Assembly: GCA_001783715.1 (NCBI GenBank) | Contig: MFNF01000061.1 | Coordinates: forward strand, 6,722 to 70,721 | Length of the DNA stretch: 64,000 nucleotides | Source of the DNA: Candidatus Lambdaproteobacteria bacterium RIFOXYD2_FULL_56_26 | GTDB lineage: Bacteria > SAR324 > XYD2-FULL-50-16 | Reading direction: 5' to 3' | Shown here: piece after piece, positions 1-64,000 of the stretch | How positions within the stretch are numbered: the first letter of the stretch is position 1 | Layout of the letters: every line of letters starts with the position of its first letter | Notes under the pieces: generated by a model | Told to the model about the DNA's origin: nothing | Databases searched by the model: none | The model's input: only the letters and a program-made list of their open reading frames with translations | Made by a program: the position numbers and the translations under genes

Positions 1-414
1 AACAAAATTTAGGGGAGAACCTTCCCGGCAGGGATTAAATTCAATATACTGATATACTGTGTTTTTACGTGAAGTGGCGGTGTTAATTGCCAACGGCCTA
101 GCGGGAAAAGAGCGGCTCTGGTGGTTCGCCTGGGGGGCAGCAAGCACCCGTTGGCTCGGGGGCTTGAGGGCACAACCAGCGGGGAGGGAGCCTCAAGACT
201 GCCCCCAGCGGGAAGGAGGTTCGGCCTGGTCGATCGGGAGGGGGCCCCTATCCGTCGGGGGGATTCATTTTTTATGTTGTAAGAACAATTGAATACCTTA
301 AGAATGCCCGGTTCGGGCAAAATGGGTCAAAAAAGAGTTGCACTCAACGGCAAGGCTGAACTACAAAGGTCCATCGGTCCAGACTACTAAAAACCTTACC
401 CCCAAGTCTCTGGC

Positions 415-1389
415 ATGAACCGTTCGTTTTGGCTCCCTTGGGTTGTCTTGGCCCAGTTGTTTGGCCCCCACCCCCAGGCCCTCGCTTTCGCCCCCCTGGA
501 CCGGCCCGACCCGTCCACTTTGGGTCCTGCGGCCAGCGCCGAATTGGTGGAATTGGGCAAGGTCCTGTTTTTTGACCCCCGACTTTCGATCAATGACCGC
601 CTTTCTTGTGCCAGCTGCCACAACCCGGACCTGGGTTTTTCCGATGGTTTGGCCTTGGGGTTGGGCACCAACGATGGGAAACTGGGCCGCAATACCCCGC
701 ACCTGTACAATCTGGCCTGGGGGGTACGGTTTTTTTGGGACGGCCGGGCCAAGAGCCTCGAAGAACAGGCCCTGGGGCCGGTCCTGTCCCCGGAGGAGAT
801 GGCCATGGACCTGAAGGTACTGCTGCCCAAACTCCAGGCGGTTCCCTTGTATGCCCAGGCCTTTGCCAAACAGTTCCCCCAGGAAGGTTTGACCGCCGGT
901 ACGGTGGCCCAAGCGATTGCGGCTTTCGAGCGTACCTTGGTGGTCAACGAAACCCCCTATGACCGGTACCTCCAGGGGGACAAGTCGGCCCTTGACCCGG
1001 CGGCGGTGAGGGGGCTGACGCTGTTCAAGGAAAAGGCCCATTGTGCGGTCTGCCACGAAGGCCCCAACCTGACCGACAACGGCTTCCACAACCTGGGCCT
1101 GGAGAGTCCCGACCTGGGCCGCTACCAGATCGACAAACGAAAAATTCTCTACAAGGCTTTTAAGACTCCGGGCTTGCGCAACATCGCCTTGTCCGCACCC
1201 TACATGCATGACGGCTCCCTGGGGACCTTGGAAGCGGTGGTCCGGTTTTACAACCAAGGGGGCGGGAAGGGGAACAAGGACCTGGAGCTGAAGCCCTTGG
1301 AACTGAGCGAACGGGAAATCTACGACTTGGTCGCCTTTTTGGGCTCCTTGACCCAACCCTTAGGCATCAAAAGGCCGGAGATTCCCTGA
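415..1389 (+). CDS. di-haem cytochrome c peroxidase (CCP/MauG family), exported
   Basis: 324-aa ORF with two CxxCH haem motifs (CASCH, CAVCH), an N-terminal signal peptide and conserved CCP blocks (FFWDGR, PYMHDG). Confidence 0.85.
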   Translation: MNRSFWLPWVVLAQLFGPHPQALAFAPLDRPDPSTLGPAASAELVELGKVLFFDPRLSINDRLSCASCHNPDLGFSDGLALGLGTNDGKLGRNTPHLYNLAWGVRFFWDGRAKSLEEQALGPVLSPEEMAMDLKVLLPKLQAVPLYAQAFAKQFPQEGLTAGTVAQAIAAFERTLVVNETPYDRYLQGDKSALDPAAVRGLTLFKEKAHCAVCHEGPNLTDNGFHNLGLESPDLGRYQIDKRKILYKAFKTPGLRNIALSAPYMHDGSLGTLEAVVRFYNQGGGKGNKDLELKPLELSEREIYDLVAFLGSLTQPLGIKRPEIP

Positions 1390-1758
1390 AATGGTGGGGG
1401 CTTAAGGACGGGAGGCAGGCCGAGTTTTTTCCTCTTGAGCCAGCCCCCTGGGCCTGGGCGCCAAAAAACCGGTTTTCCTGGAGAAAAACCTGCGGCCTGG
1501 TTACTCCCCCTAAACCGGCACCGGCCCCTGCTCCTCAGGCACCCAAATACCTCTTTTTGTCCCCTCAATCCGGCACCGGCAGTCTCCGTCGGGCCTCTGC
1601 TTGCCGCTTTCCCTCTCTTGCCCCCGTCTCCGGCCAGTGAGGTTGTTTTGCCCTTTGCCTGGGTTCTTGCCCCCTTCCATACCCCATTGGATTGACCCTA
1701 GGGTTCACGTGCCCCGGAGCCTGGGGCCAAACAAAATCCGACAGAAAAAGAGACTGGA

Positions 1759-3876
1759 TTGGCTCTGGTTATGGGCGAGGTAAAGTTTTTCCCCCAACAG
1801 CACCCAATTTTTCCGGCCAAAACCAAAAAACCGTTCGGTTTTTGGCCGATTTTGACCGCATTTCTTGTGGTCCCTTTGGGGCAATCTGCTAGCCTTGAGG
1901 GCATTGATCCCTACCTTTCCAAGACCAAAAGCCAAATCGCCTGGTTTTTTTGCATGCGTGAACAAGAAACGGAACGTACTACCCGGGAATACCTGACTAG
2001 AAGGTTGCAGGAAGCCGCTTTGGCGATCCAATCCTTGTTGCAGTTGCAGTCCGCTTTGGTGGAAATCCTACCGGTTCTGCCTCGAGAGTTGGGCGAACGG
2101 CAAGAGGCCCTCCGGGCCAAGGCCAAGCGGTTTCTAAATCAGTCTCCACCTGCCTCCCCGGCCCCCAAACCCCTGGTTCCCACTCGGGTGGCAGTCCTGG
2201 CCGAGGAACTGGCGGAAACCTTTGGTCCGGTCTTGGAACGGAAGGGAATGTTCCTGTCTTTGAAGGTGGATCAGGAAATCACCCTACCTTACCCCCAAGA
2301 GTCCCTTTCTTGCCTCTTGCACCTGCTGTTGGAAAATGCGGTCCGGCTCACCTTTGGGGGAGCGATCCTCCTGGTGGCCAAGCTTCAGGACGACAAGGTG
2401 CTGGTAGAAGTGGCGGACCAAGGGGCGGGGCTGGACCCCAAACAGCTCAAGAGGCTGGAACTGGGGCTCGACCCTGTTCCTTCGGACACCTATGGCTTGG
2501 TCTTGGCCAAAGCGCTGGCCGAAGAAATGGGTGTCGGCTGGGTGATTTCCTCCGAACCGAACCAGGGCACCCGAGTGAGCCTTTGGTTTGGTACGGCCCC
2601 TTGGCCCAAACTGCCGCCCTTGCCCCCCCTTTCGGCCAAGGAAAAGCCCCCGGGCGGTCCGCAGCCCAAGGTCTTGGTGATCACCCAAGAGGAACGGACC
2701 TTAAACCTGATGAAGCTCTACCTGCAACAAAGGTTCGACAGTCTGACCGCCTCCAGCGGGCAGATGGGGCTGGAGTGGCTGGAACAAGAAAAGGTGGACT
2801 TGATCCTGGTGGACCTTTCGATGACCGGCCTGGACGGGCTGGATGTGCTCGCCGAGGTCCGGGAAAATTACGGCAAACGGGAATTGCCGGTGATTTTTTT
2901 GGTCCACGAAGAGGAAAGCCCCCAGTTTGGAAGATTGTTGCGTCTCGGTGGGAACGACTGCCTAAAAAAACCGGTAAACCCCGACGAACTGTTGGCCAAA
3001 CTGGAATTTCACTTGGCCCAGAAGACCCACTTTTTGGAATTGACCCAAAGGGGGGACAACCTGGAACAGCAACTTTCCTTGCGGGAGTGGCAGCTCAGCT
3101 TGCTGGCCAAGCAGGTCCCCCTGATGGGGCAGGTGGGCTTGCCCTTGGGGGCTCCGGTCATTGGCTTTAGTCCCAATTTTTTGATCCAATACCTCAGCCC
3201 CGAAGCTTTGTTGTTGCTCGATGGCAGTCTGCTTGAAGCGTTAAGCCAGCCTTTAAGCCAATACCTACCCTTGGATTGGCCCTGGCTGTTCGAGCAGATC
3301 GGCGAGTTGGGCCCCAAGATGGGACTGGTGCTGTTTACGGCCAAGGAAAAACGCTCCTTGTGGCTCTTTCGCAGCGAAAACGGTGGAGCCTTGGCCTTTG
3401 GGCCAGAACGGCTGGAGCTGCCCGAGCCTCCTTTTGTGAGTGCCCAAGTCTTTCGGGTCAAAAAAAGACAAAAAGGCAAGGACAGTTTTGGCCCCTTGGC
3501 TTACCAGTTGGACTTCCCCAAGGTGGGTCCCAAGGCGGTCTCCCCGGCGAGGGTGAAGATGCCCGAATTGATCGCCGAATTGATGGGAGCCTGTTTGGCC
3601 TTGTGGGAGCGGAAAACCCGGGCCGACAAGGTGGAGCTGGCCGACCAGAGTGGTCTTTGGATTGCGGCGGCGGACAAAAAAGGTACCTACCGGACCAAAA
3701 CCCTGGACCGTTACCTGGACCCCCACAAGGTCCCCAAGCACCCTCGGGTCCAGACGGTTTTGCAGACCGCCTACTTTGTTTGCCAGAGGTTTGCCAAGGA
3801 GGAACCCAAGGAAGTGGCCCGGATCGAGGCCTTGGCCCGGAGGTTGGAGGTGAGCTTGGGGCAGAAACGGCCTTAA
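1759..3876 (+). CDS. GHKL-ATPase + receiver-domain signalling protein (hybrid kinase-like; no clear HisKA)
   Basis: HATPase_c-like block (LLENAVRL...DQGAGLD...GLVLAK) followed by a REC domain (KVLVITQEE...DLILVDLSMTGLDG...KKP). C-terminal ~300 aa unassigned; true start uncertain. Confidence 0.55.
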   Translation: MALVMGEVKFFPQQHPIFPAKTKKPFGFWPILTAFLVVPLGQSASLEGIDPYLSKTKSQIAWFFCMREQETERTTREYLTRRLQEAALAIQSLLQLQSALVEILPVLPRELGERQEALRAKAKRFLNQSPPASPAPKPLVPTRVAVLAEELAETFGPVLERKGMFLSLKVDQEITLPYPQESLSCLLHLLLENAVRLTFGGAILLVAKLQDDKVLVEVADQGAGLDPKQLKRLELGLDPVPSDTYGLVLAKALAEEMGVGWVISSEPNQGTRVSLWFGTAPWPKLPPLPPLSAKEKPPGGPQPKVLVITQEERTLNLMKLYLQQRFDSLTASSGQMGLEWLEQEKVDLILVDLSMTGLDGLDVLAEVRENYGKRELPVIFLVHEEESPQFGRLLRLGGNDCLKKPVNPDELLAKLEFHLAQKTHFLELTQRGDNLEQQLSLREWQLSLLAKQVPLMGQVGLPLGAPVIGFSPNFLIQYLSPEALLLLDGSLLEALSQPLSQYLPLDWPWLFEQIGELGPKMGLVLFTAKEKRSLWLFRSENGGALAFGPERLELPEPPFVSAQVFRVKKRQKGKDSFGPLAYQLDFPKVGPKAVSPARVKMPELIAELMGACLALWERKTRADKVELADQSGLWIAAADKKGTYRTKTLDRYLDPHKVPKHPRVQTVLQTAYFVCQRFAKEEPKEVARIEALARRLEVSLGQKRP

Positions 3877-4280
3877 GAAGGGTAACGTTCCAAGATCTCG
3901 TTGATCGATTCGGCGGCCAACTCGGCAACCTGGAACTGGGGGTCGCTCAACAGGGGCCTCAAGGCGTGGACCTGTTCGGGACCGCCGATCACCCCCAAGG
4001 CGGTAGCCGCATCGGCACGGAAGACCGCTTCCTTGTGGTGCAGGATCGGTTCGATCAACTTGGCCAGACCGCCGCAGCCTTCGCAGCCCGTCTCCGCCAA
4101 TTCCTGGAGCAGCACATAGACCCCCGCCCGAACCCGAAACCGCTGGTCCGCCAAGAGCCGGGGGAAATGGGCATAATAGCCCTTCACCATTTGCAGCATC
4201 AGCCGGACATTGTCGATTTCCCCGTCGTTGAGCTGGTCCGCCAAAAAGGCGGCTTGGGTTTCCTGCTCCTTGAGGTCGAT
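3873..4280 (-). CDS. HEAT-repeat (PBS-lyase-like) protein
   Basis: Short repeated helical units resembling PBS-lyase HEAT repeats (ATALGVIGGPEQVHALRPLL); start taken at internal Met (MIDLKEQ). Confidence 0.45.
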   Translation of the reverse strand: MDLKEQETQAAFLADQLNDGEIDNVRLMLQMVKGYYAHFPRLLADQRFRVRAGVYVLLQELAETGCEGCGGLAKLIEPILHHKEAVFRADAATALGVIGGPEQVHALRPLLSDPQFQVAELAAESINEILERYPS

Positions 4281-4416
4281 CATCCTTGAGACTCCGAAAA
4301 GGTTTGGGGTATTGTACCTCATCTTGCCCGAAGTCGAAAGGAAAAAAAGGGGGCAGTGCCCTGGGACACTCCCCCTTCTTTGTGTTGCGGTGCTCCCTGG
4401 TGGTGTGCCCCGGACC

Positions 4417-4815
4417 TTAATGGACCGTCACCTTCCGGGCCTGTTCCTCTGCCCGTTTGGGCAGGGTCAGTTGCAAAACCCCGTCGTTTAAGGTCGCCTG
4501 GATGCCTTCCCGGTCAATCTCCTGGGACAGCAGGAAGGTACGGCGGTAATGGCCAATGTTGTATTCGGCGTAAACCGCCTTGAGGGACTCGTACCTTTGG
4601 GTGTCGATCCGGCCTTCGATGGTCAGCTGGTTTTTCTCCAACGAGACCTCGACCCGGTCCTTGGTGACCCCGGCCATGTCCAAGGTGACCAAGAGCGCTT
4701 GGTCGGTCTCCAGGATGTCGGCCAGAGGTTGGTAGTAGCGGAGCGACTCGGCCCGCATCTCCGGCTGGGTCTCGGCTTGTTTGTGCTGGGTGGCCGATGC
4801 AGTTTTGTTGTCCAT
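4417..4815 (-). CDS. Hsp20/alpha-crystallin small heat-shock protein
   Basis: 132 aa; alpha-crystallin domain signature (dgvLtltlPK), typical size. Confidence 0.8.
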   Translation of the reverse strand: MDNKTASATQHKQAETQPEMRAESLRYYQPLADILETDQALLVTLDMAGVTKDRVEVSLEKNQLTIEGRIDTQRYESLKAVYAEYNIGHYRRTFLLSQEIDREGIQATLNDGVLQLTLPKRAEEQARKVTVH

Positions 4816-4845
4816 GGTTCCTCCTTTGGTGGGTAAAGGTTCAAG

Positions 4846-5265
4846 TCAGCCGATCAGGATGGCCTTGGGCTTGGCGCTTTCGCAGATGGGCAAGAGGACC
4901 GCCAAGACCCCGTCCTTCAGTTCTGCCTTGATCTTCTCCGGGTCGATCTCTTCTTTAAAGTTCAAGGTCCGGTCAAACTGGTAGTCCGACCGCTCCCTTC
5001 TGTGGGTGCTGGCCTCTTGGGGGAGGGAAACCTGCCGTTTGCCGCTGATCCGCAAGGCCGAACCCTTGAATTCCAGGTTCAAGTCTTCTTTTTTTAGCCC
5101 CGGCAATTCCAGGGTGACCAAATAATTGTCTCCCTCGTTAAAGACGTTGGCCTTTGGGCTGGCGTTGGTCCAGGGAGAGGGACCAAAAAAACTGCTGCCG
5201 AAGGCTTGTTCCACAGCGCTTTGCAGATCCCAAAGCGCATCAAAACGGGGGTGAGTACCAACCAT
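4846..5265 (-). CDS. Hsp20/alpha-crystallin small heat-shock protein (second tandem copy)
   Basis: 139 aa; alpha-crystallin domain (dgvLavllP), tandem with the previous Hsp20. Confidence 0.8.
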   Translation of the reverse strand: MVGTHPRFDALWDLQSAVEQAFGSSFFGPSPWTNASPKANVFNEGDNYLVTLELPGLKKEDLNLEFKGSALRISGKRQVSLPQEASTHRRERSDYQFDRTLNFKEEIDPEKIKAELKDGVLAVLLPICESAKPKAILIG

Positions 5266-5587
5266 GATGACCTCCTCGGGTTTGGGTTGAGGTTGGGTGT
5301 GTTTACGAGTTTCTTAATTTCAAAGGCCGTACCATTCCATAAAACATAATGTTTTTAATTAAGTAAGCCTTATCATCCAACCAAGATTAGGTCAAAATGG
5401 CCTAGCTGGGACCCGGCGGTGCAGCCAGATTGGCCTCCTTCTTGGGGCAAAAAGACCGGTTCTGCTCTTGATCTTGTCCTTGTCTCTTGGTTGTACCCAT
5501 GATAGGCTCCAGAAGGTGTACGGACCCTGCTTTTGGCCTGTGGTCCAACTGCGTTGGGAATCCCCCTCTTTTTTTGAGGTCTGACTG

Positions 5588-6589
5588 ATGCGTTCCAGAC
5601 TGACGTTGGGGCTTTTGGGTGGGCTCTTTGTCCTGCTCATTACCGATCTTTTTGGGGTTGGGAACCTGCAACGGTTGATCGAAACGGTGCTGCCGCCGCC
5701 TAGTGGACGCAAGCCCAACCTGCTGGTCGGGACCAACCCTTGGCCGGGCTATGCTCCCTTTTACCTAGCCCGAAGGCTGGGGCTCTACCAAGGCAAAGGT
5801 GTTGATTTTGTGGAATACCCCAGCACCAGCATGACGCTCAAGGCGCTGCGCAACGGAGCCATCCAGGCCGCCGCCCTGACCTTGGATGAAACCCTGCAGC
5901 TCTACGAGCTGGGGACGCAGTTTAAGGTGGTGCTGGTCTTGGACTATTCGGCCGGGGCCGATGCCATCTTAGCCCGCCCTCCCTTGGCCAGTTTGGCCGA
6001 CCTGAAGAACAAAAAAATAGCTTTTGAAAATAGTACATTAGGCGGGTATTTTTTGACCCGGACCTTGGAACGGAGCCGGATGCACCCCGATGACTTCGAG
6101 TTGGTGCCCCTGGAGGTTGACGAACATCTCCAGGCCTACCTGCAAGAGAAGGTGGATGGAGTGGTCACCATGGAGCCCTACAAGACTGCCTTGGAACGGG
6201 CCGGGGCCAAAAAGATCTTCAGTTCCAAAGACCTGCCCCAGGAGATTATTGATGTACTGGTGGTCCGGGAAGACTGGCTCGCCGGGGATGTCCGGGCTTT
6301 GAAGTTTTTGGCCGAAGGTTGGTTTGAGGCGCTCCGGCAGTTGCAGGAAGCGCCGGAGCAAATGGCTCCCCTTTTGGGCGAACAGCTGAACCTCAATCCC
6401 AAAGAGGCCCTGGAGGCCGTGGCGGGAGTCCAGCTCTTGGACCAAAAAGCCAATCTGGCGCTTTTTGTGGGCAGCCCTTCCCCCTTCGACCAGTCGGCCA
6501 GAGTGACCAATGATTTTCTCCTGAGCCACCAGCTGTTGTCCCGCAAAGTAAGCCTGGAAGGTTTGGCCGACCCTATTTTGCTGCGGTAA
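5588..6589 (+). CDS. periplasmic substrate-binding protein (NMT1/SsuA-like), probable partner of the downstream sensor kinase
   Basis: 333 aa with signal/TM N-terminus and type-2 periplasmic binding fold similar to sulfonate/nitrate/bicarbonate SBPs; ends 8 nt before the kinase gene. Confidence 0.6.
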   Translation: MRSRLTLGLLGGLFVLLITDLFGVGNLQRLIETVLPPPSGRKPNLLVGTNPWPGYAPFYLARRLGLYQGKGVDFVEYPSTSMTLKALRNGAIQAAALTLDETLQLYELGTQFKVVLVLDYSAGADAILARPPLASLADLKNKKIAFENSTLGGYFLTRTLERSRMHPDDFELVPLEVDEHLQAYLQEKVDGVVTMEPYKTALERAGAKKIFSSKDLPQEIIDVLVVREDWLAGDVRALKFLAEGWFEALRQLQEAPEQMAPLLGEQLNLNPKEALEAVAGVQLLDQKANLALFVGSPSPFDQSARVTNDFLLSHQLLSRKVSLEGLADPILLR

Positions 6590-6596
6590 AAGGACC

Positions 6597-9011
6597 ATGA
6601 ACCAGCCCATTTTGTTTCCACTTCGTTTGACCATTCCGCTGATACTGTTGCTTTTTACTGCAACTTTGTCCTTGTGGAGCATCAAATACAACGGTTCCTT
6701 GTCCAACGACAAAGTGGAGGCTCAGGCCAGCGCCGCCTTGATCCGCCTGATGACCCGGCTGCAAATCACCATCGAACATGCCTACGCCAAGGACGACAAA
6801 ACCGCCGTCTCCCGGGAGATCAGCGGGCTGGCTTCGGACCTCGACTACAGCTACATCCTTTTGTTTGACGAACGGGGCAAGATCCTGGCCTCGAACCGGT
6901 CCGCCTTTGTGGGGCAAGGGTTTATCGAAAAACTTGAATCGATCCCCGAAGGGGAGCGCCAGCAGATCTTCACCCATTTGAGTGAAGTGCGGCGCAATCT
7001 TTCGGGCCAAGTGTACCTAACCGAAGACCGGGGACGGCTGGTGGGGATCTATCCCTTGATCTTGAGCCAAAACTCCAAGGCCATCCGGGACCCTTCACGG
7101 GGATACCTGATGGTTTTTGAAGATCTGCTCGGACAAAAACGGGAGGCCTTGGAGTCGGTTTACCGGCAGTTGATCCAGTTTTGCTTGATTTTGGGGATTT
7201 TGACCGTTGGGCTGGGGGTCTTTTTTGACCAGATCGTCTCTCGGCGGATCAACCGGATTGTCGGGGTAACCCGGCGGGTAGGCCGGGGGGATTATTCAGT
7301 CCGCACTGGCCTGACCGGGCTCGATGAGATCGGCAGGCTGGCCTCGGCGATTGACGAAATGGCCCGGGCCCGGGCCGCCGCCGAAGGGATGTTGCTCAAG
7401 CTGAACCGGGCGGTCGAACAGAGCCCAGTCTCGGTGGTGATCACCGATTTGGCCGGGCAGATCGAATATGCCAACCCCAAACTTTTGGAGGTCACCGGCT
7501 ACGAACTGGAAGAGGTGATCGGCCAAAACCCCAGACTGTTTAAATCCGGGTACCACGACTCCCTGTTTTACCAAAAACTTTGGACCGAGCTGACCGCCGG
7601 AAGACAGTGGAAGGCGGAGATGCGCAACAAAAAGAAAAACGGGGAACCCTTTTGGGAATGGGTGACCATCACCCCCATTCTGGACGACTCGGGCCGGATC
7701 ATCAACTACCTGGGGGTCAAGGAAGACATCACCCTCAAAAAACAGCGAGACGAAGAACTGCTCAAGGCCCGGAGGGATGCAGAGGCGGCCAACCAAGCCA
7801 AAACCAACTTTCTGGCCACCATGAGCCACGAATTGCGCACCCCGATGAACGGCATCATGGGGATGAGTCAGATTCTTCTGGCCGAAGAGGAGTCGCCGGA
7901 CAAGCGTTCCATGCTGGACGTGGTGATGAATTCCTCCATCGCCCTGGTGGGGGTGCTAGACGAGATCCTCGACATCACCAAAATCGAGGCCAGCCAGTTC
8001 CAGGCCCACCTGGAGCCGACCGACCTCAACCAGTTGCTCAAGGACTTGGGCGAGATGTTCTGGGCCGCCGCCAAGTCCAAGAGCCTCGACCTGACCTGCT
8101 CGGCCCAAGGACTGACCCAAAGTTTGTACCAAGTGGACCCCAACATGGTCACCAAGGTGCTTTCCAACCTCCTGGCCAATGCGATTAAATTTACCGCCAA
8201 AGGTGCGGTCCGGCTCCGGGTCAAGGAGATCGAACTCCAAGGGGCTCTGGCCCTACGTTTTGAGGTGGAAGACACCGGTGTCGGGATTCCGGCCTCCAAG
8301 ATCGACCAGATCTTTTTGAGCTTCACCCAAGTGGACAGCAGCTCCACCCGGCGTTACGGCGGAGTGGGCTTGGGGCTGGCGATTGCGCTCAATTTAGTCC
8401 GGCTGATGGGCGGCGAACTGGGGGTCCAGAGTAGAGAAGGCGAGGGGAGTTTGTTTTGGTTTGAGTTGCAAGCACAACCGGGGATTAGCACCCGGGAGGC
8501 GGAGTTGGTGTTTGCTCCCCAGAACTCCAAAGAACCGGAAAACCTGGATTTAATCGAAACTTCCCCTAGGGTGCTCTCCAGGCGGACACAAACCCAAGGG
8601 GAGAACGGCAAAGGGAAAAAAATCCTGGTGGTGGAAGACGACAGCATCAATGCTTCGGTGATCCACCGGATCTTGACCTTAAACGATTTTACGGTGATCG
8701 AGGCGGAAAACGGAAAAAAAGCCTTGGAAATCCTGAGCACCCAAAGGGTGGACTTGGTCTTGATGGACTGCCTGATGCCAGTTTTAGACGGCTACCGGAC
8801 CTCCAAGATGATCCGGGATAAGGAAGCCAAAGGGGAACTCAAGGGCCATGTGCCCATTGTTGCGGTGACCGCCAAGGCGATGGAAGAGGACCGGGCCAAA
8901 TGCCTGGAATCCGGCATGGACGACTATCTGTCCAAGCCGGTGGAGATGAAGCACCTCTTGGAAATCATCGCCGACCTTCTGGGCCGAGACAAAGGCCGGG
9001 TCCTGCTTTAG
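6597..9011 (+). CDS. hybrid sensor histidine kinase/response regulator (periplasmic sensor-TM-HAMP-PAS-HisKA-HATPase-REC)
   Basis: Two TM segments flank a ~170-aa periplasmic domain; PAS ([15 protein letters not shown]); H-box ([15 protein letters not shown]); HATPase (N/G boxes); C-terminal REC (ILVVEDD...[14 protein letters not shown]...SKP). Confidence 0.9.
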
Positions 9012-9018
9012 GGGGAGC

Positions 9019-9630
9019 CTAGCCCTTGCGGTGCCACTGGGTAAAAAGAAAAAGCTGCTCCTTCCCCCAAGGGGTGGTGTGCAGGGTTTGGGCTTGTTGT
9101 ACCAGCTCAAACCCCGGCCCCCAGAGGGCCTGTAGGGACTCGATACTGTGCCGCACCACCGGCAACCCGCTGCACTTCTCCGGCCCCTGTGGGGCAAAAC
9201 CTCCGATCACCAACCTCCCCCCTTTGAGCAACGCCCCCTTCATCTGTTGCGCATAGACCTGCTGGTCCTTCGGGTCGGTCAAAAAATGCAGCACCGCCCG
9301 GTCGTGCCAACAGCGGTAACGGGGCTCCAAGGGCTGGGCCAAAAGATCGGCGGCGATCAGCTTGACCTGAGCCCTTTGGGCACCAAGCCTGTGGTGGACT
9401 TGGTCCAGGGCGGTCGGGCTCAGGTCCAAGAGGGTCACGTCCTCAAACCCCTCCGCCAGCAAATGGTCCACCAGATAAGAACAGCCGGCCCCTACGTCGA
9501 TCAAAGGCTGGGCCTCCTCCTTGGGGCCGATCATCTGGATCGACCTCTGTGGCTGGGTCTGGTACCAGCCCAACTGCTCAAAACTCTTTTGCTGGTAGGT
9601 TGATTCCCAATGTTGCCGTAACTCACTCAT
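9019..9630 (-). CDS. class I SAM-dependent methyltransferase
   Basis: SAM-binding motif I (IDVGAGCSYLVDHL) and acidic motif II (LLDLS); start set at Met preceding the MTase fold rather than at the ORF-track start. Confidence 0.7.
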   Translation of the reverse strand: MSELRQHWESTYQQKSFEQLGWYQTQPQRSIQMIGPKEEAQPLIDVGAGCSYLVDHLLAEGFEDVTLLDLSPTALDQVHHRLGAQRAQVKLIAADLLAQPLEPRYRCWHDRAVLHFLTDPKDQQVYAQQMKGALLKGGRLVIGGFAPQGPEKCSGLPVVRHSIESLQALWGPGFELVQQAQTLHTTPWGKEQLFLFTQWHRKG

Positions 9631-9683
9631 TGCTGATAAACTCCTAGGACCGATTTTGGCGAGACTCCGTTTCTCCATATGTA

Positions 9684-9727
9684 TATAGAGTAATTCTAAT
9701 AGAGTGATTTGTAATAGAGCAATTTGA
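9684..9727. promoter_or_regulatory. three direct ATAGAG-NN-ATT repeats at 16-bp spacing in the AT-rich divergent control region (methyltransferase <-> dsrC)
   Basis: atagagtaattc (9684), atagagtgattt (9700), atagagcaattt (9716); region 9631-9963 is ~70% AT in a ~60% GC genome. Confidence 0.4.
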
Positions 9728-9963
9728 GTTTTTTGGACGGGAGGGCGGGAAAAACAAACGAGGTTTCGTTCCGCTGACCGTAAGTAAATTTTATTTCCTG
9801 CTGTTATACAATGCTTTTTAAAGCCAAAAACCAGGGGCTCCAAAAAAAAAATCGAGCTATGCAAAAAATTATTGTAATTTTATATCGTTATATTAGAATA
9901 TATCAAATCTTTTATTACGAAACTGTTTTTCCTTGTTTTTTCAACCTTAACCAGAGGACCGAC

Positions 9964-10299
9964 ATGAGCTTTGAAGTCAACGGCAAGACCATCGAGACCG
10001 ATGAGGACGGATATTTAAAAGATGTGACCCAGTGGTCGAAAGAAGCAGCCGAATATCTGGCCAAGACCGAAGACGTGACCATGACCGACAAGCATTGGGA
10101 AGTGATCAACTTCTTGCGGGATTATTATGGTCAGTACCAAATCGCCCCGATGGTGAAGATTTTGACCAAGGAAATCGCCAGCCTGCACGGGATCGACAAA
10201 AAGGATGCTTCCAAGATGCTGTACGACCTGTTCCCTTCGGGACCGGCCAAGCAGGCCTGCAAGATCGCCGGGCTGCCCAAGCCGACCGGCTGCGTTTAG
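9964..10299 (+). CDS. dsrC: DsrC, dissimilatory sulfite reductase gamma subunit / TusE-like sulfur carrier
   Basis: 111 aa ending in the DsrC C-terminal arm ...AGLPKPTGCV with both conserved Cys; ATG at 9964 follows the AT-rich leader. Confidence 0.9.
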   Translation: MSFEVNGKTIETDEDGYLKDVTQWSKEAAEYLAKTEDVTMTDKHWEVINFLRDYYGQYQIAPMVKILTKEIASLHGIDKKDASKMLYDLFPSGPAKQACKIAGLPKPTGCV

Positions 10300-10320
10300 G
10301 CCAAAGGGCGAACCCAAGAA

Positions 10321-10347
10321 AAACCATTTGGGGATTCCGGGACCCCC
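10321..10347 (+). other. GC-rich stem-loop in the dsrC-dsrA intergenic region
   Basis: ggggattccggg-acc-cccggaacccc: ~11-bp stem with one bulge; no U-tract follows. Confidence 0.35.
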
Positions 10348-10379
10348 GGAACCCCCACTGACAAAACCCAGGAGAGAGA

Positions 10380-11585
10380 ATGTCAAACCAAGCGCACAGC
10401 TCAAGCGAAACGCCCTTGTTGGATGAATTGCTCAAAGGTCGGTGGCCCAGTTTCGTCAAAGAGATGAAAGAAATGGCGGACACCAAACCGATGGTCAGGG
10501 ACGTGTTGCGGCAGCTGGAAAAATCATATGTCGATAAAAAGACCCACTGGAAGCATGGCGGTATCGTTGGGGTGAAGGGATACGGTGGGGGCATCATCGG
10601 TCGCTACTCGGACAGCCCCGATGAATTCCCCGGCGCAGCCCACTTTCACACGGTACGGGTCAACCAACCGGCCGGGTGGTTCTATTCCTCTCAAGCATTG
10701 AGAGACCTTTGCGACATCTTTGAGAAATACGGTTCCGGTTTGACCAACATGCATGGTTCCACCGGCGACATCATTCTCCTGGGCACCACCACCGACGAAT
10801 TGGAACCGATCTTCTCGGCGTTGACCGAAAAGGGTTGGGACTTGGGCGGCTCCGGTTCGGCGCTGCGCACCCCCAGCTGCTGCGTTGGGCCTGCTCGTTG
10901 CGAATGGGCGATGTTTGACTGTCTGGACCTGTGCCACGACATCACCCACCATTACCAGGACGAGATTCACCGCCCTGCCTTCCCCTACAAGTTTAAGATC
11001 AAGGTTTCCGGCTGCCCCAACGACTGCGTCTCGGCCATTGCTCGGGCCGACTTTTCGGTGATCGGCACCTGGAAAGACCATATCCAGGTCAACCAAGCGG
11101 CCATGCAAGAGTATGTTGCCAAGGGCCGCAACCCGATCAAGGATGCCGTCCTGCTCTGCCCCACCAAAGCGATTGATTGGGATGGGAAAGAGATCAAGAT
11201 CGACAACGAAAACTGTGTGCGCTGTATGCAGTGCATCAACGCCTACCCCAAGGCCCTCAAACCGGGCAAGGAACGTGGGGCCACGATTTTGATTGGGGCC
11301 AAGGCTCCGATCGTCCAAGGGGCACTGTTCAGCTCGGTGCTGGTTCCCTTCATGGAACTGGAAAAACCCTATGACGACCTCAAGGAACTGCTCGAAAAAC
11401 TTTGGGACGTTTGGGACGACCACGGAGAAAACAAAGAGCGGATCGGCGAATTGGTGGAGCGGATGGGCAAAGGGGAGTTCCTTGAGCGCATCGGGATCAA
11501 GCCGGACATCCAGATGGTCATCCATCCCCGGGAGAATCCTTACGTCTTTTACGACGAGTACTACGAAGAAGTGGACGAAAAATAA
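10380..11585 (+). CDS. dsrA: dissimilatory sulfite reductase alpha subunit
   Basis: 401 aa with sirohaem-[4Fe-4S] Cys clusters (CCVGPARC...C, CPNDC) and a ferredoxin-like insert (CPTKAIDW...CVRCMQC); colinear with dsrB. Confidence 0.92.
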
Positions 11586-11653
11586 ACCCTTTGGACGGAC
11601 TCGCCCAAAAGCAACTTGCATTGGACTAACCCCTTTTGCTTTAAGGAACCTAC

Positions 11654-12724
11654 ATGAACGTCAGAAAAACAGATATCGGATGTCCCGATTACAAACAGTT
11701 CCTGCCGCCGATGATTCTCAAGAATTACGGCCAATGGGATTGGCATGAAGTGATCAAGCCCGGCGTATTTGTCCATCAGGCCGAATCCGGCGACCGGCTT
11801 TACACCGTCAGGGTAGGCAGCCCCCGGCTTTTGAACGTCAAGTCGCTGCGGTTTTTTACCGATGTGGCCGACAAGTACTGCGACGGCTTTTTGCGGTTTA
11901 CCAGCCGGAGCAACGTGGAATTCATGACCCCGGTGTTCGAGAACATCGACCCGATGATCGCCATGCTGCAAAGCGAAGGCTGGCCGGTCGGCGGTACCGC
12001 CAACTCGGCCTCCAACGTGATCCATACCCAAGGCTGGGTCCATTGCCACACCAGTGCTACCGATGCTTCGGGGCTGGTCAAATGTGTGATGGACGACCTT
12101 TATGACGACTTCACCAACCACAGCCTGCCCGGTCGGATGAAGTTGGCGGTCGCCTGTTGCCTCAACATGTGCGGGGCGGTTCACGCTTCGGACATTGCGA
12201 TTTTGGGCATCCACCGCCGTCCGCCGAAAGTGGACCCCCACAATCTGGCCAACTACTGCGAGGTGCCGACTACCATCGCTGCTTGTCCGACCGGCGCTAT
12301 CCGGGCCGACATTTTGGATGGCCAAAAAACCTTGAAAATCAACGAGTCCCAGTGTATGTACTGCGGCGCTTGTTACACCGCCTGCCCCAAGCTGCCCATC
12401 GCCGACTCGGTCAACGATGGTCTTTCCATTTGGGTTGGCGGCAAGTGCGCCAACGCCCGTTCTACCCCTCGGTTTACCAAAATGGTGGTGCCCTTTATCC
12501 CCAACAACCCACCTCGGTGGCCTGAAGTGGTTGAAGCGGTGCGGACCATCGTGGATGTGTACAAGGCCCATGGGAAACCTTGGGAGCGGTTGGCCGATAT
12601 GATCGACCGGATCGGTTGGGCGAGGTTCTTCAAACTCACCGGGTTTGAGTTCACCAAGTACCACATCGACGATTACAAGTTGGCGACCAAGTCGTACAAC
12701 GCTTCCACTCACCTGCGTTTCTAA
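11654..12724 (+). CDS. dsrB: dissimilatory sulfite reductase beta subunit
   Basis: 356 aa with DsrB motifs ([25 protein letters not shown]) and a ferredoxin domain (CPTGAIR...[12 protein letters not shown]). Confidence 0.92.
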
Positions 12725-12734
12725 AGGAGACCTT

Positions 12735-12983
12735 ATGGCAGTAGATACCCAAACCATTGCCGATGCCATGTTGGCAATGGTTACCGAAGCAGCCGGCGTG
12801 AAGCGCTACAAGCCCGGCGACTTGAGCAAAGCCATGGTGGCCAAATTTGCCGATGACGGTGTCAGCAAGGACGATTGCAAAGACGCAATCCGGGTCTTGG
12901 TGGACAGCGAGAAGTTGGTTTACACCTACTTCAACGGTACCTGGCTGGAAATTCCCCACCAGGAAGGTTCCGCAAAAGGGTAA
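12735..12983 (+). CDS. dsrD: DsrD (small winged-helix protein of reductive dsr operons)
   Basis: 82-aa ORF immediately after dsrB with RBS aaggaga; size, position and K/Y/F-rich winged-helix-like pattern fit DsrD. Confidence 0.7.
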   Translation: MAVDTQTIADAMLAMVTEAAGVKRYKPGDLSKAMVAKFADDGVSKDDCKDAIRVLVDSEKLVYTYFNGTWLEIPHQEGSAKG

Positions 12984-13009
12984 GGCTCCAGGGCCTCCCG
13001 TTTGTTTTT

Positions 13010-13049
13010 CCTCCCCCGGCTCTGGGACCTGTGCCCAGAGTAGGGGAGG
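13010..13049 (+). other. strong stem-loop in the dsrD-downstream intergenic region
   Basis: cctcccccggctctggg-acctgtg-cccagag-ta-gggggagg: ~15 paired bases; no downstream U-run, so not a canonical intrinsic terminator. Confidence 0.4.
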
Positions 13050-13089
13050 CCATACCTCCATCCATGTCCACCTTTACCCAGAGGTTCAG

Positions 13090-13458
13090 ATGTTTGTGAT
13101 TTCCCAAAAGGCGGCAGAAAAGTTTCTGGAGTCCATGGAACAGATCGGCGAGACCGGCTTGTTTTTGCGGGTTGCCGCCCGCAAGCACCCCGACCAGGGG
13201 ATTGCCTACAACATGGGCTTTGACCACGCCACCCCTGAGGACAAGCAGTTTGAAATGGCGGGCCTTAAGGTCTGCTATGATGAAGAAACAGAGCCGAACA
13301 TCAAGGACATGGTGATCGACTTTGGGGAGCATGACGGCATCGAGCAGTTTATCTTTATGAATCCCCAAGACGCTCCCGCCAACGACCCCAGCAGTTGCGG
13401 AACCACCAAGGGTTCGGGCAGTTGCGGTTCGGGCAAGGGCACCTGCACCTGCGGTTAG
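13090..13458 (+). CDS. IscA/HesB-fold protein lacking the canonical IscA Cys ligands, with a Cys/Gly-rich C-terminal tail (DsrR-like?)
   Basis: N-terminal ~95 aa align to the IscA fold (GLFLRVAARKHPDQGIAYNMGFD...FIFMNP), but the CxGC/CGCG ligands are replaced by SSCGTTKGSGSCGSGKGTCTCG. Confidence 0.55.
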   Translation: MFVISQKAAEKFLESMEQIGETGLFLRVAARKHPDQGIAYNMGFDHATPEDKQFEMAGLKVCYDEETEPNIKDMVIDFGEHDGIEQFIFMNPQDAPANDPSSCGTTKGSGSCGSGKGTCTCG

Positions 13459-13461
13459 GCG

Positions 13462-13980
13462 GTGATGGATCTGGAAACATTGCTCAGGGAACAGCAGGAT
13501 TCCATCTTGGAAGCTTGGCTGAATGCGGTTTTTGAGCTGTACCCGGTTGAGGCTTGGCGGTTTTTAAAATCCTCCCGAGACTTTTACCAAAACCCCTTGG
13601 GCCACACCCTGGCCTCGGGGCTGAGGGGGCTTTATGCTGAGCTTTTGGAAGGGACCGATGCCAACAAATTGGCCCCTTTGCTCGACCAAGTGATCCGGGT
13701 GTTGGCGGTGCAGGAACTGTTGCCCAGCCAAGCGCTCAATTTTTTGTTTTACTTGAAACGGATCGTTCGGACCCAGGCGGAGAAACAAGGTCTCTCCCCC
13801 CAAGACCCCGAACTTTTGGGCTTTGACAACGTAGTGGACCAACTGTTGCGGCTTTCTTTCGACATTTACGTCAAATGTCGTGAAAGGATCTTTCAACTCA
13901 AGGTGGAAGAGCAGACCCTCCAGACCGAAAAACTGATCCAATTGGCCAACAGCGGCTTTGGGGCGCTTAGAAAACTTTAA
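13462..13980 (+). CDS. conserved hypothetical protein between the dsrR-like ORF and dsrM (possible DsrT-like)
   Basis: 172-aa soluble helical ORF, translationally adjacent to dsrM; assignment to DsrT rests on position and size, not a recognised motif. Confidence 0.35.
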   Translation: MMDLETLLREQQDSILEAWLNAVFELYPVEAWRFLKSSRDFYQNPLGHTLASGLRGLYAELLEGTDANKLAPLLDQVIRVLAVQELLPSQALNFLFYLKRIVRTQAEKQGLSPQDPELLGFDNVVDQLLRLSFDIYVKCRERIFQLKVEEQTLQTEKLIQLANSGFGALRKL

Positions 13981-14998
13981 TCAGGTAACGACCGTGAGAA
14001 TCCTTCTTCCCTTTGTCACCACCTTGGTTTTGGGTGCCGCCGCCTATTTTTTCGCCCAGGCGGGGGCCCAGTGGTTTTTGGGGGTCCTGCTGCCCTACTT
14101 GGCCTTTGTGGTGTTTGTGGTGGGCTTTTCGGCCAAGATCCTCTCCTGGGCTAAAGTGCCGGTTCCCTTCCGCATCCAGACCACCTGCGGGCAAGCGAAG
14201 TCCTTGGACTGGATCAAGGCCAACGAACTGGAATCCCCTCACACCAAATTGGGGGTAGTGGTACGGATGGCTTTGGAAGTATTGGTGTTCCGCAGCCTTT
14301 TTCGCAACACCTGGACCACCTTAAAAAGAGACGAGAAAAACGGCCCCCGGCTGGTCCACGAGTCGGACAAAAGCCTTTGGCTGTTTGGGCTTTTGTTCCA
14401 CTGGTCCTTTTTGCTGATCTTTGTGCGGCACTACCGGTTTTTCCTGGAGCCGGTGCCCTTTTTTGTCCCGATTTTGGAAAGGTTTGACGGGCTGTTCCAG
14501 ATCACCTTGCCCACCTTTTACCTGACCGATCTTTTGATCCTACTGGGGATCACCGCCCTCTTTTTGCGCCGGTTGGTGGACCCGAAGGTCAAGGCCATTT
14601 CTCTGCCTGCCGACTTCTTCCCGCTCTTTTTGATCGGGGCGATTGCCTGCACCGGCATTGCCATGCGCTATGTCCACAAAGTGGACATCACCAAGGTCAA
14701 GGCCCACATCCAGGGGCTGATGGCCTTTAACCCCGGAGCGACGGACCTTGAGATCGGGGCGATCTTTTACGCCCACCTCGCCTTGGTGAGTGTGTTGGCC
14801 ATGTACTTTCCCTTTTCCAAGTTGATGCACATGGGCGGGGTCTTTTTTAGCCCGACCCGGAACCAGACCAATGACTCCAGGGAAGTCCGGCACCTCAACC
14901 CCTGGAACCCGAAGATGAAGATTCGCACCTATGCCGAGTATGAAGACGAGTTCCGCACCAAAATGAAGTCGGCGGGTCTGCCTTTGGACCAAGAATAG
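13958..14998 (+). CDS. dsrM: DsrM, membrane haem-b subunit (NarI-like) of the DsrMKJOP complex
   Basis: 346 aa, five or more TM helices with conserved His in helices, NarI-like; 5' end overlaps the previous ORF, so an internal start near 13994 is possible. Confidence 0.85.
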   Translation: MGRLENFNQVTTVRILLPFVTTLVLGAAAYFFAQAGAQWFLGVLLPYLAFVVFVVGFSAKILSWAKVPVPFRIQTTCGQAKSLDWIKANELESPHTKLGVVVRMALEVLVFRSLFRNTWTTLKRDEKNGPRLVHESDKSLWLFGLLFHWSFLLIFVRHYRFFLEPVPFFVPILERFDGLFQITLPTFYLTDLLILLGITALFLRRLVDPKVKAISLPADFFPLFLIGAIACTGIAMRYVHKVDITKVKAHIQGLMAFNPGATDLEIGAIFYAHLALVSVLAMYFPFSKLMHMGGVFFSPTRNQTNDSREVRHLNPWNPKMKIRTYAEYEDEFRTKMKSAGLPLDQE

Positions 14999-15027
14999 GT
15001 TATCCCTAGCCCAATCAGGATAAGGTT

Positions 15028-16704
15028 ATGTCGAAATATGTACCGAAAATGGCCGAAATGGCCGCCTTGATGAACGGGCAACAAAGCCTGCTCACCGGCA
15101 AAGCTCCCGCCAGCGGCTGGCTGGAGACCCCACCGGAATTCCGGCCCGGCAACTACTGCTACAGTGCCAAGCCCGAAGCGCTCAACGGGTTGGGCCTGCC
15201 CCACCCCCGAGAGTGGGACCCCGCCGAGGCGGACTGGAAGCTGCCCGAGAACTGGATGCAGCTCATGCGAGACGGCATGAAGGCTCGGCTGGAGAAGAAC
15301 CGGGCCTTTAAATTGTTCATGGATGTTTGCGTCCGCTGCGGTGCCTGTGCCGACAAGTGCCACTTCTTTTTGGGCACCGGGGACCCCAAGAACATGCCGG
15401 TCATGCGGGCCGAACTGATGCGCTCGATCTACCGGGGGGAGTTCACCACCGCCGGGAAGATCTTGGGCAAACTGGGCGGAGCCCGGAAGTTCACCGAAGA
15501 CGCAGTCAAAGAATGGTACATGTATTATTACCAATGTACCGAATGCCGCCGCTGCTCGGTCTTCTGCCCCTACGGGATCGACACCGCCGAAATCACCATG
15601 ATGGCTAGGGAGATGTTGCACCTGATCGGGGTCAACATCAACTGGATCCTCAAACCCGCTTCGGACTGCAACCGCACCGGGAACCACCTGGGGCTGGAGC
15701 CCCACGCCTTTGTCTCTTCGGTCAACAGCATCTGTGAGGACCTCGAAGATGTCACCGGCATCGCCATTGAACCCAGCTTCAACCGCAAGGGGGCAGAGGT
15801 GTTGTTCATCACCCCTTCCGCCGATGCTTTTGCCGTGCCGGGCATGTACACCATGATGGGTTACCTGCTCTTGTTTGAACACATCGGCTTGGACTACACC
15901 ATCAGCACCTATGCCTCCGAAGGGGGCAACTTTGGGCTTTTTTCCTCCAACGAGATCATGAAAAAGCTCAACGCCAAGATGTACCACGAGGCGGAGCGGC
16001 TCAAGGTCAAGTGGATCTTGGGCGGAGAGTGCGGCCACATGTGGCGGGTGGTTCACCAGTACATGGGCACCATGAACGGCCCGGCGGACTTCCTAGAGGT
16101 CCCCAAGAGCCCGATCACCGGCACGGTCTTTCACAACGCCAAGGCCACCAAAATGGTGCACATCGCCGAGTTCACCGCCGACCTGATCCGGCACAAAAAA
16201 CTGAAGCTCGACCCCTCTCGGAACAACCACCGGAACGTCACCTTCCATGACTCCTGCAACACCAGCCGGGGCATGGGGATGATCGAAGAGCCCAGGTACA
16301 TCTTAAACGCTGTGACCAACAACTTCCATGAAATGGACGAAAACTGCATCAAGGAGAAGACCTTCTGCTGCGGTTCCGGCTCGGGGCTCAACACCGAGGA
16401 ATACATGGACATTCGGATGCGAGGCGGTTTCCCCCGTGCTTCGGCGGTCAAGGAAGTCAAAGAGAAAAAAGGGGTCAACATGTTGACCGCCATTTGTGCC
16501 ATCGACCGGGTAGCACTGACCGCCAGCATGAACTACTGGGTCCCTGGAGTCGGGGTTTCGGGTTTGCACGAGCTGGTGGGCAACGCTTTGGTGATGGAAG
16601 GCGAAAAGAGCCGAACCGAAGACTTGCGAGAGGAAGACATGGATGTTGAAGTGAAGGGAGCAGACGCACAAGCAGCCGAGAAGGAGGAGGAAAAAGATGT
16701 ATAA
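15028..16704 (+). CDS. dsrK: DsrK, HdrD-like catalytic subunit with CCG domains
   Basis: 558 aa; ferredoxin-like CxxCxxCxxxC (CVRCGACADKC, CTECRRCSVFCP) and CCG-domain Cys motifs (CCGSGSG). Confidence 0.9.
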   Translation: MSKYVPKMAEMAALMNGQQSLLTGKAPASGWLETPPEFRPGNYCYSAKPEALNGLGLPHPREWDPAEADWKLPENWMQLMRDGMKARLEKNRAFKLFMDVCVRCGACADKCHFFLGTGDPKNMPVMRAELMRSIYRGEFTTAGKILGKLGGARKFTEDAVKEWYMYYYQCTECRRCSVFCPYGIDTAEITMMAREMLHLIGVNINWILKPASDCNRTGNHLGLEPHAFVSSVNSICEDLEDVTGIAIEPSFNRKGAEVLFITPSADAFAVPGMYTMMGYLLLFEHIGLDYTISTYASEGGNFGLFSSNEIMKKLNAKMYHEAERLKVKWILGGECGHMWRVVHQYMGTMNGPADFLEVPKSPITGTVFHNAKATKMVHIAEFTADLIRHKKLKLDPSRNNHRNVTFHDSCNTSRGMGMIEEPRYILNAVTNNFHEMDENCIKEKTFCCGSGSGLNTEEYMDIRMRGGFPRASAVKEVKEKKGVNMLTAICAIDRVALTASMNYWVPGVGVSGLHELVGNALVMEGEKSRTEDLREEDMDVEVKGADAQAAEKEEEKDV

Positions 16705-17074
16705 CGCCAAGATCATTCTTCCGGTCCTGCTGGTTTTTTTAGGTTTGTTGACCTACCCGCTGTGGTCCCAAAAAGCCTCGGCCCCTCCGGTCCTGGCTAC
16801 CCCGCTCAAAGGGGAGCATTGTATTGAATCCAAGGATTGGATGCGGGCCAACCACATGCAGCTGTTGGAACAGTGGCGGCATTCGGTGGTCCGGGACCAA
16901 AACCGGGACCATGTCGCTACCGATGGCCAGCATTACAACAAAAGTCTGAGTAACACCTGCCTGGACTGCCACCAAAAAGAACAGTTTTGCGACAGTTGCC
17001 ATACCTACGCCAGCGTCCACCCCTACTGCTGGGAATGCCATTTTGACCCCAAGGAGGTGAACCATGTCCATTGA
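16697..17074 (+). CDS. dsrJ: DsrJ, periplasmic trihaem cytochrome c
   Basis: 125 aa, signal anchor, three CxxCH motifs (CLDCH, CDSCH, CWECH); start overlaps dsrK. Confidence 0.9.
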   Translation: MYNAKIILPVLLVFLGLLTYPLWSQKASAPPVLATPLKGEHCIESKDWMRANHMQLLEQWRHSVVRDQNRDHVATDGQHYNKSLSNTCLDCHQKEQFCDSCHTYASVHPYCWECHFDPKEVNHVH

Positions 17075-17843
17075 CCGGAGAGATTTTTTGAAGAAACTGG
17101 GCTTGGGCTCCATGGTGAGCCTGGGCGGTTTCGGGTTTTTGAAAAAAATGGGTGGCCCGGAAGAGGCGATTGCTTCGGGGGCGACCTTGGAAACCGCCGA
17201 CCCCAACAAAGTACGTTGGGGCATGGTGATCGAAATGGGCAAGTGCCAGGAAGGTTGCACCGACTGCATCTCGGTCTGCCACCTGACCCACAACGTACCC
17301 GACCATGGGAACAAAAAAGACGAGATCAAGTGGATCTGGAAAACCGGCTACAAGCACCTCTTTACCAATGAGGCGCACCAGTACGCCCAGGATGGTTTGC
17401 CGGACAAGCCCTTTTTGACCTTGTGCAACCACTGCGACAACCCCCCTTGCACCCGGGTGTGCCCCACCGAAGCGACCTTCGCTCGGCCCGATGGGATTGT
17501 GCAGATGGACTTCCACCGCTGCATCGGCTGTAGGTTTTGTATGGCCGGCTGCCCTTACGGTTCCAGGAGCTTCAACTGGCGGGACCCCAGACCGAACCTC
17601 AAGGAAATCAACCCCAATTTCCCGACCCGAGAGCGTGGAGTGGTGGAGAAGTGTAATTTCTGTACCGAACGGATCGACAAGGGAGAACGTCCCGCTTGTG
17701 TCGAGGCCTGCAAGGAAGGGGTACTGACCTTCGGTAACCTCAACGACCCCAATTCGGAGATCCGGCAACTGCTGGCCGAAAAACGTACCAACCAACGAAA
17801 ACCCGAGTTGGGCACCAAGCCCTCGGTGTTTTACATCGTCTGA
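17064..17843 (+). CDS. dsrO: DsrO, periplasmic ferredoxin-like Fe-S subunit (Tat-exported)
   Basis: Twin-arginine motif RRDFLKK; multiple 4Fe-4S Cys clusters ([34 protein letters not shown]...C). Confidence 0.9.
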
Positions 17844-17857
17844 GCCGGGAGAACGAA

Positions 17858-19009
17858 ATGATTGAAAAGGCATTGACCGGAAACCGGAGCTACTTTGGCT
17901 GGCTGGCTCTGTTGGCCCTGGTGGCGGCCAACGGGGTTTATTTTTACGGGCAGCAGTTGACCTACGGTCTGGGGATCACCGGGATGAGCCGGGACATCTC
18001 CTGGGGGGTTTACATCGCCCAATTCACCTTCATGGTCGGCGTGGCCGCCAGTGCGGTGATGTTGGTTCTGCCCTACTACATCCACAACTACAAAGCCTTC
18101 GGGAAGATTGTGGTGTTGGGGGAGTTTTTGGCGGTGGCGGCGGTCTCCATGTGCATGATGTTTATCATGGTGGACATGGGCAAGCCGATGCGGTTCCTCA
18201 ACGTCATGCTTTACCCCTCACCCCACTCGATCCTCTTTTGGGATGCGACGGTGCTCAACGTTTACCTGTTCCTCAACCTGCTTTGCGGTTGGGTGGCCTT
18301 GGAGTCGGAAAAAAAGGGCACTCCCCCGCCCAAGTGGCTCAAGCCCTTTATCTACCTGTCCATCCCTTGGGCCTTTTCGATCCACACGGTGACCGCCTTT
18401 TTGTACGCCGGTTTGCCCGGAAGGCACCTGTGGCTGACCGCCATCATGGCCCCTCGCTTTTTGGCCTCCGCCTTTGCCGCCGGTCCGGCTTTGTTGATCC
18501 TCCTAGCCTTGCTGCTGCGCCGGGTGGCCAAGTTTGATGCCGGGGACGAAGCGATCCAAAAGCTGGCCACCATCGTCACTTACGGGGTGATCGCCAACTT
18601 CTTTTTTATTGGCTTGGAGTTTTTTACCGCTTACTATTCGGGGATCCCCAGTCACCAACACAACCTGGACTACCTCTTTTTTGTGCTGGAAGGGCACGGC
18701 AACTTGGTACCCTTCTTGTGGACCTCGGTAGTTTTGGGTTTTGCCGGGATGGGCGGACTGTTGTGGCCGGGGTTGCGGAAAAACGAAAGGATTTTGGGCC
18801 TGATTTGCGGGGCGATCTTCATTTCCCTGTGGATCGACAAAGGGATCGGGTTGGTGATCGGTGGTTTTATCCCCAACCCCTTGGAAGAGATCACCGAATA
18901 CTACATCACCTGGCCCGAGTTTTCCATCACCTTGGGGATCTGGGCGATTGGGGCGATGATCTTGACCTTGCTGTACAAAATCGCCCTTTCGGTGAAAAAG
19001 GCCCAATAG
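17858..19009 (+). CDS. dsrP: DsrP, NrfD/PsrC-family integral membrane quinone-interacting subunit
   Basis: 383 aa with ~10 TM helices, NrfD-like, directly after dsrO. Confidence 0.88.
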
Positions 19010-19016
19010 GACAACC

Positions 19017-19409
19017 ATGGAATTTGAACGGCAAGAGATTGAACTGGCCTTGACCTATGTCGAGTTTGTGGACATCACCGCTTCCCTGGACCAAGAAGGC
19101 TCGGTGGTGTTTACCCGCAGCCCCTTGCCCGAAGGGATCGGCCCCGAAATGGCCGAGGAGATCAATTTTGTGGTGGATTATTACCAACGGATGATCTTCA
19201 ACGGCGACCTGGACCCGGAAGAGGAAGACCCCACCCTGCCCGTCTTTGAAGACCCGCTGGGTGAGATCAACTTCAAGCTCAAACGGTACCAGTCCGAACT
19301 GGCTTTGGAGCTAAAAAAATCCCTGGGTGTTGCCGACCACCGGAACATCAACCCCTATGCCAGGGTAATGTTACAGTACGCCGCCGAGGTCCAGAAAAAA
19401 AAATCCTGA
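19017..19409 (+). CDS. uncharacterised acidic protein translationally coupled to dsrP
   Basis: 130-aa ORF starting 8 nt after the dsrP stop; highly acidic (many E/D), no recognisable motif. Confidence 0.4.
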   Translation: MEFERQEIELALTYVEFVDITASLDQEGSVVFTRSPLPEGIGPEMAEEINFVVDYYQRMIFNGDLDPEEEDPTLPVFEDPLGEINFKLKRYQSELALELKKSLGVADHRNINPYARVMLQYAAEVQKKKS

Positions 19410-19666
19410 ATTTTTTCATCCCTTTGGTGGCTTATTTCTACGAAGCCTTTTCCCCTCCCCTGGAGCGGGGCCAATCTCTTAGAGTTGAAATTCATGGAAG
19501 TGGGTTGACCACAAGGCCCGGTTCCAAGTACTACTCTACCAATTGCCCCCGTCCGCCTGTTCTTTTGCCTAAAATTTGGTTCTAGATCTAGGCCGCTTGG
19601 GGGGACCCATTTTTTCTCTACCCGTCCAATAAAAACCGATTTATCACCTGTGCCAGAAAGGGAAAC

Positions 19667-21241
19667 ATGTCGATTCGTGCAAAACTGATCCTTTTAACGA
19701 TCACCTCCTTGTTTGGGGTGGTTTGTCTGCCTGCGATCGGCCTTTGGCAAATGGGCAAGGTTTATGAAGAAGCCAACTTTTGTAATGTCAACTCTATCCC
19801 GGCGATCCGGTTCTTGACCGAAGCGACCAACTCCTACATGAGCTATCGCCTGCGGGTCTGGGAGCACATCAACACCAAGGATGAGGGGGAGTTACAGCGA
19901 ACCGTTGCCGAGATGGGAGAGCTGAAAAAACATGTTTATGACTCCTTGGACGGCTACAAAAGCACCATCGTGGACAAAGAGGACCAAGAACTCTTGGAAG
20001 ACGAGATGGCAGCCTTTGGTGCCATCATCACGATGATGGACAAGGTGATGGAGTTGGACCGAGCCGGGAAAGATGAAGAAGCGATAGCCATGCTGCTCAA
20101 AAACCTAGACCAGCTCAAAGAGGTGGCGGCAAAGTTCAAGAAGCACCAGGACTACAACCAAACCCTGGCCAAGCAGCAATCGGAAGAGGCAGCGGCGGCA
20201 AAGCAGTTTGCTACCTATGAAATGTTGGTGATCTCCTTGATCATCGGCGTGATCAGTCTGGTCATTGGTCTGGTGACCTCCAAAACCATCAGTAGCTCGA
20301 TCAGCCGGTTGATGGGCCACATCCTGGCGGTTGAAAAAACCAAGCACTTGAAGGCGGAACCCAAAGTTGAAGGGAAAGACGAGATTGGCCAGATCGGTGC
20401 GGCGTTCAACAACTTTGTGTTGGAAATCAAAAAGGTGATCCAGGAGTTCGCCAAGGGAGCCTCCATCTTGGCCTCCGCCTCCACCGAACTGAGCGCCTCG
20501 ACCGTACAAATCAGCAAGACTGCCGAAGAACTGCGGGACAACGCCGAAAGCTCCGCCGCCGCCGCCCAGGAAACCAGCAGCAACCTGCAGCAGATGTCCG
20601 AAGCGGTCAACCGGATCAACATCCAGATCGGGGAGATCCAAAAGGCCGGGAACCAAGCCACCCAACTGGCCAGCACCGGCACCCAAGCGGTCCACGAAGC
20701 CAGAGACTCCATGACCGCTATCACCGAGTCCTCCAAGAAGATCGTGGGGATCACCCGGGTGATCGAGGAAATCGCCAGCCAAACCAACTTGCTTTCCCTG
20801 AACGCTGCCATTGAAGCCGCCAAGGCCGGGGAGTTCGGCAAAGGGTTTGCGGTGGTCGCCGAAGAGGTGCGTAACTTGGCCGACCGGAGTACCAAGGCAG
20901 TGGCCGAGATCAAGCAGTTGATCGAAAAAAGTGAGCATGATGTCCATGCCGGGAACCAAGTGGTGCTGCGCACCAGCGAGGCCTTGGACCAGATCATCAC
21001 CGCCGTGCAAACCATGGCCCAAGGGATCAACCAAAACGCTAGGGACATCGCCGAGCAGGATGCCAGCACCAAGGAGGCCAGCTTGGCAGTCGAGGACATC
21101 GCCAAAACCTCCGAAGGAAACGCCAGCGCCATCACCCAGTTGGCCGCCACCTCCACCCAGGTCAGCGAAACCGCCAACGACCTCAGCCGCACTGCCGAGT
21201 CGCTCAACGACGAAGTGCAGAAGTTCCGGTTGGACGCTTAA
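19667..21241 (+). CDS. methyl-accepting chemotaxis protein (4HB sensor-TM-HAMP-MCP signalling domain)
   Basis: Two TM segments flank an N-terminal periplasmic helical domain; conserved MCP signalling hairpin ([34 protein letters not shown]). Confidence 0.9.
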
Positions 21242-21495
21242 TAGAGCATTTTTTCCCTGGGACCGGTTGCCGCCGGTTCCGGGGGCTTTTGCCTCCCGCC
21301 GACCGGTCTGCTCCGCTCCTAAGGCCTACCCTCGAAGATTCCAAGCTTCTCCTGAAGACCAAACCAGAGTTTTAGCCCCAACCGCCACACCGGTTCACCT
21401 AGGTTACACAAAAACAATCTTGCCCTTCAACGGTTCCCAGTGATAGGCAGGAAGTGGCGTAAGACATTCCCGCACCTTTTCGCCGGGAATAAACG

Positions 21496-22125
21496 GTGAA
21501 TCCAAACAGGAGAGCGATGAAAAAGCTTTTGTGCCGTTACGGGGGCCTTCTGACCCTGACCTTCCTGGGGCCGACCCCAAACACCTACGCTGGTGCCGAA
21601 GGGGCAATGTTCATCGGCAGCTCGGCCTTTACGTTGGTCACAGCTACCGACACCTCCGACCGGAACCCTGAGTTCCACCAATTCAACCTGGGCCTTCGTT
21701 TGACCCCCAAGGATTCCCTGTCGTTGGAGAAAATCTCTTGGCGGTATTATGCCCCCTTGGGTATTCCCTATGGCAGCGCCAAGTCCAGCAAGGCCGAGGA
21801 ATATCCGGGCTCGGTGAGGTCCGACGGGCTTGGGCTGGCCTACCAACGTTTTTCGGACGGAGGTTTTTATTCCGCCCTGCACGCCCTACCGTTGGACCAG
21901 ACGTTTTTGGACCAAAATGGGAACAAGATCGGCACCGGCAAGCAGTTGTTTCTGACCTTAAGGTTTGGCTATCACTTTGGGAAAAGGTTCTTTTTGGAAC
22001 CTTCCATCGCCTTCACCCATTGGCCGGTCAACGAGGGCTTGCCGGCCTCCTTTCAGGCCAAGGAGGACCAATGGCCTAAGTATTTTTTGTTTGAGCCGGG
22101 GCTGCATTTTGGGGTAAACCTGTAA
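21496..22125 (+). CDS. hypothetical exported protein (possible small outer-membrane beta-barrel)
   Basis: Signal peptide, alternating hydrophobic beta-strand pattern, C-terminal aromatic residue. Confidence 0.35.
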   Translation: MNPNRRAMKKLLCRYGGLLTLTFLGPTPNTYAGAEGAMFIGSSAFTLVTATDTSDRNPEFHQFNLGLRLTPKDSLSLEKISWRYYAPLGIPYGSAKSSKAEEYPGSVRSDGLGLAYQRFSDGGFYSALHALPLDQTFLDQNGNKIGTGKQLFLTLRFGYHFGKRFFLEPSIAFTHWPVNEGLPASFQAKEDQWPKYFLFEPGLHFGVNL

Positions 22126-22188
22126 AGCTTGCCGGTCCAGAGCTTCAACCCAAAAACCCTCCCTAAAACCGGTCCTTAAAACCTTTCC

Positions 22189-23721
22189 CTAGAACTGCAA
22201 CTGCCGGTCCAGGCTCCGGTAGTTGACCGCTTCGGCCAAGTGGGCCAAGCCCAGCTGCTCCGCTTGGGCCAAGTCGGCAATGGTCCGGGCCACCTTGAGG
22301 ATCGAATCGTGGGCCCGCCCGCTGAGCCGCAACCGGTCCAGCGCCGTTTTGAGCAGTTGGTGACCGGCGGGGTCCAGGTGGCAATACCGCTCCACCTCCT
22401 TGTGGCTCATGTTGGCGTTGTACCGGCTCCAAGAACCAAACCGCCGGGCCTGCAACCCACGGGCATCGGCCACCCGTTGGGCAATGGCCAAGCTGGACTC
22501 TCCGGGGTGGGAGAAGTGGATCTCCTCGTAGCTCAAGGCGGGCATCTCAATTTGCAGGTCGATCCGGTCCATCAGGGGCCCACTGATCCGGCCCCGGTAT
22601 TTGAGCACCTGGGAGGCGGAACATTGGCATTGCTTTTTGGAGTCCCCCAAGTACCCGCAGGGGCAAGGGTTCATGGCGGCCACCAGGATAAAGTCGGTCG
22701 GGAAATTCAGGCTCGACTTGGCCCGGCTGATGGTGATGCGCCGGTCCTCCAAGGGCTGGCGGAGCAGGTCGAGGATGTGCCGGGGGTATTCGGGCAGTTC
22801 GTCCAAAAATAACACCCCATGGTGGGCAAGGCTCACTTCTCCGGGCTTTGGGACCGTCCCCCCGCCGATCAACCCTGCTCCCGAAACACTGTGGTGGGGG
22901 CTTTGGAAGGGCCGGACCAACAGTCGGTCTTGCCCTGGGCTCAGGCGACCGGCAATGCCGTGGATCTTGGTGGCCTCAATGGCCTCTTCAAAACTGAACC
23001 CAGGCAGGATGCCGGGCAGGCGCTTGGCCAACATGGATTTCCCCGACCCCGGCGGGCCGGTAAAAAGCAGGTTGTGCTTGCCCGCAGCGGCGATCTCCAA
23101 GGCCCGCTTGGCGGTTTCCTGACCCTTGACATCCGCAAAGTCCAGGTCCCCTGGGGCCAAGGTTTGGTCGAAGCTGCCCGGCAGGGGGCAAACCGGGGCC
23201 AAGGGAGCCAATCCCTTGAGGTGCAGCACCACCTCGCCCAGGTGGGCGGCGGCATAAACCTCAACCCCTTCGACCAAGGCGGCGGAAGCGGCGTTTTCCG
23301 GGGCCACGATCATTTGGGTGATCCCGGCCTTACGGGCCGCCAAGGCCATGGCCAAAACCCCGTTGATCGGCCGCAACCGTCCTTCCAAACTCAACTCGGC
23401 GGCCAACATCCGGCCTCGGCAGGCCCCCTGGGGCAGTTTGTCGGCCGCCTCCAGTACGGCACAAGCAATGGGCAGGTCAAAACCGGTGCCCACTTTGGGC
23501 AGGTCGGCCGGGGCTAGGTTGACGATCACCTTGCGGATCGGGAAGCCTCCGGCCCCGTTGTTCATCGCCGCCGTGATCCGGTCCCGGCTTTCCCGGATCC
23601 CCGAGTCGGGCAGGCCCACGATGGTAAACACCCCCAGGCCGATCGAAACGTCCGCCTCCACCTCCACCACAAAGGCATCTACCCCGAGGATACTGGCGGT
23701 TTGAACGATAGAAGTCGGCAT
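22189..23721 (-). CDS. comM: YifB/ComM family Mg-chelatase-like AAA+ ATPase
   Basis: ~510 aa; N-terminal Lon-like/ChlI domain, Walker A (GPPGSGKS), Walker B, arginine finger and C-terminal ChlI helical domain. Confidence 0.85.
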   Translation of the reverse strand: MPTSIVQTASILGVDAFVVEVEADVSIGLGVFTIVGLPDSGIRESRDRITAAMNNGAGGFPIRKVIVNLAPADLPKVGTGFDLPIACAVLEAADKLPQGACRGRMLAAELSLEGRLRPINGVLAMALAARKAGITQMIVAPENAASAALVEGVEVYAAAHLGEVVLHLKGLAPLAPVCPLPGSFDQTLAPGDLDFADVKGQETAKRALEIAAAGKHNLLFTGPPGSGKSMLAKRLPGILPGFSFEEAIEATKIHGIAGRLSPGQDRLLVRPFQSPHHSVSGAGLIGGGTVPKPGEVSLAHHGVLFLDELPEYPRHILDLLRQPLEDRRITISRAKSSLNFPTDFILVAAMNPCPCGYLGDSKKQCQCSASQVLKYRGRISGPLMDRIDLQIEMPALSYEEIHFSHPGESSLAIAQRVADARGLQARRFGSWSRYNANMSHKEVERYCHLDPAGHQLLKTALDRLRLSGRAHDSILKVARTIADLAQAEQLGLAHLAEAVNYRSLDRQLQF

Positions 23722-23955
23722 GATCTCTCCGGCAATGTTTCTTGTCAGATGCAACTGTTTGTAATCAAATAGCTACAGAAAAATATTTTCCCTTAACCTT
23801 CTTTTTTGTACCCAGATGGTAAACGTTTGTCCACGGTTGAACCGGCAGACGGCCAGAAAACTTCCCCTTGCTCCAGAGCACTCTATTCGCTACTCTGTGG
23901 CTTAAGTACGGCCAAACTGCGGCCCTGGGCAACCTCCTAAACCACCAAGGCAGAC

Positions 23956-24666
23956 ATGCACTTCGACACTCTCCCCTCCATCGACAATCGGATCAAATCT
24001 TGGCTGAACCAAGAACAAAAGAGCGAGGGGCTTGATCCCAGTTCCAAATACCGCTTTACCATCACCCTTTCCCGGCAGTTTGGCTGTGAAGGCTACCCCT
24101 TGGCGGTGGCGCTCAAGGAAGAGCTGGAACGCCGGGACAAAGGGCAGGTTTGGACGATTTTCGACCGGGCCTTGATCGACAAGATCCTGGTGGACAACCA
24201 GATCAGCCGACGGGTGTTGGAAAATTTCGGCTCCAAAAGTGTCTTTTATGACTCCTTGATGTCGAGCATCGTGCCCAACTGGACTTCCGATGCGGATGTT
24301 TATGACCTGATGGTCAAAACCATGATTTCCTTGGCCGAAGAGGGCCGGGCGATTTTTGTGGGCCGTGGGGCGGCGGTGGTCACCCAAGACATGAAACGGA
24401 CCTTTCACTTCCGTCTGGCCGGGGGCCAGGAATACCGGATCCGTTCCCTGATGGACCGGGGCCGCATGAGTCGGGACGAAGTGATCCAGTTGATGGCCGA
24501 AAAGGAACGGGAACGGGAAAAGTTCATCAACCGCTTCCTGGGTGCCGACATCTCTGCGTTGGAACATTACCACTTGGTGCTGAACAACGAAAAAAGCAGC
24601 GTGGACGAAATGGCTTCCACCCTGCTGCACCACATTGAATTGCACATGGCCAACCTGCTCAAGTGA
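23956..24666 (+). CDS. cytidylate-kinase-like (AAA_33/Cytidylate_kin2-like) family protein
   Basis: 236 aa with the nucleotide-kinase-like fold of the standalone cytidylate-kinase-like family (ITLSRQFGCEGYPLAVALKEEL). Confidence 0.5.
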   Translation: MHFDTLPSIDNRIKSWLNQEQKSEGLDPSSKYRFTITLSRQFGCEGYPLAVALKEELERRDKGQVWTIFDRALIDKILVDNQISRRVLENFGSKSVFYDSLMSSIVPNWTSDADVYDLMVKTMISLAEEGRAIFVGRGAAVVTQDMKRTFHFRLAGGQEYRIRSLMDRGRMSRDEVIQLMAEKEREREKFINRFLGADISALEHYHLVLNNEKSSVDEMASTLLHHIELHMANLLK

Positions 24667-24745
24667 TCGATTTGGGCAAACCGGGCCTGGGGGGCCGACC
24701 TTTTTGGTTTTTGGGGCAGGGAACCGGTTTTGCCCGTCAAAAACC

Positions 24746-25561
24746 ATGTCCATTGCTGCAACTATGGCCCATGAACTGACCCCATCGGACTCGTCCATTC
24801 ACTGGGCGGTCTTCAGCCACCCGGCGGTCAAAAACCGCTTGCGGTTCGACTTGACCAGCAACGGGATCGTTGGCTTGGTGGCGGTCATTTCCGATCGGAT
24901 CTTCCACCTCGGGGACCTGAGCGCCGGGGGGTTCTCTTATGTCCAGGAGGTCCCCACCAACCGCTTCGTGAACCTCCAGCAGGTCCGGGAATGGGTGGCC
25001 AAATCCAAAGACAGCATCATCGGCAAGCAGGTCCGGGCCAACTTCCTCTTTGAACACCACCCAGAGCGGGGCGGGGTCAGTCTGGTGGGGGTGATCAAAA
25101 ACTACGCTTTTGTGTTGCTGTTGACCGTGGAGGAAATCGAACGGGAGACCAACCGGTTTTTGTTCCAAAAGGGAATCAAACGCAAACATGACCCCAAAAA
25201 CAGCTTCGGCAAGCTGGACGTAGTGGTCCGCAAGACCCTCTCGGCTAGAGCCCACGGCAAGTTGGAGTTGCCCGCCCAGGTGGGGGCCAATGTCTCGATG
25301 CTCAACCTGTTGATCGAGGCCGATGCTACGGAGGAGGAGTTGTATGATCTTTACAAAGGGCTGAGTTCAAAACGATTGTTCATCAAATATGGGGCCGAAT
25401 TCGGCTCTCCGGGCGAGGCCATGGACCTCTTGGAGTTTGCCAAACCGGGGGCGCTTTACGAGAACCGGCAAAAACCGGACCCCGGCTCCCCGGAGGGTTC
25501 TTCGGACCAGAAGCCACAAGAACCGACCGGGCCGGAAGAACCAAAGGGTGAAAAACCTTGA
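24746..25561 (+). CDS. hypothetical protein
   Basis: 271-aa ORF with a Pro/Glu-rich low-complexity C-terminus; no recognisable motif. Confidence 0.35.
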   Translation: MSIAATMAHELTPSDSSIHWAVFSHPAVKNRLRFDLTSNGIVGLVAVISDRIFHLGDLSAGGFSYVQEVPTNRFVNLQQVREWVAKSKDSIIGKQVRANFLFEHHPERGGVSLVGVIKNYAFVLLLTVEEIERETNRFLFQKGIKRKHDPKNSFGKLDVVVRKTLSARAHGKLELPAQVGANVSMLNLLIEADATEEELYDLYKGLSSKRLFIKYGAEFGSPGEAMDLLEFAKPGALYENRQKPDPGSPEGSSDQKPQEPTGPEEPKGEKP

Positions 25562-25621
25562 CGACCGCACCGTTTCATAGGATGAAACAAGCCAGTCCTT
25601 CTCATTACAGGTACGCCCCCC

Positions 25622-26257
25622 ATGGCTGAAGAAGAAAAATTGGAGACCGAAGACAGCTCGGTAGATAAAAAGCTGGAAGAAGCCCTAGCAGCCAGGGAAA
25701 AGGAAGGTGAAGTCGATGAACGGGTCCAGTTGATCCGTGAGGTGATGGCCAAGGAAACCTTCATCGACCCCTTGAATCCCGAGGAAATCACCAAGGCCTA
25801 TGCGCTTTACGACAAAAACCCCCAGAAAATCATCGATGTACTAGTGGGGGCCTTCCAAAGTTATTGCCGCAAATCGATCCGGGAAGCAGCGCTTTTGAGG
25901 ATCAAAAACCAGGTGGCGGTGATGGCCTTCGAGGAAGCGGAAAAACTGAAAATGCAGGCGGTCGAGGAGCTTTCCAAGAGCATCCAGGCAGACGTGAACC
26001 TGGAGCGGCTTTTGGCGATGCTGATGTTCAAAAACCACTTCTGGACCTGGCTCCGGTACGGCCTCAAGGACATCTTTAATGACCAGCGCCGCCAACCGGG
26101 ACACCCGATCAACAACTACCTGAACATCCGGTTCCATAAGCTCAAAGAGAAAAAGAGCTTCCACACCGTTGCGGACTTGGTTGCCTACGACCTCACCGAG
26201 ATCGTAAACAACTTCAAGACCGAGATCATGCGCCGCAAAGTCCGTATCTTTGACTGA
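25622..26257 (+). CDS. hypothetical protein
   Basis: 211-aa helical, charged ORF; no recognisable motif. Confidence 0.35.
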   Translation: MAEEEKLETEDSSVDKKLEEALAAREKEGEVDERVQLIREVMAKETFIDPLNPEEITKAYALYDKNPQKIIDVLVGAFQSYCRKSIREAALLRIKNQVAVMAFEEAEKLKMQAVEELSKSIQADVNLERLLAMLMFKNHFWTWLRYGLKDIFNDQRRQPGHPINNYLNIRFHKLKEKKSFHTVADLVAYDLTEIVNNFKTEIMRRKVRIFD

Positions 26258-26284
26258 GACCCAGCTCCCCTGCGGCCCTTTTCC

Positions 26285-26701
26285 CTAAAAGGGCTTCAAA
26301 ACCACCAAAAAGACCACTACAATCAACACCACTGTCGGCATTTCGTTGAAAAACCGGTAAAACTTGTGGCTTTTGGTGTTTTTGTCTTCCGCAAACAGCA
26401 CCATGTAGCGGTAGCAGAAGAAGTGGTAAACCACCAGCACAGCCACCAAGCCTAACTTGGCGTGCAGCCAGCCCCCTTCAAAGTTAAAGGCCAACCAGAT
26501 CCAAGACCCGGTCCCCAGGACCAGCACCAAGCTGGGAGTCATGATGTAATGGAACAGTTTGTATTCCATCACCTTAAAGCGGTCCGATCCGATTTGGTCT
26601 TCGGTCATGGCGTGGTAAACAAACAACCGGGGGAGATAAAACAGACCGGCAAACCAGGTGATCACCGTGATGATGTGCAACGCTTTGATGATTTCGTACA
26701 T
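26285..26701 (-). CDS. hemJ: protoporphyrinogen IX oxidase HemJ (UPF0093/CopD-like membrane protein)
   Basis: ~139 aa, four TM helices, conserved N-terminal block (ALHIITVITWFAGLFYLPRLFVYH) typical of HemJ. Confidence 0.7.
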   Translation of the reverse strand: MYEIIKALHIITVITWFAGLFYLPRLFVYHAMTEDQIGSDRFKVMEYKLFHYIMTPSLVLVLGTGSWIWLAFNFEGGWLHAKLGLVAVLVVYHFFCYRYMVLFAEDKNTKSHKFYRFFNEMPTVVLIVVVFLVVLKPF

Positions 26702-26779
26702 GCTTCGACTCGAAAAGGGGGCAAAAAAAAAGGGGAAGAACCACCGGTCCTCCCCCTGACAAGCCATTCCCGTTTGGAA

Positions 26780-27055
26780 TTACTTGTTGACCGACTCACG
26801 CAATTTCTTGCCGGGCCGGAATTTGGCTACTCTTGCCTTGGGGATCTTGATCTTGGCCCCGGTTTTGGGGTTCCGGCCTTCCCTGGATTGGCGACTGGCG
26901 GTGGTAAAGGTCCCGAACCCAACCAGGGTTACGTTTTTGCCTTTTACCAGGGCTTCTTCAATCGATTCCAGTACGGCGTTCAAGACTTTTTCCGTGGCCG
27001 CTTTGGTGGTACCAGCAGCAGCGGCTGCGTCCGCAACCAACTCGGCTTTGGTCAT
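26780..27055 (-). CDS. hup: HU family DNA-binding protein
   Basis: ~91 aa with the HU signature (GFGTF...R.GRNP.TG..I.IPA...F.PGK). Confidence 0.9.
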   Translation of the reverse strand: MTKAELVADAAAAAGTTKAATEKVLNAVLESIEEALVKGKNVTLVGFGTFTTASRQSREGRNPKTGAKIKIPKARVAKFRPGKKLRESVNK

Positions 27056-27209
27056 GTTGTCGCTCATTGATCCGTTCTCCTTGATGTCAAATAATGAATG
27101 GGGGGGGATGCTCAAAGGTTGCAGAGCAATCTTTAACAAAACCTCCCTAAAAAGCAACAAGGTTTTTAGCGGCTCCGCAACTTTTTTGCCTCGCCAAAGC
27201 CCACCAACG

Positions 27210-28505
27210 CTAGAATAAGTCCTTCAGGTGGATGGTTTCCTCCCGTTTGGGACCGGTTGAAATCAAGGTCAGGTCCACCTGCAACAGCTCTGAAATCCTT
27301 GCCAAATAAGCTTTTGCATTGTCCGGCAGTTGGTCGAAATGGGTAACCCCCTTGGTGGAGGCCTGCCAGCCCGGCAATTCTTCATAAACCGGGATCAATT
27401 TTTCCTGCAAAGAAAGCCGGTGGGGGAAATAATCAAAGGTTCCGCCCTTGGGATCCTGGTAATGGGTGCAGATTTTTAAGATCGGCAGGCCGTCGAGCAC
27501 GTCCATCTTGGTGATTCCCAGGTCGGTGATGCCGTTGATCCTGACCGAATCCTTGAGCAAGCAGGCATCAAACCAGCCGCAACGTCTTGCCCGGCCCGTA
27601 GTGGCACCAAATTCCGCCCCCACGCTGGAGAGGTGTTTGCCCACCTCGTCGGTCAGTTCGGTGGGGAAGGGGCCGGAGCCGACCCTGGTGGTGTAAGCCT
27701 TGACCACACCCAAGACCCGGTCGATCCGGTTGGGAGCGATCCCCGAACCGGTGCAAGCCCCGCCGGAGGTGGTGTTGCTGCTGGTGACAAAAGGATAGGT
27801 GCCGTGGTCCACGTCCAGGAACGTCCCCTGGGCACCTTCAAACAGAACGTTGACCCCGGACTTGATCTCCCGGTCCACCAAACGGCCGGTGTCGGCGATG
27901 TAGGGCCGAATCTTTTCCATCTGCAACATCAATTCTTCAAAGACTTGGTCCGGGTCCAGGAAGGGACCTTCAAATTCCAAGACATGTTTGAGGTACTTGT
28001 TTTTGTCTTTGACCAACCGGTCCAGCTTGGACTTGAACCGAGAATCGTTGTCGATCTCCACAAACCGAATCCCTTCCCGGCTGGCCTTGTCCTCATAGGC
28101 GGGGCCGATGCCCCTGCTGGTGGTACCGATCTTGTCCTTCCCGGCCCGGGTCTCCCTCGCCTTGTCGATCATCAGGTGGTAAGGCATGATCAGGTTGGCT
28201 ACATCGCTGATAAAAAGGCGGTCTCCCATGGAAACACCCAGTTTTTCCAGCTCGGCGATTTCCTGCAACAACGCCTGGGGATGGATCACCATGCCGTTGC
28301 CCAAAACGCAGCGAACCTTCGGTTGCAGAATCCCCGAGGGGATCAGGTGCAAGATGAAGGTTTTGTCGGAAAACTTAACCGTATGGCCCGCATTGTTGCC
28401 TCCCTGGTACCGGACCACGACTCCGGCCCGTTCGGCCAGCAGGTCCACCAGTTTGCCCTTGCCTTCATCTCCCCACTGGGAGCCGATCACAATCACGTTG
28501 GCCAT
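27210..28505 (-). CDS. purA: adenylosuccinate synthetase
   Basis: P-loop QWGDEGKGK, GGNNAGHT and other PurA motifs; start at MANVIVIGSQ. Confidence 0.95.
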   Translation of the reverse strand: MANVIVIGSQWGDEGKGKLVDLLAERAGVVVRYQGGNNAGHTVKFSDKTFILHLIPSGILQPKVRCVLGNGMVIHPQALLQEIAELEKLGVSMGDRLFISDVANLIMPYHLMIDKARETRAGKDKIGTTSRGIGPAYEDKASREGIRFVEIDNDSRFKSKLDRLVKDKNKYLKHVLEFEGPFLDPDQVFEELMLQMEKIRPYIADTGRLVDREIKSGVNVLFEGAQGTFLDVDHGTYPFVTSSNTTSGGACTGSGIAPNRIDRVLGVVKAYTTRVGSGPFPTELTDEVGKHLSSVGAEFGATTGRARRCGWFDACLLKDSVRINGITDLGITKMDVLDGLPILKICTHYQDPKGGTFDYFPHRLSLQEKLIPVYEELPGWQASTKGVTHFDQLPDNAKAYLARISELLQVDLTLISTGPKREETIHLKDLF

Positions 28506-28562
28506 AACAAATGCCTCTTTCTTTGGGGTTTTGGGCCGCCCCATTGGCGGAATTCCAAGGTC

Positions 28563-29171
28563 TCAAATGGTTTTGCGGACCACTCGACCAGCTAGCAACG
28601 CTACTCTACCCCTAGCCACCTCGTCCAGTGCCAAGGGGAAGATTCGGTGTTCTTCAACCAAGATGCGGGCGGCCAGGGTTTGAGCGGTGTCATCGGGCAA
28701 AACCGGTACCACCGCCTGTTCGATGATCGCCCCCGAGTCCACCCCTTCGTCCACAAAGATCACCGAACAGCCCGAATAGCGGACCCCATAATCGATCGCC
28801 TTTTGGTGGGTTTGGAGCCCGGTAAAAGCGGGCAACAAGGAGGGGTGGATGTTGACCAACTTCCCTGCCCAAGTGCGGACGAACCAAGGGGACAAAAGCC
28901 GCATAAACCCGGCCAGGGCGACCAGCTCAATCCCCTGTTCTCGCAGCGTCTGGTCCAAGACCCGGTCAAAGCTTTCCTTGTCCGCAAAGTCCTTGTGAGA
29001 GAGGACCTGGGTCTTGAGTCCGGCAGCTTGGGCTTTTTGCAGACCCGCCACCCCGGCAATGTTGCTGACCACCAGTTTAAGGTCATAAGCGGCATTCCCG
29101 GACCGCCAATGGTCGATGAGGGCCTGGAGGTTGGTGCCAGTGCCGGAGATAAAAACGGCGGTCGGGGTCAT
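28563..29171 (-). CDS. purN: phosphoribosylglycinamide formyltransferase
   Basis: 202 aa with a formyl-transferase domain ([28 protein letters not shown]). Confidence 0.9.
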
Positions 29172-30919
29172 TGGTTTTCGGGACTCGAAGCGATGACCTT
29201 TTGTTCCATCGACAACCGGTACTCAAAGTGAACCGCCTTGAGGGCCGGGTATTTGATCGAAAGGATTTGCAGAGCCAAGACGGCAGCATTGTCCCCCCGG
29301 TCGATACCCACTGTGGCCACCGGGATTCCCGGCGGCATTTGGACTATGGCCAACAAAGCGTCCTGGCCGTTCAAAGCGCTGCCCGAAACGGGCACGCCGA
29401 TCACTGGCAGCCCGGTCTCCGAAGCCACCACACCGGGCAGGTGGGCGGCCATCCCGGCAATGGCGATCAACACCTCCACCCCTTGGGCGGTCCAACGTTC
29501 GATGGTCTGCCGGGTCCGTTCCGGGGTCCGGTGGGCCGAGGAAACGATCACCTCGTAACCGATGGAAAATTCGTCCAACAGGTCGGTACCCTTTTTGGCT
29601 ATCTTGAGGTCCGAGGCACTGCCCAGGATGATCCCCACCTTGGTCCCTAGGGGAACCCCCTTTTTGAGCCCCTTGAGGCCGATGTCCCGGCGTTTTTGCA
29701 TCCCCGGCCAGTGGATCTTGGCGGCCCCTTGGTAGGCCTTTTTGAGTGCCCCTTCCAGGTCCTCGCCCAGGGCGGTGACCCCCAAGACCCTGCCGCCGTT
29801 GGTACGAAAACGGTTGCCTTCCTTGAGGGTTCCGGCGTGGAAGACTTGCAGCTCCGGCCCCTCTCCTACCTCTTCAAGCCCTTGGATGTAATGTCCTTTT
29901 TTGTAGTCCCCCGGATACCCGGCGGAGGCCAACACGATACAAGCGGCCGCTTGGTCCTTCCATTTTGGTTGGTAGCCCTTGAGCCGCCCTTGGGCCACCC
30001 GCAAGCCCAGTTCCACCAAGTCCCCGTCAAAAAGCATCATCAAAGGCTGGCATTCCGGGTCCCCGAAGCGGATGTTGTACTCCACCACGCTTGGGCGACC
30101 TTGGTCGATCATCAGGCCGATGTACAAGACCCCTTTGTAGGGGTTCCCTTCGGCGGCCATGCCCTGGAGGGTCGGCTCCACCACCTGAGCCAGGACCAAG
30201 GCCTTGACGGCCTCGTCCACCACCGGAGCGGGGGCATAACAACCCATCCCGCCGGTATTGGGACCCAGGTCCAGTTCAAAAATTCGTTTGTGGTCTTGCA
30301 GGCTGGGCAGGCAGACATAATCCTGGCCGTCGGAAAAAATAAAAAAGCTGGCTTCCTCACCGGGCAAAAAGGCTTCGATCACCAGGGTCTTCCCGGCGGG
30401 GCCAAATTTCCCGCCCAACATCTCGGCCACGGCGGCTTCGGCTTCAGGCAGGGTTTGGGCGATGACCACCCCTTTGCCTGCCGCTAGCCCGCTGGCTTTG
30501 ATCACAAAAGGTGGCTTTTGGGTGGAAAGGAAAGACTGGGCTTGGGCCAAGGTGGTACATTCGAGGTAAGCGGCAGTGGGGATTTGGTTGCGGGCCATAA
30601 AGGCCTTGGCAAAGGCTTTGCTCCCTTCGAGCCTCGCCGCTTTGGCGCTGGGGCCAACCACGGCGATGCCTGCCGCCTCCAGTTGGTCGGTCAACCCTTG
30701 GACCAGATAGTCCTCCTGGCCGATAAACACCAGTCCGACCCCCATTTCCTGGGCCTTTTTGACGATCTCCTTGGGCTCGGTCAGGCCCCAGCAGGGGGCC
30801 AGGGCCTCAATCCCGCCGTTGCCGGGGGTCACGTAGAGCGCTTCCAATTGGGGACTTTTTTGTAAGGCATAGGCCAGGGCATGCTCCCGGCCCCCAGCCC
30901 CAACTACCAGAACCTTCAT
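29168..30919 (-). CDS. fused phosphoribosylamine-glycine ligase (PurD) / N5-CAIR mutase (PurE)
   Basis: 583 aa; N-terminal ~420 aa form the PurD ATP-grasp ([16 protein letters not shown]...); C-terminal ~160 aa form PurE ([11 protein letters not shown]...SSAHRTP...GIPVATV); 4-nt overlap with purN. Confidence 0.85.
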
Positions 30920-31005
30920 GGTGAAAAAACCGATAGAATCAATGGATATGCGGACCCCGGACGGGGTCCGCTACAAGGCCAACTTGGAGCAACCGGCTCA
31001 GTCGG

Positions 31006-32373
31006 TCAAGGGCTTTCGGGCCGTTTGACCTGGGGCAGGCGGGCGATGGACCGTTTGATTTCCTCCTCCGGGTAAGCGTAGTCTTGGATCTCCCCAGCGA
31101 AGTATTTGTCATAGGCGCTCATGTCAAAATGCCCGTGGCCGGAGAGGTTAAAAAAGAGGCATTTTGCCTCCCCGGTTTTTTTGCATTCCAAGGCATCGTC
31201 CATCATCGCCCGGATTCCGTGGCAGGACTCCGGTGCCGGGACAATGCCTTCCGCCCGGGCGAACATCACTCCCGCCTCAAAAGTCCCCAGGTTGGGCACC
31301 GCCCTCGCCTCAATGTGCCCTTCATGGTACAGCTGGCTGACCAGGGGGGAATCTCCGTGGTACCGCAACCCTCCGGCGTGGATCGAAGGGGGAACAAAGT
31401 CGTGGCCCAAGGTGTACATCAACATCAAGGGAGTCATCCCCGCCACGTCCCCGAAGTCATAGGCATAATGCCCCTTGGTCAAGGTGGGGCAGCTGATCGG
31501 CTCTACCGCCACCAGCCGGATGTCCCGGCCCTGCCACTTGTCGGTCAAAAAAGGAAAGGCCACCCCGCCAAAGTTGGAGCCGCCGCCGCAAGGGGCGTAG
31601 ATAATGTCGGGATAATCTCCCACCAATTGGAACTGCTTTTTTGCCTCCAGACCGATCACCGTTTGGTGCAACAACACATGGTTCAAAACCGAACCTAAGG
31701 CGTAATTGGTGTCGGCCCGAGAGGCTGCGTCCTCCACCGCTTCACTGATGGCGATGCCCAAAGAACCGGGGGAATTGGGGTCTTGGGCCAGGATGTTGCG
31801 GCCTGCTTGGGTATCTTTTGAAGGGCTGGCCACCACCTCCGCCCCCCAGGTTTGCATCAAGCTGCGCCGGTAGGGCTTTTGTTGGTAGCTGACCTTGACC
31901 ATATAAACCTTCACATCCAACCCAAAAAACTGCCCGGCCTGGGCAATCGCCGATCCCCACTGCCCTGCCCCGGTTTCGGTGGCAATCCGTTTGATCCCCG
32001 CCTTGTGGTTGTAGTAGGCTTGGGGGATGGCGGTGTTGGACTTGTGGCTCCCTGCTGCTGCGACCCCTTCATACTTGTAATAAATCCTCGCCGGGGTGCC
32101 CAGGGCCGCTTCCAGTCTCCGGGCCCGGAACATCGGGCTGGGCCGCCAGAGTTTGTAGGCCTCCCGCACCGGTTCGGGGATTTCAACCCACCTTTGTTGG
32201 GTCATTTCCTGTTCGATCAACGCCTCTGGGAAAATGGCAGCCAAGGCATCGGGGCCGATGGGGTTGCCGTCCGGGCCCAAGGGGGGGGCAGGCGGATTGG
32301 GCATATCGGCCACGATGTTGTACCAATGGGTTGGGATCTCGGATTCATCAAGCAAAATCTTGACTTTGGACAT
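31006..32373 (-). CDS. TrpB-like PLP-dependent enzyme (tryptophan synthase beta type 2, TrpB2)
   Basis: 455 aa, PLP-Lys motif (GSHKSNTAIPQAY), long N-terminal extension typical of TrpB2; no neighbouring trp genes. Confidence 0.85.
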   Translation of the reverse strand: MSKVKILLDESEIPTHWYNIVADMPNPPAPPLGPDGNPIGPDALAAIFPEALIEQEMTQQRWVEIPEPVREAYKLWRPSPMFRARRLEAALGTPARIYYKYEGVAAAGSHKSNTAIPQAYYNHKAGIKRIATETGAGQWGSAIAQAGQFFGLDVKVYMVKVSYQQKPYRRSLMQTWGAEVVASPSKDTQAGRNILAQDPNSPGSLGIAISEAVEDAASRADTNYALGSVLNHVLLHQTVIGLEAKKQFQLVGDYPDIIYAPCGGGSNFGGVAFPFLTDKWQGRDIRLVAVEPISCPTLTKGHYAYDFGDVAGMTPLMLMYTLGHDFVPPSIHAGGLRYHGDSPLVSQLYHEGHIEARAVPNLGTFEAGVMFARAEGIVPAPESCHGIRAMMDDALECKKTGEAKCLFFNLSGHGHFDMSAYDKYFAGEIQDYAYPEEEIKRSIARLPQVKRPESP

Positions 32374-32529
32374 GGGGGCTCCACAAAAAGGGTTTTGTAC
32401 CTCCTAACATGTCCAGGTGCCAAATTCCAGACGAAAAAGTGAACTCCCAAAACCGGCAAAAATCGATTTTTACTGGTCAACTTGAGGTTTATCACCTAAA
32501 AAAGAGGACCTCTTTCCCTTTGGGCCTGA

Positions 32530-33300
32530 ATGAAAATCCAATTTTTGGGGGTTGGTGCCGCCTTTACCACCGCCCAATATTACCAATCCAACCTGCTGCT
32601 CACCTCGGAGCGAGGGAAAAAACTTTTGCTGGACGCTGGGGGCGACATTCGCTTTGCCTTGTCCGAAGCCGGGGTCCCTGCGTCTTCCCTAGACGGGGTT
32701 TATCTCTCCCACCAACATGCGGACCACATCGGGGGCATGGAGTTTTTGGCCTACGCCACCTTCTTTGACCCTTCGGTTCCCAAACTGAAGCTTTATGTTG
32801 AAAGGGAATTGGCCACAGAGGTTTGGGAACACAGCTTGCGGGGCGGCTTGAGTGTGGTGGATGACCAACCCAGGGGCCTGAACGATTTTTTTGAGGTCCG
32901 GCTGCTGGACCTCAAGCAATCTTTTGTCTGGGAAGGCTGGACCTTTACCTTGTACAAAATGCCCCATGTGATCACCAAGGTTGGCTCGATCTATTCTTAC
33001 GGCCTCCTGGCGGAGCGGCAGGGTTATCCGGGGTTCTTTTTCAGCTCCGATTCCACCTTTGCCCCGGAGATTCTAAAGGCAGTGGCCCCCAAGGTCCAAT
33101 TGATCTTCCATGACTGTGAAACCCGCCTGCCCCCCACCGGGGTCCATTGCCACTACTTGGAACTCAAAACCCTGCCCCAGTCGGTCAAATCCAAGCTCTG
33201 GGCCTACCATTACCAGCCGGACCCGCCCTACCAACCACAAGCGGACGGGATGCTGGGGTTTGTCAAAAAAGGCCAAGAGTTTCACTTCAAAAAATCCTGA
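32530..33300 (+). CDS. MBL-fold metallo-hydrolase
   Basis: HxHxDH motif (SHQHADHIGG) and downstream His/Asp ligands. Confidence 0.7.
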   Translation: MKIQFLGVGAAFTTAQYYQSNLLLTSERGKKLLLDAGGDIRFALSEAGVPASSLDGVYLSHQHADHIGGMEFLAYATFFDPSVPKLKLYVERELATEVWEHSLRGGLSVVDDQPRGLNDFFEVRLLDLKQSFVWEGWTFTLYKMPHVITKVGSIYSYGLLAERQGYPGFFFSSDSTFAPEILKAVAPKVQLIFHDCETRLPPTGVHCHYLELKTLPQSVKSKLWAYHYQPDPPYQPQADGMLGFVKKGQEFHFKKS

Positions 33301-33314
33301 TCCCCCAAGGTCCC

Positions 33315-34226
33315 ATGAAACGCATGGTGATCTTAAACCCCAAAGCCCGCCAGGGCACTGCCGAGCAACTGGTGGACCGCCTTCGTTTGCGCCTTAAACC
33401 GGGCACCGAGCGCTTTGAGGTCCAATCGACCCGGTACCGGGGCCATGCCACTCAGCTCGCCCGTGAGGCCCTCAAGGCGGGGTTTGACCACCTGATTGCG
33501 GTGGGCGGGGACGGGACCTTTTCGGAAATGATCAACGGCTTTTACGAGGCCGGGCAACCGCTCAACCTAGAGGCGATGGCCTCCCCCCTGATGTTGGGCA
33601 CCGGCTGCGACTTTGGCCGCAGTTACGGCCTGCCCAAGGGCCTAACCGACCAGCTCAACCGCCTGACCCAGGGCCGGGAATACCGGATCGACCTGGGCAA
33701 GGTCACCTTGGGGGAGCAGGTCCGTTATTTTGTGAACATCGGGGGTTTTGGGCTCAGTGGGCAGGTCAACCAAATCCTAGAGCAACAAAAGGGCTCCCTG
33801 GGCTTTTTGAGCGGCAAGGCGGCCTTTTTCCTGGCCAGTTTGCGGGGGATTTTGACCGGCAAAAATGCCAAGGTCCGGTTGGTGATTGATGGAGGCCCGC
33901 CGGTGGAGATGACCAGCAAACTGGTGGCCTTGGCGAACGGGCAATTTTTTGGCGGCGGAATGTGGATCGCCCCCCAGGCGAGTAACGAGGACGGCTGGTT
34001 GGACCTAGTGGTCTTGGGCGACCTTTCCGCCTGGGAAACCTTACGGCAGTTTCCGCTGGTTTACCAAGGCCTACACCTGGGCCGTCCGGGAGTCCTTTGC
34101 CAGAAGATCACCGTCCTGGAAGCCAGCTCGGAAGAACCGGTCTGGGTGGACCTGGACGGCGAAGTAGTCGGCCAACTCCCCGCCCGGTTCGAGGTGGTAC
34201 GGCAGGGGCTGAAGATTTGGGTCTAG
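33315..34226 (+). CDS. diacylglycerol-kinase-family lipid kinase (YegS/DagK-like)
   Basis: DAGK_cat motif (AVGGDGTFSEMINGF) and C-terminal accessory domain. Confidence 0.8.
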   Translation: MKRMVILNPKARQGTAEQLVDRLRLRLKPGTERFEVQSTRYRGHATQLAREALKAGFDHLIAVGGDGTFSEMINGFYEAGQPLNLEAMASPLMLGTGCDFGRSYGLPKGLTDQLNRLTQGREYRIDLGKVTLGEQVRYFVNIGGFGLSGQVNQILEQQKGSLGFLSGKAAFFLASLRGILTGKNAKVRLVIDGGPPVEMTSKLVALANGQFFGGGMWIAPQASNEDGWLDLVVLGDLSAWETLRQFPLVYQGLHLGRPGVLCQKITVLEASSEEPVWVDLDGEVVGQLPARFEVVRQGLKIWV

Positions 34227-34311
34227 TTCCCCGAACCTAGCCCCCCCCAAAAAAATCTCCTCTATTCTCTCCAACCCCGGCCTTCTTGGCTCCCACCACT
34301 GGGCCGTGGGA

Positions 34312-36435
34312 TCAATCGTTGGCTGGGGTGTAACGCTCTACAGTGTTTAAATAAGTAGCTGCCGCCGATTGCCCGCCGACAATGTAAATGTAGGTCCCGT
34401 CGGTAGCACAGCCGTGCCCCCACCGAGCGGAGGTTAAGCTGGTTTTGGTTGTGTAGCTGTCTGAGGTTGGAGAGTATTTAAGAACACTGTCCAAGGCACT
34501 GTTGGTTGTGGTCAATCCACCAAAGAGATAAATCTCGCTGTTGTAGACAGCCGCACAAAAGCGGGATCGTCCCGTTGAGAGGGCTGCAATACTTGTTGGA
34601 GTGTACGAACTGGTGTCATAGACTTCTGAGGTCGTTAGTGCCGAGCCCGTGATGTATCCAGCTCCATTGTATCCGCCAAAAAGATAGACTTTGGTGCCGA
34701 TTACGGCGTGGGCGAAAGAGGCCCTTGCGGTGATCATATTGGTCCCTGCCGAACTCCAAGAACCGCCAGTCAAGGTATATACTCCAGAAAGGAACGAAGA
34801 CGTTGTACTGTAGTATCCCCCAAAGGTCCAGAGGGTGGTGCCGATATACTCCATTCCTGTGTCGGTTAAGGTAGCTAAGGAATGGTTGTAAAGCGTGCCT
34901 GTCCCCAGACTACCGTAGCTGGTCAAATACACGGAGGTAATCCCAGTACCGTTAGTGTCTGTTGAACCAGTGCCGTAATAATAGCTTGCCCCGTCTGTTG
35001 CGGCTAAGGCTACCGTATGAGCGGACAATATTGGGCCTGATGGGTTATTCCAACCGCCCCCGCTGATTGAGTAAACAGACAATTGGTTAAAGACTGCACC
35101 ATTATAACCTTGGCCACAGGTGATAGTGCCTGAGGTGCTGAGGTAGATACAATTGATATTCGTAATAGCGGTAGGTAAAGTGTTTAAGGTGGTCCAAACC
35201 GCCAAAGTCGTGAAGGTGGTCCCCGTATAAGCCGTAGCCAGTGCGTTTCCGGCAGTGTCTTTGGGTTTAAAACTGCTGGAACTGCCGACCACTACCACAT
35301 TGTAAGCGGTGTTTGCAGAAAGGGAACCGGTCAAGGTGAAGGTGAACACTGTGTTGCTGCTGGCGGTTACGGTGCTGCTCATCATCACACAAGTACTGCC
35401 GGTTGTCTTTTGCAGGTACACGGTACCCACACAGGCACCGGTGGCATCAGCACTGATCGAAGTGGTGTCCATCGCTTCGCTGAAGGTAACCACCACCGTG
35501 GTGATCGAAGAGGCGCTTGCCGCCGCAATCGGGGTCACGCTGACCACCGTAGGTGCGGTAGTGTCGGCGGTGCTGGCGGTGGTAAATCCGGTGGACTGGG
35601 TGTCGGCTGCCGCCAGGGCGTTGCCCGCCGCATCCTTGGCCGCCGTGGTCACTTTGATCTTGTAGGTGCTGCTTCCGGTCAGGTTGGCCGAAGGGGTCAG
35701 GGTGAAGGCGGTTTTGGCCGTATTGGCGGTGATGGTGCTGCTCATCGCCACACAAGTCGAGAATCCATCGCTGGAAAGCTGCACCGAGCCGGAGCAGGTG
35801 GTGGTGGTCCCGGTGGTGATGGTGGTGCTGTCCATCGCTTCGCTGAAGGTCACGGTGAGGGTCGAGTTGACCGCCACGGAAGTGGCCGAGTTGGCCGGGC
35901 TGGTGCTGCTGAGCGTGGGGGCCGTAGCGTCTTTGGTGGTAAAGCCGACCGACTGGGTGTAGTCGGAACTCAAGGCAGTGCCGCCGGAACTCTTGGCACT
36001 GGTGCTGACCCGGACTTTGTAGGTTGTGCTTTCCGTTAAGTTGGCCCGGGTGGTAAAGACAAAAGATTTGTTGTCCGAAGTCGAAGGGGCCCCCAACAGG
36101 GCGCAGGTAGAAAAGTTGTCCGACGAAAGCTGGATCGCCCCGGCACAAACACTGTCGCTCCGGGAGGAGTTGGTGCCAACCGAGGTGACATCCATTTCCT
36201 GGTCAAAGGTCACGGTGATCGTGGGCACCACTGCCACCGAAGTGGTGGAGTCCGAAGGGGTCACCGAAGAAACGGTGGGGGCAGTGGCCGTGGTCGTGTC
36301 TCCCGCTTCCGGAGCCCCGGCGGTGACTTCGGTGGTCTCCAGGGGGCTGTCTTCGAGGGTTTGCCCGCCGCAACCGGCGAGCAGGATCAGGCCCAAACCC
36401 AGGGCCAAAGCGTAAAAGGAACGGTTGGTTTTCAT
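34312..36435 (-). CDS. surface lipoprotein with three tandem Ig-like (SbsA/Big-type) domains and a C-terminal Kelch/beta-propeller region
   Basis: Lipobox (LLAGC); three ~100-aa Ser/Thr-rich repeats each starting ATAPT(V/L)SS...VTFSEAMD; C-terminal repeated LYxFGG/IYLFGG Kelch blades. Confidence 0.7.
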   Translation of the reverse strand: MKTNRSFYALALGLGLILLAGCGGQTLEDSPLETTEVTAGAPEAGDTTTATAPTVSSVTPSDSTTSVAVVPTITVTFDQEMDVTSVGTNSSRSDSVCAGAIQLSSDNFSTCALLGAPSTSDNKSFVFTTRANLTESTTYKVRVSTSAKSSGGTALSSDYTQSVGFTTKDATAPTLSSTSPANSATSVAVNSTLTVTFSEAMDSTTITTGTTTTCSGSVQLSSDGFSTCVAMSSTITANTAKTAFTLTPSANLTGSSTYKIKVTTAAKDAAGNALAAADTQSTGFTTASTADTTAPTVVSVTPIAAASASSITTVVVTFSEAMDTTSISADATGACVGTVYLQKTTGSTCVMMSSTVTASSNTVFTFTLTGSLSANTAYNVVVVGSSSSFKPKDTAGNALATAYTGTTFTTLAVWTTLNTLPTAITNINCIYLSTSGTITCGQGYNGAVFNQLSVYSISGGGWNNPSGPILSAHTVALAATDGASYYYGTGSTDTNGTGITSVYLTSYGSLGTGTLYNHSLATLTDTGMEYIGTTLWTFGGYYSTTSSFLSGVYTLTGGSWSSAGTNMITARASFAHAVIGTKVYLFGGYNGAGYITGSALTTSEVYDTSSYTPTSIAALSTGRSRFCAAVYNSEIYLFGGLTTTNSALDSVLKYSPTSDSYTTKTSLTSARWGHGCATDGTYIYIVGGQSAAATYLNTVERYTPAND
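35325..36285 (-). repeat. three in-frame tandem ~300-nt repeats encoding Ig-like domains inside the lipoprotein gene
   Basis: Protein-level repeat (TAPTxSSxTP...TVTFxxxMD...GNAL); lower GC and T/S codon bias in this region. Confidence 0.6.
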
Positions 36436-36445
36436 CGGGGCCCCC

Positions 36446-37732
36446 TTAAAACTGGTAGGAGAAATTCATGGTGGGATGCTCAAAGCCGGGTAACAAGGCA
36501 AACTGCCATTGCCGGGCCGGGGCCGCTAGGTTTTGGGCGCTCTCGGAAGAGCCGCCAAAAAAGATAAAGTAGCCTTCCATCAAACCAAAGACAATGGTCA
36601 TGGAATCAAAGGTTTGCACTGCCGCTTTGTCTGCCTTCATCTTGGTGACATTGGCATCATATTCCGTTTTGATGGTCGCTCTTGTGGCGGTGGAATTGGA
36701 GGCATCATACTGGGTTTTCAGGTCTGCGTTCTTGGTAGCCAAGCTGTTGTAGTCCTTGGCGGCATTGGAGGACAACAGGGCGGTCCCCCCGGCTCCGGCC
36801 AGGGCAAAAAGATGCCAGCCCCAACCATATCCGTCTCCGCCGTCACTGGTGATCCTGGGTCCCAGGTCCACCGGAGCGGCCTTGGCTCCAGAGATTTCGG
36901 CGGCAGTTTTGCCCACCAGCTCCAAGGAGAGTTTTTCCAAGGAGACATCTAAGTTGGAGAGGTCCGAGTTGTGTTGCACCGTCTTGGAAACCAGGATCGA
37001 ACCGTCCTGGATGGCCATGATCTTGGCGCTTAACATGTATTTGGTGTCGTTGATCTTAAACAGACTGGTGGAAACCACCCGGTCCACCCCCAATTGCTCG
37101 CCGATCAAGGTAGCACATTCGTCCCGGGTACACCCAGAGGTCTTTTGGATCTGCTCGGGGTTCATCTTGTCCACATCCGCAGAACTGGCCAACTTGAAGG
37201 GGGCTACCGAACTGAGGCTGGAGCGGAACAAGTCGGAAAAGGCTTTGATCTGGTCTTTGTTCAGGTCCTTGGCTTCAATGTCCAAAACCGCCACCAAGGT
37301 TTCTTTGGTGGTTTTTTCGGTCTCAAAAACCACTTCGGCTTGGCCGATCACCTCGCCGCCCAGACCGGCGATGCCCGCCAGATTTAAGGTGGTCTTCTCC
37401 CCTTTTTGGTCGTAGGTGCCCTTAAAGACCAAGGCCTTGCTGAGGTTGATCCCGCTTAAGCTGTCGGACAAAAAGACCAGCTTAAACTCAGGGAAAAACT
37501 TCTCCAAGGCCATGTAAAGACTGGTTTCAATTTTCTTGGCCGTGGCATCGGTCTGTTGGTTGTGGATGTTAACCACTTGGATCACAATCGCCTTTTCGGC
37601 GTTTTTGGCGATTTTGGGCTTTTCCTGCAGCTGTTTGGCCGCATCTTCCATCGCCTCTTTGAGGGGCTGGGCCAACAACGGTCCGGTCAGGGCCAAAAAC
37701 AAACCAAAAAAAAGAACCAGTCGCTGGATCAT
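36446..37732 (-). CDS. hypothetical exported protein
   Basis: 428 aa, signal peptide, no confidently recognised domain; a Gly-rich amphipathic C-terminus may form a membrane hairpin. Confidence 0.4.
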   Translation of the reverse strand: MIQRLVLFFGLFLALTGPLLAQPLKEAMEDAAKQLQEKPKIAKNAEKAIVIQVVNIHNQQTDATAKKIETSLYMALEKFFPEFKLVFLSDSLSGINLSKALVFKGTYDQKGEKTTLNLAGIAGLGGEVIGQAEVVFETEKTTKETLVAVLDIEAKDLNKDQIKAFSDLFRSSLSSVAPFKLASSADVDKMNPEQIQKTSGCTRDECATLIGEQLGVDRVVSTSLFKINDTKYMLSAKIMAIQDGSILVSKTVQHNSDLSNLDVSLEKLSLELVGKTAAEISGAKAAPVDLGPRITSDGGDGYGWGWHLFALAGAGGTALLSSNAAKDYNSLATKNADLKTQYDASNSTATRATIKTEYDANVTKMKADKAAVQTFDSMTIVFGLMEGYFIFFGGSSESAQNLAAPARQWQFALLPGFEHPTMNFSYQF

Positions 37733-37741
37733 GATGTCAAG

Positions 37742-38326
37742 TTAAAGCAGAGATTCAATGATGTTGGTGAGTTGTGTTTCCAAGTCTTCCTTAAACCCAC
37801 GGAACTCGTGGGAGATGATCCCTTCTTTGTTGATCACCACGATCCGAGGCAGGCTGTTGACCTGATACTTTTTGATGGCATCCCGCTGGTTGGGCAGCAT
37901 CATGGGCAGGTCGATCTTCTTTTTGGCGATAAAGCGGGTCATGTCCTCATCGCTGATTTCGGTGTCCACGTTGACGTAGATCAATTTGGCCGCCTTGCCT
38001 TGGAAGTGTTCGGCAATCCGGTTGTAGGTGGGGATCTCCCGCATACAAGGGACACAACTGGTGGAGAAGAAATTGAGCACCACCACGTTTTTGGTTACCT
38101 CAGGGACGTACTTGCCGCCCTCTTCGACCGGGTTGCCTTGGGTATCTTTCTTGAAGCCAAATTCCTTCATCAAGGTTTGCAACTTCATCAACCCTTCCCC
38201 CTGGGCCTTTTTGCCGCTCAAAAAGGGTGCCTCTTGGCCGACCATACTTTCGGAGGAGGACTCGGCCCACAAGGCGGGGGAGAGGAACAGGAGAGAGAGG
38301 GTCAAAAACAGTAACTTCGCCTTCAC
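37742..38326 (-). CDS. TlpA/redoxin-family periplasmic thiol-disulfide oxidoreductase
   Basis: Signal peptide; thioredoxin fold with active-site CVPC (FFSTSCVPCMREIP). Confidence 0.8.
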   Translation of the reverse strand: MKAKLLFLTLSLLFLSPALWAESSSESMVGQEAPFLSGKKAQGEGLMKLQTLMKEFGFKKDTQGNPVEEGGKYVPEVTKNVVVLNFFSTSCVPCMREIPTYNRIAEHFQGKAAKLIYVNVDTEISDEDMTRFIAKKKIDLPMMLPNQRDAIKKYQVNSLPRIVVINKEGIISHEFRGFKEDLETQLTNIIESLL

Positions 38327-38353
38327 TGGGTTTTGCCTGTGCTAAAGTTAAGG

Positions 38354-38989
38354 TTACGGGGCGACCTTGGAACCGGCCGCTTCTTCAATGGACAATTTTT
38401 TCCCGGCGATTTCCACACCGCTTAAGATGTCTCCGGCGATCTCGGTCAGGGGCATCACTTCTCCAGAGGGACTGATTGCCCCTTGTTTGCCCGCAGGGAC
38501 ATCCACCGACTGGCCGTTTTGGGCCGAAGCCAAAGCCACCAGACCGTTGAAGGTCGCCACTCGAGTTTGGCTGGCCGCTTCTTCGACCACAAAATCGGTG
38601 CCCTTGACCCCAACCACTGCATTAACGGTACGGACTTGGAAACTCCGGTCCGGGCGGCGGTTCACCAAAGCCCGCAGCTTCCCGGTCAGGTTGAGGTCGA
38701 TCTTCATGGCTTCTTTGCCCTGCTCGGCGCTCAAGTCCACGGCGCTGTTGGGGCCCAGATAAACCACGTCCCCGTTTTCAAAGGCCAGCTTGGCCTTGCC
38801 TTCAGGGCCGGTTTCGATCCGGTCGGAACCAAAAATTTCGGTTTCTTGTTTGTGAATGTCCAAGACCTTGCCCGAACGAATCACTTGGACCACCGGGTCC
38901 AGCAGGACCAAGGTGGCAATCTTGGGGGCCGCAAACACGGACTGGGCGGTAACCACCAGTCCAAAAAAAGCGGTCAACAGTTGGCGCAT
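38354..38989 (-). CDS. FecR-domain-containing exported protein
   Basis: Signal peptide; FecR-like beta-sandwich pattern (two near-repeats VVGVKGTDFVV / ATFNGLVAL). Confidence 0.55.
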   Translation of the reverse strand: MRQLLTAFFGLVVTAQSVFAAPKIATLVLLDPVVQVIRSGKVLDIHKQETEIFGSDRIETGPEGKAKLAFENGDVVYLGPNSAVDLSAEQGKEAMKIDLNLTGKLRALVNRRPDRSFQVRTVNAVVGVKGTDFVVEEAASQTRVATFNGLVALASAQNGQSVDVPAGKQGAISPSGEVMPLTEIAGDILSGVEIAGKKLSIEEAAGSKVAP

Positions 38990-39210
38990 GAAGAGACCTC
39001 GGTAAAATTGAACTTGTGGGATAGACTACCTTCTTTGGCCCAGAGGTTCAAGCACTTTGTCCAAGTTCCAGGGCCTACTGGTACCAAAGGGCTGGGAACA
39101 GGTGGGCTTTCGGTTGCAGTTTTTTTTGGTTATCGGTTCACTTCTCTGGGGCAATCTGGTAGTGGATAAACCAGAAAGTCTGCTGTTTTAAGCCAGCCAC
39201 TGGGGATGCC

Positions 39211-40821
39211 ATGACCATCAAAACAAAAATATTAGCCGGTTTTTCGGTGATACTCTCTTTGGCGTTGTTTCTGGGAGGTTATAACCTTCTGGGTTACCGG
39301 TCTATCGGTGATGCGGTCGAGAATATCGAGTATTCCAAGTTTTTTGCCCTTTTGGAGATCCAGCACCGCAAATGGAACGAGGGGCTGGCTTCGGTTTTTT
39401 TAAAAGAAGACCTGTCGGAAATGGCCATTGAACTGGACCACACCAAATGCCGGATGGGCCGTTTTCTGTACAGTGACGAGGCCAAACGGTTTGTGGAACA
39501 TTTGCCGACCATGGCCCCGTTGCTTGAAGAACTAAAGCCGGTCCACAAGGACCTGCATGATTCGGCCGGGGAAATTGGGGCTCTTTGGTTCACCCAGGAC
39601 CCCCAAAACCAAAGGGCAGCCAAAAAAATCTACCAGGACAAAACCCTGCCCTCTTTGTCCAAAATCGCCGACTTGCTCAACCGGATGTCCAGTGAGCTGG
39701 AAAAACTCGCCACCGGCTCGGCAGCCAACCTCTCAGAAACCGTCAAGGGCCGGACGACCCTTTCGGGGGTGCTGCTTGGTTTGATCTTGTTGTTTGGAGC
39801 AGTGGCGGCCTTTTTGATTGGCCGGAGCATCACCAAGGCCCTTTCGGCGGTGATCGGGGACCTGAACGTGGCTTCAAAGGCACTGAACACTGCCGGGAAG
39901 GAAATCGCCGGAGGATCGGTCCAGGTCGCCCAAGGGGCGAGCGAGCAGGCGGCGAGCTTGGAGCAAACCTCCAGCGCCATGGAAGAGTTGGCCTCACAGT
40001 CCAAAGACAACGCCGATGCCGCCCAACACACCTTCGAGGCGGCAGGTTCGATGAAAACCGGGCTGCAAACCGCCAGCAAGCAGGCTGAAAACGCCCTGAG
40101 CCTTTCGGGAAAGGCTTGTGGTGCCTCGGAACGAGGGGTGCTTTCGATGCAAAAAATCAGCGACAGCCTCAAAGAAGTTGACCAGGCCAGCCAAGAAGTG
40201 ATGGACATCATTGAGTTGATCAATGAGATCACTCATGAAACCAAAATGTTGGCTACCAATGCCGCCATTGAAGCCGCTCGGGCCGGAGAGCAGGGCAAGG
40301 GGTTTGCGGTGGTGGCCAACGAGGTTTCCAAGCTGGCCGAAAACTCCAAGGCTGCGGCCAAAAAGATCAACGACATCGTCAAGCTCAACGCCCAAAAGGC
40401 CCAGTCTGGCAAGGACCAAGCCGAAGAGGGCAACCGGGTGTTAAATGAGATCCACCAGCTGAGCACCCAATCCAAAGAGCTGGTCGCCCAGATCGTCCAG
40501 GCTAACCAGAGCCTCTTCTCCCAAGCCAGCGAGCTGGAAAGTCTGGCCGAGCAGATCAATCGGACCTCGCTGCAACAGTCCCAAGGGACCAGCGAGGTCT
40601 CTCGAGCGATTGTGGAGATGGACGAAATCACCCAGTCCAACGCCTCGGCGGCAGAGCAATCGGCCAGCTCCTCCGAAGGGCTCAAGGAACAGTCGGACGC
40701 ACTCCAGGCGACTATCGACCGTCTGGTGCAGCTGATCGAAGGCGGCGGTTCCGGTTCGGGGCAACCCACCGCCCACCCGACATCCGCCGGGATCCAGCGG
40801 CTTCGGTTGCCCTCCGCCTGA
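39211..40821 (+). CDS. methyl-accepting chemotaxis protein with a chemoreceptor zinc-binding (CZB) domain
   Basis: N-terminal CZB motif ([14 protein letters not shown]...H...H); TM/HAMP; MCP signalling domain ([33 protein letters not shown]). Confidence 0.85.
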
Positions 40822-40892
40822 GTCCCAGGTACTTTTAAATCTCTTTTAGAATCAGAGGATAAAGGAGTAAAAAGAGAGTCGGCGGCCTTGGT

Positions 40893-41401
40893 ATGGCACC
40901 GCTAAGGTTGACCCAGGCCTGCCGCTTGGCGGACCGGCACAAAAAAGAGGTGGCGCTGCTGTTTTTGGACCTTAACCGTTTTAAGCAGGTCAACGACAAC
41001 TTGGGCCACGAAAAAGGGGGGGGACCCACTGTTGCAAGAGGTCTCCTGGCGACTGCAAAGCTTAGTCCGTAGTTCGGATACCGTGGGCAGACGGGGGGGA
41101 TGAATTTACCTTGGTGCTCGAAGAGGTGGAAAACGAAAATGCCGTGGCCGCCATTGCCCAGGGCATCGTCACCAAGGTGTCGGAGGCAGTGCTGCTGGGG
41201 GATGAAGAGGTTTTTGTCGGGGCCAGCATCGGGATTGCCCTTTACCCCAAAGATGCCCAGGACCTCAAGAGCCTGACCAAGGCTGCCGACTCCGCCATGT
41301 ATTGGTCCAAGGAAGCGGGCCGGGGGGCCTTCCGTTTTTACGACCCCAAACTGGATCTACCGGAGGCGCAAGACCCCGACCCTGGTCCGGAGCCCGCCTG
41401 A
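40893..41401 (+). pseudogene. GGDEF (diguanylate cyclase) domain remnant, N-terminally truncated and frameshifted at two poly-G tracts
   Basis: Three frames together read LLFLDLNRFKQVNDNLGHEKG / DPLLQEVSWRLQSLVRSSDTVGR / GGDEFTLVLEEV...; frame breaks fall in the runs of 8 G (near 41021) and 7 G (near 41087); no sensor or N-terminal domain upstream. Confidence 0.7.
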
Positions 41402-41431
41402 CACGGCCAGGGGTTGGCCCAAGCAAAAGGC

Positions 41432-41462
41432 AAAAAAAAGCCCCCGGAAGGAGGCTTTTTTG
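41432..41462. terminator. putative weak bidirectional terminator between the GGDEF remnant and clpX
   Basis: aaaaaaaagcc-cccggaagga-ggcttttttg: ~8-bp stem (mostly A:U) flanked by an A-run and a T-run. Confidence 0.25.
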
Positions 41463-41490
41463 TCTGCACCTGCTGGAACGGCCTAGCACT

Positions 41491-42735
41491 CTAGCTGGCT
41501 TTGTTGGCAGCGTCTTTTTTGTACAGGATCAGAGGTTCTTTTTTCCCTTCGATCACTTCCCGATCCATGACGATCTCTTCGATGTTGGTCACCGAAGGGG
41601 CTTCATACATGGTTTCCAACATACAGTCTTCCATGATCGCCCGCAGGCCCCTGGCCCCGGTGCGCCGTTCGATCGCCCGTTTGGCAATGGCCCGGATTGC
41701 GTCGTCCTTAAACACCATCTTGACCCCATCCATGGCCAAGAGGCTGGCATACTGGCGGGTCAAGGCGTTTTTGGGTTCCTTCATGATCCTGACCAAGTCT
41801 TCTTCGGTCAGGTCTTCCAAAGTGGTGACCACCGGCAACCGGCCCACAAATTCGGGGATCAGCCCGTACTTGAGCAGGTCTTCGGTTTCCACTTCGTTCA
41901 AAACCGAGGTGACCTTGCTTTGGTCGGTTTCCACCAGTTTGGCCCCAAAGCCCATGGACTTTTTCCCGATCCTCTCGTTGATCACGCCGTCCAGGCCCAC
42001 AAAGGCCCCGCCGCAGATAAAGAGGATGTTGGAGGTGTCCACCTGCAAAAATTCCTGTTGGGGATGTTTGCGACCCCCTTGGGGCGGGATGTTGGCCACA
42101 GTGCCCTCAATGATCTTGAGCAGCGCCTGTTGTACCCCTTCCCCGGATACGTCCCTGGTGATGGAGACGTTTTCGCTTTTCCTGGTGATCTTGTCGATCT
42201 CGTCGATGTAAACGATCCCCTTTTGGGCTTGCTCGATGTCGTAGTCCGAGGCTTGCAGCAGCTTGAGGATGATGTTTTCCACGTCTTCGCCGACATAACC
42301 GGCTTCGGTCAAGGTGGTGGCATCGGCCATGGCAAACGGAACCTTGAGGATCCGGGCCAAGGTCTGGGCCAGCAGGGTCTTGCCGGTCCCGGTGGGGCCG
42401 ATCAAAAGCACGTTGGACTTGGCCAGTTCAACCTCCCCCGCCTTGGGGGGGTAGTAGATTTTTTTGTAATGGTTGTAAACCGCAACCGCCAAAACCTTTT
42501 TGGCTTCGTCCTGGCCGATCACGTACTCATCAAGGATCGATTTGATCTCTTTGGGCTTACGAAGCTCCAGGCCGGATTCGGAGGGTTTTTCCTTGGCCCT
42601 CTCCTCTTCGATAATGTCGTTGCACAAGGCGATACATTCATCGCAGATATAGACCGCAGGTCCGGCGATGATCTTCTCGACCTCTTCTTGGCTTTTGCCG
42701 CAAAATGAACATCGAAGCGTGGTTTCTTTTGCCAT
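41491..42735 (-). CDS. clpX: ATP-dependent Clp protease ATP-binding subunit ClpX
   Basis: C4 zinc-finger (CSFCGK...CDEC), Walker [12 protein letters not shown]-type loop (MGFG); 414 aa. Confidence 0.95.
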
Positions 42736-42755
42736 GAGAGGGCCTCTGTGGAATC

Positions 42756-43337
42756 TTAAGTTCGTTTTTCCATGGTCACGTCCACCAAGCCATATTTTAC
42801 CGCTTCATCGGCGGTAAGGAAATAGTCCCGTTCGGTGTCGTTTTGGATCTTTTTGAGATCCTGTCCGGTGTGCTGTACCAGAATGTCGTTGATGCGGTTC
42901 TTGACCCGAACGTTTTCCTTGGTTTGGATCTCGATGTCCGCCGCTTGACCTCCAATACCGCCGATCGGCTGGCGCAAATGGATCGTAGCATTAGGCAATG
43001 CAATTCTCTTTCCTTTTGTCCCACAAGCCATCAAAAGGGCGGCAATGTTCCTCGCTTGGCCGATGCAGATGGTTTGCACCTGGGGCCTAATGTACTGCAA
43101 GGTGTCGTAGATCGCCAACCCGGCGTTGACCGATCCGCCATAGGAGTTAATGTAAAGGCTGATGTCCGCATCCGGCTTGTCTGCCTCCAAAAACAACAAC
43201 TGGGCGATGACCACGTTGGCGCTGTAGGTGTTGATCTCCTCTCCCAAGAAGATGATCCGGTCCTTGAGCAGCCGAGAGTAAATATCATAGGTCCGCTCCC
43301 CCCGGTTGGTCTGTTCGATTACGTACGGGATGGTCAT
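42756..43337 (-). CDS. ClpP-family protein lacking the catalytic Ser and His (ClpR-like, predicted proteolytically inactive)
   Basis: Full-length ClpP fold in the canonical tig-clpP-clpX position, but the GQAASMG nucleophile motif reads GQARNIAA (codons gcg agg aac att gcc gcc) and the catalytic His position is Arg (NATIHLRQP); Asp retained. Confidence 0.8.
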
Positions 43338-44587
43338 GTGAGCAACTCTTTGGAAAGGTGATCCAAAACCGCTTCTTCGGCCATGGACTGGTAAACGTCG
43401 TTGTAAAACTGGCGGCCATAGTCGGTGCGCAGCAGTTCATTGGGGTTTTGGCCCATCATGCCTGCCTGCATGGAGAAACGTCGCCAGACTTCGTTGTCTT
43501 CGGGGGTGATCTTGTTGTCTTCGAGGTACCGGTGGATGTAGCGGTTGAGTCGCAGGTAGTCTTCCGCTTCCTTTTGCGCCAAAGGCCGCAATTCCGCTTC
43601 TTCCTTGCCCTTGTTTTGGGGGGATTGGGTCAGCTGGTGGAGCCGAAAGCCCACCTCGCTTTCAAGTAGGGAAGGGGGCACAACAAAGTTCAGGTGCCCG
43701 GCCAGTTGGGAGCGCAGCGCTTCCCGGTACTGGTTGGCCCGTTCCCGTTCCTTGATGCCCAAGAGTTCCTTTTCGATCAGCTGGTCAAAATCGGCTTCGG
43801 TCTTGATCGACTCGCCGTACCGGGCCAAAAAGGCGGCATCCAGGGCGGGCAACTGGCGGGTTTTGACTTCCTTGAGCTCAACCTTAAAATGGGCTTTTTT
43901 GTCCTTAAACCGGTCTTCGGGGTGGTCGGCAGGCAACTGGGCATCAAATTCCTTGGATTCCCCGGCCTTCATACCCACCAAGGCGGTCTCAAAGGCTTCG
44001 ATCAGTTGGCCGTTGCCCAAAACGGCGATAAAATCCTTTTGTTCAACCTCTTCTTCGTCTTCGGTCTTGCCGGTGAAATCAAGTTTCAGTTGGTCCCCGG
44101 TTGCGGCAGCGCCGTCCTTGGGGGAGAGTTCCGCCGCCCGGCCCAAATGGCCGTCCTTGCGGGCCTTTTTCTCGCTTTCGGTCAAGGAGAGTTCTTCCTT
44201 TTTGAGGGCCAAGAGGGATTTGGCGGGCATCTCAAAGTCCGGCCAGACCTCGAAGGTGGCGCTGAACACAAAGGGTTTGCCCTTTTCGACTTGGAGGTCG
44301 GAAAACTCGGGGTTCACCGCCGGAGCCAATTTTTCCTGGACCACCGCCTTTTGGTAGTACTGGGGGACCAGGGTTTCCATGGCCTCTTCCTGCATGTACT
44401 TGGAGAACCGCTTTTCCAACAGGCCCTGGGGCATCTTGCCCTTGCGGAATCCATTGATCTTGACCTTGGGCTTGAGCTGGTTGGAAACCTTCTCGTAAGC
44501 CGTTTCCACGTCCTTGGCCGGGACGGTGATGGTCAATTTGTTTTTAAGGTTGCCGAGGTCTTCCCGTTTGACGTTCAATGGTTCCAT
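43334..44587 (-). CDS. tig: trigger factor
   Basis: 417 aa with N-terminal ribosome-binding domain (GFRKGK), central FKBP-type PPIase and C-terminal arm. Confidence 0.9.
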
Positions 44588-44791
44588 CTAAGCCGAGCCT
44601 GCAAAAAAGGGGTGTTCTTCCGGTAATTGGGGTAAGGGGATAGGATCGGTTTTTTTGCCCAAAAAGTCAATTCCTTTGGGTCAAACCGGCCTTTTGAGGT
44701 AGGCCTGCCGGGGAAGAACCCCCAGGTCCGGGGGGCGGTTTTGGGTGGGGCGGGGTAGGGAAAATGGGGACGAGGGCAGAAAAAGCTTCCC

Positions 44792-45517
44792 TCAAGTAAA
44801 ATGCTGCCGCCGAAATCCCCAATAAGCCAGCCCCATCCCGGCGGTCATCAGGGAGGAAAAAAGCAGGGCATCCAGCTCAAACCAAACCCAACCCACCGCA
44901 CCCAACAACCCTCCGGTAAAAAACCCGGCCAACAGACTCAAGTGCAGCTCAATCCGGCTCCATTCAAACTCCCGGTTCTTCACCCCCCGGCCCAGTTCCA
45001 AGCCAATGTCGGTCAAGACCCCGGTCAGGTGAGTGGTGCGGATCACCACTTTGGAGTAGGCGGTAAACAGGCCGTTTTGGACCCCGCAAGCGAAGCTCAA
45101 GGGGTAGATCCCCGCCAAGGGATCCAGCAAAAAGACCCGGTGGGCCGCCAGGATCACCACCGATTCGCCGATCAGTACATACCCGTACCGCTTGTGGGGC
45201 TCGAAAAGCCCCCCGCCGACCGCCAGCCCGCTGGTAAAGGCACCCAACAGGAAAAAGGCCAAGGTCAACAGATAAAACTGGACCTCCTGCCCGCCCAAGA
45301 CTAACTGAAGGCTCAAGTGGCTGACCGTGCCGGTGACATGGCTGACCCCCATGTGCAGGGGCTGCATGATCGAAAGCAGGTTGATCATCCCGGCGTTGAA
45401 GCTCAGGGAAAAACCCAAAAGGTGGGGGACAAACTTTAAGATCGGGGGTTCCAATGACTTCTGACCCCTCCCAAGGGAATGGTTGACCGGAAGAAACCTG
45501 TCTTGCAACTCTTTCAA
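44792..45517 (-). CDS. integral membrane protein, possibly DUF1275/YoaK-like
   Basis: Six predicted TM helices with Gly-rich helix faces; family assignment tentative; start likely internal. Confidence 0.35.
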   Translation of the reverse strand: MKELQDRFLPVNHSLGRGQKSLEPPILKFVPHLLGFSLSFNAGMINLLSIMQPLHMGVSHVTGTVSHLSLQLVLGGQEVQFYLLTLAFFLLGAFTSGLAVGGGLFEPHKRYGYVLIGESVVILAAHRVFLLDPLAGIYPLSFACGVQNGLFTAYSKVVIRTTHLTGVLTDIGLELGRGVKNREFEWSRIELHLSLLAGFFTGGLLGAVGWVWFELDALLFSSLMTAGMGLAYWGFRRQHFT

Positions 45518-45751
45518 ATCTCCAGTCCAAAGTCAACCTGTGCCCGGCCCGGAGCCGCCCTCAAGGGTGGCCAAAAACCCGGTTTTGGGTCCTGGGACAC
45601 CCCTTGGGGGCCAGCGGCCCCGCCTCGGGCCTGCAAAGCCCCAAAACCATCGTCGGCCAAGGCCTACCGGAAGGCCAAAAAAGAAGGTTCCAGCCCAGAA
45701 AATTGGTTTATTTCTTGAATCACCGGTAAGGTTCGCTCTCCTTTTTTTTGG

Positions 45752-46804
45752 TTGCCGATGAAAAACAAACTGGGTCTGTGCTTGCTCTTTGCCTTGGGCT
45801 GGGTGGGTCAGAGCCTCGCCTTGGAACCAGGGCACCTGCGCTACAGCGTCCGGGCGCTGGGGATGGGCAACGCTTACCTGGGGGTAGGGACCGACTCGAC
45901 CGCCCTTTATTACAACCCCGCCGGGCTTGGTTTGGCCAAAGTTTGGAATTTCCAGGTTCTGAACCTGGAGGCCACCGGGAGCGACAAACTCTTGGAATTG
46001 GCGGGCGGAGACCTGAACAGCGCCTTGAGCAATCTGGCGGGCCACAAGGTTTACGGGGATGTGGTGGTCGAGGCCAGCGCCGGTGGACCGGGGTTTGCCG
46101 TTTCGACCTTCAACGGAGGGCTGCTGGACCTCAAGGTGGATAACCCGGTGGTGCCTTACGCCCAATTTTTGGCCTACACCCAAAGGGGTACGGTGCTGGG
46201 GTTTGCCGGGGGCACCGACTGGAACTGGGGCTTGAGTTTGGGCCAAGTGACCCGTGAGGGCACCAGCGGCTCGGCCCACATCATGAACCTGATGGACCAA
46301 GCTTACATTGATGGGGTGACCCAAAACCTGGAGACCAAAACCGCCACCTTGGCCAACTTCGGCCTTTTGCGGCCCCTCAAGCTGGGGATGTTTGACGAGG
46401 CCCATCTGGCGGCGGTTTGGCGGGGCGGGATGGACTTTGGCCTGGCAGGCCAGCTCAAGCCTCAGCTGGACCTCGGCTTTGCCGGCAAGGGGGTGTTGGT
46501 GGGGATGGACTGGATTCTGGCCGCCGACTGGGTGGACCTGAACCGGGCCAACAATCCCGAAGGCAGCTACTTGAGTCATTTGAACCTGGGCACCGAATTG
46601 GGGGCTTGGAGCCAGCCCAACGGCACCCCGGCTTTGGCTCTGCGAGCGGGGTTCAAGGGGCCGTATCCCTGTGTGGGTTGGACTTTGAATCCCCCTTATC
46701 TGCCCCTCACCTTGGTTTATGCCTCCTGGTCCGAAGAGATCGGCACCGAGGCCGGGGATGTCCAGGACTCCAGGAAAAGCCTGGACCTGTCGATCAACTT
46801 TTAG
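45752..46804 (+). CDS. hypothetical outer-membrane beta-barrel protein
   Basis: Signal peptide, alternating amphipathic strands, C-terminal F (…LSINF). Confidence 0.4.
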   Translation: MPMKNKLGLCLLFALGWVGQSLALEPGHLRYSVRALGMGNAYLGVGTDSTALYYNPAGLGLAKVWNFQVLNLEATGSDKLLELAGGDLNSALSNLAGHKVYGDVVVEASAGGPGFAVSTFNGGLLDLKVDNPVVPYAQFLAYTQRGTVLGFAGGTDWNWGLSLGQVTREGTSGSAHIMNLMDQAYIDGVTQNLETKTATLANFGLLRPLKLGMFDEAHLAAVWRGGMDFGLAGQLKPQLDLGFAGKGVLVGMDWILAADWVDLNRANNPEGSYLSHLNLGTELGAWSQPNGTPALALRAGFKGPYPCVGWTLNPPYLPLTLVYASWSEEIGTEAGDVQDSRKSLDLSINF

Positions 46805-46816
46805 CCGAAGGCACCT

Positions 46817-48156
46817 TTGGGTTTGCAGAAGGTCGGTTTCACCCTGGGTTTGGTCCTACTGCTCTTTGGTTGCAAAGGGCAGGTGCAGGACAGCTGTGCC
46901 AAACGGCTCAACCAAAGGGAGTTTGCTTCGGTCGCCGCCGACAGCAAATGCACCACCTGGGAACAAGCCTCCGGGGAATTGGGGCTGGCGGGTTTTGTGC
47001 TTTCCAATCTGGTCGCCGATGGGGCGACGGACAACCTACGCAGCGCCCTGGGCATCGGCCCCGAGGTCACCGAGTTTAAAACCTGGGCCGGTCGCACCCA
47101 CTACCAAAATGCCCAGCGGTTGACCGGCAGTACGGTCGGGGCGGCGTATGAAGGCCAAAGCCGGAGTTTGGCGGACATAGAGCTGCACTTTTTTGCCAAC
47201 CTGGGCAACATCCTGGCCCAAAGCTACATCCTCCTCGATTCCAGCGCCGACGGGGCCATCAGCAACGAAGAGATTTTGACCGCCACCAGCCTCAACTCCA
47301 GCAGCTCCAGCACCTTCGGCCAAAACGTGATGACCGATTCGGGGAAGTTGCAGTTCACCAACTCCACCGGTACCACCTACCTTTTGGACTTGGCTCACGG
47401 GTACTGTGAAACCGACCCCAACCTGGACGGGGTCTGGGGGGGCAGCACTGCCAGCATCGAGGGTTGCCTGATCACCGCCGCCGACTTGGCCCAAGCGAGC
47501 GGGGGCAGCTTGAGCCTTTCTGGGCCTTGTGCTATGGTGATCCAAATTGACTCGGTGCAAAGTCTTTTTACCAAACGGCTCAGCCAAGACGACCCGGTCC
47601 TGGACCTCAGCTCAGCCTTGGTGCAGGGCTTTGACAGGATGGACGAGGACCTGAGCGCCTTAGACATCAGCACCGATGCCCAGATCCGCCAAACCTTGGC
47701 CGATCTGACCCAAACCCTGGACAACGGGGCCACCTGCGGTTCAACCCAGGGGCCACCTGCGGTTCAACCCAACTGACCGAGGTCAACCAGATCCGCAACC
47801 TGATCGAGGCTTCAGCCCTGATCGCCCAGTCCACCTATGGCAGCTACAACAAGGTCGCCCTTTCGACCATGCAGTCCAGCTCCGACCAGACCATCACCGC
47901 CCCCAGTTTTACGGTCACCGTCAGCGGGGTCCAGGTGAGCCTGTCTTGCACCAATGCCAGCAACTTGGATGCCCGGATGATCTACAAAAATGCCGCCGGT
48001 ACCGGCTATGTCCCTTACCTGGAAGGGGCGACCACCAACATCATTGATGCCTTCGTGAACTTGATGATCCTGGAGCGGGATTCCTTGGGTGCCTTCAAGC
48101 CCACCGTCGCCGGGGACGGGATTGTGAGTTTCAAGGAATTGCTTTGTGTCCAGTAA
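46817..48156 (+). pseudogene. lipoprotein gene interrupted by a 23-bp tandem duplication (frameshift)
   Basis: ORF 46817-47776 (lipobox LLLFGC) ends just after the duplication; its continuation 47780-48156 is in the frame predicted by a +23-nt insertion; removing one copy restores one ~446-aa ORF. Confidence 0.7.
47725..47770 (+). repeat. perfect 23-bp tandem duplication (ggggccacctgcggttcaaccca x2)
   Basis: Copies at 47725-47747 and 47748-47770 are identical. Confidence 0.9.
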
Positions 48157-48169
48157 TCCTGCCCGTCCC

Positions 48170-48592
48170 TTAGCCCTCCGCCGCCTTTGTGAGCGCCGCC
48201 AGTTCCAGCTTGCCCATCTGCAACAAGGCCCGCATCACCCGGGTATTGCGCTCCGGGTCGGCAGGGTCCATCCAGGCTTCAAAGGCTTTGGGGACAATCT
48301 GCCAGGAAAGCCCATATTTGTCTTTGAGCCAGCCACAAGGCCCCGGCTCCCCTCCTTCACCAAGTTGGTCCCAGTAATAATCCATCTCCTTTTGGTCTTC
48401 ACAGTTGACCACCAAGGAGAGGGCCTCGTTGAACCGGAACAGAGGGCCGCCGTTGAGCGCCATCATCTCTTGGCCACAGAGCAAAAAGCGTAAGGTGAGA
48501 ACCGTTCCCGCCGGTCCGGGACCGGCCTCGGTGTACCGGGACACCGCCAGGACCTGGGAGTTTTCTTGGAAAACCGATAGATAAAAGTCCAC
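48170..48592 (-). CDS. VOC/glyoxalase-fold family protein (PhnB-like)
   Basis: 140 aa resembling the 3-demethylubiquinone-9 3-methyltransferase/PhnB-like VOC domain. Confidence 0.5.
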   Translation of the reverse strand: MDFYLSVFQENSQVLAVSRYTEAGPGPAGTVLTLRFLLCGQEMMALNGGPLFRFNEALSLVVNCEDQKEMDYYWDQLGEGGEPGPCGWLKDKYGLSWQIVPKAFEAWMDPADPERNTRVMRALLQMGKLELAALTKAAEG

Positions 48593-48691
48593 CGCCTCTT
48601 CCGCTTGGTGGTCAAACCAAAGGCAAGGGGTGATCTTGGGACTTTGGAAGTGGCCATGGCCGGCTCCTGGTGGAGGTTGGGGCTGCTTCTC

Positions 48692-49219
48692 TCAGGCCTG
48701 CTCGGCCAGGGTCTTGAGTCGGCTCAGACCAATCTCGAAGTCTCCGCCCACCATTTTGTCCATGTTGAGCAGAAGGCCCATCACCTTGTAAGTGTAGGTG
48801 GATTTCCCGGACAAGGCCCAGGTGACCAAAGTTCCGGCCTCTTGGGGTTTCAGGGTGAACTCCGCCAGATTGGTGGCCGCAAAAGGTTTAAAAAACTGTA
48901 GTTCAATCGAAAGTTGGGTGGGCGCTTGGGACTTAGTGAGGGTCATCCGGCCCGCCCCTACGTTTTTGTTTCCCGACCAACCGTAGGTGGCCCCCACTCC
49001 AGCGGTGGTCTCGCCATAGGTCCGCACCATTTGCGGGTCTTTGTCGTAGGGGGTCCATTGTTCCCATTGCCGGAAGTCGTTGAGTAAACCGAAAATCTGG
49101 TCTGCAGGGGCAGCCATCCAAACCCTTCGTTCCACCAAAAAAAAATTGGGCTTGGTGGCGGCGTAGGCTAGAGGGACGGCAATCAGAAGAGCGAGGGCAG
49201 GCAGGAGAAAGGGGACCAT
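48692..49219 (-). CDS. SRPBCC (START/polyketide-cyclase-like) family protein with signal peptide
   Basis: ~175 aa, N-terminal signal (MVPFLLPALALLIAVPLAYA), SRPBCC-like helix-grip pattern. Confidence 0.5.
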   Translation of the reverse strand: MVPFLLPALALLIAVPLAYAATKPNFFLVERRVWMAAPADQIFGLLNDFRQWEQWTPYDKDPQMVRTYGETTAGVGATYGWSGNKNVGAGRMTLTKSQAPTQLSIELQFFKPFAATNLAEFTLKPQEAGTLVTWALSGKSTYTYKVMGLLLNMDKMVGGDFEIGLSRLKTLAEQA

Positions 49220-49312
49220 TTCTTGACTCCGAAGGCTTGGGTTCGCCTGGAGCCGACAGCGGGAAGGCCCACTCCGCCCCAAGGGCACTGCTTCAAAGGG
49301 AAAGGGAATTTG

Positions 49313-49388
<76 letters not shown>

Positions 49389-49467
49389 AACTTTGGACCC
49401 GGTCTTGGGGACCGGGACCGAAGAGACAACTTCTACGCCAACCAAAATCGCTTCGTCAAGAGGTTGT

Positions 49468-50514
49468 TCAGCCCAAAAGCATGGCATCGCCGTAGGAAAA
49501 AAAACGGTACCCCCGGTCTAAGGCCTGTTTGTATGCCTTTAATACCCTCTCCTGCCCGGCAAAGGCGCAAACCAGCATCAACAAGGTGGACTTGGGCTGG
49601 TGGAAATTGGTGATCAACTGGTCCACCCCTTGGAACCGGTAGGGAGGATAAATAAAAATCCCGGTTTCCCTGGCTCCCTGGACCAGCTCCCCTCCTTGCA
49701 AACTGGACTCGATGGCCCGCAGGGTGGTGGTGCCCAAGGCAACCACTTTGCGGCCCTGGGCCTTGGCTTGGTTAAACGCCAAAGCGGTGGCTTCGGGAAT
49801 GGTCACCCGCTCCAGGTGCATCTGGTGCTCACTCACCTCTTCAACCCGGACCGGCTCAAAGGTCCCCAGGCCAACCTGGAGGTTCAAGGAGACCACCTCA
49901 ATCTCTCGCTTTTGTAAACCTTCGAGCACCGGCTGGGTCATGTGCAGCCCCGCCGTGGGGGCGGCGACCGCTCCTTTGGTTTTGGCGAAGATGGTTTGGT
50001 AGGATTTTTTGTCTTCCTCCGGGGCAAACTCCTCTTGCCCTCTCGCTTTGAGTAGATAGGGCGGCAAAGGGGCGTAGCCCTGGGCTTCCAGGTCGTCAAA
50101 GAGAGTTTGGGGACTGACAAAAGACAAGATGCCGTCCCCTTCTTCAAATCTCCCTTCAAATTGGGCCAGGATCCGGCCAAAGCCAAATTCCAGCAGCTCC
50201 CCCGGCTTGAGCTTGGCGGCCTTTTTGATCTTGACCACCCAACGCCCTGGGCTCAACTCCCGGACCAGCAAGGCCTCAATCGCTCCGCCCGAAGCTCTTC
50301 GCCCAATGATCCTCGCCGGGATCACCTGGGCATCGTTGACCACCAACAGGCTGCCGGGCTGGAGCAAATTGGGCAGGTCGTAAAAATAAAAATCCAGCGG
50401 CTCCCCCGAACCGGGAGGCAGACGCATCAAGCGGCTGTGGTCCCTAGGCTCCGCTGGAGCGGTGGCAATCGCCCCTTCGGGCAAGGGATAGTCAAACTCG
50501 CTGAGTAGGGGCAT
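49468..50514 (-). CDS. queA: S-adenosylmethionine:tRNA ribosyltransferase-isomerase
   Basis: QueA motifs (DYxLPExxIAxxP, TAGLHMT, PPY, VGTTTLRA). Confidence 0.9.
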   Translation of the reverse strand: MPLLSEFDYPLPEGAIATAPAEPRDHSRLMRLPPGSGEPLDFYFYDLPNLLQPGSLLVVNDAQVIPARIIGRRASGGAIEALLVRELSPGRWVVKIKKAAKLKPGELLEFGFGRILAQFEGRFEEGDGILSFVSPQTLFDDLEAQGYAPLPPYLLKARGQEEFAPEEDKKSYQTIFAKTKGAVAAPTAGLHMTQPVLEGLQKREIEVVSLNLQVGLGTFEPVRVEEVSEHQMHLERVTIPEATALAFNQAKAQGRKVVALGTTTLRAIESSLQGGELVQGARETGIFIYPPYRFQGVDQLITNFHQPKSTLLMLVCAFAGQERVLKAYKQALDRGYRFFSYGDAMLLG

Positions 50515-50521
50515 GGAAACC

Positions 50522-51874
50522 TTAAAAGTCCTCGGCGTAACCCAGGTAGGTTTCGGGCCGCAGGGCCTTGAGCTGCTGCTTGACTTCCAAGGGCAGGTCC
50601 AAGGCTTCCACAAAGGCTTCCAGTTCTTCTTGGCCCACGGTTTTCCCACGGGTCAGCGCCTTGAGCCGCTCATAAGCATCGGGAATCTGGTGGAGCCGCA
50701 TTACCGTTTGGAGCGCCTCGCCCAGCAAGAGCCAGCTGGAGGAAAGTTCCTGTTCCAACACCAAGGGGTTGACCTTGAGTTTGGAGAGACCCTTCAAGAT
50801 CGACTGGTAGGCCAAAAGCCCATACCCCAAAGCGACCCCCATGTTGCGCAACACCGTTGAATCAGTCAGGTCCCGTTGCCAGCGGCTGATGGGCAGCTTT
50901 TGGGCCAAGTGGTCCAGCAGGGCATTGCTGAGCCCCAGGTTGCCTTCGGCGTTTTCAAAGTCGATCGGGTTGATCTTGTGAGGCATGGTACTGCTGCCCA
51001 CCTCCCCGGCCACCGGGATCTGGGTGAACGCTTCGTTGCTGATGTAGCCCCAAAGATCCCGGCAAAAGTCGAGCAGGATCACCTGGGAGCGGATCACCCC
51101 GCCAAACAGTTCGGCCAAATAGTCATGCGGTTCGATCTGGGTGGTGTAGGGGTTGTAGGTCAGCCCCAGGTGACTGACGAACTGGGCGGCAAACCCCCTC
51201 CAATCCATCTGGGGGCAAGCGACTTGGTGGGCGTTGAAGTTGCCGACCGCCCCGTTGATCTTGCCCAGGTATTCCTGGGCTTCCAGCCCCTTGAGCTGCC
51301 GGGACAAACGGGCATAAACGTTGTAAAACTCCTTGCCCATGGTGGTGGGGCTGGCCGGTTGGCCGTGGGTGCGGGCCATCATCGGTACCTTGCGGTAGGC
51401 CTGGGCCATTTCTTCAATCTTGCCGGTCACCTGGATCAACTGGGGCAGGAGTTCTTCCTTGACCCCCGCCTTGACCATCAGACCATAAGCAAGGTTGTTG
51501 ATGTCCTCACTGGTGCAGGCAAAATGGACAAACGGCTTGAGCCCTTCTTGGCCCAGCTGGGTCAACTGCTCGCCGATCCAATATTCCACCGCCTTCACAT
51601 CGTGGTTGGTGGTTTTTTCCAGTTCCTTGACCCGGCTCGCCTGCTGTGGGGTCAGGTGGTGGTACAGCCCTCGCAGCTTGGCACAAAGCTCGTTGGGCAA
51701 GGGGCTCAAGGCGGTAAAATCCGTGTGGGCTCCAAGGCTGATCAGCCATTCCACTTCCACCTGGAGGCGAAACCGGATCAACCCGAATTCCGAAAAGATG
51801 GGCCGCAACGGGGCCAGCTTGGATTCATAGCGCCCGTCCAAGGGGCAAAGGGCGGTCAGAGAGTCGAAGGTCAT
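50522..51874 (-). CDS. purB: adenylosuccinate lyase
   Basis: 450 aa; N-terminal SPLDGRY, fumarate-lyase signature (GSSTMPHKINP). Confidence 0.93.
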   Translation of the reverse strand: MTFDSLTALCPLDGRYESKLAPLRPIFSEFGLIRFRLQVEVEWLISLGAHTDFTALSPLPNELCAKLRGLYHHLTPQQASRVKELEKTTNHDVKAVEYWIGEQLTQLGQEGLKPFVHFACTSEDINNLAYGLMVKAGVKEELLPQLIQVTGKIEEMAQAYRKVPMMARTHGQPASPTTMGKEFYNVYARLSRQLKGLEAQEYLGKINGAVGNFNAHQVACPQMDWRGFAAQFVSHLGLTYNPYTTQIEPHDYLAELFGGVIRSQVILLDFCRDLWGYISNEAFTQIPVAGEVGSSTMPHKINPIDFENAEGNLGLSNALLDHLAQKLPISRWQRDLTDSTVLRNMGVALGYGLLAYQSILKGLSKLKVNPLVLEQELSSSWLLLGEALQTVMRLHQIPDAYERLKALTRGKTVGQEELEAFVEALDLPLEVKQQLKALRPETYLGYAEDF

Positions 51875-52781
51875 AGGTCGGTTTGGGTGGCGAAGATCTG
51901 TGACAAAGCCCCGTTGATTTCAGGGTAGCTAAAAACAAAACCGGATTCCAACAATTTATGGGGCAATACCTTTTGGCTGCCCAAGACCATCTCGGCCCGT
52001 TCCCCCAGGATCAGCCGGACCAAAAATGCGGGGACAAACAAAAAACTTGGCTTTTTGAGGCTTCGGCCCAAGGCCTGGGCAAACCCCTTGGCCCGGATCG
52101 GGTTGGGGGCGGTTAAGTTAAAGGGGCCTGACAGACTGGGGTCTCGGCTCAGAAGCTCCAGCGCTCCCAAATGGTCAAACAGATGGATCCAACTCATCCA
52201 CTGCCTGCCGTTGCCCAAGGGGCCGCCGACATAGGCCATAAACGGGGGGACCATCTTTTGGAGGATTCCGCCCTTGGGACCCAGCACCAACCCGGTCCGA
52301 GCCAAGACCACCCGGACCCCCAAAGCTTGGGCCGCCAAAGCTTCGGCTTCCCAAGCGGCACACAATTGGGCCAAAAAACCGGTCCCGGCTGGGTGGGGTT
52401 CGGTCATTTCCTCTTCCGCATCAAAGGGATAAAACCCAATGGCCGAGCCCTGGACCAGGGTTTGGGGCTTGACCTCTTGGGCTCCCATCCAGGTCACTAA
52501 CCTTTTTGTTAGTCCCACCCGGGATTCCAAAATTAACGCCTTTTGTTCCTCGGTCCAGGGTTTGTCCACGATCGGTGCCCCGGCCAGATTAAAAACCCTG
52601 TCGATTGGCCCTGAGATTTGGCTTAGCTCGGTCACAAATTCAACGGAATCCCCAAACAGTGCTTTGGCTTGGGAAAGGCTTCTGACCAGACAAAGGGGCT
52701 TTTGGGACCGACTCAAACGTCGGGTCAATTCTTGGCCGATAAAGCCGGTTGCGCCTAGAATCAGGGTTCGTGGTTTCATGG
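51871..52781 (-). CDS. TIGR01777-family NAD-dependent epimerase/dehydratase (YfcH-like)
   Basis: Rossmann motif ILGATGFIGQEL at the N-terminus and DUF1731-like C-terminus. Confidence 0.75.
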
Positions 52782-53038
52782 ACACCTCAAGTTCCCCTAA
52801 ACTGGTAGCTTGAACCCCCTTTGTCAATAAGCCCCCCTGCAAACGGCATGATTCTCTCTTTCAATGGAACAACTTAGGGAAAACGCCCTATTTGCAAGGG
52901 GCCATTGTTTCGGTAAGCAATGGCCATGTTCTCCAAGGGTTGCAAGGCGAAGAGAGCACCCCCCGGCCTTGGGTCAAGGTCGGGGGCAAATTCACCGCCC
53001 CAAGGACTTAAACCAACCGCAAAAACAGGGAAGAAAAG

Positions 53039-53332
53039 ATGAGCAAAAATATCACGAAGGCCGACCTGATCGCCGCCGCCGCCAAGGAAGCAGGGACCAC
53101 CAAAGCGGCCACCGAGAAGGTGATCAACGCCTTGGTTGACGCAGTTGAAGTCGCACTGGTCGGTGGCCGGTCCGTCACCTTGGTCGGCTTCGGAACTTTT
53201 AGTATCGGCAAACGCCAAGCCCGCAAAGGCCGTAATCCGCAAACCAAAAAAGAGATCCGTATTCCCGCTGCAACGGTCGCCAAATTTAAGCCCGGCAAGT
53301 TGCTCAAAGAAGCAGTGAACAAGCACAAGTAA
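53039..53332 (+). CDS. hup: HU family DNA-binding protein (second paralogue)
   Basis: 97 aa with the HU signature (VTLVGFGTF...RKGRNPQT...IPA...KFKPGK). Confidence 0.9.
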   Translation: MSKNITKADLIAAAAKEAGTTKAATEKVINALVDAVEVALVGGRSVTLVGFGTFSIGKRQARKGRNPQTKKEIRIPAATVAKFKPGKLLKEAVNKHK

Positions 53333-53335
53333 CCG

Positions 53336-54028
53336 ATGGAAACCGCTTCTTTGGAGCGGTTTTACCGCCAGCTCTTGGAGACCTACGGACCCCAAGGCTG
53401 GTGGCCTCTTTACCTCAGTGCTCCTCCCCCCGCCTACCTCAAGACCCCCAACCTTCGGCCTGAAAACGACCGGCAACGGCTGGAGATTGTCTTGGGCGCA
53501 GTGTTAACCCAAAACACCGCCTGGACCAACGTGACCACCGCTTTGGCCCGCCTGGGGCAGGCCGGGCTTTTGGGTCTTGAGGAACTGCTGGCCGTCCCGG
53601 TGGAGGAACTGGCCCAGGTGATTCGGCCCGCCGGGTACTTCAACCAAAAGGCCATTTACCTCAAGGAGCTGGCCTGGTTTTTTACCCAACATCCCTTTGA
53701 CTCCCTGACCCAGCTGGACCGGTTTGAAGCCCGGTTGCGGCTCCTGTCGGTCAAGGGTGTGGGCGAGGAAACCGCCGACTGCATCCTCCTTTATGCCTTA
53801 GGCCAACCTTGTTTTGTGATTGATGCCTATACCCGGAGAATCTTGTTGGCCCTGGGGCTCGCCCAAGGCAAAGAGCCCTACCGGCTTTTGGCCCAAGGGT
53901 TTGAAGAGGCTCTCCCCTTGGATTTTCGGCTCTTCCAGGAGTACCACGGACTCTTGGTAGCCCACGGAAAGGCCTATTATTCAAAAAAACCCTACCCCAA
54001 GCTTGATCCGTTGGCCAAGGGCAGGTAG
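53336..54028 (+). CDS. HhH-GPD superfamily base-excision glycosylase (endonuclease III-like, no Fe-S cluster)
   Basis: HhH motif (LLSVKGVGEETADCILLYAL) and catalytic Asp (VIDAYTRRI); no C-terminal Cys cluster. Confidence 0.7.
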   Translation: METASLERFYRQLLETYGPQGWWPLYLSAPPPAYLKTPNLRPENDRQRLEIVLGAVLTQNTAWTNVTTALARLGQAGLLGLEELLAVPVEELAQVIRPAGYFNQKAIYLKELAWFFTQHPFDSLTQLDRFEARLRLLSVKGVGEETADCILLYALGQPCFVIDAYTRRILLALGLAQGKEPYRLLAQGFEEALPLDFRLFQEYHGLLVAHGKAYYSKKPYPKLDPLAKGR

Positions 54029-54057
54029 AGTGTCGCCAAAGACCCTAAAGGAGCCCT

Positions 54058-56667
54058 ATGAGCCTGAACCTAGAACGGTTCACCCGTCCCGCTGAAGAAG
54101 CGATTTACTTGGCCCACCGGATTGTCTCGGAAAACCGACAACAAAAGATGGAGGCGGAACACCTGCTTTTATCGCTGCTGCGGCTCGGTGAAGGGGGGCT
54201 CAACGAAATTTTGGGCCAGCTCAAACTGGACAAAAAAGCCCTGGAAGAAGAGCTGCAAAGGTACTTGGAAAAACTGGACCCGGCCACCAGTCAAGGCAAG
54301 GATGTTTACCTCTCTTATTCCTGCGAGCAATGTATCCGCAAGGCCGAGTACGAGGCCGACCGGATGCGGGACGAATTCCTGGGTCCCGAACATTTGGTCC
54401 TGGGCATCCTGGCCAACACCGGCACCGAAGCCTCGACCATCCTGCGGGGCCAAGGGCTCGACCTCAAAAGCCTGACCAAAACCATCGAAGCCTTCCGGGG
54501 CGGCAAGCGGATCACCAGCCGGGGCGGCAACCCGGCGGAGCTGGAAAATGTCAACCTCTACTGCCGGGACTTTGTGGCCCTAGCTCGGGAAAACAAGTTT
54601 GACCCGGTGATTGGCCGGGACGAGGAGGTCCGCAGGGTGATCCAGGTGTTGTCCAGACGGAGCAAAAACAACCCGGTCCTGATCGGCGAGCCAGGGGTCG
54701 GCAAGACGGCAATCATCGAAGGCCTAGCCCAGCGAATCTACCAAGGGGATGTGCCTGAAAACATGAAAAACGCCAGTCTGATGGCCCTCGACTTGGCGGC
54801 TATGGTAGCAGGGGCCAAGTACCGTGGGGAGTTTGAAGACCGGCTCAAGAGCCTGCTCCGGGAGATCGAAACCGCCGGGCGGCACATCATCCTTTTTATC
54901 GACGAACTGCACACTCTGGTGGGGGCGGGGGCCTCCGAAGGGGCTCTGGATGCCAGCAACATGCTCAAACCGGCCTTGGCCCGTGGGGTCTTGCGTTGTG
55001 TCGGGGCAACTACCATCAATGAATTCAAAAAATACATCGAAAAGGACCCGGCCCTGGAACGGCGGTTCCAGCAGGTCCTGGTCAAGGAACCAACGGTAGA
55101 GGCTTGCATCGGCATCTTGCGAGGCCTCAAAGGCAAATACGAGGTCCACCACGGGGTGCGGATCAAGGATTCGGCCATTCTCGCTTCGGCCAAACTGGCG
55201 GCCAGGTACATCCCGGACCGTTACCTGCCCGACAAGGCCATTGACCTGATTGACGAGGCGGCCAGCAAGGTGCGCATTGAGATCGACTCCATGCCCACAG
55301 TGATCGACCAAGCGGAACGCAAGGCCTTGGGCCTAGAGATCGAACGGGCGGCCCTCTCCAAGGAAGAGGACTCTGAGTCCCGGCAGCGAACCAAGGAACT
55401 GGACCAGGAGATCCTGCGGTACCGGAAACAGGCAGAGGAGCTGAAGTCCCAATGGCGGTCCGAACGGGAGTTGATCAGCAAGATCAGGGCGCTCAAAGAA
55501 GAGATCGAACGGACCTTACAAGAAGAACTGGAAGCCCAACGGGCGGGGAACCTGGAGTTGGCCGCCAAACTCAAGTACGGCACCCAGGACGCTTTGCAAC
55601 GGGAATTGGCCCAGGCCAACAAGTTCCTGACCGATTCGGACCAAGGCCGTCTGCTCAAAGAGGAAATCGACGAAGAGGACATCGCCCAGATCGTCAGCAA
55701 ATGGACCGGCATCCCGGTTTCCCGGATGATGATGGACGAACAGGTCAAACTGCTTAACATGGAGCGGGCGCTTTCCCAAGGGGTGATCGGCCAAAAGCGG
55801 GCGCTCTTGGCGGTCAGCAACGCCATCAGAAGGGCAAGGACCGGCATCCAAGACCCCAACCGCCCCTTGGGCAGCTTTATCTTCATGGGGCCAACCGGGG
55901 TGGGGAAAACCGAGTTGGCCAAAAAGCTGGCGGCCTTTTTGTTTGACGATGAAAAAGCCATGATCCGCTTGGACATGAGCGAATACATGGAAAAACACTC
56001 GGTCAGCCGTCTGGTCGGGGCCCCTCCAGGGTACACCGGCTATGACGAGGGGGGCATCCTGACCGAGGCGGTCCACCGCAAACCCTATTCGGTGCTGTTG
56101 TTTGACGAAGTGGAGAAGGGGCACCCGGAGATCTTTAACGTCCTGCTCCAGATCTTGGACGAAGGGATCTTGACCGACTCTCGAGGCATCAAGGTGGACT
56201 TCAAGAACACCATCGTGATCCTGACCACCAACCTGGGCAGCGAGGTGATCCTAAAAACCTTCCAGGAGCAAAAGAAGGTCCCGCCGTTGCTGGCCCGAAA
56301 AATCCTCTTGGGCCACTTCCGGCCCGAACTGCTCAACCGGGTGGACGAGGTGATCGTCTTTGAACCCTTGACCTTGGAGTCCATCGAAAAATTGGTGGAG
56401 TTGCAGGTAGGCAAACTGAGCGACCGCCTGGAAGCGGGGGGAGGCACCCAGCTCAAGGTCAGCCCCGAAGCCCAGAAATTCCTGGCCCAACGGGGCTTCG
56501 ACCTGGAGTTTGGAGCCCGGCCACTCAAGCGGCTCTTGCAACGGGAACTGGAAGATGTGCTGGCCTACAAGATTTTAGACGGCACCATCCACCCCGGCGA
56601 CCAAATCGAAGTCCGCCTGAACGCCGACCAACTTACCTTCCACCGAGTCAAATCGGCGGAGGGGTAG
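54058..56667 (+). CDS. clpB: ATP-dependent chaperone ClpB
   Basis: 869 aa: Clp_N repeats, NBD1 ([10 protein letters not shown]), long coiled-coil M-domain, NBD2 ([12 protein letters not shown]), sensor-2. Confidence 0.95.
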
Positions 56668-56821
56668 CGTTCCTATTCAAATTTAATGTCAATTGGATAC
56701 AATATTTATGCGGTCAAGCGCATCTTGTGGATCGAAGCCAGGAGGGGTGGGCTTGAAGTCCTTACTCTCCCTCTGCAGGCTGTACTCCTTGCTTTGAAAC
56801 TCCCGCAAAGATTTTAGATCA

Positions 56822-57682
56822 AGTTTCTGTTGGCGCTGCAAGGTCATATCCTGCATAGAGCCAATTTCATAGCTGCTAGGAGGTTTTCTATGACGAGAAC
56901 CTTCGCTGAGAACCAGTGGGAAAAATGTATGCGGTTTTGTCCCCGGACCCTCGTGCCTACGCAGGCCACGAAGCGGACTGCCGATGTTTTCTTAGAAGGG
57001 GTCTTGTGGCTGGCCCTCAGCGAGGGCAATGGCGGCTACTACCTGAAAAATATGGCAAATGGAACAGCGTTTACAAACCGGTGGCAAGCCCACGGGGTTT
57101 TTGAGCGGCTCTTCTCCCAATTCAACTCCGAGGCGGATCTGGAGAACCTGCGGATCGACAGTACGGTGCTGCGGGCTCATCCTTGCTCCGCCGGGGCTTT
57201 AAAAAAGTAGCCCACCCCAAAAAGCTCCGCTTTCCGGGGACCCCGGCGGTGGACAGTCTGCCCATGCGTTAGGCCGGCTTCACCACTAAGGTTCATATCG
57301 CCGTGGACGGACTGGGAAACCCTTTACGCTTTATCCTAACCGGTGGGCAAGTGCATGATGTAACGCAAGCTTGTTCGCTGGTTGAGGGATTCAAGGCCCA
57401 GGCTGTACTGGTGGACAAAGGGTATGCATCCTTTGAGTTTAGGCGACAAATCGAAGAGTAGGGGATGCTGCCGGTGATTCCCCCCCAAAAACCAACCAAA
57501 GGGAACCTTGGAAAACCGATTTTGTGCGTTACAAAGAGCGGCATTTTGTGGAGTGCTTCATCAATAAAATAAAACACTTCCGCAGGGTCTTTTCAAGATT
57601 CGAGAAGCTGGCAGACCGATACTTGGCCGTCCTCTACTTCGTCGGGACCCTCATCTGGCTCCGATGAATGTCAACAGAACCT
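56822..57682 (+). mobile_element. degenerate IS5-family (IS427-group) insertion sequence
   Basis: orfA (56889-57210) ends at slippery A AAA AAG (57202-57208); orfB DDE fragments (HIAVDGLGNPLRF...DKGYAS) interrupted by an in-frame TAG (~57460) and a further frameshift; C-terminal ...KHFRRVFSRFEKLADRYLAV...WLR*; IR-R atgtcaacagaacc at 57669-57682; degenerate IR-L near 56822. Confidence 0.7.
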
Positions 57683-58652
57683 AAAAGGAAAAACCCACCG
57701 AAAGCAGCGGGAGTTTTCGGGCTTCTTCCTGATCCTCGCTGATTTGAAGCAGGGTCAGGTTATACAAAATGTCAAACCAGGTATGTAGGGCCATGGCGCT
57801 AACCAGATCGGTCTTGCCGATACTGGGCTGATAAACATAGCCCTGGTAGGCACCCAGCAAAAAGGCACCAGCCGGATTAGCCGTGGGCGCACTGCTGTAG
57901 TGAAGAGCCCCGAATAGGGCCGCCGCTGACCAGATGGCCGTATGGCGCGCTGATTCGCTACCCCACCCCGAATTGGACAGAGATTCAAAAATACTTTTCT
58001 GAAGGCTCCCACGGAACATGGCTTCCTCACCAATCCCCACGGGGTAGAACATTAGAGGGGTTTGGCGGCGCTGCTTCTCGGGAGTGAAGCCGCCGTAATA
58101 TTCGTCGCGGATCACCACTTGCCGCTGTACGGCCCCGCTTTGCAAAAAGGCGTAGGTAGCGCCGATACCGAGCCAAAACATCCAATTGCCTCCGAATTGG
58201 TCGATGCGGAGTGGAGCAAGAGCGGCCTGCCAGGTTTCGGGATTTGGTTTGCAATCATGGGCGTTCAAATCCCAAAAGGAAAAGAAACCCAAATTGAGCT
58301 GCCAAGTGAAGGCCATGTATTCGTCCCAGGTCTGCCGGTTCCAGCGGCGAATCAGTTCGATCTTTCCACTGGTGCTTTCCTCTGCGGGAATGATTTCAAA
58401 GCGCTCGTTCATAGGAATCAGGTCGCCGGAATGCCGCAGATCAGCAATCTGCTTGGTCAAGGCCCAGCGGCTCCCCCCAATGACCAGCGCCTTGCCATAC
58501 TGCCCGGAACCCACATACCCCGTCCCAGGCAAGAAAAATTCGCCCCACGCAGAAGTTGTACATCCCGCACGTAAAGTGGCAGGAAGCATCAGAGCCAATA
58601 AAAGAAGTACCGTTTTCAAGTATTCCTGTAAGTTATTGGGTTCTGTTGACAC
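57681..58652 (-). CDS. CPBP-family (CAAX/Abi) intramembrane metalloprotease
   Basis: Motif 1 EExxxR (GIGEEAMFRGSL), motif 3 FxxxH (ALFGALHYS), multiple TM helices; ORF exactly fills the space between two facing IS ends; start codon non-ATG or internal. Confidence 0.6.
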   Translation of the reverse strand: MSTEPNNLQEYLKTVLLLLALMLPATLRAGCTTSAWGEFFLPGTGYVGSGQYGKALVIGGSRWALTKQIADLRHSGDLIPMNERFEIIPAEESTSGKIELIRRWNRQTWDEYMAFTWQLNLGFFSFWDLNAHDCKPNPETWQAALAPLRIDQFGGNWMFWLGIGATYAFLQSGAVQRQVVIRDEYYGGFTPEKQRRQTPLMFYPVGIGEEAMFRGSLQKSIFESLSNSGWGSESARHTAIWSAAALFGALHYSSAPTANPAGAFLLGAYQGYVYQPSIGKTDLVSAMALHTWFDILYNLTLLQISEDQEEARKLPLLSVGFSF

Positions 58653-58800
58653 TCACCGGAGCCAGAAGAGGGTTCCGATGAAGTAGAGGAAGGCCAAGTA
58701 CCGGTCCCCCAGCTTCTCGAATCTTGAAAAGACCCTGCGGAGGTGGTTTATTTTGTTAAAGTCTTTGAAATGGTTATCCAAAAACGAATCACGGTTTACG
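58637..58800 (-). mobile_element. partial, inverted second copy of the same IS (right-end ~130-160 bp only)
   Basis: 58637-58760 is ~85% identical to the reverse complement of 57560-57682 (ggttctgttgacactcaccggagccaga...cttctcgaatcttgaaaagaccctgcgga), encoding ...KHFRRVFSRFEKLGDRYLAFLYFIGTLFWLR*. Confidence 0.65.
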
Positions 58801-59061
58801 ACGAAATGGCCAAGGAATTGAATCAAACCTATTGCTTTTTCTTACAGTGAGGAGATTGAAAAGAAGTAACCCCACTGGAGATCGTGGAAAAAACATAAGC
58901 TTGATCGAGTTTTTTATACCTATCGTTTGGACTGGAGCTAAGAGTTGAAACCTAGTTTAAGTGAATCAACTCGGTAAGGGCCAAGCCCTCGCTTCGGTGG
59001 GGGCTTATTTGGCGATTTGTCACATGTTTGAAGCCTTGAGCAAACGGCTTGTACGCACTCT

Positions 59062-59739
59062 TTACTCCGAAAAAAACTCCACCGACCGGATGAAGACGGC
59101 GGTGTTGCCTTCGGTTTCACGGGTGTCGAACTCGAAGCCGAAGCCGATGACCGGGGGCATGGGTTTGCCGAAACGGGCTTGGAAGCTTACGGGCAGTTCC
59201 ATTTCGGTGGTCAGATCCTGCCCGACCGGGGCCTTGCAGGGAAGGCAGATGTAGCGGCCAGCTTGGGTGTAATAGAGCCCTTTGTACCAAAGGCCCTGGG
59301 TGTCTTGGTCGTTGAGGAAGGCCCCCAGGAAGTAGGGGACCTTGGGCAGGATCAAAGAATCGCTTTCCTGCAATTCTCGGCCAAACGCCACCAAGAACAT
59401 GGCATTTTCCCGGCGCACTTCCTTGTTCCAGCTAGCCCCTTTGGGGTAGGCAGTGACACCCCAAACCACCTTGACCCGTTTGGCTCCGGGAATGTCCCTT
59501 CCCAAGGCCATTCCACCCAAAAGGTTGGGGGTCAACTCAATGTACAGGCGGCCTTGTTTGATCTTGGGCTTGATCTTCTCCCGGGCATCCTCTTGCAGGG
59601 CAAAGTTGTTCATGTGCAGGAACCGGGCTGCGTCCCCATCGGGGGCTTCGGAGAAGTCCAACTTAAAAAGCGATTCGGCCAAGAGGGGGGAAGCAAATAG
59701 GAACAGTCCGGCCAAAAGGGGCAAAAGCTTGTGTTTCAT
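59062..59739 (-). CDS. hypothetical exported protein
   Basis: 225 aa with signal peptide (MKHKLLPLLAGLFLFASPLLA); no confidently recognised domain. Confidence 0.4.
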   Translation of the reverse strand: MKHKLLPLLAGLFLFASPLLAESLFKLDFSEAPDGDAARFLHMNNFALQEDAREKIKPKIKQGRLYIELTPNLLGGMALGRDIPGAKRVKVVWGVTAYPKGASWNKEVRRENAMFLVAFGRELQESDSLILPKVPYFLGAFLNDQDTQGLWYKGLYYTQAGRYICLPCKAPVGQDLTTEMELPVSFQARFGKPMPPVIGFGFEFDTRETEGNTAVFIRSVEFFSE

Positions 59740-59931
59740 GGTCTCTAGGGGCGCTAGGGGTCTAAAAAAGTAGGGCCGGTTTGCTTGGCCTGGACTCAGG
59801 TTAGCGGACCTGGGCGGCTTCTACAAGAGGGGAGCCGGTGGAGGGGATTACTGTTTTGCCGCTTTTCCCTTGTTTGGGTCGGCCCTACCCCTTATGATCA
59901 AAGAAAAAACGAACCCGCTCTCAGGCCCGGT

Positions 59932-60399
59932 ATGATCATCCGTAAACTTTTTAAGGCCGAGGCGGCCCACCGGGTCGCCCATTCCTACACCACAAGGTGC
60001 CAAGGGTTGCATGGCCATTCTTATCTGTTCGAGATTTTTTTGGCCGGCCAAACCCAGGACCAAGCCCAGATGTTGATGGATTTTAAATTGCTCAAAGACC
60101 AGTTCAACAACTTCATCGACAGCTTTGACCACACCTTGATGGTCTGGGACCAAGACCAGGAACTGGTGGAAATGGCTCCCAAGCTCAATGCCCGTTACAT
60201 GTTCCTGCCCTACAACCCCACGGCGGAGCAAATGGCCCGGCATATTTATGCCCACGCCCAAGAGATGGGCCTGCCCATTCACAGGGTCTTGGTCCATGAA
60301 ACCGCCACCGGCTACGCCGAGTTTGCCGGGGACGATCCAATCAAGATCGACCTCAAACGAGTGGTGTTTTCAGCCCAGATTTTGGCGGAGTACAAATAG
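59932..60399 (+). CDS. queD: 6-carboxy-5,6,7,8-tetrahydropterin synthase (PTPS family)
   Basis: ~155 aa with the Zn-binding His triad context (HRVAHSY...CQGLHGHSY) and catalytic Cys region; adjacent to queE. Confidence 0.8.
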   Translation: MIIRKLFKAEAAHRVAHSYTTRCQGLHGHSYLFEIFLAGQTQDQAQMLMDFKLLKDQFNNFIDSFDHTLMVWDQDQELVEMAPKLNARYMFLPYNPTAEQMARHIYAHAQEMGLPIHRVLVHETATGYAEFAGDDPIKIDLKRVVFSAQILAEYK

Positions 60400-60402
60400 C
60401 CC

Positions 60403-60990
60403 ATGTGGGTCAGCGAGGTCTTTTATTCCATCCAGGGCGAAGGTGCCCACATGGGCCGCCCAGCGGCGTTTGTTCGTTTTTTTGGTTGCGACTTGGATTG
60501 CGACTTTTGTGACGAACCATTGCACAAAACCCAAAAGCACCGGATGAGCCCCAAGGCAGTGGTGGAACAGCTTTTGGGCTGGCCGGTGCGGTTTGTGATC
60601 TTGACCGGCGGGGAGCCGAGCTTGGAGGACCGCAATCTTTTTATCGGCCTGCTCCATTCCCACGGGTTTGAAGTGGCGGTAGAAACCAACGGCTATGAGC
60701 CCGACAATATCGGCACCGCCGACTGGATCACCTACAGCCCCAAGGACTGGGACCACATCAAAACTGAACCCTTTTACGACGAACTCAAGCTAGTCTGCGA
60801 CATCCACAGCAACAAAGCCCAGGTGCTCCAGATTGCCGCCTTGTCCAAGAAGCCAGTGTTCCTCCAGCCCAAAGCCCAAACCGATCTTTTGGTCAGTCTC
60901 GCCAACGCCGAGTTCTGCCGCCAGCTGATCTTAGAACAGCCCAAGCTTAGACTTAGCCTAGGGTTGCAGCGGTTTTTGCGGTTCAAGTAA
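60403..60990 (+). CDS. queE: 7-carboxy-7-deazaguanine synthase (radical SAM)
   Basis: CxxxCxxC-type motif CDLDCDFC near the N-terminus; SIQGEG motif; ~195 aa. Confidence 0.85.
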   Translation: MWVSEVFYSIQGEGAHMGRPAAFVRFFGCDLDCDFCDEPLHKTQKHRMSPKAVVEQLLGWPVRFVILTGGEPSLEDRNLFIGLLHSHGFEVAVETNGYEPDNIGTADWITYSPKDWDHIKTEPFYDELKLVCDIHSNKAQVLQIAALSKKPVFLQPKAQTDLLVSLANAEFCRQLILEQPKLRLSLGLQRFLRFK

Positions 60991-61010
60991 AAGGGGTTTT
61001 GTAGGCTAGG

Positions 61011-61403
61011 TTAAACCAGCAATGCCCAACGGCCCCAGAGGGCCAAGCCCCAGAGGAAGAGGTAAAAGAGCAGGGAAAGCAGGACCAAGGCGCTGCCGAT
61101 GTCCTTGGCATCTTTGGCCAGGGGGTGAAAACCGGGGCTGGCGAGGTCCACCAGTCGCTCGATCCCGGTGTTGACCAATTCTACCAACAACAAAAAAAGC
61201 GCCCCAAAGCTCAGCCAAAGCTGCCAGAAGATCCCCAAAGGTAGGAACCAAACCAAGGCCGTAGCCGGAAGGAGCATCCAGAGTTCCTGGCGGAAGGCCG
61301 CTTCGGAGCGGTAAACCGAACCCAGGCCATCGAGGGAATAAAAAAAGGCTTTTACGATCCGGGTCAGGCCGGTGGCCTTGGGGGGAATCTGCCCTGGCTC
61401 CAT
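61011..61403 (-). CDS. dgkA: prokaryotic diacylglycerol kinase
   Basis: ~130 aa aligning along the length to E. coli DgkA (TRIVKAFFYSLDGL...EAAFRQE...VELVNTGIE...AKD.GSA). Confidence 0.8.
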   Translation of the reverse strand: MEPGQIPPKATGLTRIVKAFFYSLDGLGSVYRSEAAFRQELWMLLPATALVWFLPLGIFWQLWLSFGALFLLLVELVNTGIERLVDLASPGFHPLAKDAKDIGSALVLLSLLFYLFLWGLALWGRWALLV

Positions 61404-61546
61404 GGGTTTTACCTGAGAACAAGTCGTTGTGGCTGGAGCAAAATCCAAGCCTGGAGAACTGCGAGGAGACCCGCTTGGGGGCCTTTGGAAGAGGCCCAAA
61501 AAGGATTGCCCCCAAGACCCGCTTGGACCTGGAGTAAAGCTCCCTT

Positions 61547-62257
61547 TTACCGGACCTGGGTCCCGATCTTTTTGCCTTCCAAAAATTCCAACAGGTCGGT
61601 GTCCGAACCGATGTCCAGGACCGCCAGGGGAAGGTCGTTTTCCCGGCACAGGGCAATGGCCGAAGGGTCCATCACCTTGAGGTCCCTTTCCAAGACCTGG
61701 GAAAATGTCAGCTGGTCGTATTTGACCGCATCCTTGTGTTTTTTGGGGTCCTTGTCATACACCCCGTCCACCAAGGTGCCTTTGATCACCATGCTGGCCT
61801 CGATCTCCAAGGCCCGTAGAACAGCAGCGGTGTCGGTGGAAAAATAAGGGTTGCCGGTGCCACCGCCAAAAATCAGGATCTGCCCTTCGGCCAGCTTGCG
61901 GGTAGCAATCCGTTTTTCAAAGGCTTCGGCAACGGCGGGAATGTTGAGCCCGGTCATGACCCTGGCCACCTTGCCCCGGGCGATCAGACATTCCTTGAGG
62001 CAAAGGCTGTTCATCACCGTGGCCAACATACCGATGTGGTCGGCGGCTACTCGGTCCATCTTGACGGGTAGATCCCGAGCGCCACGGAAGAAGTTCCCGC
62101 CACCCAGCACCACCGCAACCTCAAAACCTCGGTCGTGGACCTGGCAAAGCTTGGCCGCCAACTGGTCGATCACCGCAAAGTCAAACCCTTGGCCTTTGGG
62201 GCCGCCCAGGTATTCGCCGCTCAACTTCAACAGGATTCTTCGGTGTTTTTCCAGCAT
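61547..62257 (-). CDS. pyrH: UMP kinase
   Basis: RILLKLSGE, GGGNFFRG and other PyrH motifs; start at MLEKHRR. Confidence 0.93.
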   Translation of the reverse strand: MLEKHRRILLKLSGEYLGGPKGQGFDFAVIDQLAAKLCQVHDRGFEVAVVLGGGNFFRGARDLPVKMDRVAADHIGMLATVMNSLCLKECLIARGKVARVMTGLNIPAVAEAFEKRIATRKLAEGQILIFGGGTGNPYFSTDTAAVLRALEIEASMVIKGTLVDGVYDKDPKKHKDAVKYDQLTFSQVLERDLKVMDPSAIALCRENDLPLAVLDIGSDTDLLEFLEGKKIGTQVR

Positions 62258-62325
62258 CAAGGAGCCGCCGATGGGGAGTGAAGACAAAAAAAAAGGGATG
62301 TTGCCATCCCTTTTTAAACCGGAGT

Positions 62326-63153
62326 TTAGAAACTGGATTTCAGGAAGCGGACCACCGAAAGGGTGCCGCCTGCCGTTTTGGATTGGCCTTCCAGCCATGC
62401 CGCCACGGACTTGTCCGGCTCTTTAACGAAGTTCTGGTCCATAAGACAGATCTCCTTTTTGTATTTTTTGAGCCGTCCTTCCACCATTTTTTCCAAGATT
62501 TCCATCGGTTTCCCGGAATCCTTGGCTTGGTCGATCAAAAAGGCCTTTTCTTTTTCCAAGACTTTGGGGTCCAGGTCTTTTTCGCTGACCGCTTCCACTT
62601 GACAAGCGGCAATGTGCATGGCGATTTCCTTGGCCACTTCAATCGCCTTGGCCTTGTTGGCCTCGCCCAGGCTCAGTTCGACCAACACACCGATCTTGCC
62701 TTTGCCGTGAACGTAGGTGCCAATCGCCCCAGCTTGGGTATTCCAGCCTTCTGCTTGCAGCACAACCATGTTCTCGCCCATCTTGGCAATGGCACCCACC
62801 AAATCGGTCTTGACCGTTTCGGTGAAGCCTTCCGTGCTCTTCACGCCAGCGCTGGCCTTTTGGGCCAAGCTGCCAACAAAGGCTTGGAAGCTGTCGTTGA
62901 TTGCCACAAAGTCGGTCTCGCAAGCGAGCTTCACCAACCCAGCCTTGGAACCATCACAAAAGACGGCGATAGCGCCTTCTTTGGTTTCACGGGAGGATTT
63001 TTTGTCGGCGCTGGCTTGGCCTTTTTTGCGCAAAAATTCTTTGGCTGCTTCCATGTCGCCGGAGGTTTCATCCAGCGCCTTTTTACAATCCATCATGGCT
63101 GCGCCGGTCATTTCGCGCAGATCCTTTACCATTGCGGCGGTAATCGTTGCCAT
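62326..63153 (-). CDS. tsf: translation elongation factor Ts
   Basis: N-terminal UBA-like EF-Ts motif (VKDLREMTGAAMMDCKKAL) and dimerisation domain. Confidence 0.93.
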   Translation of the reverse strand: MATITAAMVKDLREMTGAAMMDCKKALDETSGDMEAAKEFLRKKGQASADKKSSRETKEGAIAVFCDGSKAGLVKLACETDFVAINDSFQAFVGSLAQKASAGVKSTEGFTETVKTDLVGAIAKMGENMVVLQAEGWNTQAGAIGTYVHGKGKIGVLVELSLGEANKAKAIEVAKEIAMHIAACQVEAVSEKDLDPKVLEKEKAFLIDQAKDSGKPMEILEKMVEGRLKKYKKEICLMDQNFVKEPDKSVAAWLEGQSKTAGGTLSVVRFLKSSF

Positions 63154-63280
63154 GCTCTTCTCTCTCTAAGTTTGGCTGTCTTTGGCCGTAGTGTCTGGCC
63201 AATCTTTTGGGTAAAAGAGGCTCGAAGTCTCCTTCGAGCCTCTCTGGACGGGGTTGCGATGGTTTGGGCCGCCAGGGGCT

Positions 63281-64000
63281 TTACGCCTCCGGGGTGCCTT
63301 CTTCGGTCTCTTCGGTTCCGTCTTCTTCTTCCTCTGCGTCTTCGATCCGGTCAACCACACCGCCTTTGGATTCGTAGGCTTTGCGGCCTTCCAAGGAAGC
63401 GGCGGAGATCACCGAGCAGTAAAGCTCAATGGCGTGGGCCGAGTCGTCGTTGCCGGGGATGACAAAGTCAACGCCCCGAGGGTCACAGTTGGAGTCCACC
63501 ACGGCGATGACCGGGATGCCCAAGGTTTTGGCTTCCTTGAGGGCGATGGATTCCCTTTTGAGGTCAATGATAAAGACCGCAGCCGGTGGTTTTTTCAGGT
63601 CCCGAATCCCGCCCAAAACCGCTTCCAGCTTTTTGCGTTCCTTCTCGAACCGGACGGCTTCTTTTTTGATGATCCCAGGGTAGTCTCCGTCGGGTCCGCT
63701 CATCTCCTCAATCTCTTTGAGTTTGGCGATGGAGGCCTTGACGGTCTGGAAGTTGGTCATCATCCCGCCCAACCAGCGCAGGTTGACGAAGTAGTTGCCC
63801 GAGCCCAAGGCCTGTTCGGCGATGATCTCTCTGGCTTGGAACTTGGTCCCCACAAAGAGAATCTTCCCGCCGTTCGACGAGATGTTGTAAACGTAGTTGT
63901 ACACGTCTTTGAGGGCCTGCATGCTTTTGCGCAGGTCCAAGATATAGATCCCGGCTTTTTGGCCGTAGATGTAATCCTTCATCTTAGGGTGCCAGCGCTC
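63281..64000 (-). CDS. rpsB: 30S ribosomal protein S2 (5' end beyond window edge)
   Basis: S2 core plus acidic C-terminal tail; reverse complement of 63983-64000 still reads ...ERWHPKMK, so the N-terminus lies outside the window. Confidence 0.9.
   Translation of the reverse strand, partial: ERWHPKMKDYIYGQKAGIYILDLRKSMQALKDVYNYVYNISSNGGKILFVGTKFQAREIIAEQALGSGNYFVNLRWLGGMMTNFQTVKASIAKLKEIEEMSGPDGDYPGIIKKEAVRFEKERKKLEAVLGGIRDLKKPPAAVFIIDLKRESIALKEAKTLGIPVIAVVDSNCDPRGVDFVIPGNDDSAHAIELYCSVISAASLEGRKAYESKGGVVDRIEDAEEEEDGTEETEEGTPEA

Follow-up and report, generated by a model that had tools for sequence, protein, structure and literature searches.

The sulfite reductase locus and its host

The dsr locus described here, in a 64-kb stretch of DNA that was analysed as a whole (the window), raises the question of what its gene content and gene order say about the direction in which the host runs its sulfur metabolism; an earlier note took it to point to a reductive type and to a probable sulfite or sulfate reducer or sulfur disproportionator. 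The window is 99.9-100% identical to public assemblies of "Candidatus Lambdaproteobacteria" (SAR324) from the Rifle aquifer (ENA, NCBI, JGI and Logan, 99.99-100% at the DNA level), and its source is an already published groundwater bacterial population of the GTDB phylum SAR324. Analyses of the dsr genes of these assemblies have been published (Anantharaman 2018; Löffler 2020; Neukirchen 2021/2023; Klier 2024). The cluster is already known, and the last ORF (orf130) is possibly the sole item that is unreported.

The analysis confirms a real and complete dissimilatory sulfite reduction gene cluster, colinear on one strand with dsrC directly 5' of dsrAB, as the earlier note had described it. All its genes are intact ORFs on the + strand, and the family profiles match with the following scores:

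9964-19409, + strand: the dsr locus as a whole, genes C-A-B-D-R-T-M-K-J-O-P and a 130-aa acidic ORF
9872-9899, + strand: promoter-like site in the AT-rich spacer 5' of dsrC, on weak evidence
9964-10299, + strand: dsrC, sulfur carrier and DsrAB substrate, 111 aa (TIGR03342, 153 bits; PF04358, 150 bits)
10329-10357, + strand: GC-rich hairpin in the dsrC-dsrA spacer
10380-11585, + strand: dsrA, dissimilatory sulfite reductase alpha subunit (TIGR02064, 570 bits, cutoff 393)
11654-12724, + strand: dsrB, dissimilatory sulfite reductase beta subunit (TIGR02066, 478 bits, cutoff 341.5)
12735-12983, + strand: dsrD, divergent subfamily, 82 aa, small winged-helix protein (profile-profile comparison)
13090-13458, + strand: dsrR, IscA-fold, 122 aa (best solved relative A. 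vinosum DsrR, 2K4Z)
13465-13980, + strand: dsrT, presumed regulator, RsbRD_N domain, 171 aa (PF14361, 55.9 bits)
13994-14998, + strand: dsrM, membrane di-haem b quinol-interacting subunit (NF038037, 462 bits)
15028-16704, + strand: dsrK, cytoplasmic HdrD-like catalytic subunit with CCG motif (NF045796, 708 bits)
16697-17074, + strand: dsrJ, periplasmic tri-haem cytochrome c (NF038038, 146 bits)
17064-17843, + strand: dsrO, periplasmic FeS subunit (NF045797, 311 bits)
17858-19009, + strand: dsrP, NrfD-type integral membrane subunit (NF045798, 478 bits; PF03916, 131 bits)
19017-19409, + strand: orf130, 130 aa, acidic, pI 4.4, without a family match

The short or overlapping junctions noticed earlier are an 8-nt overlap of dsrK and dsrJ, an 11-nt overlap of dsrJ and dsrO, and a 7-nt gap between dsrP and orf130; the remaining intergenic gaps are 6-106 nt. 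Some gene callers start dsrC at 9811 (162 aa), and dsrM has an alternative TTG start at 13958, overlapping dsrT. The gene labels given previously are correct overall, with "IscA-like" sharpened to dsrR and "hypothetical" to dsrT.

DsrAB and the DsrMKJOP complex

DsrA contains the cysteine motifs CX5C, CX3C and CX2CX2C, and DsrB the ferredoxin motif CX2CX2C. The DsrA sequence is the same as OGH05672.1, OGG99033.1 and OGH07094.1; the DsrD-encoding SAR324 bacterium RIFOXYC1_FULL_56_13, the source of OGH05672, belongs to the same population. The concatenated DsrAB shares 58-63% of its residues with reductive lineages and 46-49% with clusters that carry dsrEFH and dsrL. A neighbor-joining tree of DsrAB, with no archaeal root and with a single bona fide oxidiser plus two transitional sequences as the other pole, places the SAR324 clade on the reductive side (200/200 bootstraps), the outcome expected from the earlier note, and makes it basal in 153/200. 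The identical OGH05672 is included in a published tree, also on the reductive side; another study gives SAR324 DsrAB an intermediate position between reductive and oxidative DsrAB and reports DsrR and DsrT alongside it (PMC11406059).

DsrA, DsrB, DsrM, DsrK, DsrJ, DsrO and DsrP all score higher against loci of reductive lineages than against betaproteobacterial oxidisers, with bit-score ratios from 1.3 to >8. DsrK contains the motif FCCGSG at residue 447, DsrJ has three CxxCH motifs, and the N-terminus of DsrO is a twin-arginine leader (SIDRRDFLK). A mixed DiSCo profile has been described for this group (PMC8477390). DsrK and DsrO are typed as oxidative by DiSCo in the literature; their bit scores here, in a comparison that contains no Chlorobia sequences, are nearer to reductive lineages.

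dsrD, dsrT and dsrR

Searches of Pfam, NCBIfam and PDB sequences yield no match for the 82-aa ORF, and because Pfam and NCBIfam DsrD gave none, the label dsrD required separate proof. The ORF is homologous to the one that follows dsrB in about 50 reductive-type loci, and when this family is aligned by hhalign with canonical DsrD sequences, D. vulgaris 1UCR among them, the probability is 92.9% (E = 3.7e-7). Its AlphaFold2 model (pLDDT 90.8) has a winged-helix fold and matches D. vulgaris DsrD 1WQ2 with a TM-score of 0.72 (normalised to DsrD), amid many generic winged helices. The gene is identified on this basis as a divergent dsrD, missed by Pfam and recovered by profile-profile comparison, and the earlier statement that dsrD is present stands. 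In Desulfovibrio, DsrD activates DsrAB allosterically.

The RsbRD_N gene has homologs directly 5' of dsrM in >35 loci and is dsrT as defined in PMC6018805, a presumed regulator.

The best solved relative of the "IscA-like" product is A. vinosum DsrR (2K4Z, E = 8e-12, versus 4e-5 for IscA), and a tblastn search with DsrR of two betaproteobacterial dsrABEFHCMKLJOPNR clusters matches 13090-13458 with E = 1e-9 and 1e-10. The protein has an IscA fold without the first IscA cysteine and a Cys-rich C-terminal tail that is common to SAR324 and betaproteobacterial DsrR. By these sequence relationships, the gene is assigned as dsrR. Among the loci compared, dsrR is found solely in SAR324 and in oxidisers (0/77 in non-SAR324 reductive-type loci), and it has been described as limited to sulfur oxidisers and a few transitional phyla (PMC11406059).

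dsrC and its surroundings

DsrC keeps both C-terminal cysteines (...QACKIAGLPKPTGCV). Among solved structures, A. vinosum DsrC (1YX3) matches it best, at 130 bits, ahead of the A. fulgidus (105 bits) and D. vulgaris (92 bits) proteins, and its nearest named homologs outside SAR324 come from Nitrospinota, Betaproteobacteria and Rhodocyclaceae. It scores 164-176 bits against oxidiser and Nitrospinota DsrC versus 93-115 bits against reductive environmental superclusters. In 76 loci the sequence extends far enough upstream to show which gene precedes dsrA; dsrC is the immediate 5' neighbor of dsrA solely in the SAR324 loci and in L092 and L093, both of which have dsrEFH and dsrL.

The hairpin in the dsrC-dsrA spacer has a minimum free energy of -27.2 kcal/mol (z = -2.65; 0/200 shuffles fold equally well), and no T-run follows it on the + strand. 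Another GC hairpin is present at the equivalent position of a related locus (L005), and none at this position in locus L009 of a SAR324 MAG. The element is possibly involved in transcript processing or stability. The promoter-like TTGTAA-16-TAGAAT 5' of dsrC matches at 9/12 positions, and sites of this kind are not enriched over shuffles.

Genes outside the cluster and comparison with known systems

The absence of dsrE, dsrF, dsrH, dsrL and dsrN, claimed earlier for the cluster, extends to the whole window (tblastn with proteins from several clusters). The check for sulfate-activation genes that the earlier note proposed yields the same outcome from two sources: Pfam scans detect no sat, apr or qmo among about 50 larger ORFs of the window, and none is reported for the published Lambdaproteobacteria MAGs, which carry dsrD plus dsrEFH (PMC6018805). 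Table S1 of Löffler 2020 lists dsrL (OGH01168) and dsrEFH "+" for RIFOXYC1_FULL_56_13 (PMC7596348); the presence of dsrEFH, dsrL and dsrN in this genome is taken from published tables. The gene set has been described as chimeric, with Lambdaproteobacteria grouping with Chlorobi in DsrC, DsrN, DsrEFH and DsrMJOP trees (PMC10504309).

The order C-A-B-D-R-T-M-K-J-O-P-orf is found also in RIFOXYD2_FULL_50_16 (L005/L006) and in L009. Nothing material sets the locus apart from the clusters of DsrD-encoding SAR324; in one relative, L098, whose DsrA is 84% identical, dsrR and dsrT are separated by a dsrL, a gene lacking here, and this DsrL is closest to that of a reductive-type Ignavibacteriales locus.

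Reductive environmental superclusters of Acidobacteriota, Gemmatimonadota, Zixibacteria and Ignavibacteria, with the orders dsrAB-D-(L)-N-...-C-T-MKJOP or C-T-MKJOP-AB-D, are likewise compact and on one strand, with the divergent DsrD subfamily, dsrT before dsrM and the same DsrMKJOP type, whereas the SAR324 locus has dsrC 5' of dsrA, dsrR and orf130 and lacks dsrN. Compactness, stressed in the earlier note, is common, given that equally compact one-strand clusters of many environmental lineages span 8.6-11.4 kb. The green sulfur bacterial cluster has the order dsrN-C-A-B-L-E-F-H-T-M-K-J-O-P-V-W. Compared by gene order, dsrC there adjoins dsrAB and dsrT precedes dsrMKJOP, as in SAR324; the SAR324 locus differs in having dsrD and dsrR at the position of dsrL-EFH, in lacking dsrN, dsrV and dsrW, and in its reductive-side DsrAB. 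The Allochromatium vinosum-type cluster, dsrABEFHCMKLJOPNR(S) (L091, L094), shares dsrR, a similar DsrC and the same DsrMKJOP subunit set, but has dsrEFH, dsrL and dsrN inside and lacks dsrD and dsrT; identity to its DsrAB is only about 47%, and its DsrP and DsrJ can hardly be aligned with those here (23-62 bits). Desulfovibrio vulgaris possesses the same enzymes and a homologous DsrD (hhalign probability 92.9%), but in three loci (dsrABD, with dsrC and dsrMKJOP separate), with a canonical Pfam DsrD and without dsrR.

The orf130 family

The orf130 product is cysteine-free and has no Pfam or NCBIfam match. Its family, with 12 representatives among 1.84 billion proteins, is a very small dsrP-linked one: the gene lies directly 3' of dsrP in 7/7 distinct contexts examined, down to 30% identity. 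The AlphaFold2 model (pLDDT 86.8) matches no PDB fold (best E = 0.6). In the accessible parts of two accounts of SAR324 (Anantharaman 2018; Klier 2024), it is not a named dsr gene.

A locus of mixed type

Judged from sequence, with a probability of roughly 0.6, the cluster represents the core dsr genes, of mixed type, of a Rifle SAR324 bacterium that would be sulfite-respiring, not sulfate-respiring, and probably reversible, the direction being unreadable from the locus. DsrAB, DsrD, DsrT and DsrMKJOP are reducer-like, and DsrC, dsrR and the dsrC-dsrA order are like those of dsrEFH/dsrL-bearing oxidisers; with these markers mixed, a plain sulfite or sulfate reducer is not demonstrated. The "reductive type" of the earlier note thus holds for the former set and fails for the latter, and its extension to the host is further weakened by dsrL and dsrEFH published for a MAG of the same population. 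A sulfate reducer is unlikely given the literature without sat, apr or qmo.

The reading of the earlier note, a host that simply reduces sulfite by the dissimilatory route or disproportionates sulfur and works strictly in the reductive direction, is conceivable, if doubtful; dsrR, an oxidiser-like dsrC and the remote dsrEFH and dsrL would then be evolutionary leftovers or have reductive roles (cf. the DsrL-2 proposal). The side of the tree on which DsrAB falls, the verified dsrD, dsrT, a DsrMKJOP much nearer to the reducer type, the lack of dsrEFH and dsrL within 64 kb and the Ignavibacteriales-like dsrL of L098 fit this explanation, and SAR324 with dsrD but without dsrEFH was deemed likely reductive by Klier 2024 (PMC11406059). 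It is at odds with dsrR within the cluster, with the oxidiser-like DsrC and with dsrEFH published for RIFOXYC1_FULL_56_13; moreover, reductive-type DsrAB and DsrD also work in sulfide oxidisers. Desulfurivibrio and cable bacteria, which are sulfide oxidisers, run reductive-type DsrAB with DsrD. The same combination is echoed in PMC6018796.

If the host were an oxidiser resembling Chlorobia, the cluster would run in reverse and oxidise sulfur, stored or imported, to sulfite, and a second locus would provide DsrEFH and DsrL. This is improbable: the dsrC-dsrA order, dsrT before dsrMKJOP, dsrR, the oxidiser-like DsrC, the grouping with Chlorobi (PMC10504309) and the lack of sulfate-activation genes in the window and in published MAGs are all consistent with it, but the DsrAB identities and the split in 200/200 bootstraps, the distance of DsrMKJOP from the proteobacterial oxidiser type and the presence of dsrD, which was lost in recognised oxidisers (PMC10504309), argue against it. 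A binning artefact or chimeric assembly, although contamination and incomplete assembly were named by the DiSCo authors as possible causes of mixed profiles (PMC8477390), is very improbable, given that the oxidiser-like dsrC, dsrD, dsrR and dsrT are contiguous on one contig, in an order that is identical in 4 independent assemblies of the population and repeated in at least 4 other SAR324 species from other samples.

In the preferred, mixed-type reading, the genes from dsrC through dsrAB, dsrD, dsrR, dsrT and dsrMKJOP to orf130 are probably transcribed from a promoter region 5' of dsrC. By analogy with what is established for these families, DsrAB, a sirohaem-[4Fe-4S] enzyme, would reduce sulfite on DsrC, yielding the DsrC trisulfide, and DsrMKJOP would convert the trisulfide to sulfide and DsrC, coupled to the quinone pool; DsrD would stimulate DsrAB, and DsrT and DsrR may act as small regulators. 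The dsrL and dsrEFH published elsewhere in the genome, together with the lack of sat, apr and qmo, mean that the direction is not callable from the locus and are best compatible with a host that would be sulfite-respiring and probably reversible.

Organization of the dsr cluster

Twelve ORFs, none of them interrupted, occupy positions 9964-19409 of the + strand in the order dsrC-A-B-D-R-T-M-K-J-O-P-orf130, and nine of them are named by curated models with scores far over the cut-offs. The genes dsrK and dsrJ overlap by 8 nt, dsrJ and dsrO overlap by 11 nt, dsrP is separated from the next ORF by 7 nt, and the other gaps are 6-106 nt; these coordinates bear out the earlier note, which described a contiguous, colinear cluster with short or overlapping junctions and with dsrC directly 5' of dsrAB. 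The same note saw no dsrEFH, dsrL or dsrN in the cluster, in agreement with tblastn searches, in which dsrE, dsrF, dsrH, dsrL and dsrN have no match anywhere in the 64-kb window. The genes discussed below by position are:

9964-10299, + strand, dsrC
13090-13458, + strand, predicted dsrR (previously described as IscA-like)
13465-13980, + strand, dsrT (previously described as hypothetical)
19017-19409, + strand, orf130, an acidic 130-aa ORF

In GenBank, dsrD, dsrR, dsrT and orf130 are all labeled "hypothetical protein", and the dsrC product is labeled "sulfurtransferase TusE".

The comparison set consists of 80 DsrA loci from species-representative genomes, among the matches listed; a single SAR324 locus is among these matches, and neither an oxidative reference nor the genome of the window itself is. 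The references bearing dsrEFH and dsrL are four clusters that were reached via DsrC matches:

L091, Betaproteobacteria, dsrABEFHCMKLJO(P)N-R
L092, tusA-EFH...C-A-B-L-N
L093, Nitrospinota, N-EFH-JOP...C-A-B-L-M-K
L094, Rhodocyclaceae, dsrABEFHCMKLJOPNR

A scan of viral contigs for oxidative dsrA yielded two C-terminal fragments only, and the PDB copy searched holds no oxidative DsrAB structure.

Among the loci listed, the complete order C-A-B-D-R-T-M-K-J-O-P-orf is confined to SAR324 (the window, L005-L007 and L009). The orders typical of other lineages are A-B-D-(L)-N-...-C-T-M-K-J-O-P (~11 kb) and C-T-M-K-J-O-P-A-B-D (~8.6-9 kb), so that a compact colinear dsr supercluster is a common arrangement, as already remarked by Anantharaman 2018 (PMC6018805). 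The placement of dsrC immediately 5' of dsrA is seen only in SAR324, L092 and L093 (76 loci with sufficient upstream DNA, among those listed), and dsrR, among the loci compared, only in SAR324 and two betaproteobacterial clusters. The dsrN gene, missing from the window, usually follows dsrD or precedes dsrC in related loci. In L098 (784-2454; ENA ERZ25073482 NODE_28), from a SAR324 relative with 84% identical DsrA, dsrL lies between dsrR and dsrT, and the encoded DsrL is most similar to that of a reductive-type Ignavibacteriales locus; in the window, by contrast, dsrR and dsrT are 6 nt apart, with no dsrL.

DsrAB, DsrMKJOP and DsrT

Both DsrA and DsrB score over the equivalog cut-offs (Table), are adjacent and paralogous, and contain the NIR_SIR and ferredoxin-like domains. 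The motifs CX5C, CX3C and CX2CX2C in DsrA, and CX3C and CX2CX2C in DsrB, read from the sequence, are those expected for the sirohaem-[4Fe-4S] and ferredoxin clusters. The five subunits of DsrMKJOP, encoded in the order M-K-J-O-P, likewise exceed the NCBIfam equivalog cut-offs; in addition, DsrK contains a CCG motif, DsrJ has three CxxCH motifs and DsrO starts with a twin-arginine leader.

Table. Bit scores of the window proteins against curated models (cut-off in parentheses), against reductive-lineage loci, and against the dsrEFH/dsrL-bearing clusters L091-L094.
Protein; model; reductive-lineage loci; L091-L094
DsrC; TIGR03342, 153; 93-115; 164-176 (DsrC of Betaproteobacteria, L092 and Nitrospinota)
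DsrA; TIGR02064, 570 (393); 567-656; 369-446
DsrB; TIGR02066, 478 (341.5); 475-568; 385-426
DsrM; NF038037, 462 (300); 313-378; 110-158
DsrK; NF045796, 708 (400); 790-847; 406-438
DsrJ; NF038038, 146 (100); 89-135; 34-62
DsrO; NF045797, 311 (200); 254-334; 175-204
DsrP; NF045798, 478 (350); 450-499; 23-57

Concatenated DsrAB is 58-63% identical to the reductive lineages and 46-49% identical to L091, L092 and L093. In a neighbor-joining tree (746 columns, 45 taxa, 200 bootstraps), in which the dsrEFH/dsrL-bearing pole is represented by L091, L092 and L093 only, SAR324 groups on the reductive side, outside the oxidative (rDsr) clade, in 200/200 replicates, and forms the sister group of all the remaining reductive sequences in 153/200. 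This position, facing the oxidative and transitional group, agrees with Klier 2024 (PMC11406059). The DsrA tree of Löffler 2020 (PMC7596348) includes an identical DsrA and places two Lambdaproteobacteria within the reductive clade with a support of 0.81, leaving the deeper order unresolved. Both analyses place DsrAB on the reductive side.

The ORF at 13465-13980 is dsrT, given its RsbRD_N domain (PF14361, 55.9 bits, cut-off 24.3) and its location 13 nt upstream of dsrM, the two features by which Anantharaman 2018 (PMC6018805) defined this gene; over 35 of the loci listed have a homolog in the corresponding place.

DsrC and DsrR

Of the eight proteins scored, DsrC is the only one with the reversed pattern, i.e., with higher similarity to L091-L094 than to the reductive-lineage loci. 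Among solved DsrC structures, the best match is Allochromatium vinosum (130 bits), followed by A. fulgidus (105) and D. vulgaris (92), so that both comparisons identify a DsrC of the oxidizer type; similarity to the DsrC of Aquicultor and Desantisbacteria amounts to 154-156 bits. The C-terminus, ...QACKIAGLPKPTGCV, retains both functional cysteines of the C-terminal arm, as expected of DsrC as opposed to TusE or RspA. Some gene callers extend the protein to 162 aa, from an ATG at 9811 (9811-10299) within the AT-rich sequence of the promoter region; the shorter product of 111 aa, with its start at 9964, is preceded by a ribosome-binding site and covers the full DsrC model.

The spacer between dsrC and dsrA contains a GC-rich hairpin (10329-10357; -27 kcal/mol, z = -2.65) with no T-run behind it; the corresponding spacer of L005 contains a different hairpin, and that of L009 lacks one. 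With this hairpin, the dsrC transcript may have a fate of its own. Directly upstream of dsrC, positions 5588-9864 encode a solute-binding protein resembling NMT1, a hybrid histidine kinase/response regulator with HAMP and PAS domains and, in divergent orientation, a SAM methyltransferase, and the same three-gene module lies directly 5' of dsrC in L005 (5385-9315), a relative with 90% identical DsrA; in L092, a PAS hybrid kinase is likewise encoded 5' of the dsr genes. The module may be a sensor tied to the dsr cluster.

The ORF at 13090-13458 is, judging by its closest relatives, dsrR. The best solved relative is the A. vinosum DsrR (2K4Z, E = 8e-12), compared with E = 4e-5 for IscA, and tblastn searches with DsrR from two betaproteobacterial dsrABEFHCMKLJOPNR clusters match exactly this ORF (E = 1e-9 and 1e-10). 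In the strict sense, DsrR is devoid of the IscA cluster-ligand cysteines; here, the first of these cysteines is absent, and a Cys-rich C-terminal tail (CG...CG...CTCG) is present. This tail (..CG..GSCG..C.C.) is common to the SAR324 and betaproteobacterial proteins (window, 13396-13458; L091, 19080-19478; L094, 18504-18860), in contrast to the solved A. vinosum DsrR, from which, judged from the aligned part, it is apparently missing. The A. vinosum protein is said, after work by Grimm in 2010, to bind no Fe-S cluster. The tailed variants could nevertheless coordinate a metal or an Fe-S cluster.

The assemblies of this population differ at 13133-13185 within dsrR: in GCA_001783655.1 a gap leaves the gene annotated as a fragment of 81 aa, JGI 3300025073 lacks 14 nt, and the ENA scaffold carries a G>T substitution that replaces Arg by Leu. 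The apparent 26-nt deletion in GCA_001783655.1 is a run of N, i.e., an assembly gap, and its reading as a pseudogene was rejected. The discrepancies likely reflect a region that is hard to assemble or differences among strains.

A divergent DsrD

An 82-aa ORF follows dsrB after a 10-nt gap. Searches of Pfam and NCBIfam, and of PDB with the single sequence and two family profiles, identify no DsrD match; the ORF falls short of the gathering threshold of the Pfam DsrD model (PF08679) and does not match it even at E <= 1. An AlphaFold2 model shows a winged helix with high confidence (pLDDT 90.8), and a Foldseek search started with this model retrieves mostly generic winged helices, with D. vulgaris DsrD (1WQ2) at rank 47 (TM-score 0.72, normalized to DsrD), which is no specific evidence for DsrD. 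A single-sequence hhalign comparison with D. vulgaris DsrD yields E = 0.14. However, the ORF is 38-56% identical to the post-dsrB ORF in about 50 of the 80 loci listed (Acidobacteriota, Gemmatimonadota, Zixibacteria, Ignavibacteria and others), and a profile-profile hhalign comparison of this family with canonical DsrD (an alignment of Syntrophia-type loci and D. vulgaris DsrD, the latter verified against 1UCR) detects similarity with the probability of 92.9% (E = 3.7e-7, 64 columns). This match indicates that the 82-aa ORF is a divergent DsrD, in the broad sense of the name: a small protein, predicted to be a winged helix, whose gene comes straight after dsrB and which is a homolog of the D. 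vulgaris protein. The acidobacterial members of the family have been accepted as DsrD by Hausmann 2018 (PMC6018796). The presence of dsrD claimed in the earlier note is therefore borne out, but by profile-profile comparison rather than by Pfam.

PF08679 itself gives only weak matches to members of this family, 7 of 37 in one set and 1 of 35 in another (best E = 0.005); in the alignment of post-dsrB ORFs from 35 loci (e.g., L032, 12351-12611), a single DsrD is detected (E = 0.014). Thus, in most environmental reductive lineages DsrD escapes the Pfam model, and Pfam-based surveys under-call dsrD.

An uncharacterized gene downstream of dsrP

The protein encoded by orf130 is acidic (pI 4.4), contains no cysteines and has no match in Pfam or NCBIfam. 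Searched exhaustively with HMMER, 1.84 billion representative proteins include only 12 relatives, and in all seven distinct contexts fetched (contigs or species) the gene is located directly 3' of dsrP, down to 30% identity (L005, 18551-18952; L009, 18442-18849; also L096-L100); the genes farther 3' vary between species. The AlphaFold2 model is confident (pLDDT 86.8) and has no PDB match (best E = 0.6, TM below 0.3). Among named dsr genes, dsrS was rejected on size, DsrS being a far larger protein. The identities dsrV and dsrW were rejected as well because these are homologs of sirohaem-biosynthesis proteins (PMC6018796). The strict linkage with dsrP suggests an accessory role with DsrMKJOP, and orf130 is possibly the one new item in the locus.

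Source population and genomic neighborhood

Over 17-21 kb, the window DNA is 99.99-100% identical to four public assemblies: an ENA re-assembly of a Rifle sample, contig MFNB01000001.1 of GCA_001783655.1, the JGI metagenome 3300025073 and a Logan assembly. The DsrA of the window has the same sequence as OGH05672.1, OGG99033.1 and OGH07094.1, and close relatives are labeled SAR324 both in our searches and by Klier 2024 (PMC11406059).

Elsewhere, the window carries ordinary chromosomal genes (purA, purN, purD/E, clpXP, tig, clpB, rpsB, pyrH and others). A methyl-accepting chemotaxis protein with a 4HB_MCP sensor (19667-21241) is encoded 257 nt 3' of the dsr cluster, a place not conserved in relatives, and a second one (39211-40821) has a CZB zinc-binding sensor domain. 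A metallo-beta-lactamase-fold protein (32530-33300) scores 108 bits to Anti-Pycsar Apyc1 (PF23023), among otherwise housekeeping neighbors. A di-haem cytochrome c peroxidase of the CCP/MauG family (415-1389) is encoded near the dsr locus, a position kept in all assemblies of the population, and hints at exposure to peroxide or oxygen.

Reductive and oxidative features of the locus

The earlier note took the cluster to be of the reductive type, and this reading stands in part. In its favor, DsrAB and DsrMKJOP resemble those of reducers, and dsrT and dsrD are retained, the latter beside dsrAB as in reductive systems; against it, DsrC, dsrR and the dsrC-dsrA order point to the dsrEFH/dsrL-bearing clusters. 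An oxidizer-type DsrC together with dsrR is characteristic of oxidative systems; their further mark, dsrEFH and dsrL linked to dsrAB, is absent from the window by tblastn, and published tables place both elsewhere in the MAG. Desulfurivibrio and cable bacteria oxidize sulfide with reductive-type DsrAB and DsrD, so that the presence of dsrD does not fix the direction of the pathway. Sulfide oxidation with this gene complement is echoed in PMC6018796.

The published record of the lineage is similarly mixed. Anantharaman 2018 (PMC6018805) found Lambdaproteobacteria without sat, aprAB or qmoABC and, "perplexingly", with dsrD and dsrEFH together. The DiSCo profile (Neukirchen and Sousa 2021, PMC8477390) combines reductive DsrAB, D, T, M, J and P with oxidative DsrC, EFH, K, O and L, and Neukirchen 2023 (PMC10504309) described a "chimeric" dsr set, with the lineage grouping with Chlorobi in the DsrC, DsrN, DsrEFH and DsrMJOP trees. 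In Table S1 of Löffler 2020 (PMC7596348), RIFOXYC1_FULL_56_13, a MAG that shares the DsrA of the window, has DsrL (OGH01168, A2426_01665) and a "+" for dsrEFH. According to Klier 2024 (PMC11406059), DsrD-encoding SAR324 possess both DsrR and DsrT, carry dsrEFH on another scaffold and have DsrAB between the reductive and oxidative types, and dsrR is otherwise confined to sulfur oxidizers and a few transitional phyla. A binning artifact as the source of the mixed signature is unlikely because the markers are contiguous and because independent assemblies, as well as several species, show the same gene order.

Given a reducer-type core with dsrD and dsrT, the oxidizer-tied DsrC, dsrR and gene order, and dsrEFH and dsrL elsewhere according to published tables, the locus is taken to encode a mixed-type, probably reversible sulfite-level system. 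By analogy with the standard DsrAB-DsrC-DsrMKJOP system established elsewhere, DsrAB would form the DsrC trisulfide, and DsrK of the membrane complex would reduce it. The earlier note saw the host as a probable sulfite/sulfate reducer or sulfur disproportionator; the locus provides no evidence for a sulfate reducer. A bolder proposal, which we regard as improbable, is that a single DsrAB/DsrC/DsrMKJOP machine is run both ways, its direction set or stabilized by dsrD (a reduction activator), dsrR (a regulator known from oxidation), dsrT and orf130, with SAR324 as a living reductive-to-oxidative intermediate. In a narrower form of this proposal, orf130 would be an unnamed accessory subunit or assembly factor of the SAR324-type DsrMKJOP.

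Taken together, the observation of a complete dsr cluster is confirmed, and its original interpretation is partly supported. With several papers on the same population, the locus was already known; SAR324 already figures in the literature as a link in how Dsr-based sulfur oxidation evolved, so that the present finding confirms rather than extends published work. The orf130 family, uncharacterized and strictly linked to dsrP, is a candidate Dsr accessory protein. For genome mining, this locus is a cautionary case: dsrD sits beside dsrR, with an oxidizer-like DsrC in the same cluster and the remaining "oxidative" set elsewhere in the genome according to published tables, so a complete, reductive-looking dsr cluster is not sufficient to identify its host as a reducer of sulfite or sulfate.

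Follow-up and report, generated by a model that had tools for sequence, protein, structure and literature searches.

A SAR324-lineage DsrR with a conserved four-cysteine tail, encoded between a DsrD-like gene and dsrT

DsrR, an IscA-like accessory protein encoded in sulfite-reductase operons, is the product of one of the least understood dsr genes. [quoted passage not shown] A regulatory influence on sulfur oxidation and on the amounts of Dsr proteins is, by the same citation, known for A. vinosum alone. The A. vinosum protein (2K4Z) has an IscA-like fold, lacks a cysteine at the position of IscA Cys35, ends in ...NPRDPTYRPPS without any tail cysteine, and is encoded after dsrN. DsrR has also been reported together with DsrD, DsrT and DsrEFH in genomes of SAR324, a lineage placed at the transition between reductive and oxidative Dsr (Klier et al. 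2024, PMC11406059).

The gene described here lies in a window of 64,000 nucleotides (the whole stretch of DNA that was analysed) from Candidatus Lambdaproteobacteria bacterium RIFOXYD2_FULL_56_26, within an operon of the order dsrC-A-B-(D-like)-R-T-MKJOP (Table 1). It is a real, conserved gene, and its start position, read as MF or ML, is common to all homologues; opposite-strand open reading frames overlapping 13090-13458 are without support and were ignored. The order dsrC-A-B-D-like-R recurs in 12 related MAG loci, 11 of which also reach dsrT and dsrM, in genomes named SAR324, Lambdaproteobacteria, 'Deltaproteobacteria' or 'Pseudomonadota', as found by a genome scan with an alignment of all but the most distant member. 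The canonical dsrR site, downstream of dsrN (dsr...OPN-R), is not that of the window gene, and searches beside the operon and elsewhere in the window, over 0.4-10 kb and 19-48 kb, found no dsrEFH, dsrL or dsrN. The initial annotation had placed the gene between dsrD and dsrM, which needs amendment on both sides. Directly downstream is dsrT, starting 3 nt past the stop codon of the dsrR-like gene, and the same direct succession is seen in L001, L002, L006, L007 and L012, where the two genes either overlap slightly or are separated by no more than 7 nt. Upstream, at the dsrD position, is a small protein whose gene is kept in all 12 related loci and for which a winged-helix fold alone is supported, with no DsrD sequence match in Pfam, NCBIfam or PDB and with DsrD itself (1WQ2) only at rank 29 in a structure search with the model. 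The locus is an ordinary, already catalogued dsr operon. The report of DsrR in SAR324 genomes by Klier et al. 2024 (PMC11406059) contradicts the earlier statement that such a gene had not been described, and 'reductive dsr cluster' is too simple a label for a lineage that these authors place at the reductive/oxidative transition.

Table 1. Features of the dsr operon and of the dsrR-like gene, in window coordinates
Feature	Position	Strand	Basis or remark
dsrC	9961..10299	+	Pfam DsrC, E 4e-44; ends ...PKPTGCV
dsrA	10380..11585	+	NCBIfam TIGR02064, 570 bits (cut-off 393)
dsrB	11654..12724	+	NCBIfam TIGR02066, 478 bits (cut-off 341.5)
DsrD-like small winged-helix protein, 83 aa, at dsrD position	12735..12983	+	AlphaFold pLDDT 88
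Shine-Dalgarno-like AGAGG	13080..13084	+	read from sequence; 5 nt 5' of the dsrR-like ATG
dsrR-like gene	13090..13458	+	ATG-initiated ORF, 122 aa plus stop; ORF listing and sequence
IscA/HesB-fold core, aa 1-96	13090..13377	+	AlphaFold, Foldseek, alignments
Gly/Ser/Thr/Cys tail, aa 97-122	13378..13455	+	predicted disordered; codons read from sequence
C103 codon	13396-13398	+	tail Cys of dsrR-like protein
C112 codon	13423-13425	+	tail Cys of dsrR-like protein
C119 codon	13444-13446	+	tail Cys of dsrR-like protein
C121 codon	13450-13452	+	tail Cys, penultimate residue of dsrR-like protein
dsrT, RsbRD_N protein, 172 aa	13462..13980	+	Pfam PF14361, E 7.6e-15
dsrM	13958..14998	+	Pfam Nitrate_red_gam
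dsrK	15028..16704	+	NCBIfam DsrK, 708 bits
dsrJ	16697..17074	+	three CxxCH motifs in translation
dsrO	17064..17843	+	homology to Fer4_11 genes of L001/L002
dsrP	17858..19009	+	homology to NrfD genes of L001/L002
dsrMKJOP block	13958..19009	+	M, K, J, O, P
Conserved 130-aa ORF after dsrP	19017..19409	+	tblastn, same position in 10 related genome loci

The core of the dsrR-like protein matches Pfam Fe-S_biosyn (PF01521) over residues 4-92 at 26.8 bits, narrowly above the cut-off of 26.3. Its AlphaFold model, with a mean pLDDT of 82-92 per 10-residue block over residues 1-90, retrieved IscA (1R94, E 4e-7) and DsrR (2K4Z, E 6e-7) as top Foldseek matches, together with SufA (2D2A), and IscA, SufA and DsrR were the only confident folds. 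Against E. coli IscA (1R94/1S98) the target-normalised TM-score is 0.81 and the rmsd 1.9 Å. At the column of IscA Cys35 (G-C-S-G) the alignment gives HPDQG, without a cysteine, and a cysteine is absent from that column in every member of the SAR324-type clade and in 149 DsrR-like representatives. Shifting the register does not recover a full IscA triad either, as no clade member has a cysteine near the Cys35 column. His33 and Asp35 were considered as stand-in ligands and rejected because they are not conserved among close homologues, where the segment reads HPDQ, HSEQ, LPET, DPVV or TQEQ. The initial annotation had assigned the N-terminal region to the IscA/HesB fold, noted the loss of the first IscA cysteine and named DsrR as a known relative, and on all three points it is borne out.

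By sequence, the closest solved relative is A. vinosum DsrR, the best match in a PDB sequence search (50.4 bits, E 2.4e-12, 34% identity), compared with 27.2 bits for E. coli IscA. The two DsrR proteins share the motifs Y-x-MGFD and F-IF-x-NP-x-D, which in the window protein read YNMGFD and FIFMNPQD. A DsrR-core HMM scores the protein at 93 bits versus 72 bits for an IscA-like HMM, and a Cys35-less clade that includes the SAR324 group was recovered in 48 of 60 neighbour-joining bootstrap replicates. Matches to the NCBIfam models TIGR00049 (46.0, cut-off 58.8), IscA (equivalog, 29.5, cut-off 150.6), SufA (27.3, cut-off 136.2) and ErpA are weak, and all NCBIfam scores are below cut-off. The protein can be assigned to DsrR with high confidence, as the form found in the SAR324 lineage. 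Both the family and its occurrence in this lineage were known before; the variant tail is what has apparently not been discussed.

That tail sets the window protein apart from A. vinosum DsrR, beyond whose end it extends by about 20 residues with four cysteines in the pattern C-x8-C-x6-C-x-C. Five tail cysteines had been counted in the initial annotation; the remaining cysteine of the protein, the non-conserved C62, belongs to a strand of the core. The tail is without confident structure (AlphaFold pLDDT < 50 over residues 97-122). C103, C112, C119 and C121 are invariant in 8 close homologues (49-65% identity), in which the other tail residues vary, and four tail cysteines are also present in 17 further clade sequences from genome loci and the representative library. 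The conserved four-cysteine feature is therefore far beyond chance, and the tail is probably a functional four-cysteine unit. A second SAR324 tail variant, C-x7-C-x7-C-x2-C, likewise has four cysteines. As in IscA, SufA and ErpA, there is a C-terminal cysteine past the NP motif, and in a HMMER alignment C103 is the sole cysteine that falls on the CGCG motif of E. coli and Aquifex IscA; by contrast with these carriers, the window protein lacks Cys35 and has four tail cysteines where IscA has a CGC pair. The C-T-C pair of the tail lies 16 residues downstream of C103, and the alignment leaves the homologues of the IscA ligands ambiguous. Thus, the earlier view that the CGCG ligands had been replaced by a tail holds as to the conserved Cys-rich tail itself, but one cysteine still aligns to the motif and a CxC pair is kept further on.

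Cysteine-rich tails are widespread among DsrR-like proteins. In 149 Cys35-less cluster representatives, drawn like the other match sets counted here with Cys-rich-tail profiles and thus biased to tails of similar length and composition, 83 have no tail cysteine, 58 have 3-4 and only 5 have 1-2; the distribution is bimodal, with a mode of four in the 3-4 group (n=43), and about 40% of the representatives fall in that group. With a proteobacterial DsrR profile, each of the 117 top matches has 2-4 tail cysteines, and 85 have four. In 23 of 61 tailed representatives a single residue follows the last cysteine, and the cysteine spacing differs by clade (8-3-1, 7-7-2 or 4-4-4). Tailed members from sulfur-oxidising Beta- and Gammaproteobacteria carry no annotation beyond 'iron-sulfur cluster assembly accessory protein'; examples are MDA8095172.1 from a Betaproteobacteria MAG and proteins named from MAGs of Sulfuricella, Sulfuricellaceae and Thiohalomonadaceae. 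Like the window protein they lack Cys35 and have a disordered-looking, Gly-rich C-terminal tail with 3-4 cysteines, but of GGCGSGGCG-like sequence, compared with C-x8-C-x3-6-C-x-C in the SAR324 type. Their genes follow dsrN in dsr(EFHC)MKLJOPN and are not neighboured by DsrT or DsrD, unlike the window gene. The five Cys-tailed dsrR genes that were located beyond the SAR324-type clade all occupy this canonical site in oxidative-type dsr operons, with a uroporphyrin methylase/CysG gene (TP_methylase) directly downstream or one gene later in five of five; tail-less DsrRs are found at the dsrN-dsrR position as well. Four-cysteine tails are common in the DsrR family, and the one seen here is not, as first supposed, a novelty of this locus. 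Because about 40% of the DsrR clade is tailed, including proteins at the canonical locus, the absence of all three ligands is a trait of A. vinosum DsrR that cannot be extended to the family at large. A search of the literature other than Grimm et al. 2010 returned nothing relevant on a DsrR tail or on Cys-rich tails of A-type carriers, and within that scope the feature has apparently not been discussed.

A link between the tail and the IscA ligand loop is suggested by a Nitrospirota IscA (L017), encoded inside a hemA-hemC-hemD-[iscA]-hemB operon and not a dsr operon. This protein is only 30% identical to the window protein and, unlike it, keeps the full triad (GCCG plus a proximal CDCG), while ending in the same distal C-G-S/T-G-C-x-C motif at its extreme C-terminus. 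The explanation preferred here, which as a whole is given somewhat better than an even chance, is that the gene product is a SAR324/Lambdaproteobacteria orthologue of DsrR with a metal-binding four-thiolate tail, which would be expressed within the dsrC-A-B-(D-like)-R-T-MKJOP operon and probably be translationally coupled to dsrT. The tail would most likely be the C-terminal ligand loop of IscA, displaced and expanded into a proximal cysteine followed by C-x3-6-C-x-C, and would form a discrete four-thiolate site for a metal centre, held either by a single tail or jointly by both tails of a dimer. By way of this site, DsrR would support the amount or the maturation of the Dsr proteins, which are rich in Fe-S and siroheme, or alternatively would tune that role to redox or iron status. 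The chances that the tail binds a metal or cluster at all appear evenly balanced. By descent from A-type carriers, the most likely ligand would be iron or an Fe-S cluster, although an assignment to Fe or Fe-S specifically has less than an even chance.

Genes of cofactor maturation (the CysG-type genes beside tailed DsrRs and the hem operon of L017) were counted in favour of this explanation. Counted against it were the lack of confident structure in the tail model, the position of the window gene, which adjoins the DsrD-like gene and dsrT and not genes of cofactor synthesis, and the clade-variable cysteine spacing, which a dedicated cluster site would not normally show and which would also fit a generic thiol-rich arm. 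Because A. vinosum DsrR has no tail cysteines and is nevertheless, according to the cited title of Grimm et al. [quoted passage not shown] Under the preferred explanation, the tail-less A. vinosum protein would be derived and would retain only the protein-interaction function of the core. A broader version of this explanation, rather doubtful at present, is that Cys-tailed DsrRs, about 40% of the family, serve as metal or Fe-S (or sulfur) carriers for Dsr, the tail replacing the IscA triad, with tail-less members derived and SAR324 DsrR intermediate, in a sequence leading from an L017-like IscA with an extended tail through loss of Cys35 to loss of the tail.

An alternative use for four thiols is a redox or zinc switch, as in the Cys4-Zn switch of Hsp33 and in zinc-binding anti-sigma factors. 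The tail would then bind Zn(II) or form reversible disulfides, and regulation by DsrR would sense redox state or sulfide, perhaps together with DsrT. The presence of exactly four conserved cysteines including a CxC pair, the tight coupling of dsrR to dsrT (whose RsbRD_N is a domain of stress-sensing modules) and the variable spacing, which suits a flexible thiol site better than a fixed cluster geometry, are all consistent with such a switch. However, the CxxC-CxxC signature of zinc knuckles is missing, the data do not tell Zn from Fe, and the proteobacterial Cys-tailed DsrR genes have no adjacent dsrT. Since DsrT was moreover not found in Pseudomonadota (Klier et al., PMC11406059), any switch cannot depend on it. 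A switch of this kind is judged unlikely, if worth serious consideration.

The tail might instead act as a swinging arm that carries sulfur, as persulfide or polysulfide, between Dsr components. Sulfur carriers with comparable arms are SoxY, with its GGCGG C-terminus, and DsrC, with its two-cysteine arm, and the trait of a flexible C-terminal cysteine arm is present in the window protein. The tail is predicted to be disordered and lies at the extreme C-terminus, its last cysteine is often penultimate (in the proportion given above), proteobacterial tails are built of GGCGS-like units, and the chemistry of the operon is that of Cys-bound sulfur, with DsrC encoded in this operon and DsrEFH at the related locus L020. 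Nevertheless, the resemblance is by analogy only: the core fold is neither SoxY-like nor DsrC-like, with no Pfam or fold match of the window protein to either, and known sulfur carriers use one or two active cysteines, compared with the sharp division between none and 3-4 seen here. Since DsrRs without a tail are found at the same place in the operon, the core role of the family must be something other than sulfur transfer. The arm is considered quite improbable.

Two further readings would deprive either the gene or its tail of a specific role. An ordinary housekeeping A-type Fe-S carrier (IscA/SufA/ErpA) that happened to land in a dsr operon would account for the match to Pfam Fe-S_biosyn, the weak matches to TIGR00049, IscA, SufA and ErpA and the identical fold, but is very hard to reconcile with the clade-wide absence of Cys35, the sub-cut-off NCBIfam scores, the greater proximity to DsrR than to IscA and a dsr-operon position that is fixed in 12 loci. 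That the tail is functionless low-complexity sequence, as its composition, predicted disorder and clade-variable length and spacing could suggest, is scarcely credible against four cysteines that stay invariant at only 40-65% identity while their tail neighbours vary, and against a bimodal cysteine count (0 or 3-4) across the family.

The 'no Fe-S' result for DsrR, as cited from Grimm et al. 2010, comes from the tail-less A. vinosum member. If the tail binds iron, an Fe-S cluster or sulfur, what DsrR does would have to be studied anew in SAR324 and in thousands of sulfur oxidisers, Sulfuricella-type Betaproteobacteria among them, and the tail could be a simple marker of two functional classes of the family. 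Should Cys-tailed DsrRs prove to be carriers, the textbook picture of DsrR as an IscA-like protein without bound iron or Fe-S would apply to a derived subgroup alone, the one lacking tails, and SAR324 DsrR, keeping part of the ancestral ligand loop, would offer an intermediate on which ideas about the evolution of the accessory genes could be tested.

The surroundings of the gene add a few minor observations. A terminator-like hairpin after the DsrD-like gene (12983-12996) is unconvincing because such sites in the region are no more numerous than expected from shuffled sequence. The conserved ORF after dsrP gave no match in Pfam, NCBIfam or PDB. Rfam and tRNA scans of the window returned one feature only, a tRNA-Gly far from the dsr locus.

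The dsrR-like gene encodes a 122-aa product from an ATG that, as read from the sequence, has AGAGG five bases upstream. A longer same-frame ORF from TTG 12847 overlaps the upstream gene and lacks support, since all homologues start with MF or ML at the 13090 ATG. The protein narrowly passes the Pfam Fe-S_biosyn cut-off (26.8 vs 26.3 bits, residues 4-92), and scores below the cut-off on every NCBIfam A-type-carrier model, including TIGR00049 (46 vs 58.8) and the IscA model (29.5 vs 150.6). AlphaFold, with a nine-sequence input, models residues 1-96 confidently and residues 97-122 at pLDDT <50. Foldseek searches of the PDB with this model return E. coli IscA (1R94, E 4e-7), A. vinosum DsrR (2K4Z, E 6e-7, 34% identity) and SufA, so the IscA fold proposed in the initial annotation holds. 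A 99% identical protein encoded on a 130,936-bp ENA contig (P0001) has Leu in place of Arg27, a position at which the family alignment (L26-R27) shows no other change; strain variation or an assembly error may account for this.

In the HMMER alignment, RKHPDQGIAY of the window protein lies opposite RTSGCSGMAY of E. coli IscA, with HPDQG facing GCSG. Thus Cys35, the first Fe-S ligand of IscA, is absent, as had been noticed at the outset, and it is missing in every close homologue too. The tail, SSCGTTKGSGSCGSGKGTCTCG, contains four Cys (C103, C112, C119 and C121) rather than the five first counted, the fifth (C62) being a non-conserved residue of a core strand. The four tail Cys are invariant in 8/8 homologues (49-65% identity), with variable residues between them. 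This Cys-rich tail had been taken to replace the C-terminal CGCG ligand motif of IscA. The tail itself stands; plain replacement does not, as C103 aligns with the CGCG motif in both E. coli and Aquifex IscA, and 16 residues beyond it a C-x-C pair is retained, so the ligand loop looks displaced and expanded rather than simply replaced.

Among solved relatives, A. vinosum DsrR matches best by sequence (50.4 bits, E 2.4e-12; 27 bits for IscA). On custom core HMMs for tail-less proteobacterial DsrR-like, tailed proteobacterial DsrR-like and Cys35-bearing IscA-like proteins, the window core scores 93, 84 and 72 bits, compared with 127, 119 and 73 for A. vinosum DsrR, and 50, 56 and 84 for E. coli IscA. 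With E. coli IscA as root, a neighbour-joining tree places the SAR324 clade (45/60 bootstrap replicates) within a Cys35-less clade (48/60), with weak branching in its proteobacterial part (26/60). From the sequence match, HMM scores and tree, we conclude that the protein belongs to the DsrR family, as a basal member somewhat close to IscA, in agreement with its first description as a homologue of DsrR bearing a Cys-rich tail.

Features of the dsr operon and other genes in the window
Feature	Position	Strand	Description
Genes 5' of dsrC	5588-9864		Syntenic with positions 528-4602 of L001 (MAG TamC13-09)
dsrC			Upstream in operon; Pfam E 4e-44
dsrA, dsrB			After dsrC; NCBIfam equivalogs above cut-off
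DsrD-like ORF	12735-12983	+	83 aa, winged helix, at dsrD position
Terminator-like hairpin	12983-12996	+	Weak; 5 bp stem, then CCCGTTTGTT; just past DsrD-like stop
dsrR-like ORF	13090-13458	+	ATG start, 122 aa
dsrT	13462-13980	+	172-aa RsbRD_N protein; Pfam E 7.6e-15
dsrM, dsrK, dsrJ, dsrO, dsrP			After dsrT, in that order
ORF after dsrP	19017-19409	+	130 aa, acidic, conserved
purD-purE-like ORF	29168-30919	-	583 aa; GARS N, A and C domains (purD) and AIR carboxylase domain (purE)
Apyc1-model protein	32530-33300	+	256 aa, metallo-beta-lactamase fold; 108 bits on Pfam Anti-Pycsar Apyc1 (cut-off 50)

The canonical dsrR sits after dsrN, whereas the window gene lies after a D-like gene and before dsrT. 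The latter, overlooked when dsrM was named as the downstream neighbour, starts 3 nt past the dsrR-like stop codon, and in five related loci dsrT is directly 3' of dsrR (from a short overlap up to a ≤7-nt gap), which points to coupled translation and to R and T forming a functional pair. The assignment of the upstream gene as dsrD was right as to position and goes too far as to identity. Sequence searches with the 83-aa ORF against Pfam, NCBIfam and the PDB gave no match, and its model (pLDDT 88) is a winged helix for which DsrD (1WQ2) ranks only 29th, one of many similar hits; hence it is called DsrD-like only. It is strongly conserved, with motifs YKPGDL and YTYFNG, and appears in public records as a hypothetical protein. 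The hairpin lies within the 106-nt gap before dsrR; terminator-like hairpins in the region are not more numerous than expected from shuffled sequence. The ORF after dsrP, also lacking Pfam, NCBIfam or PDB sequence matches, recurs in this position in 10 loci of related genomes (28-62% identity) and could represent a dsr-associated gene, so far unnamed, of this lineage. The syntenic genes upstream of dsrC are two HSP20 genes (one seen at the end of L001), an NMT1-like binding protein, a divergent SAM methyltransferase, and a PAS/HAMP hybrid histidine kinase with a receiver domain, a kinase that might serve the dsr operon as its own sensor.

A word-indexed search returned only nine relatives, and scanning a single genome for each GTDB species gave 13 loci, labelled SAR324 cluster, Candidatus Lambdaproteobacteria, 'Deltaproteobacteria', 'Pseudomonadota', Nitrospirota (one) or simply 'bacterium'. 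By tblastn with the window Dsr proteins, 12/13 have the order dsrC-A-B-D-like-R, followed in 11 of these by dsrT and dsrMKJOP up to the contig limits; one contig stops right after dsrR. Window DsrA is 89-92% identical to that of MAGs TamC13-09 and Lambdaproteobacteria RIFOXYD2_FULL_50_16, which assigns the window to this SAR324/Lambdaproteobacteria lineage. Six loci (L008, L009, L011, L013, L015 and L016) carry a second four-Cys tail variant (…ENCETSPSGCDPEGNPSCKSC…; C-x7-C-x7-C-x2-C) and an extra ~2-kb gene between dsrR and dsrT. At L008, the one locus checked, this gene (10529-12205) encodes a 558-aa DsrL-like flavoprotein (Fer4_20, Pyr_redox_2 and C-terminal ferredoxin domains), giving the order dsrCAB-D-R-L-T-MKJOP. 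The dsr gene content of 31 SAR324 genomes was analysed by Klier et al. (2024, PMC11406059), who reported that many encode DsrR and DsrT besides DsrD and DsrEFH, and that the only groups with DsrR beyond Pseudomonadota are SAR324, Nitrospirota and Nitrospinota. A dsr repertoire combining a DsrR homologue with DsrD and DsrT is thus already described, contrary to the initial annotation.

Nor is a Cys-rich tail peculiar to this locus, as had been supposed. Searched exhaustively with a profile, 1.84 billion cluster representatives yielded 2226 matches (E ≤ 1e-3), and tail Cys, defined as those after the NP motif, were counted in the best 150 of these together with sequences from the genome loci. 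Among the 149 that lack Cys35, 83 have no tail Cys, 58 have 3-4 (exactly four in 43) and five have 1-2, statistics that are biased by the retrieval profiles; only three have more than four, all placed among IscA-like sequences in the tree. The DsrR family thus shows an all-or-none distribution of 0 or 3-4 tail Cys. These family, conservation and Cys-count data disfavour both a housekeeping IscA and a meaningless low-complexity tail. When a proteobacterial DsrR profile was used for another word-indexed search, >5600 proteins matched (E ≤ 1e-8), and all 117 newly fetched among the 120 matches listed have 2-4 tail Cys (four in 85), their named sources including Sulfuricella, Sulfuricellaceae, Thiohalomonadaceae and Gammaproteobacteria MAGs.

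Outside the SAR324-type clade, 5/5 Cys-tailed proteins examined are encoded in oxidative-type operons downstream of dsrN, either directly or past a second dsrC, with a uroporphyrin methylase or CysG gene next or one gene on; the longest locus (L020) reads dsrEFH-C-M-K-L-J-O-P-N-(C2)-R. The same placement is seen across the Beta/Gammaproteobacterial contigs L018-L024, where a second dsrC sometimes intervenes, and TP_methylase or CysG (siroheme synthase) follows dsrR directly or past a pyridine-nucleotide disulfide oxidoreductase gene. In 6/7 of these contigs the next genes are a divergent GAF-histidine kinase/GerE response regulator pair. A tail-less relative was found at the same position after dsrN. 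The characterised A. vinosum DsrR, which unlike the window protein ends without a tail (…NPRDPTYRPPS), thus represents the tail-less half only. The literature searched, which did not include the key 2010 DsrR paper, contained no discussion of a DsrR Cys tail; as far as we can tell, the apparent split into tail-less and four-Cys-tailed classes and the specific SAR324 tail motifs are new. This makes metal, cluster or sulfur binding by most DsrRs directly testable.

A Nitrospirota locus (L017; MAG JBAZLV010000001.1, 10001-10369) encodes an IscA in which the Cys triad is complete and which carries both a proximal CDCG and a distal C-G-S-G-C-x-C (CGSGCEC), the latter being the same motif as in the window protein. 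Its operon comprises a cytochrome c assembly gene, hemA, hemC, hemD, iscA and hemB, showing that Cys-rich tails also occur on true A-type carriers, with a possible link to the synthesis of haem or siroheme. The DsrR tail is probably an expanded A-type-carrier ligand loop that forms a discrete four-thiolate site, for which ancestry makes iron or an Fe-S cluster the likeliest ligand. Such a site would add a metal-dependent function to the DsrR core. The core's own role cannot depend on the tail, since the tail-less A. vinosum DsrR is itself involved in regulating sulfur oxidation, as cited in PMC11406059. DsrR might have a role close to the maturation of cofactors in the Dsr proteins, which are rich in siroheme and Fe-S; this fits dsrN and cysG/cobA near proteobacterial dsrR and the hem genes at L017. 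The tail Cys spacing varies by clade (8-3-1, 7-7-2 and 4-4-4), which counts against this reading, as do the tail's lack of any structure that can be modelled and the bias of the retrieval profiles. One rival is a Zn or disulfide redox switch, matching the cited regulatory role of DsrR and the tight coupling of dsrR to the sensor-like DsrT. A sulfur-carrying swinging arm, by analogy with SoxY and DsrC, is also suggested by the GGCGS-like units and the frequent penultimate position of the last tail Cys (23/61).

Elsewhere in the window, the ORF at 29168-30919 looks like a purD-purE fusion, adjoined by purN- and purA-like genes, and the Apyc1-model protein has otherwise housekeeping neighbours.

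What the first reader, a model, noticed from the sequence alone, without database searches (positions are those of the whole stretch)
42756..43337. ClpP homologue in the canonical tig-clpP-clpX operon lacks the catalytic Ser and His
The 193-aa protein aligns to ClpP along its full length, including oligomerisation regions and the Asp of the triad. The nucleophile motif GQAASMG is replaced by GQARNIAA; I checked the codons directly on the DNA (gcg agg aac att gcc gcc). The catalytic His position carries Arg (NATIHLRQP versus NSRVMIHQP). Known ClpP active sites use a Ser-His-Asp triad, and inactive ClpR paralogues are described mainly in cyanobacteria and plastids. A triad-less copy sitting in the housekeeping position between tig and a normal-looking clpX (zinc finger, Walker A, IGF-type loop intact) is unusual. 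It implies either an active ClpP elsewhere forming hetero-oligomers, or ClpX acting as a stand-alone unfoldase here.
Basis: partly seen in the sequence, partly recalled or inferred. Interest (0 to 1): 0.72.

Follow-up and report, generated by a model that had tools for sequence, protein, structure and literature searches.

The report
Catalytically dead ClpP in SAR324 bacteria
In this bacterium and its whole SAR324/Lambdaproteobacteria lineage, the housekeeping protease subunit ClpP has swapped two of its three catalytic residues (Ser to Asn, His to Arg) but is otherwise fully conserved, so it most likely survives as a non-cutting docking ring for the ClpX motor.

Summary
The ORF at 42756-43337 (-) is a full-length, ungapped ClpP (about 60% identical to solved ClpPs) lying between tig and an intact clpX. 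It carries Asn97, Arg122 and Asp171 where ClpP has Ser-His-Asp.

It is not an error. The identical protein is called on at least 22 contigs from independent assemblies. Seventy-one protein clusters (69-99% identical) lack Ser97 and/or His122, and 63 of them read exactly N-R-D. They come from terrestrial Lambdaproteobacteria and marine SAR324 MAGs and form one clade. All 12 members whose locus I read sit in tig-clpP-clpX.

The nearest Ser-His-Asp relatives occupy the same operon, so the housekeeping gene itself was disabled in place. Two single transitions did it: AGT to AAT and CAT to CGT.

Selection remains strong (dN/dS 0.009-0.07). The sites that relaxed surround the active site. The N-terminal loops, ClpX-docking pocket, handle and ring-sensor residues stay invariant. 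ClpX keeps its (M/L)GF docking loop.

Best reading: a pseudo-protease kept as the ClpX-docking ring, probably paired with an active ClpP encoded elsewhere, as with Streptomyces ClpP2. I could not search any whole SAR324 genome for that partner, so "ClpX plus a dead barrel only" stays open. I found no paper describing this. It is a new variant of a known kind.

The parts
43334..44587 (-). tig (trigger factor), the first gene of the operon. Its stop codon overlaps the clpP start codon (ATGA at 43334-43337).
   Evidence: Pfam Trigger_N, FKBP_C and Trigger_C; TIGR00115 at 309.5 bits against a cutoff of 180.2. The overlap is seen.
42756..43337 (-). Catalytically dead ClpP homologue, 193 aa, with Asn97-Arg122-Asp171 in place of Ser-His-Asp.
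   Evidence: Pfam PF00574 E 2.3e-75. TIGR00493 scores 288.5 bits, below its cutoff of 308.6. Ungapped alignment to solved ClpPs. Clade-wide conservation.
43047..43049 (-). Asn97 codon (AAC) at the position of the nucleophilic Ser.
   Evidence: Sister lineages with an intact triad have AGT here, and the dead clade has AAT or AAC.
42972..42974 (-). Arg122 codon (CGC) at the position of the catalytic His.
   Evidence: Sister lineages have CAT or CAC, and the dead clade has CGC, CGA or CGT.
42825..42827 (-). Retained Asp171 codon (GAC) within the conserved E169-R170-D171 motif.
   Evidence: Asp is present in 67 of 71 dead-clade sequences, and R170 in 71 of 71.
41491..42735 (-). clpX, a complete AAA+ unfoldase.
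   Evidence: NF003745 at 664 bits and TIGR00382 at 647.9 bits, both above cutoff. All motifs are intact.
41947..41955 (-). ClpX M-G-F tripeptide (residues 261-263), the IGF-type loop that docks onto ClpP.
   Evidence: It reads MGF or LGF in each of the nine dead-clade ClpX sequences displayed.
41434..41461 (-). Intrinsic-terminator-like hairpin (12-bp stem followed by a T-run) that closes the tig-clpP-clpX operon.

Best explanation
This is a pseudo-protease. It is the orthologous housekeeping ClpP of the SAR324/Lambdaproteobacteria lineage, and its nucleophile and general base were each replaced by one transition (Ser97 AGT to Asn AAT; His122 CAT to Arg CGT). It cannot cut peptide bonds.

It is kept under strong purifying selection because it still folds and still assembles into heptameric rings. 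It still presents the N-terminal gating loops and hydrophobic pockets onto which the (M/L)GF loops of the co-transcribed ClpX dock.

The most likely mode of action is a division of labour like Streptomyces ClpP1P2 or Mycobacterium ClpP1P2. The dead ring would be the ATPase-docking and entry half of a two-ring barrel. An active ClpP heptamer encoded elsewhere in the genome would supply the catalytic sites. Arg122 plausibly salt-bridges the retained Asp171, with Asn97 nearby, mimicking the hydrogen-bonded triad that couples the active site to the extended, assembly-competent conformation.

Shown here: loss of the triad, lineage-wide conservation, an in-place origin, purifying selection, active-site-specific relaxation, and intact docking elements on both proteins.

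Inferred: ring assembly, ClpX docking, the Arg-Asp bridge, and above all the existence of an active partner ClpP.
For: - The alignment to solved ClpPs is ungapped at about 60% identity, with N, R and D at the triad positions.
- Seventy-one clusters lack Ser97 and/or His122, and 63 read exactly N-R-D. They form one clade nested inside a Ser-His-Asp grade (NJ tree).
- All nine SAR324, Lambdaproteobacteria or unnamed MAG loci have N-R-D in tig-clpP-clpX.
- The closest Ser-His-Asp relatives are also in tig-clpP-clpX, so the loss happened in place.
- Each loss is a single transition, and the new residues are kept through synonymous codon changes.
- dN/dS within the clade is 0.009, 0.027 and 0.069.
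- Mean column entropy equals that of active ClpPs (0.63 against 0.64). The N-terminal loop, pocket residues 23/26/27/28/48/49/62/82/90/114, the Gly-rich handle and E169/R170 are essentially invariant.
- The most relaxed columns are 96, 98, 66, 69, 71, 125, 142 and 150, around the active site. The most constrained include pocket positions 60, 92 and 112 and N-loop position 11.
- ClpX keeps all motor motifs and the (M/L)GF loop.
- There is experimental precedent. Streptomyces ClpP1P2 with ClpP2 S131A retains full activity, and ClpX, ClpC1 and ClpC2 bind only ClpP2 (PMC9765437).
Against: - No second clpP was found. There is none in the 64-kb window, none in about 7 kb of extra contig, and none in the SAR324-type loci, which carry 6-10 kb flanks where the contig allows. 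I could not search a complete SAR324 genome, so the partner is hypothetical.
- No dead-clade-specific change was seen at the ring-ring interface except L143V. If a new hetero-ring partnership evolved together with the triad loss, some change there might have been expected.
- Known docking-ring ClpPs (Mtb ClpP2, Streptomyces ClpP2, Chlamydia ClpP2) all retain their triads.
Confidence: 0.58

Rival explanations
1. Sole ClpP. SAR324 genomes encode no active ClpP, and ClpX works with a dead barrel. The N-R-D ring would then act as an allosteric partner, cap or holding chamber for a purely unfolding or remodelling ClpX. Regulated degradation would be left to Lon, FtsH or HslUV.
For: No second clpP was seen in any sequence I could read. 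The docking elements are conserved on both proteins, so the pair clearly still interacts. Near-invariance of Asn97 and Arg122, rather than drift, suggests these residues do something specific.
Against: I know of no case where a dead ClpP is the only ClpP in a genome. An unfoldase feeding a sealed, non-degrading chamber would clog. Chamber-lining and handle residues remain as conserved as in active ClpPs, which is easier to explain if the barrel still processes substrate. I sampled only about 10-20 kb around the operon in each genome, so the absence of a second clpP is uninformative.
Confidence: 0.24
2. ClpR-style mixed rings. The dead subunit co-assembles with an active ClpP paralogue within the same heptamer, as cyanobacterial ClpP3/ClpR and plastid ClpP1/ClpR1-4 do, rather than forming its own homoheptameric ring.
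For: ClpR is the established example of a triad-less ClpP subunit in a working protease (PMC7966870). It shows the same general logic: a dead but conserved subunit.
Against: There is no adjacent clpP gene, whereas clpP3-clpR form an operon in cyanobacteria (my own knowledge). The protein is an orthologue of housekeeping ClpP, not a diverged paralogue. The alignment to canonical ClpPs is ungapped, with no ClpR-type insertion. Intra-ring surfaces show no dead-clade-specific remodelling. The gene is linked to ClpX rather than ClpC.
Confidence: 0.1
3. Cryptic catalysis. The protein still hydrolyses peptides using other residues or another mechanism, for example a displaced His120 or a different nucleophile.
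For: The window's protein has His120 two residues before Arg122. Asp171 is retained.
Against: There is no Ser or Thr within the nucleophile motif window shown. Every invariant Ser, Thr or Cys in the clade (S21, S65, T89, C91) is also present in active ClpPs. His120 occurs only in a few members, while most of the clade has Leu. The columns flanking the nucleophile (96, 98) and the oxyanion loop (66, 69, 71) are the most relaxed in the protein, which is the opposite of what an active site shows.
Confidence: 0.03
4. Artefact or decaying pseudogene. The substitutions are base-calling or assembly errors, or the gene is on its way to being lost.
For: None beyond prior suspicion.
Against: The identical protein appears on at least 22 contigs from independent ENA, JGI and Logan assemblies and in three MAG records. 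Seventy-one clusters lack Ser97 and/or His122, with synonymous variation at the new codons. dN/dS is 0.009-0.07. The reading frame is intact and translationally coupled to tig.
Confidence: 0.01

Closest known systems
ClpR, the non-catalytic ClpP homologue of cyanobacteria, plastids and apicoplasts
   Same: It has the ClpP fold, lacks the catalytic triad, is retained under selection, and works as a structural subunit of a Clp protease core (PMC7966870; PMC6508832).
   Different: ClpR is an old, diverged paralogue that coexists with ClpP genes, next to clpP3 in cyanobacteria (my own knowledge), and works with ClpC. The SAR324 protein is the orthologue of the housekeeping ClpP itself. It is about 60% identical and ungapped to canonical ClpPs, is nested in the housekeeping clade, sits in tig-clpP-clpX, and is paired with ClpX. 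Its replacement residues (Asn, Arg) are themselves conserved. It is an independent origin.
Streptomyces ClpP1P2 (ClpP2 as the docking ring)
   Same: There is a functional split. ClpX, ClpC1 and ClpC2 bind only ClpP2, and ClpP2 S131A leaves the complex fully active, so the docking ring's active sites are dispensable (PMC9765437). The pocket positions Ser-Tyr-Tyr (ClpP2 S94, Y96, Y116) match S60, Y62 and Y82 of the SAR324 protein.
   Different: Streptomyces ClpP2 still carries a canonical Ser-His-Asp triad, and clpP1-clpP2 are adjacent genes (my own knowledge). In SAR324 the triad is naturally gone and no partner gene has been located.
Asymmetric ClpP1P2 cores of Mycobacterium, Chlamydia, Listeria and Pseudomonas
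   Same: These are two-ring hetero-tetradecamers in which the unfoldase binds one ring only (PMC6889138 and PMC6773864, listed). Chlamydia and Pseudomonas encode the two clpP genes at separate loci, with one of them next to clpX (PMC6773864; PMC12451819). Listeria ClpP1 has a non-canonical triad, Asn in place of Asp (quoted).
   Different: In all of these, both paralogues retain the Ser nucleophile and His. None is a naturally dead subunit at the tig-clpP-clpX position.
Canonical housekeeping ClpP (E. coli, B. subtilis; TIGR00493)
   Same: It shares the operon, the length and the fold. It also shares the N-terminal loops, hydrophobic pocket, Gly-rich handle and E-R-D sensor.
   Different: Ser97 and His122 are replaced. 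Met98 becomes Ile or Val. The protein scores below the TIGR00493 equivalog cutoff.

Membership tests
ClpP family (Pfam PF00574 / MEROPS S14 fold) | Full-length CLP_protease domain homologous to solved ClpP structures | tested here: met
   PF00574 scores 252.9 bits over profile positions 2-181 of 182. The alignment to 6mx2, 1tyf and others is ungapped at about 60% identity.
Active ClpP peptidase (TIGR00493 equivalog) | Ser97-His122-Asp171 catalytic triad | tested here: not met
   The window protein has Asn97 and Arg122, with only Asp171 kept. The same holds across the clade.
Active ClpP peptidase (TIGR00493 equivalog) | Score above the curated equivalog cutoff | tested here: not met
   It scores 288.5 bits against a cutoff of 308.6. 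It passes only the subfamily models NF001368 and NF009205.
Active ClpP peptidase (TIGR00493 equivalog) | Housekeeping genomic context tig-clpP-clpX | tested here: met
   The same arrangement is seen at all 12 dead-clade loci read: the window, L001-L008, L011, L088 and L089.
Active ClpP peptidase (TIGR00493 equivalog) | Peptidase activity | not testable with these tools
   This needs a biochemical assay. The sequence predicts no activity.
ClpR (cyanobacterial/plastid non-catalytic subunit) | Lacks the catalytic triad | tested here: met
ClpR (cyanobacterial/plastid non-catalytic subunit) | Belongs to the ClpR paralogue lineage, distinct from housekeeping ClpP and with sequence insertions relative to ClpP | tested here: not met
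   It is nested within housekeeping ClpPs whose nearest relatives have an intact triad and the same operon. The alignment to canonical ClpPs is ungapped. Its best NCBIfam matches are generic ClpP models, while the weaker-scoring models lie far below their cutoffs.
ClpR (cyanobacterial/plastid non-catalytic subunit) | Co-encoded or co-assembled with an active ClpP and served by ClpC | tested here: not met
   No clpP lies within 6-10 kb at any SAR324-type locus. The adjacent ATPase is ClpX. Co-assembly itself cannot be tested here.
Asymmetric ClpP1P2-type hetero-tetradecamer (docking ring) | A second clpP paralogue in the same genome | not testable with these tools
The other tools give at most 10 kb around a known protein. 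No paralogue was seen in the sequence that could be read.
Asymmetric ClpP1P2-type hetero-tetradecamer (docking ring) | Intact hydrophobic pocket and N-terminal loops on the ATPase-binding subunit, and an IGF-type loop on the ATPase | tested here: met
   Pocket and N-loop residues are invariant or nearly so in 71 sequences. ClpX carries MGF or LGF in every dead-clade sequence displayed.
Asymmetric ClpP1P2-type hetero-tetradecamer (docking ring) | Physical hetero-oligomer with ATPase binding on one face only | not testable with these tools
   This needs co-purification or cryo-EM.

The most novel reading that the evidence does not exclude
The N-R-D protein is the only ClpP-family gene in SAR324 genomes. 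On this reading, a whole bacterial phylum gave up ClpXP proteolysis hundreds of millions of years ago yet kept a dead ClpP barrel, almost unchanged, as an obligatory non-proteolytic partner of ClpX. That partner could act as an allosteric regulator, a cap or a holding chamber. Asn97 and Arg122 would be selected to lock the barrel in one conformation.
Probability: 0.22. Interest if true: 0.88.

Novelty: new variant of a known kind. Interest (0 to 1): 0.65.

Why it matters
ClpXP is one of the best-studied proteolytic machines. Its tig-clpP-clpX operon is treated as a constant of bacterial genomes, and annotation pipelines name this gene an active protease.

Here an entire lineage of abundant ocean and aquifer bacteria has silenced the active site of that very gene. 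It preserves everything needed for assembly and ClpX docking.

If an active partner exists, this is a natural experiment. It would show that the docking ring of a ClpP barrel needs no catalytic sites, the end-point of the division of labour seen in actinobacterial ClpP1P2. It would also be an origin of a "ClpR" independent of cyanobacteria.

If no partner exists, it would be the first case of a ClpX-ClpP complex retained for a non-proteolytic role.

Either way, the conserved Asn/Arg pair is a ready-made probe of how the triad network couples to ClpP conformation. It also warns that ClpP-targeting logic (ADEPs, beta-lactones) and automated annotation do not transfer to this phylum.

Tried and rejected
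1. Sequencing error or pseudogene. Rejected.

2. Shifted catalytic residues. Rejected. The alignment is ungapped, the nucleophile motif contains no Ser or Thr, and His120 occurs only in a few members.

3. A second clpP nearby. I ran tblastn on the window, on all 80 genome loci and on 169 loci in total. I also extended the contig past the window's right end. Nothing was found. The look-up for the left-end gene failed, probably because of a start-codon mismatch.

4. Whether the closest Ser-His-Asp proteins are paralogues of the same genomes. They are not. P0080, P0058 and P0069 (70-74% identical) and P0094 and P0116 (63-64% identical) are all themselves in tig-clpP-clpX(-lon) operons of other organisms.

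5. The metagenome-contig scan with a dead-clade alignment. It returned only ordinary 57-64% relatives, so it was uninformative.

6. Exhaustive search of the 50%-identity representatives. No listed representative matches the window protein closely over its full length, so the dead clade is not separately represented. The listed representatives are mostly truncated or fused oddities. The search was uninformative, apart from showing only sporadic singleton triad variants elsewhere.

7. Literature. No paper holds both ClpP and SAR324. The ClpR and pseudoprotease searches returned only plastid, cyanobacterial or apicoplast ClpR and unrelated papers. The supplement of the SAR324 phylogenomics paper has no ClpP or KO entries.

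8. Co-evolving changes in ClpX. The only clade-specific changes are residue 20 in the N-domain (Glu instead of Lys or Arg), residue 46 and loop residues 96-100. Nothing changed at the docking loop.

9. ClpB at 54058-56667 as a possible ClpP partner. Rejected. It is a ClpB-type disaggregase, and ClpB does not dock on ClpP (my own knowledge).

10. Structure prediction was not run. Ungapped identity of about 60% to crystal structures already fixes the fold, and the tool does not return coordinates for measuring an Arg-Asp contact.

Full report
**What is at the coordinates**

The ORF at 42756-43337 on the minus strand encodes a 193-aa protein. It matches Pfam CLP_protease end to end (E 2.3e-75). 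It aligns without a single gap, at about 60% identity, to solved ClpP structures including C. difficile 6mx2 and E. coli 1tyf. Its residue numbers coincide with mature E. coli ClpP numbering.

At the nucleophile the sequence reads G-Q-A-R-N-I-A-A. The codons are AGG AAC ATT GCC GCC, and Asn97 is at + strand 43047-43049. At the general base it reads I-H-L-R-Q-P, with Arg122 (CGC) at 42972-42974. Asp171 (GAC, 42825-42827) is retained within E-R-D.

tig (43334-44587) overlaps the clpP start by ATGA. clpX (41491-42735) follows after 20 nt and is closed by a 12-bp-stem terminator at 41434-41461. ClpX passes both curated equivalog models. It has the Zn finger, Walker A and B, GYVG, RKH, pore-2, sensor-II and an M-G-F docking loop.

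The protein scores 288.5 bits on TIGR00493, below that model's equivalog cutoff of 308.6.

**Not an error and not a one-off**

The exact protein is called on at least 22 contigs from independent ENA, JGI and Logan assemblies. It carries three NCBI accessions from Rifle aquifer 'Candidatus Lambdaproteobacteria' MAGs (OGG99064.1, OGH01449.1, OGH07063.1). Three of the named MAGs carry '56' in their names, matching the window's 56.4% G+C.

Among the 120 best homologues in the 5.8-billion-protein collection, 71 clusters (69-99% identical to the query) lack Ser97 and/or His122. Of these, 63 read exactly N-R-D. The variants are N-Q-N (3) and single cases of N-H-D, N-L-E, H-R-D and S-R-D.

In species-representative genomes, nine loci were found. 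They are labelled Lambdaproteobacteria (L001), SAR324 cluster bacterium (L003, L004, L005, L008), Deltaproteobacteria (L007) or simply 'bacterium' (L002, L006, L011). All of them have N-R-D in a tig-clpP-clpX operon. So does the copy on a 2.46-Mb long-read contig (L088).

**Origin**

A neighbour-joining tree puts all triad-less sequences in one clade, nested inside a grade of Ser-His-Asp sequences. The N-H-D sequence P0041 branches first. This suggests that Ser to Asn preceded His to Arg, but it rests on a single NJ tree without bootstrap support.

Three members of the Ser-His-Asp grade were looked up (P0080, P0058, P0069; 70-74% identical). All lie in the same tig-clpP-clpX arrangement. The event was therefore inactivation in place of the orthologous housekeeping gene, not insertion of a ClpR-like paralogue.

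The codons tell the same story. Sister lineages have AGT and CAT/CAC. The dead clade has AAT/AAC and CGC/CGA/CGT. Each loss is thus a single transition, and each new residue is maintained through synonymous change.

**Selection and anatomy**

Pairwise dN/dS within the clade is 0.009 (L003 against L004), 0.027 (L006 against L008) and 0.069 (window against L001). More distant pairs are saturated at synonymous sites. Mean column entropy of the 71 dead sequences is 0.63 bits. It is 0.64 bits for 40 active ClpPs from several phyla.

Residues that are typical of the dead clade and rare in active relatives fall at only ten positions. The ones next to the active site are 97 (N), 98 (I or V for an otherwise invariant M) and 122 (R). 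The others are 2, 29, 33, 54 (an invariant Lys), 118, 143 and 188.

An unbiased ranking of columns by entropy gain places 96, 98, 66, 69, 71, 125, 142 and 150 among the 14 most relaxed. From my knowledge of E. coli ClpP structures (1TYF, 2FZS), these flank the nucleophile, form the oxyanion or substrate strand, and line the S1 pocket. I did not verify that mapping on coordinates here.

The columns that became more constrained include hydrophobic-pocket positions 60, 92 and 112 and N-terminal-loop position 11.

These elements are invariant or nearly so:
- the axial N-terminal loop (P4, V6, E8, Q9, G13, E14, D18, with R15 in 69 of 71 sequences);
- pocket residues L23, D26, R27, I28, L48, F49, Y62, Y82, I90 and L114;
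- the Gly-rich handle strand G127, G130, Q131;
- the E169-R170 pair.

No new invariant Ser, Thr or Cys appears. ClpX shows no clade-specific change at its docking loop. Only N-domain residue 20 (Glu instead of Lys or Arg), residue 46 and a variable loop differ.

The pattern is a relaxed active site, a hyper-conserved docking face and a preserved barrel. That is what a catalytically dead but structurally working ClpX-binding ring should look like.

**Mechanism**

I commit to a pseudo-protease docking ring. The protein forms heptamers that bind ClpX through the (M/L)GF-pocket interaction and gate substrate entry. Peptide-bond cleavage is supplied by an active ClpP ring encoded elsewhere.

The direct precedent is Streptomyces ClpP1P2. 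There, ClpX, ClpC1 and ClpC2 bind only ClpP2, and a ClpP2 S131A mutant leaves the complex fully active (PMC9765437). The ClpP2 pocket triplet Ser-Tyr-Tyr is the same as S60, Y62 and Y82 here. Mycobacterium, Chlamydia and Pseudomonas provide further asymmetric two-paralogue cores, some with the genes at separate loci.

If the docking ring's active sites were already dispensable in the ancestor, their loss by two transitions with no other adaptation is easy to explain. The near-invariance of Asn97 and Arg122 and the retention of Asp171 suggest a structural role. I infer an Arg122-Asp171 salt bridge, with Asn97 nearby, replacing the His-Asp hydrogen bond. That network is known to be coupled to the extended, assembly-competent state of ClpP. 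This is inference, not a result.

**The unresolved point**

I could not find the partner. There is no other ClpP-like sequence in any of these:
- the 64-kb window;
- the extra 7 kb beyond its right end;
- the 12.5-kb genome loci;
- the 20-kb flanks of the 2.46-Mb contig.

The other tools cannot enumerate the genes of a chosen genome. The rival 'sole dead ClpP plus ClpX' therefore keeps about a quarter of the probability.

It is disfavoured for three reasons. I know of no precedent. A translocase feeding a non-degrading chamber would clog. And the chamber and handle are still conserved as in active enzymes.

A ClpR-style mixed ring is possible but less likely (about 0.1). Cryptic catalysis and artefact are effectively excluded.

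**Comparison with known systems and novelty**

The protein works like ClpR, the triad-less structural subunit described in PMC7966870, and like the docking rings of ClpP1P2 systems.

It is not a member of the ClpR lineage. It is nested within housekeeping ClpPs, carries no insertions, sits next to clpX rather than a clpP, and arose independently.

It is not an active ClpP either. The triad test and the TIGR00493 cutoff both fail.

Full-text searches found no paper containing both ClpP and SAR324, and no bacterial triad-less ClpP outside cyanobacteria. The SAR324 phylogenomics paper's supplement does not mention ClpP.

I rate it a new variant of a known kind: a second, independent, lineage-wide origin of a non-catalytic ClpP subunit, this time by silencing the housekeeping gene itself. 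I score interest at 0.65. A Clp specialist would be surprised, and the finding sets up one cheap decisive test, counting ClpP genes in SAR324 genomes. The finding would rise sharply in interest if that count is one.

Noticed in passing
window 43140-43142 (Tyr66) and 42978-42980 (His120): The window's closest relatives (P0001-P0006, plus P0066) have INSYGG instead of the otherwise invariant INSPGG next to the oxyanion-hole Gly68. P0001-P0004, P0014 and P0048 have His at position 120. Both look like further local drift around the dead active site.
   Followed up: partly
window 43176-43178 (ClpP Lys54); ClpX residue 20 (Glu): Lys54 is invariant in all 71 dead-clade ClpPs, while active outgroups have Asp or Asn. 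ClpX N-domain residue 20 is Glu in all 11 dead-clade ClpX sequences, while others have Lys or Arg. These are two clade-specific charge reversals of unknown meaning, possibly linked.
   Followed up: partly
P0041 (N-H-D), P0079 (S-R-D), P0035/P0037/P0043 (N-Q-N), P0066 (N-L-E): These are intermediate or further-degenerate triad states within the clade. P0041 branches first, suggesting that Ser was lost before His. P0079 has Ser back but keeps Arg122. I did not fetch the contexts or codons of these sequences.
   Followed up: partly
window 40835-41490: Between the chemoreceptor gene (39211-40821) and clpX lie only fragments of a GGDEF diguanylate-cyclase domain, for example the ORF at 41111-41401 (+). 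Four independent assemblies call two small GGDEF genes here, so this is probably a genuinely disrupted gene.
   Followed up: partly
window 54058-56667 (+); 4417-4815 (-) and 4846-5265 (-): A ClpB-type disaggregase of 869 aa scores 1168.7 bits on TIGR03346, just under the cutoff of 1232.1. Two tandem Hsp20 small heat-shock genes share the window with the tig-clpP-clpX operon.
   Followed up: partly
window 29168-30919 (-): A single 583-aa ORF combines PurD (GARS_N, GARS_A, GARS_C) with a C-terminal PurE (AIRC) domain. It sits next to purN (28563-29171) and purA (27210-28544). PurD-PurE is an uncommon fusion.
   Followed up: no
window 10380-19009 (+): A sulfite-reductase-like gene (NIR_SIR, 10380-11585) is followed by a DsrMK-like pair (Nitrate_red_gam 13958-14998; Fer4 15028-16704) and an NrfD-family membrane protein (17858-19009). 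A similar Nitrate_red_gam plus Fer4 pair sits just downstream of clpX in the 2.46-Mb SAR324 contig (L088).
   Followed up: no
window 34312-36435 (-): A 707-aa protein has three Big_5 Ig-like domains and a C-terminal Kelch beta-propeller. It is followed by a 428-aa ORF (36446-37732) with no Pfam match.
   Followed up: no
L172 4577-6008: In one assembly of an unrelated organism, trigger factor upstream of an active clpP is called as two genes (Trigger_N and Trigger_C). A second assembly (L173) has it intact, so this is probably an assembly frameshift.
   Followed up: no

Follow-up and report, generated by a model that had tools for sequence, protein, structure and literature searches.

The question raised by this locus is whether a lipoprotein gene interrupted by a short perfect repeat is a gene recently lost, a gene that can be switched on and off, two genes in their own right or an error of assembly. 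The window, that is, the whole stretch of 64,000 nucleotides analysed here, comes from a metagenome-assembled genome (MAG) of Candidatus Lambdaproteobacteria bacterium RIFOXYD2_FULL_56_26. A first-pass annotation, made from the letters alone, described in it a perfect 23-bp back-to-back duplication which shifts the frame of one lipoprotein gene, and left the choice between a recent inactivating event, a reversible switch and an assembly artefact. The evidence described below makes it very probable that a genuine and recent 23-bp duplication has produced a loss-of-function frameshift in a lipoprotein gene which is conserved and single-copy, in a population of Candidatus Lambdaproteobacteria from the Rifle aquifer. 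In kind, the lesion is an ordinary frameshifting duplication mutation.

The 23-nt unit, GGGGCCACCTGCGGTTCAACCCA, is present twice on the forward strand, and the two copies, at 47726-47748 and 47749-47771, adjoin each other and are 100% identical. TRF reports a period of 23, 2.0 copies, 100% matches and a score of 92, the top score in the 64-kb window, and an exhaustive scan of the window for other perfect tandem duplications with a period of 10-199 nt gave 0. These two analyses confirm the duplication as first described, except that its span had been given one base off, as 47725-47770; the correct span is 47726-47771. Extra copies of the unit with up to three mismatches were not present in the window, and 100 shuffles gave 0 matches. 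A chance origin of the duplication is not credible. In the original frame, copy 1 (+ strand) encodes G-A-T-C-G-S-T-Q, which lies in a conserved motif, DNGxTC...LTEVxQI, and copy 2 (+ strand), taken here as the extra copy, encodes the same GATCGSTQ in the -1 frame.

The consequences for the reading frame can be followed base by base. The truncated N-terminal fragment is a 319-aa ORF at 46817..47776 (+ strand), which begins with a signal peptide and the lipobox LLLFGC. In this ORF copy 1 is translated as GATCGSTQ; copy 2, being out of frame, gives GPPAVQPN, and the ORF ends at a premature TGA at 47774-47776, three bases past copy 2; the frameshift tail of the truncated product is ...GSTQGPPAVQPN. 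As 23 is not divisible by three, the frame shifts after residue 311. The stranded C-terminal coding region at 47772..48156 (+ strand) corresponds to residues 312-438 of the intact protein, including ...NIIDAFVNLMILER, lies in the -1 frame and aligns without gaps to full-length homologues. The downstream frame, open over 47635-48156, is -1 relative to the upstream ORF, matching an insertion of +23 nt, and in this frame copy 2 is read as GATCGSTQ followed by LTEVNQIRNL…. When one copy is deleted, a single ORF of 1317 nt including the stop codon is obtained, which encodes 438 aa and not the approximately 446 aa estimated at first. Furthermore, when the repaired protein was compared with the window by tblastn, exactly two collinear pieces were returned, one in frame 2 (residues 1-311) and one in frame 1 (residues 301-438), which overlap by the duplicated residues, and no paralogue of the gene was found in the 64-kb window. 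The first-pass proposal that the continuation to 48156 is in the frame predicted by +23 nt is thus borne out by the -1 frame and by tblastn, and the proposal that removal of a copy restores one lipoprotein gene is borne out by the frame arithmetic together with the orthologues described next.

The ancestral state is preserved in the relatives. The closest relative, P0011 on contig L003, is a protein of 438 aa with 90% aa identity, whose gene has one copy of the unit and whose neighbours match those in the window (ClpX, ClpP, trigger factor, DUF1275 and the 348-aa upstream gene). The DNA alignment of the window with L003 has a clean 23-nt gap with well-conserved flanks, and in the protein alignment three more distant homologues (P0002-P0004, 431-454 aa) cross the junction of the repaired protein without a gap. 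The junction sits in the conserved motif D302-N303-G304-x-T-C307…L-x-E314-x-x-Q317. Moreover, five species-representative genomes (L009-L013) have one intact ORF each, of 441-474 aa, covering the repaired protein from residues 1-10 to residues 437-438. An exhaustive profile search of 1.84 billion representative proteins gave 94 family members, about 40 of which (398-481 aa) match the profile unbroken from about position 10-20 to position 458 or beyond, and the two products of the window appear in the same search as fragments, at positions 10-332 and 366-462. At the duplication site the relatives have unique sequence, with neither a repeat nor length variation. The comparison with orthologues which the first-pass annotation had proposed therefore gives a single ORF and not two genes, in L003, in L009-L013 and in the approximately 40 representatives.

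The broken gene is predicted to encode a bacterial lipoprotein with a signal peptide and a lipobox: the N-terminus is ...LVLLLFGC19KG, and Cys19 is invariant across 17 aligned homologues; that the lipoprotein lies at the surface was presumed in the first-pass annotation. An AlphaFold2 model of the repaired protein, made with 17 homologues, has a pLDDT of 84.5 and a pTM of 0.76 and presents one compact alpha/beta protein. In the predicted fold the break falls in a loop, 302-309, between helices 289-301 and 310-322, and the truncation would remove helix 310-322, the strands at 338-384 and helices 399-412 and 431-435, that is, one of three long helices in a run and the majority of the beta strands in the C-terminal part. 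Two conserved cysteines would go with them, Cys370, which is nearly invariant, and Cys436, which is invariant. From the modelled fold we infer that the truncated protein would be non-functional or, at the least, severely impaired; some activity could persist in the lipidated N-terminal part of 311 residues. As for the family, it has 94 representatives at the 50% identity level and eight conserved cysteines besides that of the lipobox. Neither Pfam nor NCBIfam gave a significant match, a sequence profile search of the PDB likewise gave none, its sole hint being a weak EF-hand-like loop at D141-E152, and Foldseek of the model against the PDB found no match below E = 4.

Immediately upstream lies a partner gene of 348 aa (45758..46804, + strand), which is unaffected by the duplication and adjoins the lipoprotein gene in six of the six relatives examined. 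The partner protein has 348-390 aa in the window, L003 and L009-L013, with a weak PorV/PorQ-like match at its N-terminus, and its homologue is encoded upstream on the same strand in all five of L009-L013. In distant relatives the lipoprotein gene is clustered with two further lipoprotein genes; in L010 four consecutive genes are on the same strand and three of these have lipobox-like N-termini. The lipoprotein gene and its partner may form a conserved envelope module. A search for promoters and terminators in 45400-48700 gave nothing above the expectation from shuffles.

In public databases the two halves are recorded as two proteins. The 319-aa product is identical to NCBI OGG99067.1, OGH01452.1 and OGH07060.1, which come from the MAGs Candidatus Lambdaproteobacteria bacterium RIFOXYD1_FULL… and siblings, and a 95-aa ORF at 47869..48156 (+ strand) is annotated as a separate hypothetical protein (OGG99068.1 and counterparts). 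The 95-aa ORF matches the family profile at positions 366-462 only, and, judged from this match, it is the tail of the broken gene.

The lesion recurs across assemblies. The 319-aa product has been recorded for 17 contigs, of which ten are 50-200 kb long. Variants differing in the start-codon call or in one residue occur on further contigs, and the truncated product is found on more than 20 contigs. Seven other contigs of the population were read, and both copies are present in all seven, with 99.7-100% identity to the window: L001 (ERZ4902888, SPAdes-style NODE), L002 (ANAN16 S002, a scaffold), L004 (ANAN16 S001, a scaffold), L005 (a contig of JGI C687J50191), L006 (ERZ4902911, MEGAHIT-style k141), L007 (a contig of Logan SRR2090173) and L008 (a contig of Logan SRR3989314). 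These seven assemblies comprise IDBA-type scaffolds, SPAdes, MEGAHIT, Logan and JGI, the assembler being taken from the contig names. In every assembly examined for this population the two-copy allele forms the consensus; all comparisons within the population are of assembled consensus sequences, in which alleles below the consensus are invisible. A strain variant represented by L004 and L006 has four clustered SNPs at 46861-46882, three of them synonymous and one giving F17L, and it also carries the duplication. Four substitutions within 22 nt of the signal-peptide region are more suggestive of a short tract acquired by recombination than of mutations that arose independently. Beyond 46861-46882, L004 and L006 differ from the window at no more than four positions, all in L004 (41934-42157), plus an N run. 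Both contigs, apparently from different assemblers, stop at exactly 47839, and this shared end suggests a real assembly-graph branch at 47840 in that sample. A +1 G at 48083 in the JGI contig L005 was considered as a compensating change and rejected; it stands among N calls in a low-quality stretch and lies past the stop codon.

The age of the event can be estimated by comparison with L003. For codons 1-311 the dN/dS is 0.12 (dS 0.56), for the stranded codons 312-438 it is 0.076 (dS 0.37), and there are no further stops or indels in the gene relative to L003. Because the C-terminal part has no relaxed constraint and the copies are identical, the duplication is recent, having arisen well after the split from the L003 lineage. 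Either it is older than the strain variants sampled at Rifle or it has spread among them. The recent inactivating event among the first-pass alternatives is consequently the one that finds support, from the single-copy relatives, the dN/dS values and the multiple assemblies.

The mechanism proposed for this event is as follows. A 23-bp tandem duplication would have arisen by replication slippage or template switching, the default explanation, to which short duplication mutations are classically attributed. Translation would then leave the frame past residue 311, add eight wrong residues and stop, so that the last 127 residues would be lost, while the C-terminal part has no start codon of its own before 47869 and no signal peptide. 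The outcome would most likely be a young pseudogene, in the form of a null or severely crippled allele, loss of function being the expected result of the truncation. At the junction there is no microhomology (C precedes the unit, which ends in A; the unit starts with G and is followed by A), and neither a notable hairpin nor meaningful inverted repeats are found at the borders of the duplication. A CAAC…CAAC pair near the junction was tried as the origin and rejected, as it would give a duplication of 25 nt and not of 23 nt. With no microhomology and no notable hairpin to evidence a slipped-strand origin directly, we infer it only as the default. Among frameshift pseudogenes made by short tandem duplication, the present case shares the head-to-tail repeat, the length not divisible by three, the nearby premature stop, the intact single-copy relatives and the two recognisable halves, and differs in having no flanking microhomology and in the allele being common to all assemblies read. 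The marks of a young pseudogene are found together here: a perfect repeat whose length is not a multiple of three, one-copy orthologues, collinear fragments and a lesion present in multiple assemblies.

Several other explanations have to be weighed against a young pseudogene, beginning with those that deny a frameshift mutation, or its effect. That the genome truly has one copy and the second is an assembly or sequencing artefact might be supposed from the origin of the window, as the consensus of a MAG can hold errors, although nothing specific points to one here. Against this stand the recovery of the same 46-nt structure from different read sets and assemblers, contigs of 50-200 kb which run through it, and the length of the repeat, whose 46 nt fall short of both the read length and the final k-mers given in contig names (k141). 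Because the two-copy sequence recurs in seven further, independently assembled contigs, the artefact, one of the first-pass options, is effectively ruled out and retains hardly any probability. The view that the locus holds two independent genes, one for a 319-aa lipoprotein and one for a protein of 95 aa as in GenBank, is in accordance with the public records, which list two hypothetical proteins, but it is refuted because the relatives carry one copy and one ORF. Both parts are one ORF in all relatives, the 95-aa ORF has no signal peptide and, by eye, no ribosome-binding sequence before its ATG, and the break interrupts an invariant motif and a confidently predicted compact fold; the probability left to two separate genes is negligible. 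A further explanation is recoding, in which a programmed -1 frameshift or transcriptional slippage would yield a full-length protein carrying about 8 additional aa. The shift needed is indeed -1 and the two frames overlap by 142 nt (47635-47776), an arrangement of overlapping, -1 related frames which is also that of programmed -1 ribosomal frameshifting in dnaX and IS transposases. Those systems differ from this locus, which has no slippery heptamer, no stimulatory structure and no conserved frame change. No in-phase X XXY YYZ heptamer occurs in 47635-47776, where CCCAAAC and AAACCCT are both out of phase, homopolymer runs of five or more are absent from the 142-nt overlap, the DNA fold of 47700-47800 is not better than that of shuffles (z = -0.76), and no frameshift is found in the relatives. 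In addition, the downstream frame has no ATG, GTG or TTG before 47869, no Shine-Dalgarno-like motif was seen by eye ahead of the ATG at 47869, and a product starting there would be without a signal peptide. With no slippery site, no significant fold, no early start and no Shine-Dalgarno motif, recoding or independent expression of the C-terminal part is unlikely, and recoding to a full-length product in particular is highly improbable.

Two more explanations accept the duplication and concern its origin or its fate. The 23-nt repeat might be the target-site duplication left as a footprint by an excised mobile element, which would change the origin only and have the same consequence. The junction without microhomology, atypical for simple slippage, could be cited for it, but there is no element remnant between the copies and the unit is not found elsewhere in the window; besides, bacterial insertion-sequence target-site duplications are typically 2-14 bp, which 23 nt exceeds, and such a footprint is a very remote prospect. 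The reversible switch proposed among the first-pass options, in which a 23-nt copy is gained and lost at appreciable frequency, by slippage between the two copies, to give phase-variable expression of the lipoprotein, has more to be said for it and is nevertheless unlikely. Two perfect adjoining copies permit the precise loss of one, which would restore the exact ancestral ORF, and the stranded C-terminal part is still fully intact. The strain-variant contigs L004 and L006 both end 68 nt past the duplication, which could reflect ambiguity in the assembly graph, but this distance needs a k of about 92 for a bubble between one-copy and two-copy alleles and fits the usual k of neither assembler. 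Every population contig read has two copies, and no one-copy allele of the population was found at the consensus level, which leaves the switch without support. The one-copy protein, in six plausible gene-call versions (start codons, with or without F17L), is absent from a collection of 15 billion proteins, and in a 23-mer scan of JGI metagenome contigs the sole contig with the 23-mer has two copies. The word-indexed protein search is lossy, a 175-aa junction query having missed even known homologues, and its negatives are weak. Simple sequence repeat (SSR) contingency loci of surface genes in Haemophilus, Neisseria and Campylobacter consist of many units of 1-7 nt, such as tetranucleotides or homopolymers, and their tracts persist as repeats from strain to strain, with lengths that differ among isolates. 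They are alike in that altering the number of repeats changes the reading frame of a cell-envelope protein gene; here, in contrast, a 23-nt unique sequence is present in two copies instead of a multi-unit hypermutable repeat, and the relatives have neither a repeat nor length variation at the site. Of the two hallmarks of phase variation, then, coexisting ON and OFF alleles are represented by the two-copy allele only, at the consensus level, and a conserved, length-variable hypermutable tract is lacking in the relatives.

The nearest documented case of phase variation by duplication is cap3A of S. pneumoniae, a capsule gene which, as summarised in PMC11163986, is toggled by gain and loss of a tandem duplication (Waite et al. 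2001). According to that summary, a duplication inside the ORF switches the gene off and its precise loss would restore it, as would be the case here, whereas both states were seen there, with high-frequency interconversion in culture, and only the OFF state is seen here, in consensus assemblies. By this analogy the duplication could be one state of a cap3A-like switch for an envelope lipoprotein of an uncultivated groundwater lineage, with the Rifle population held OFF by, for example, phage or predator pressure, a proposal which must be regarded as quite improbable. If reads revealed both alleles, this would be duplication-based phase variation outside pathogens; nothing points that way.

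For a young pseudogene, a loss-of-function allele at consensus in a natural aquifer population suggests that the protein is dispensable, or its loss favoured, under those conditions. The practical value lies chiefly in the correction of annotation: the halves are annotated as two genes in three or more public MAG records (OGG99067.1 with OGG99068.1, and counterparts), and a pseudogene flag is warranted.

Elsewhere in the window, a remnant of a GGDEF diguanylate cyclase gene lies at 40893-41401 (+ strand) and is broken by two +1 frame changes, in a G8 run (about 41008-41015) and in a G7 run (about 41091-41097). When stitched together, it matches positions 18-159 of the 161 of Pfam GGDEF (E = 5.8e-38); it has neither the start of the domain nor a sensor domain, and gene calls in four other assemblies show the same split, into 59 aa and 91 or 96 aa. 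It represents a second broken gene within 7 kb or, possibly, a case of poly-G length variation. On the other side of the lipoprotein gene, a tRNA-Gly gene (anticodon GCC) at 49313-49388 (- strand) is the only tRNA gene in the window.
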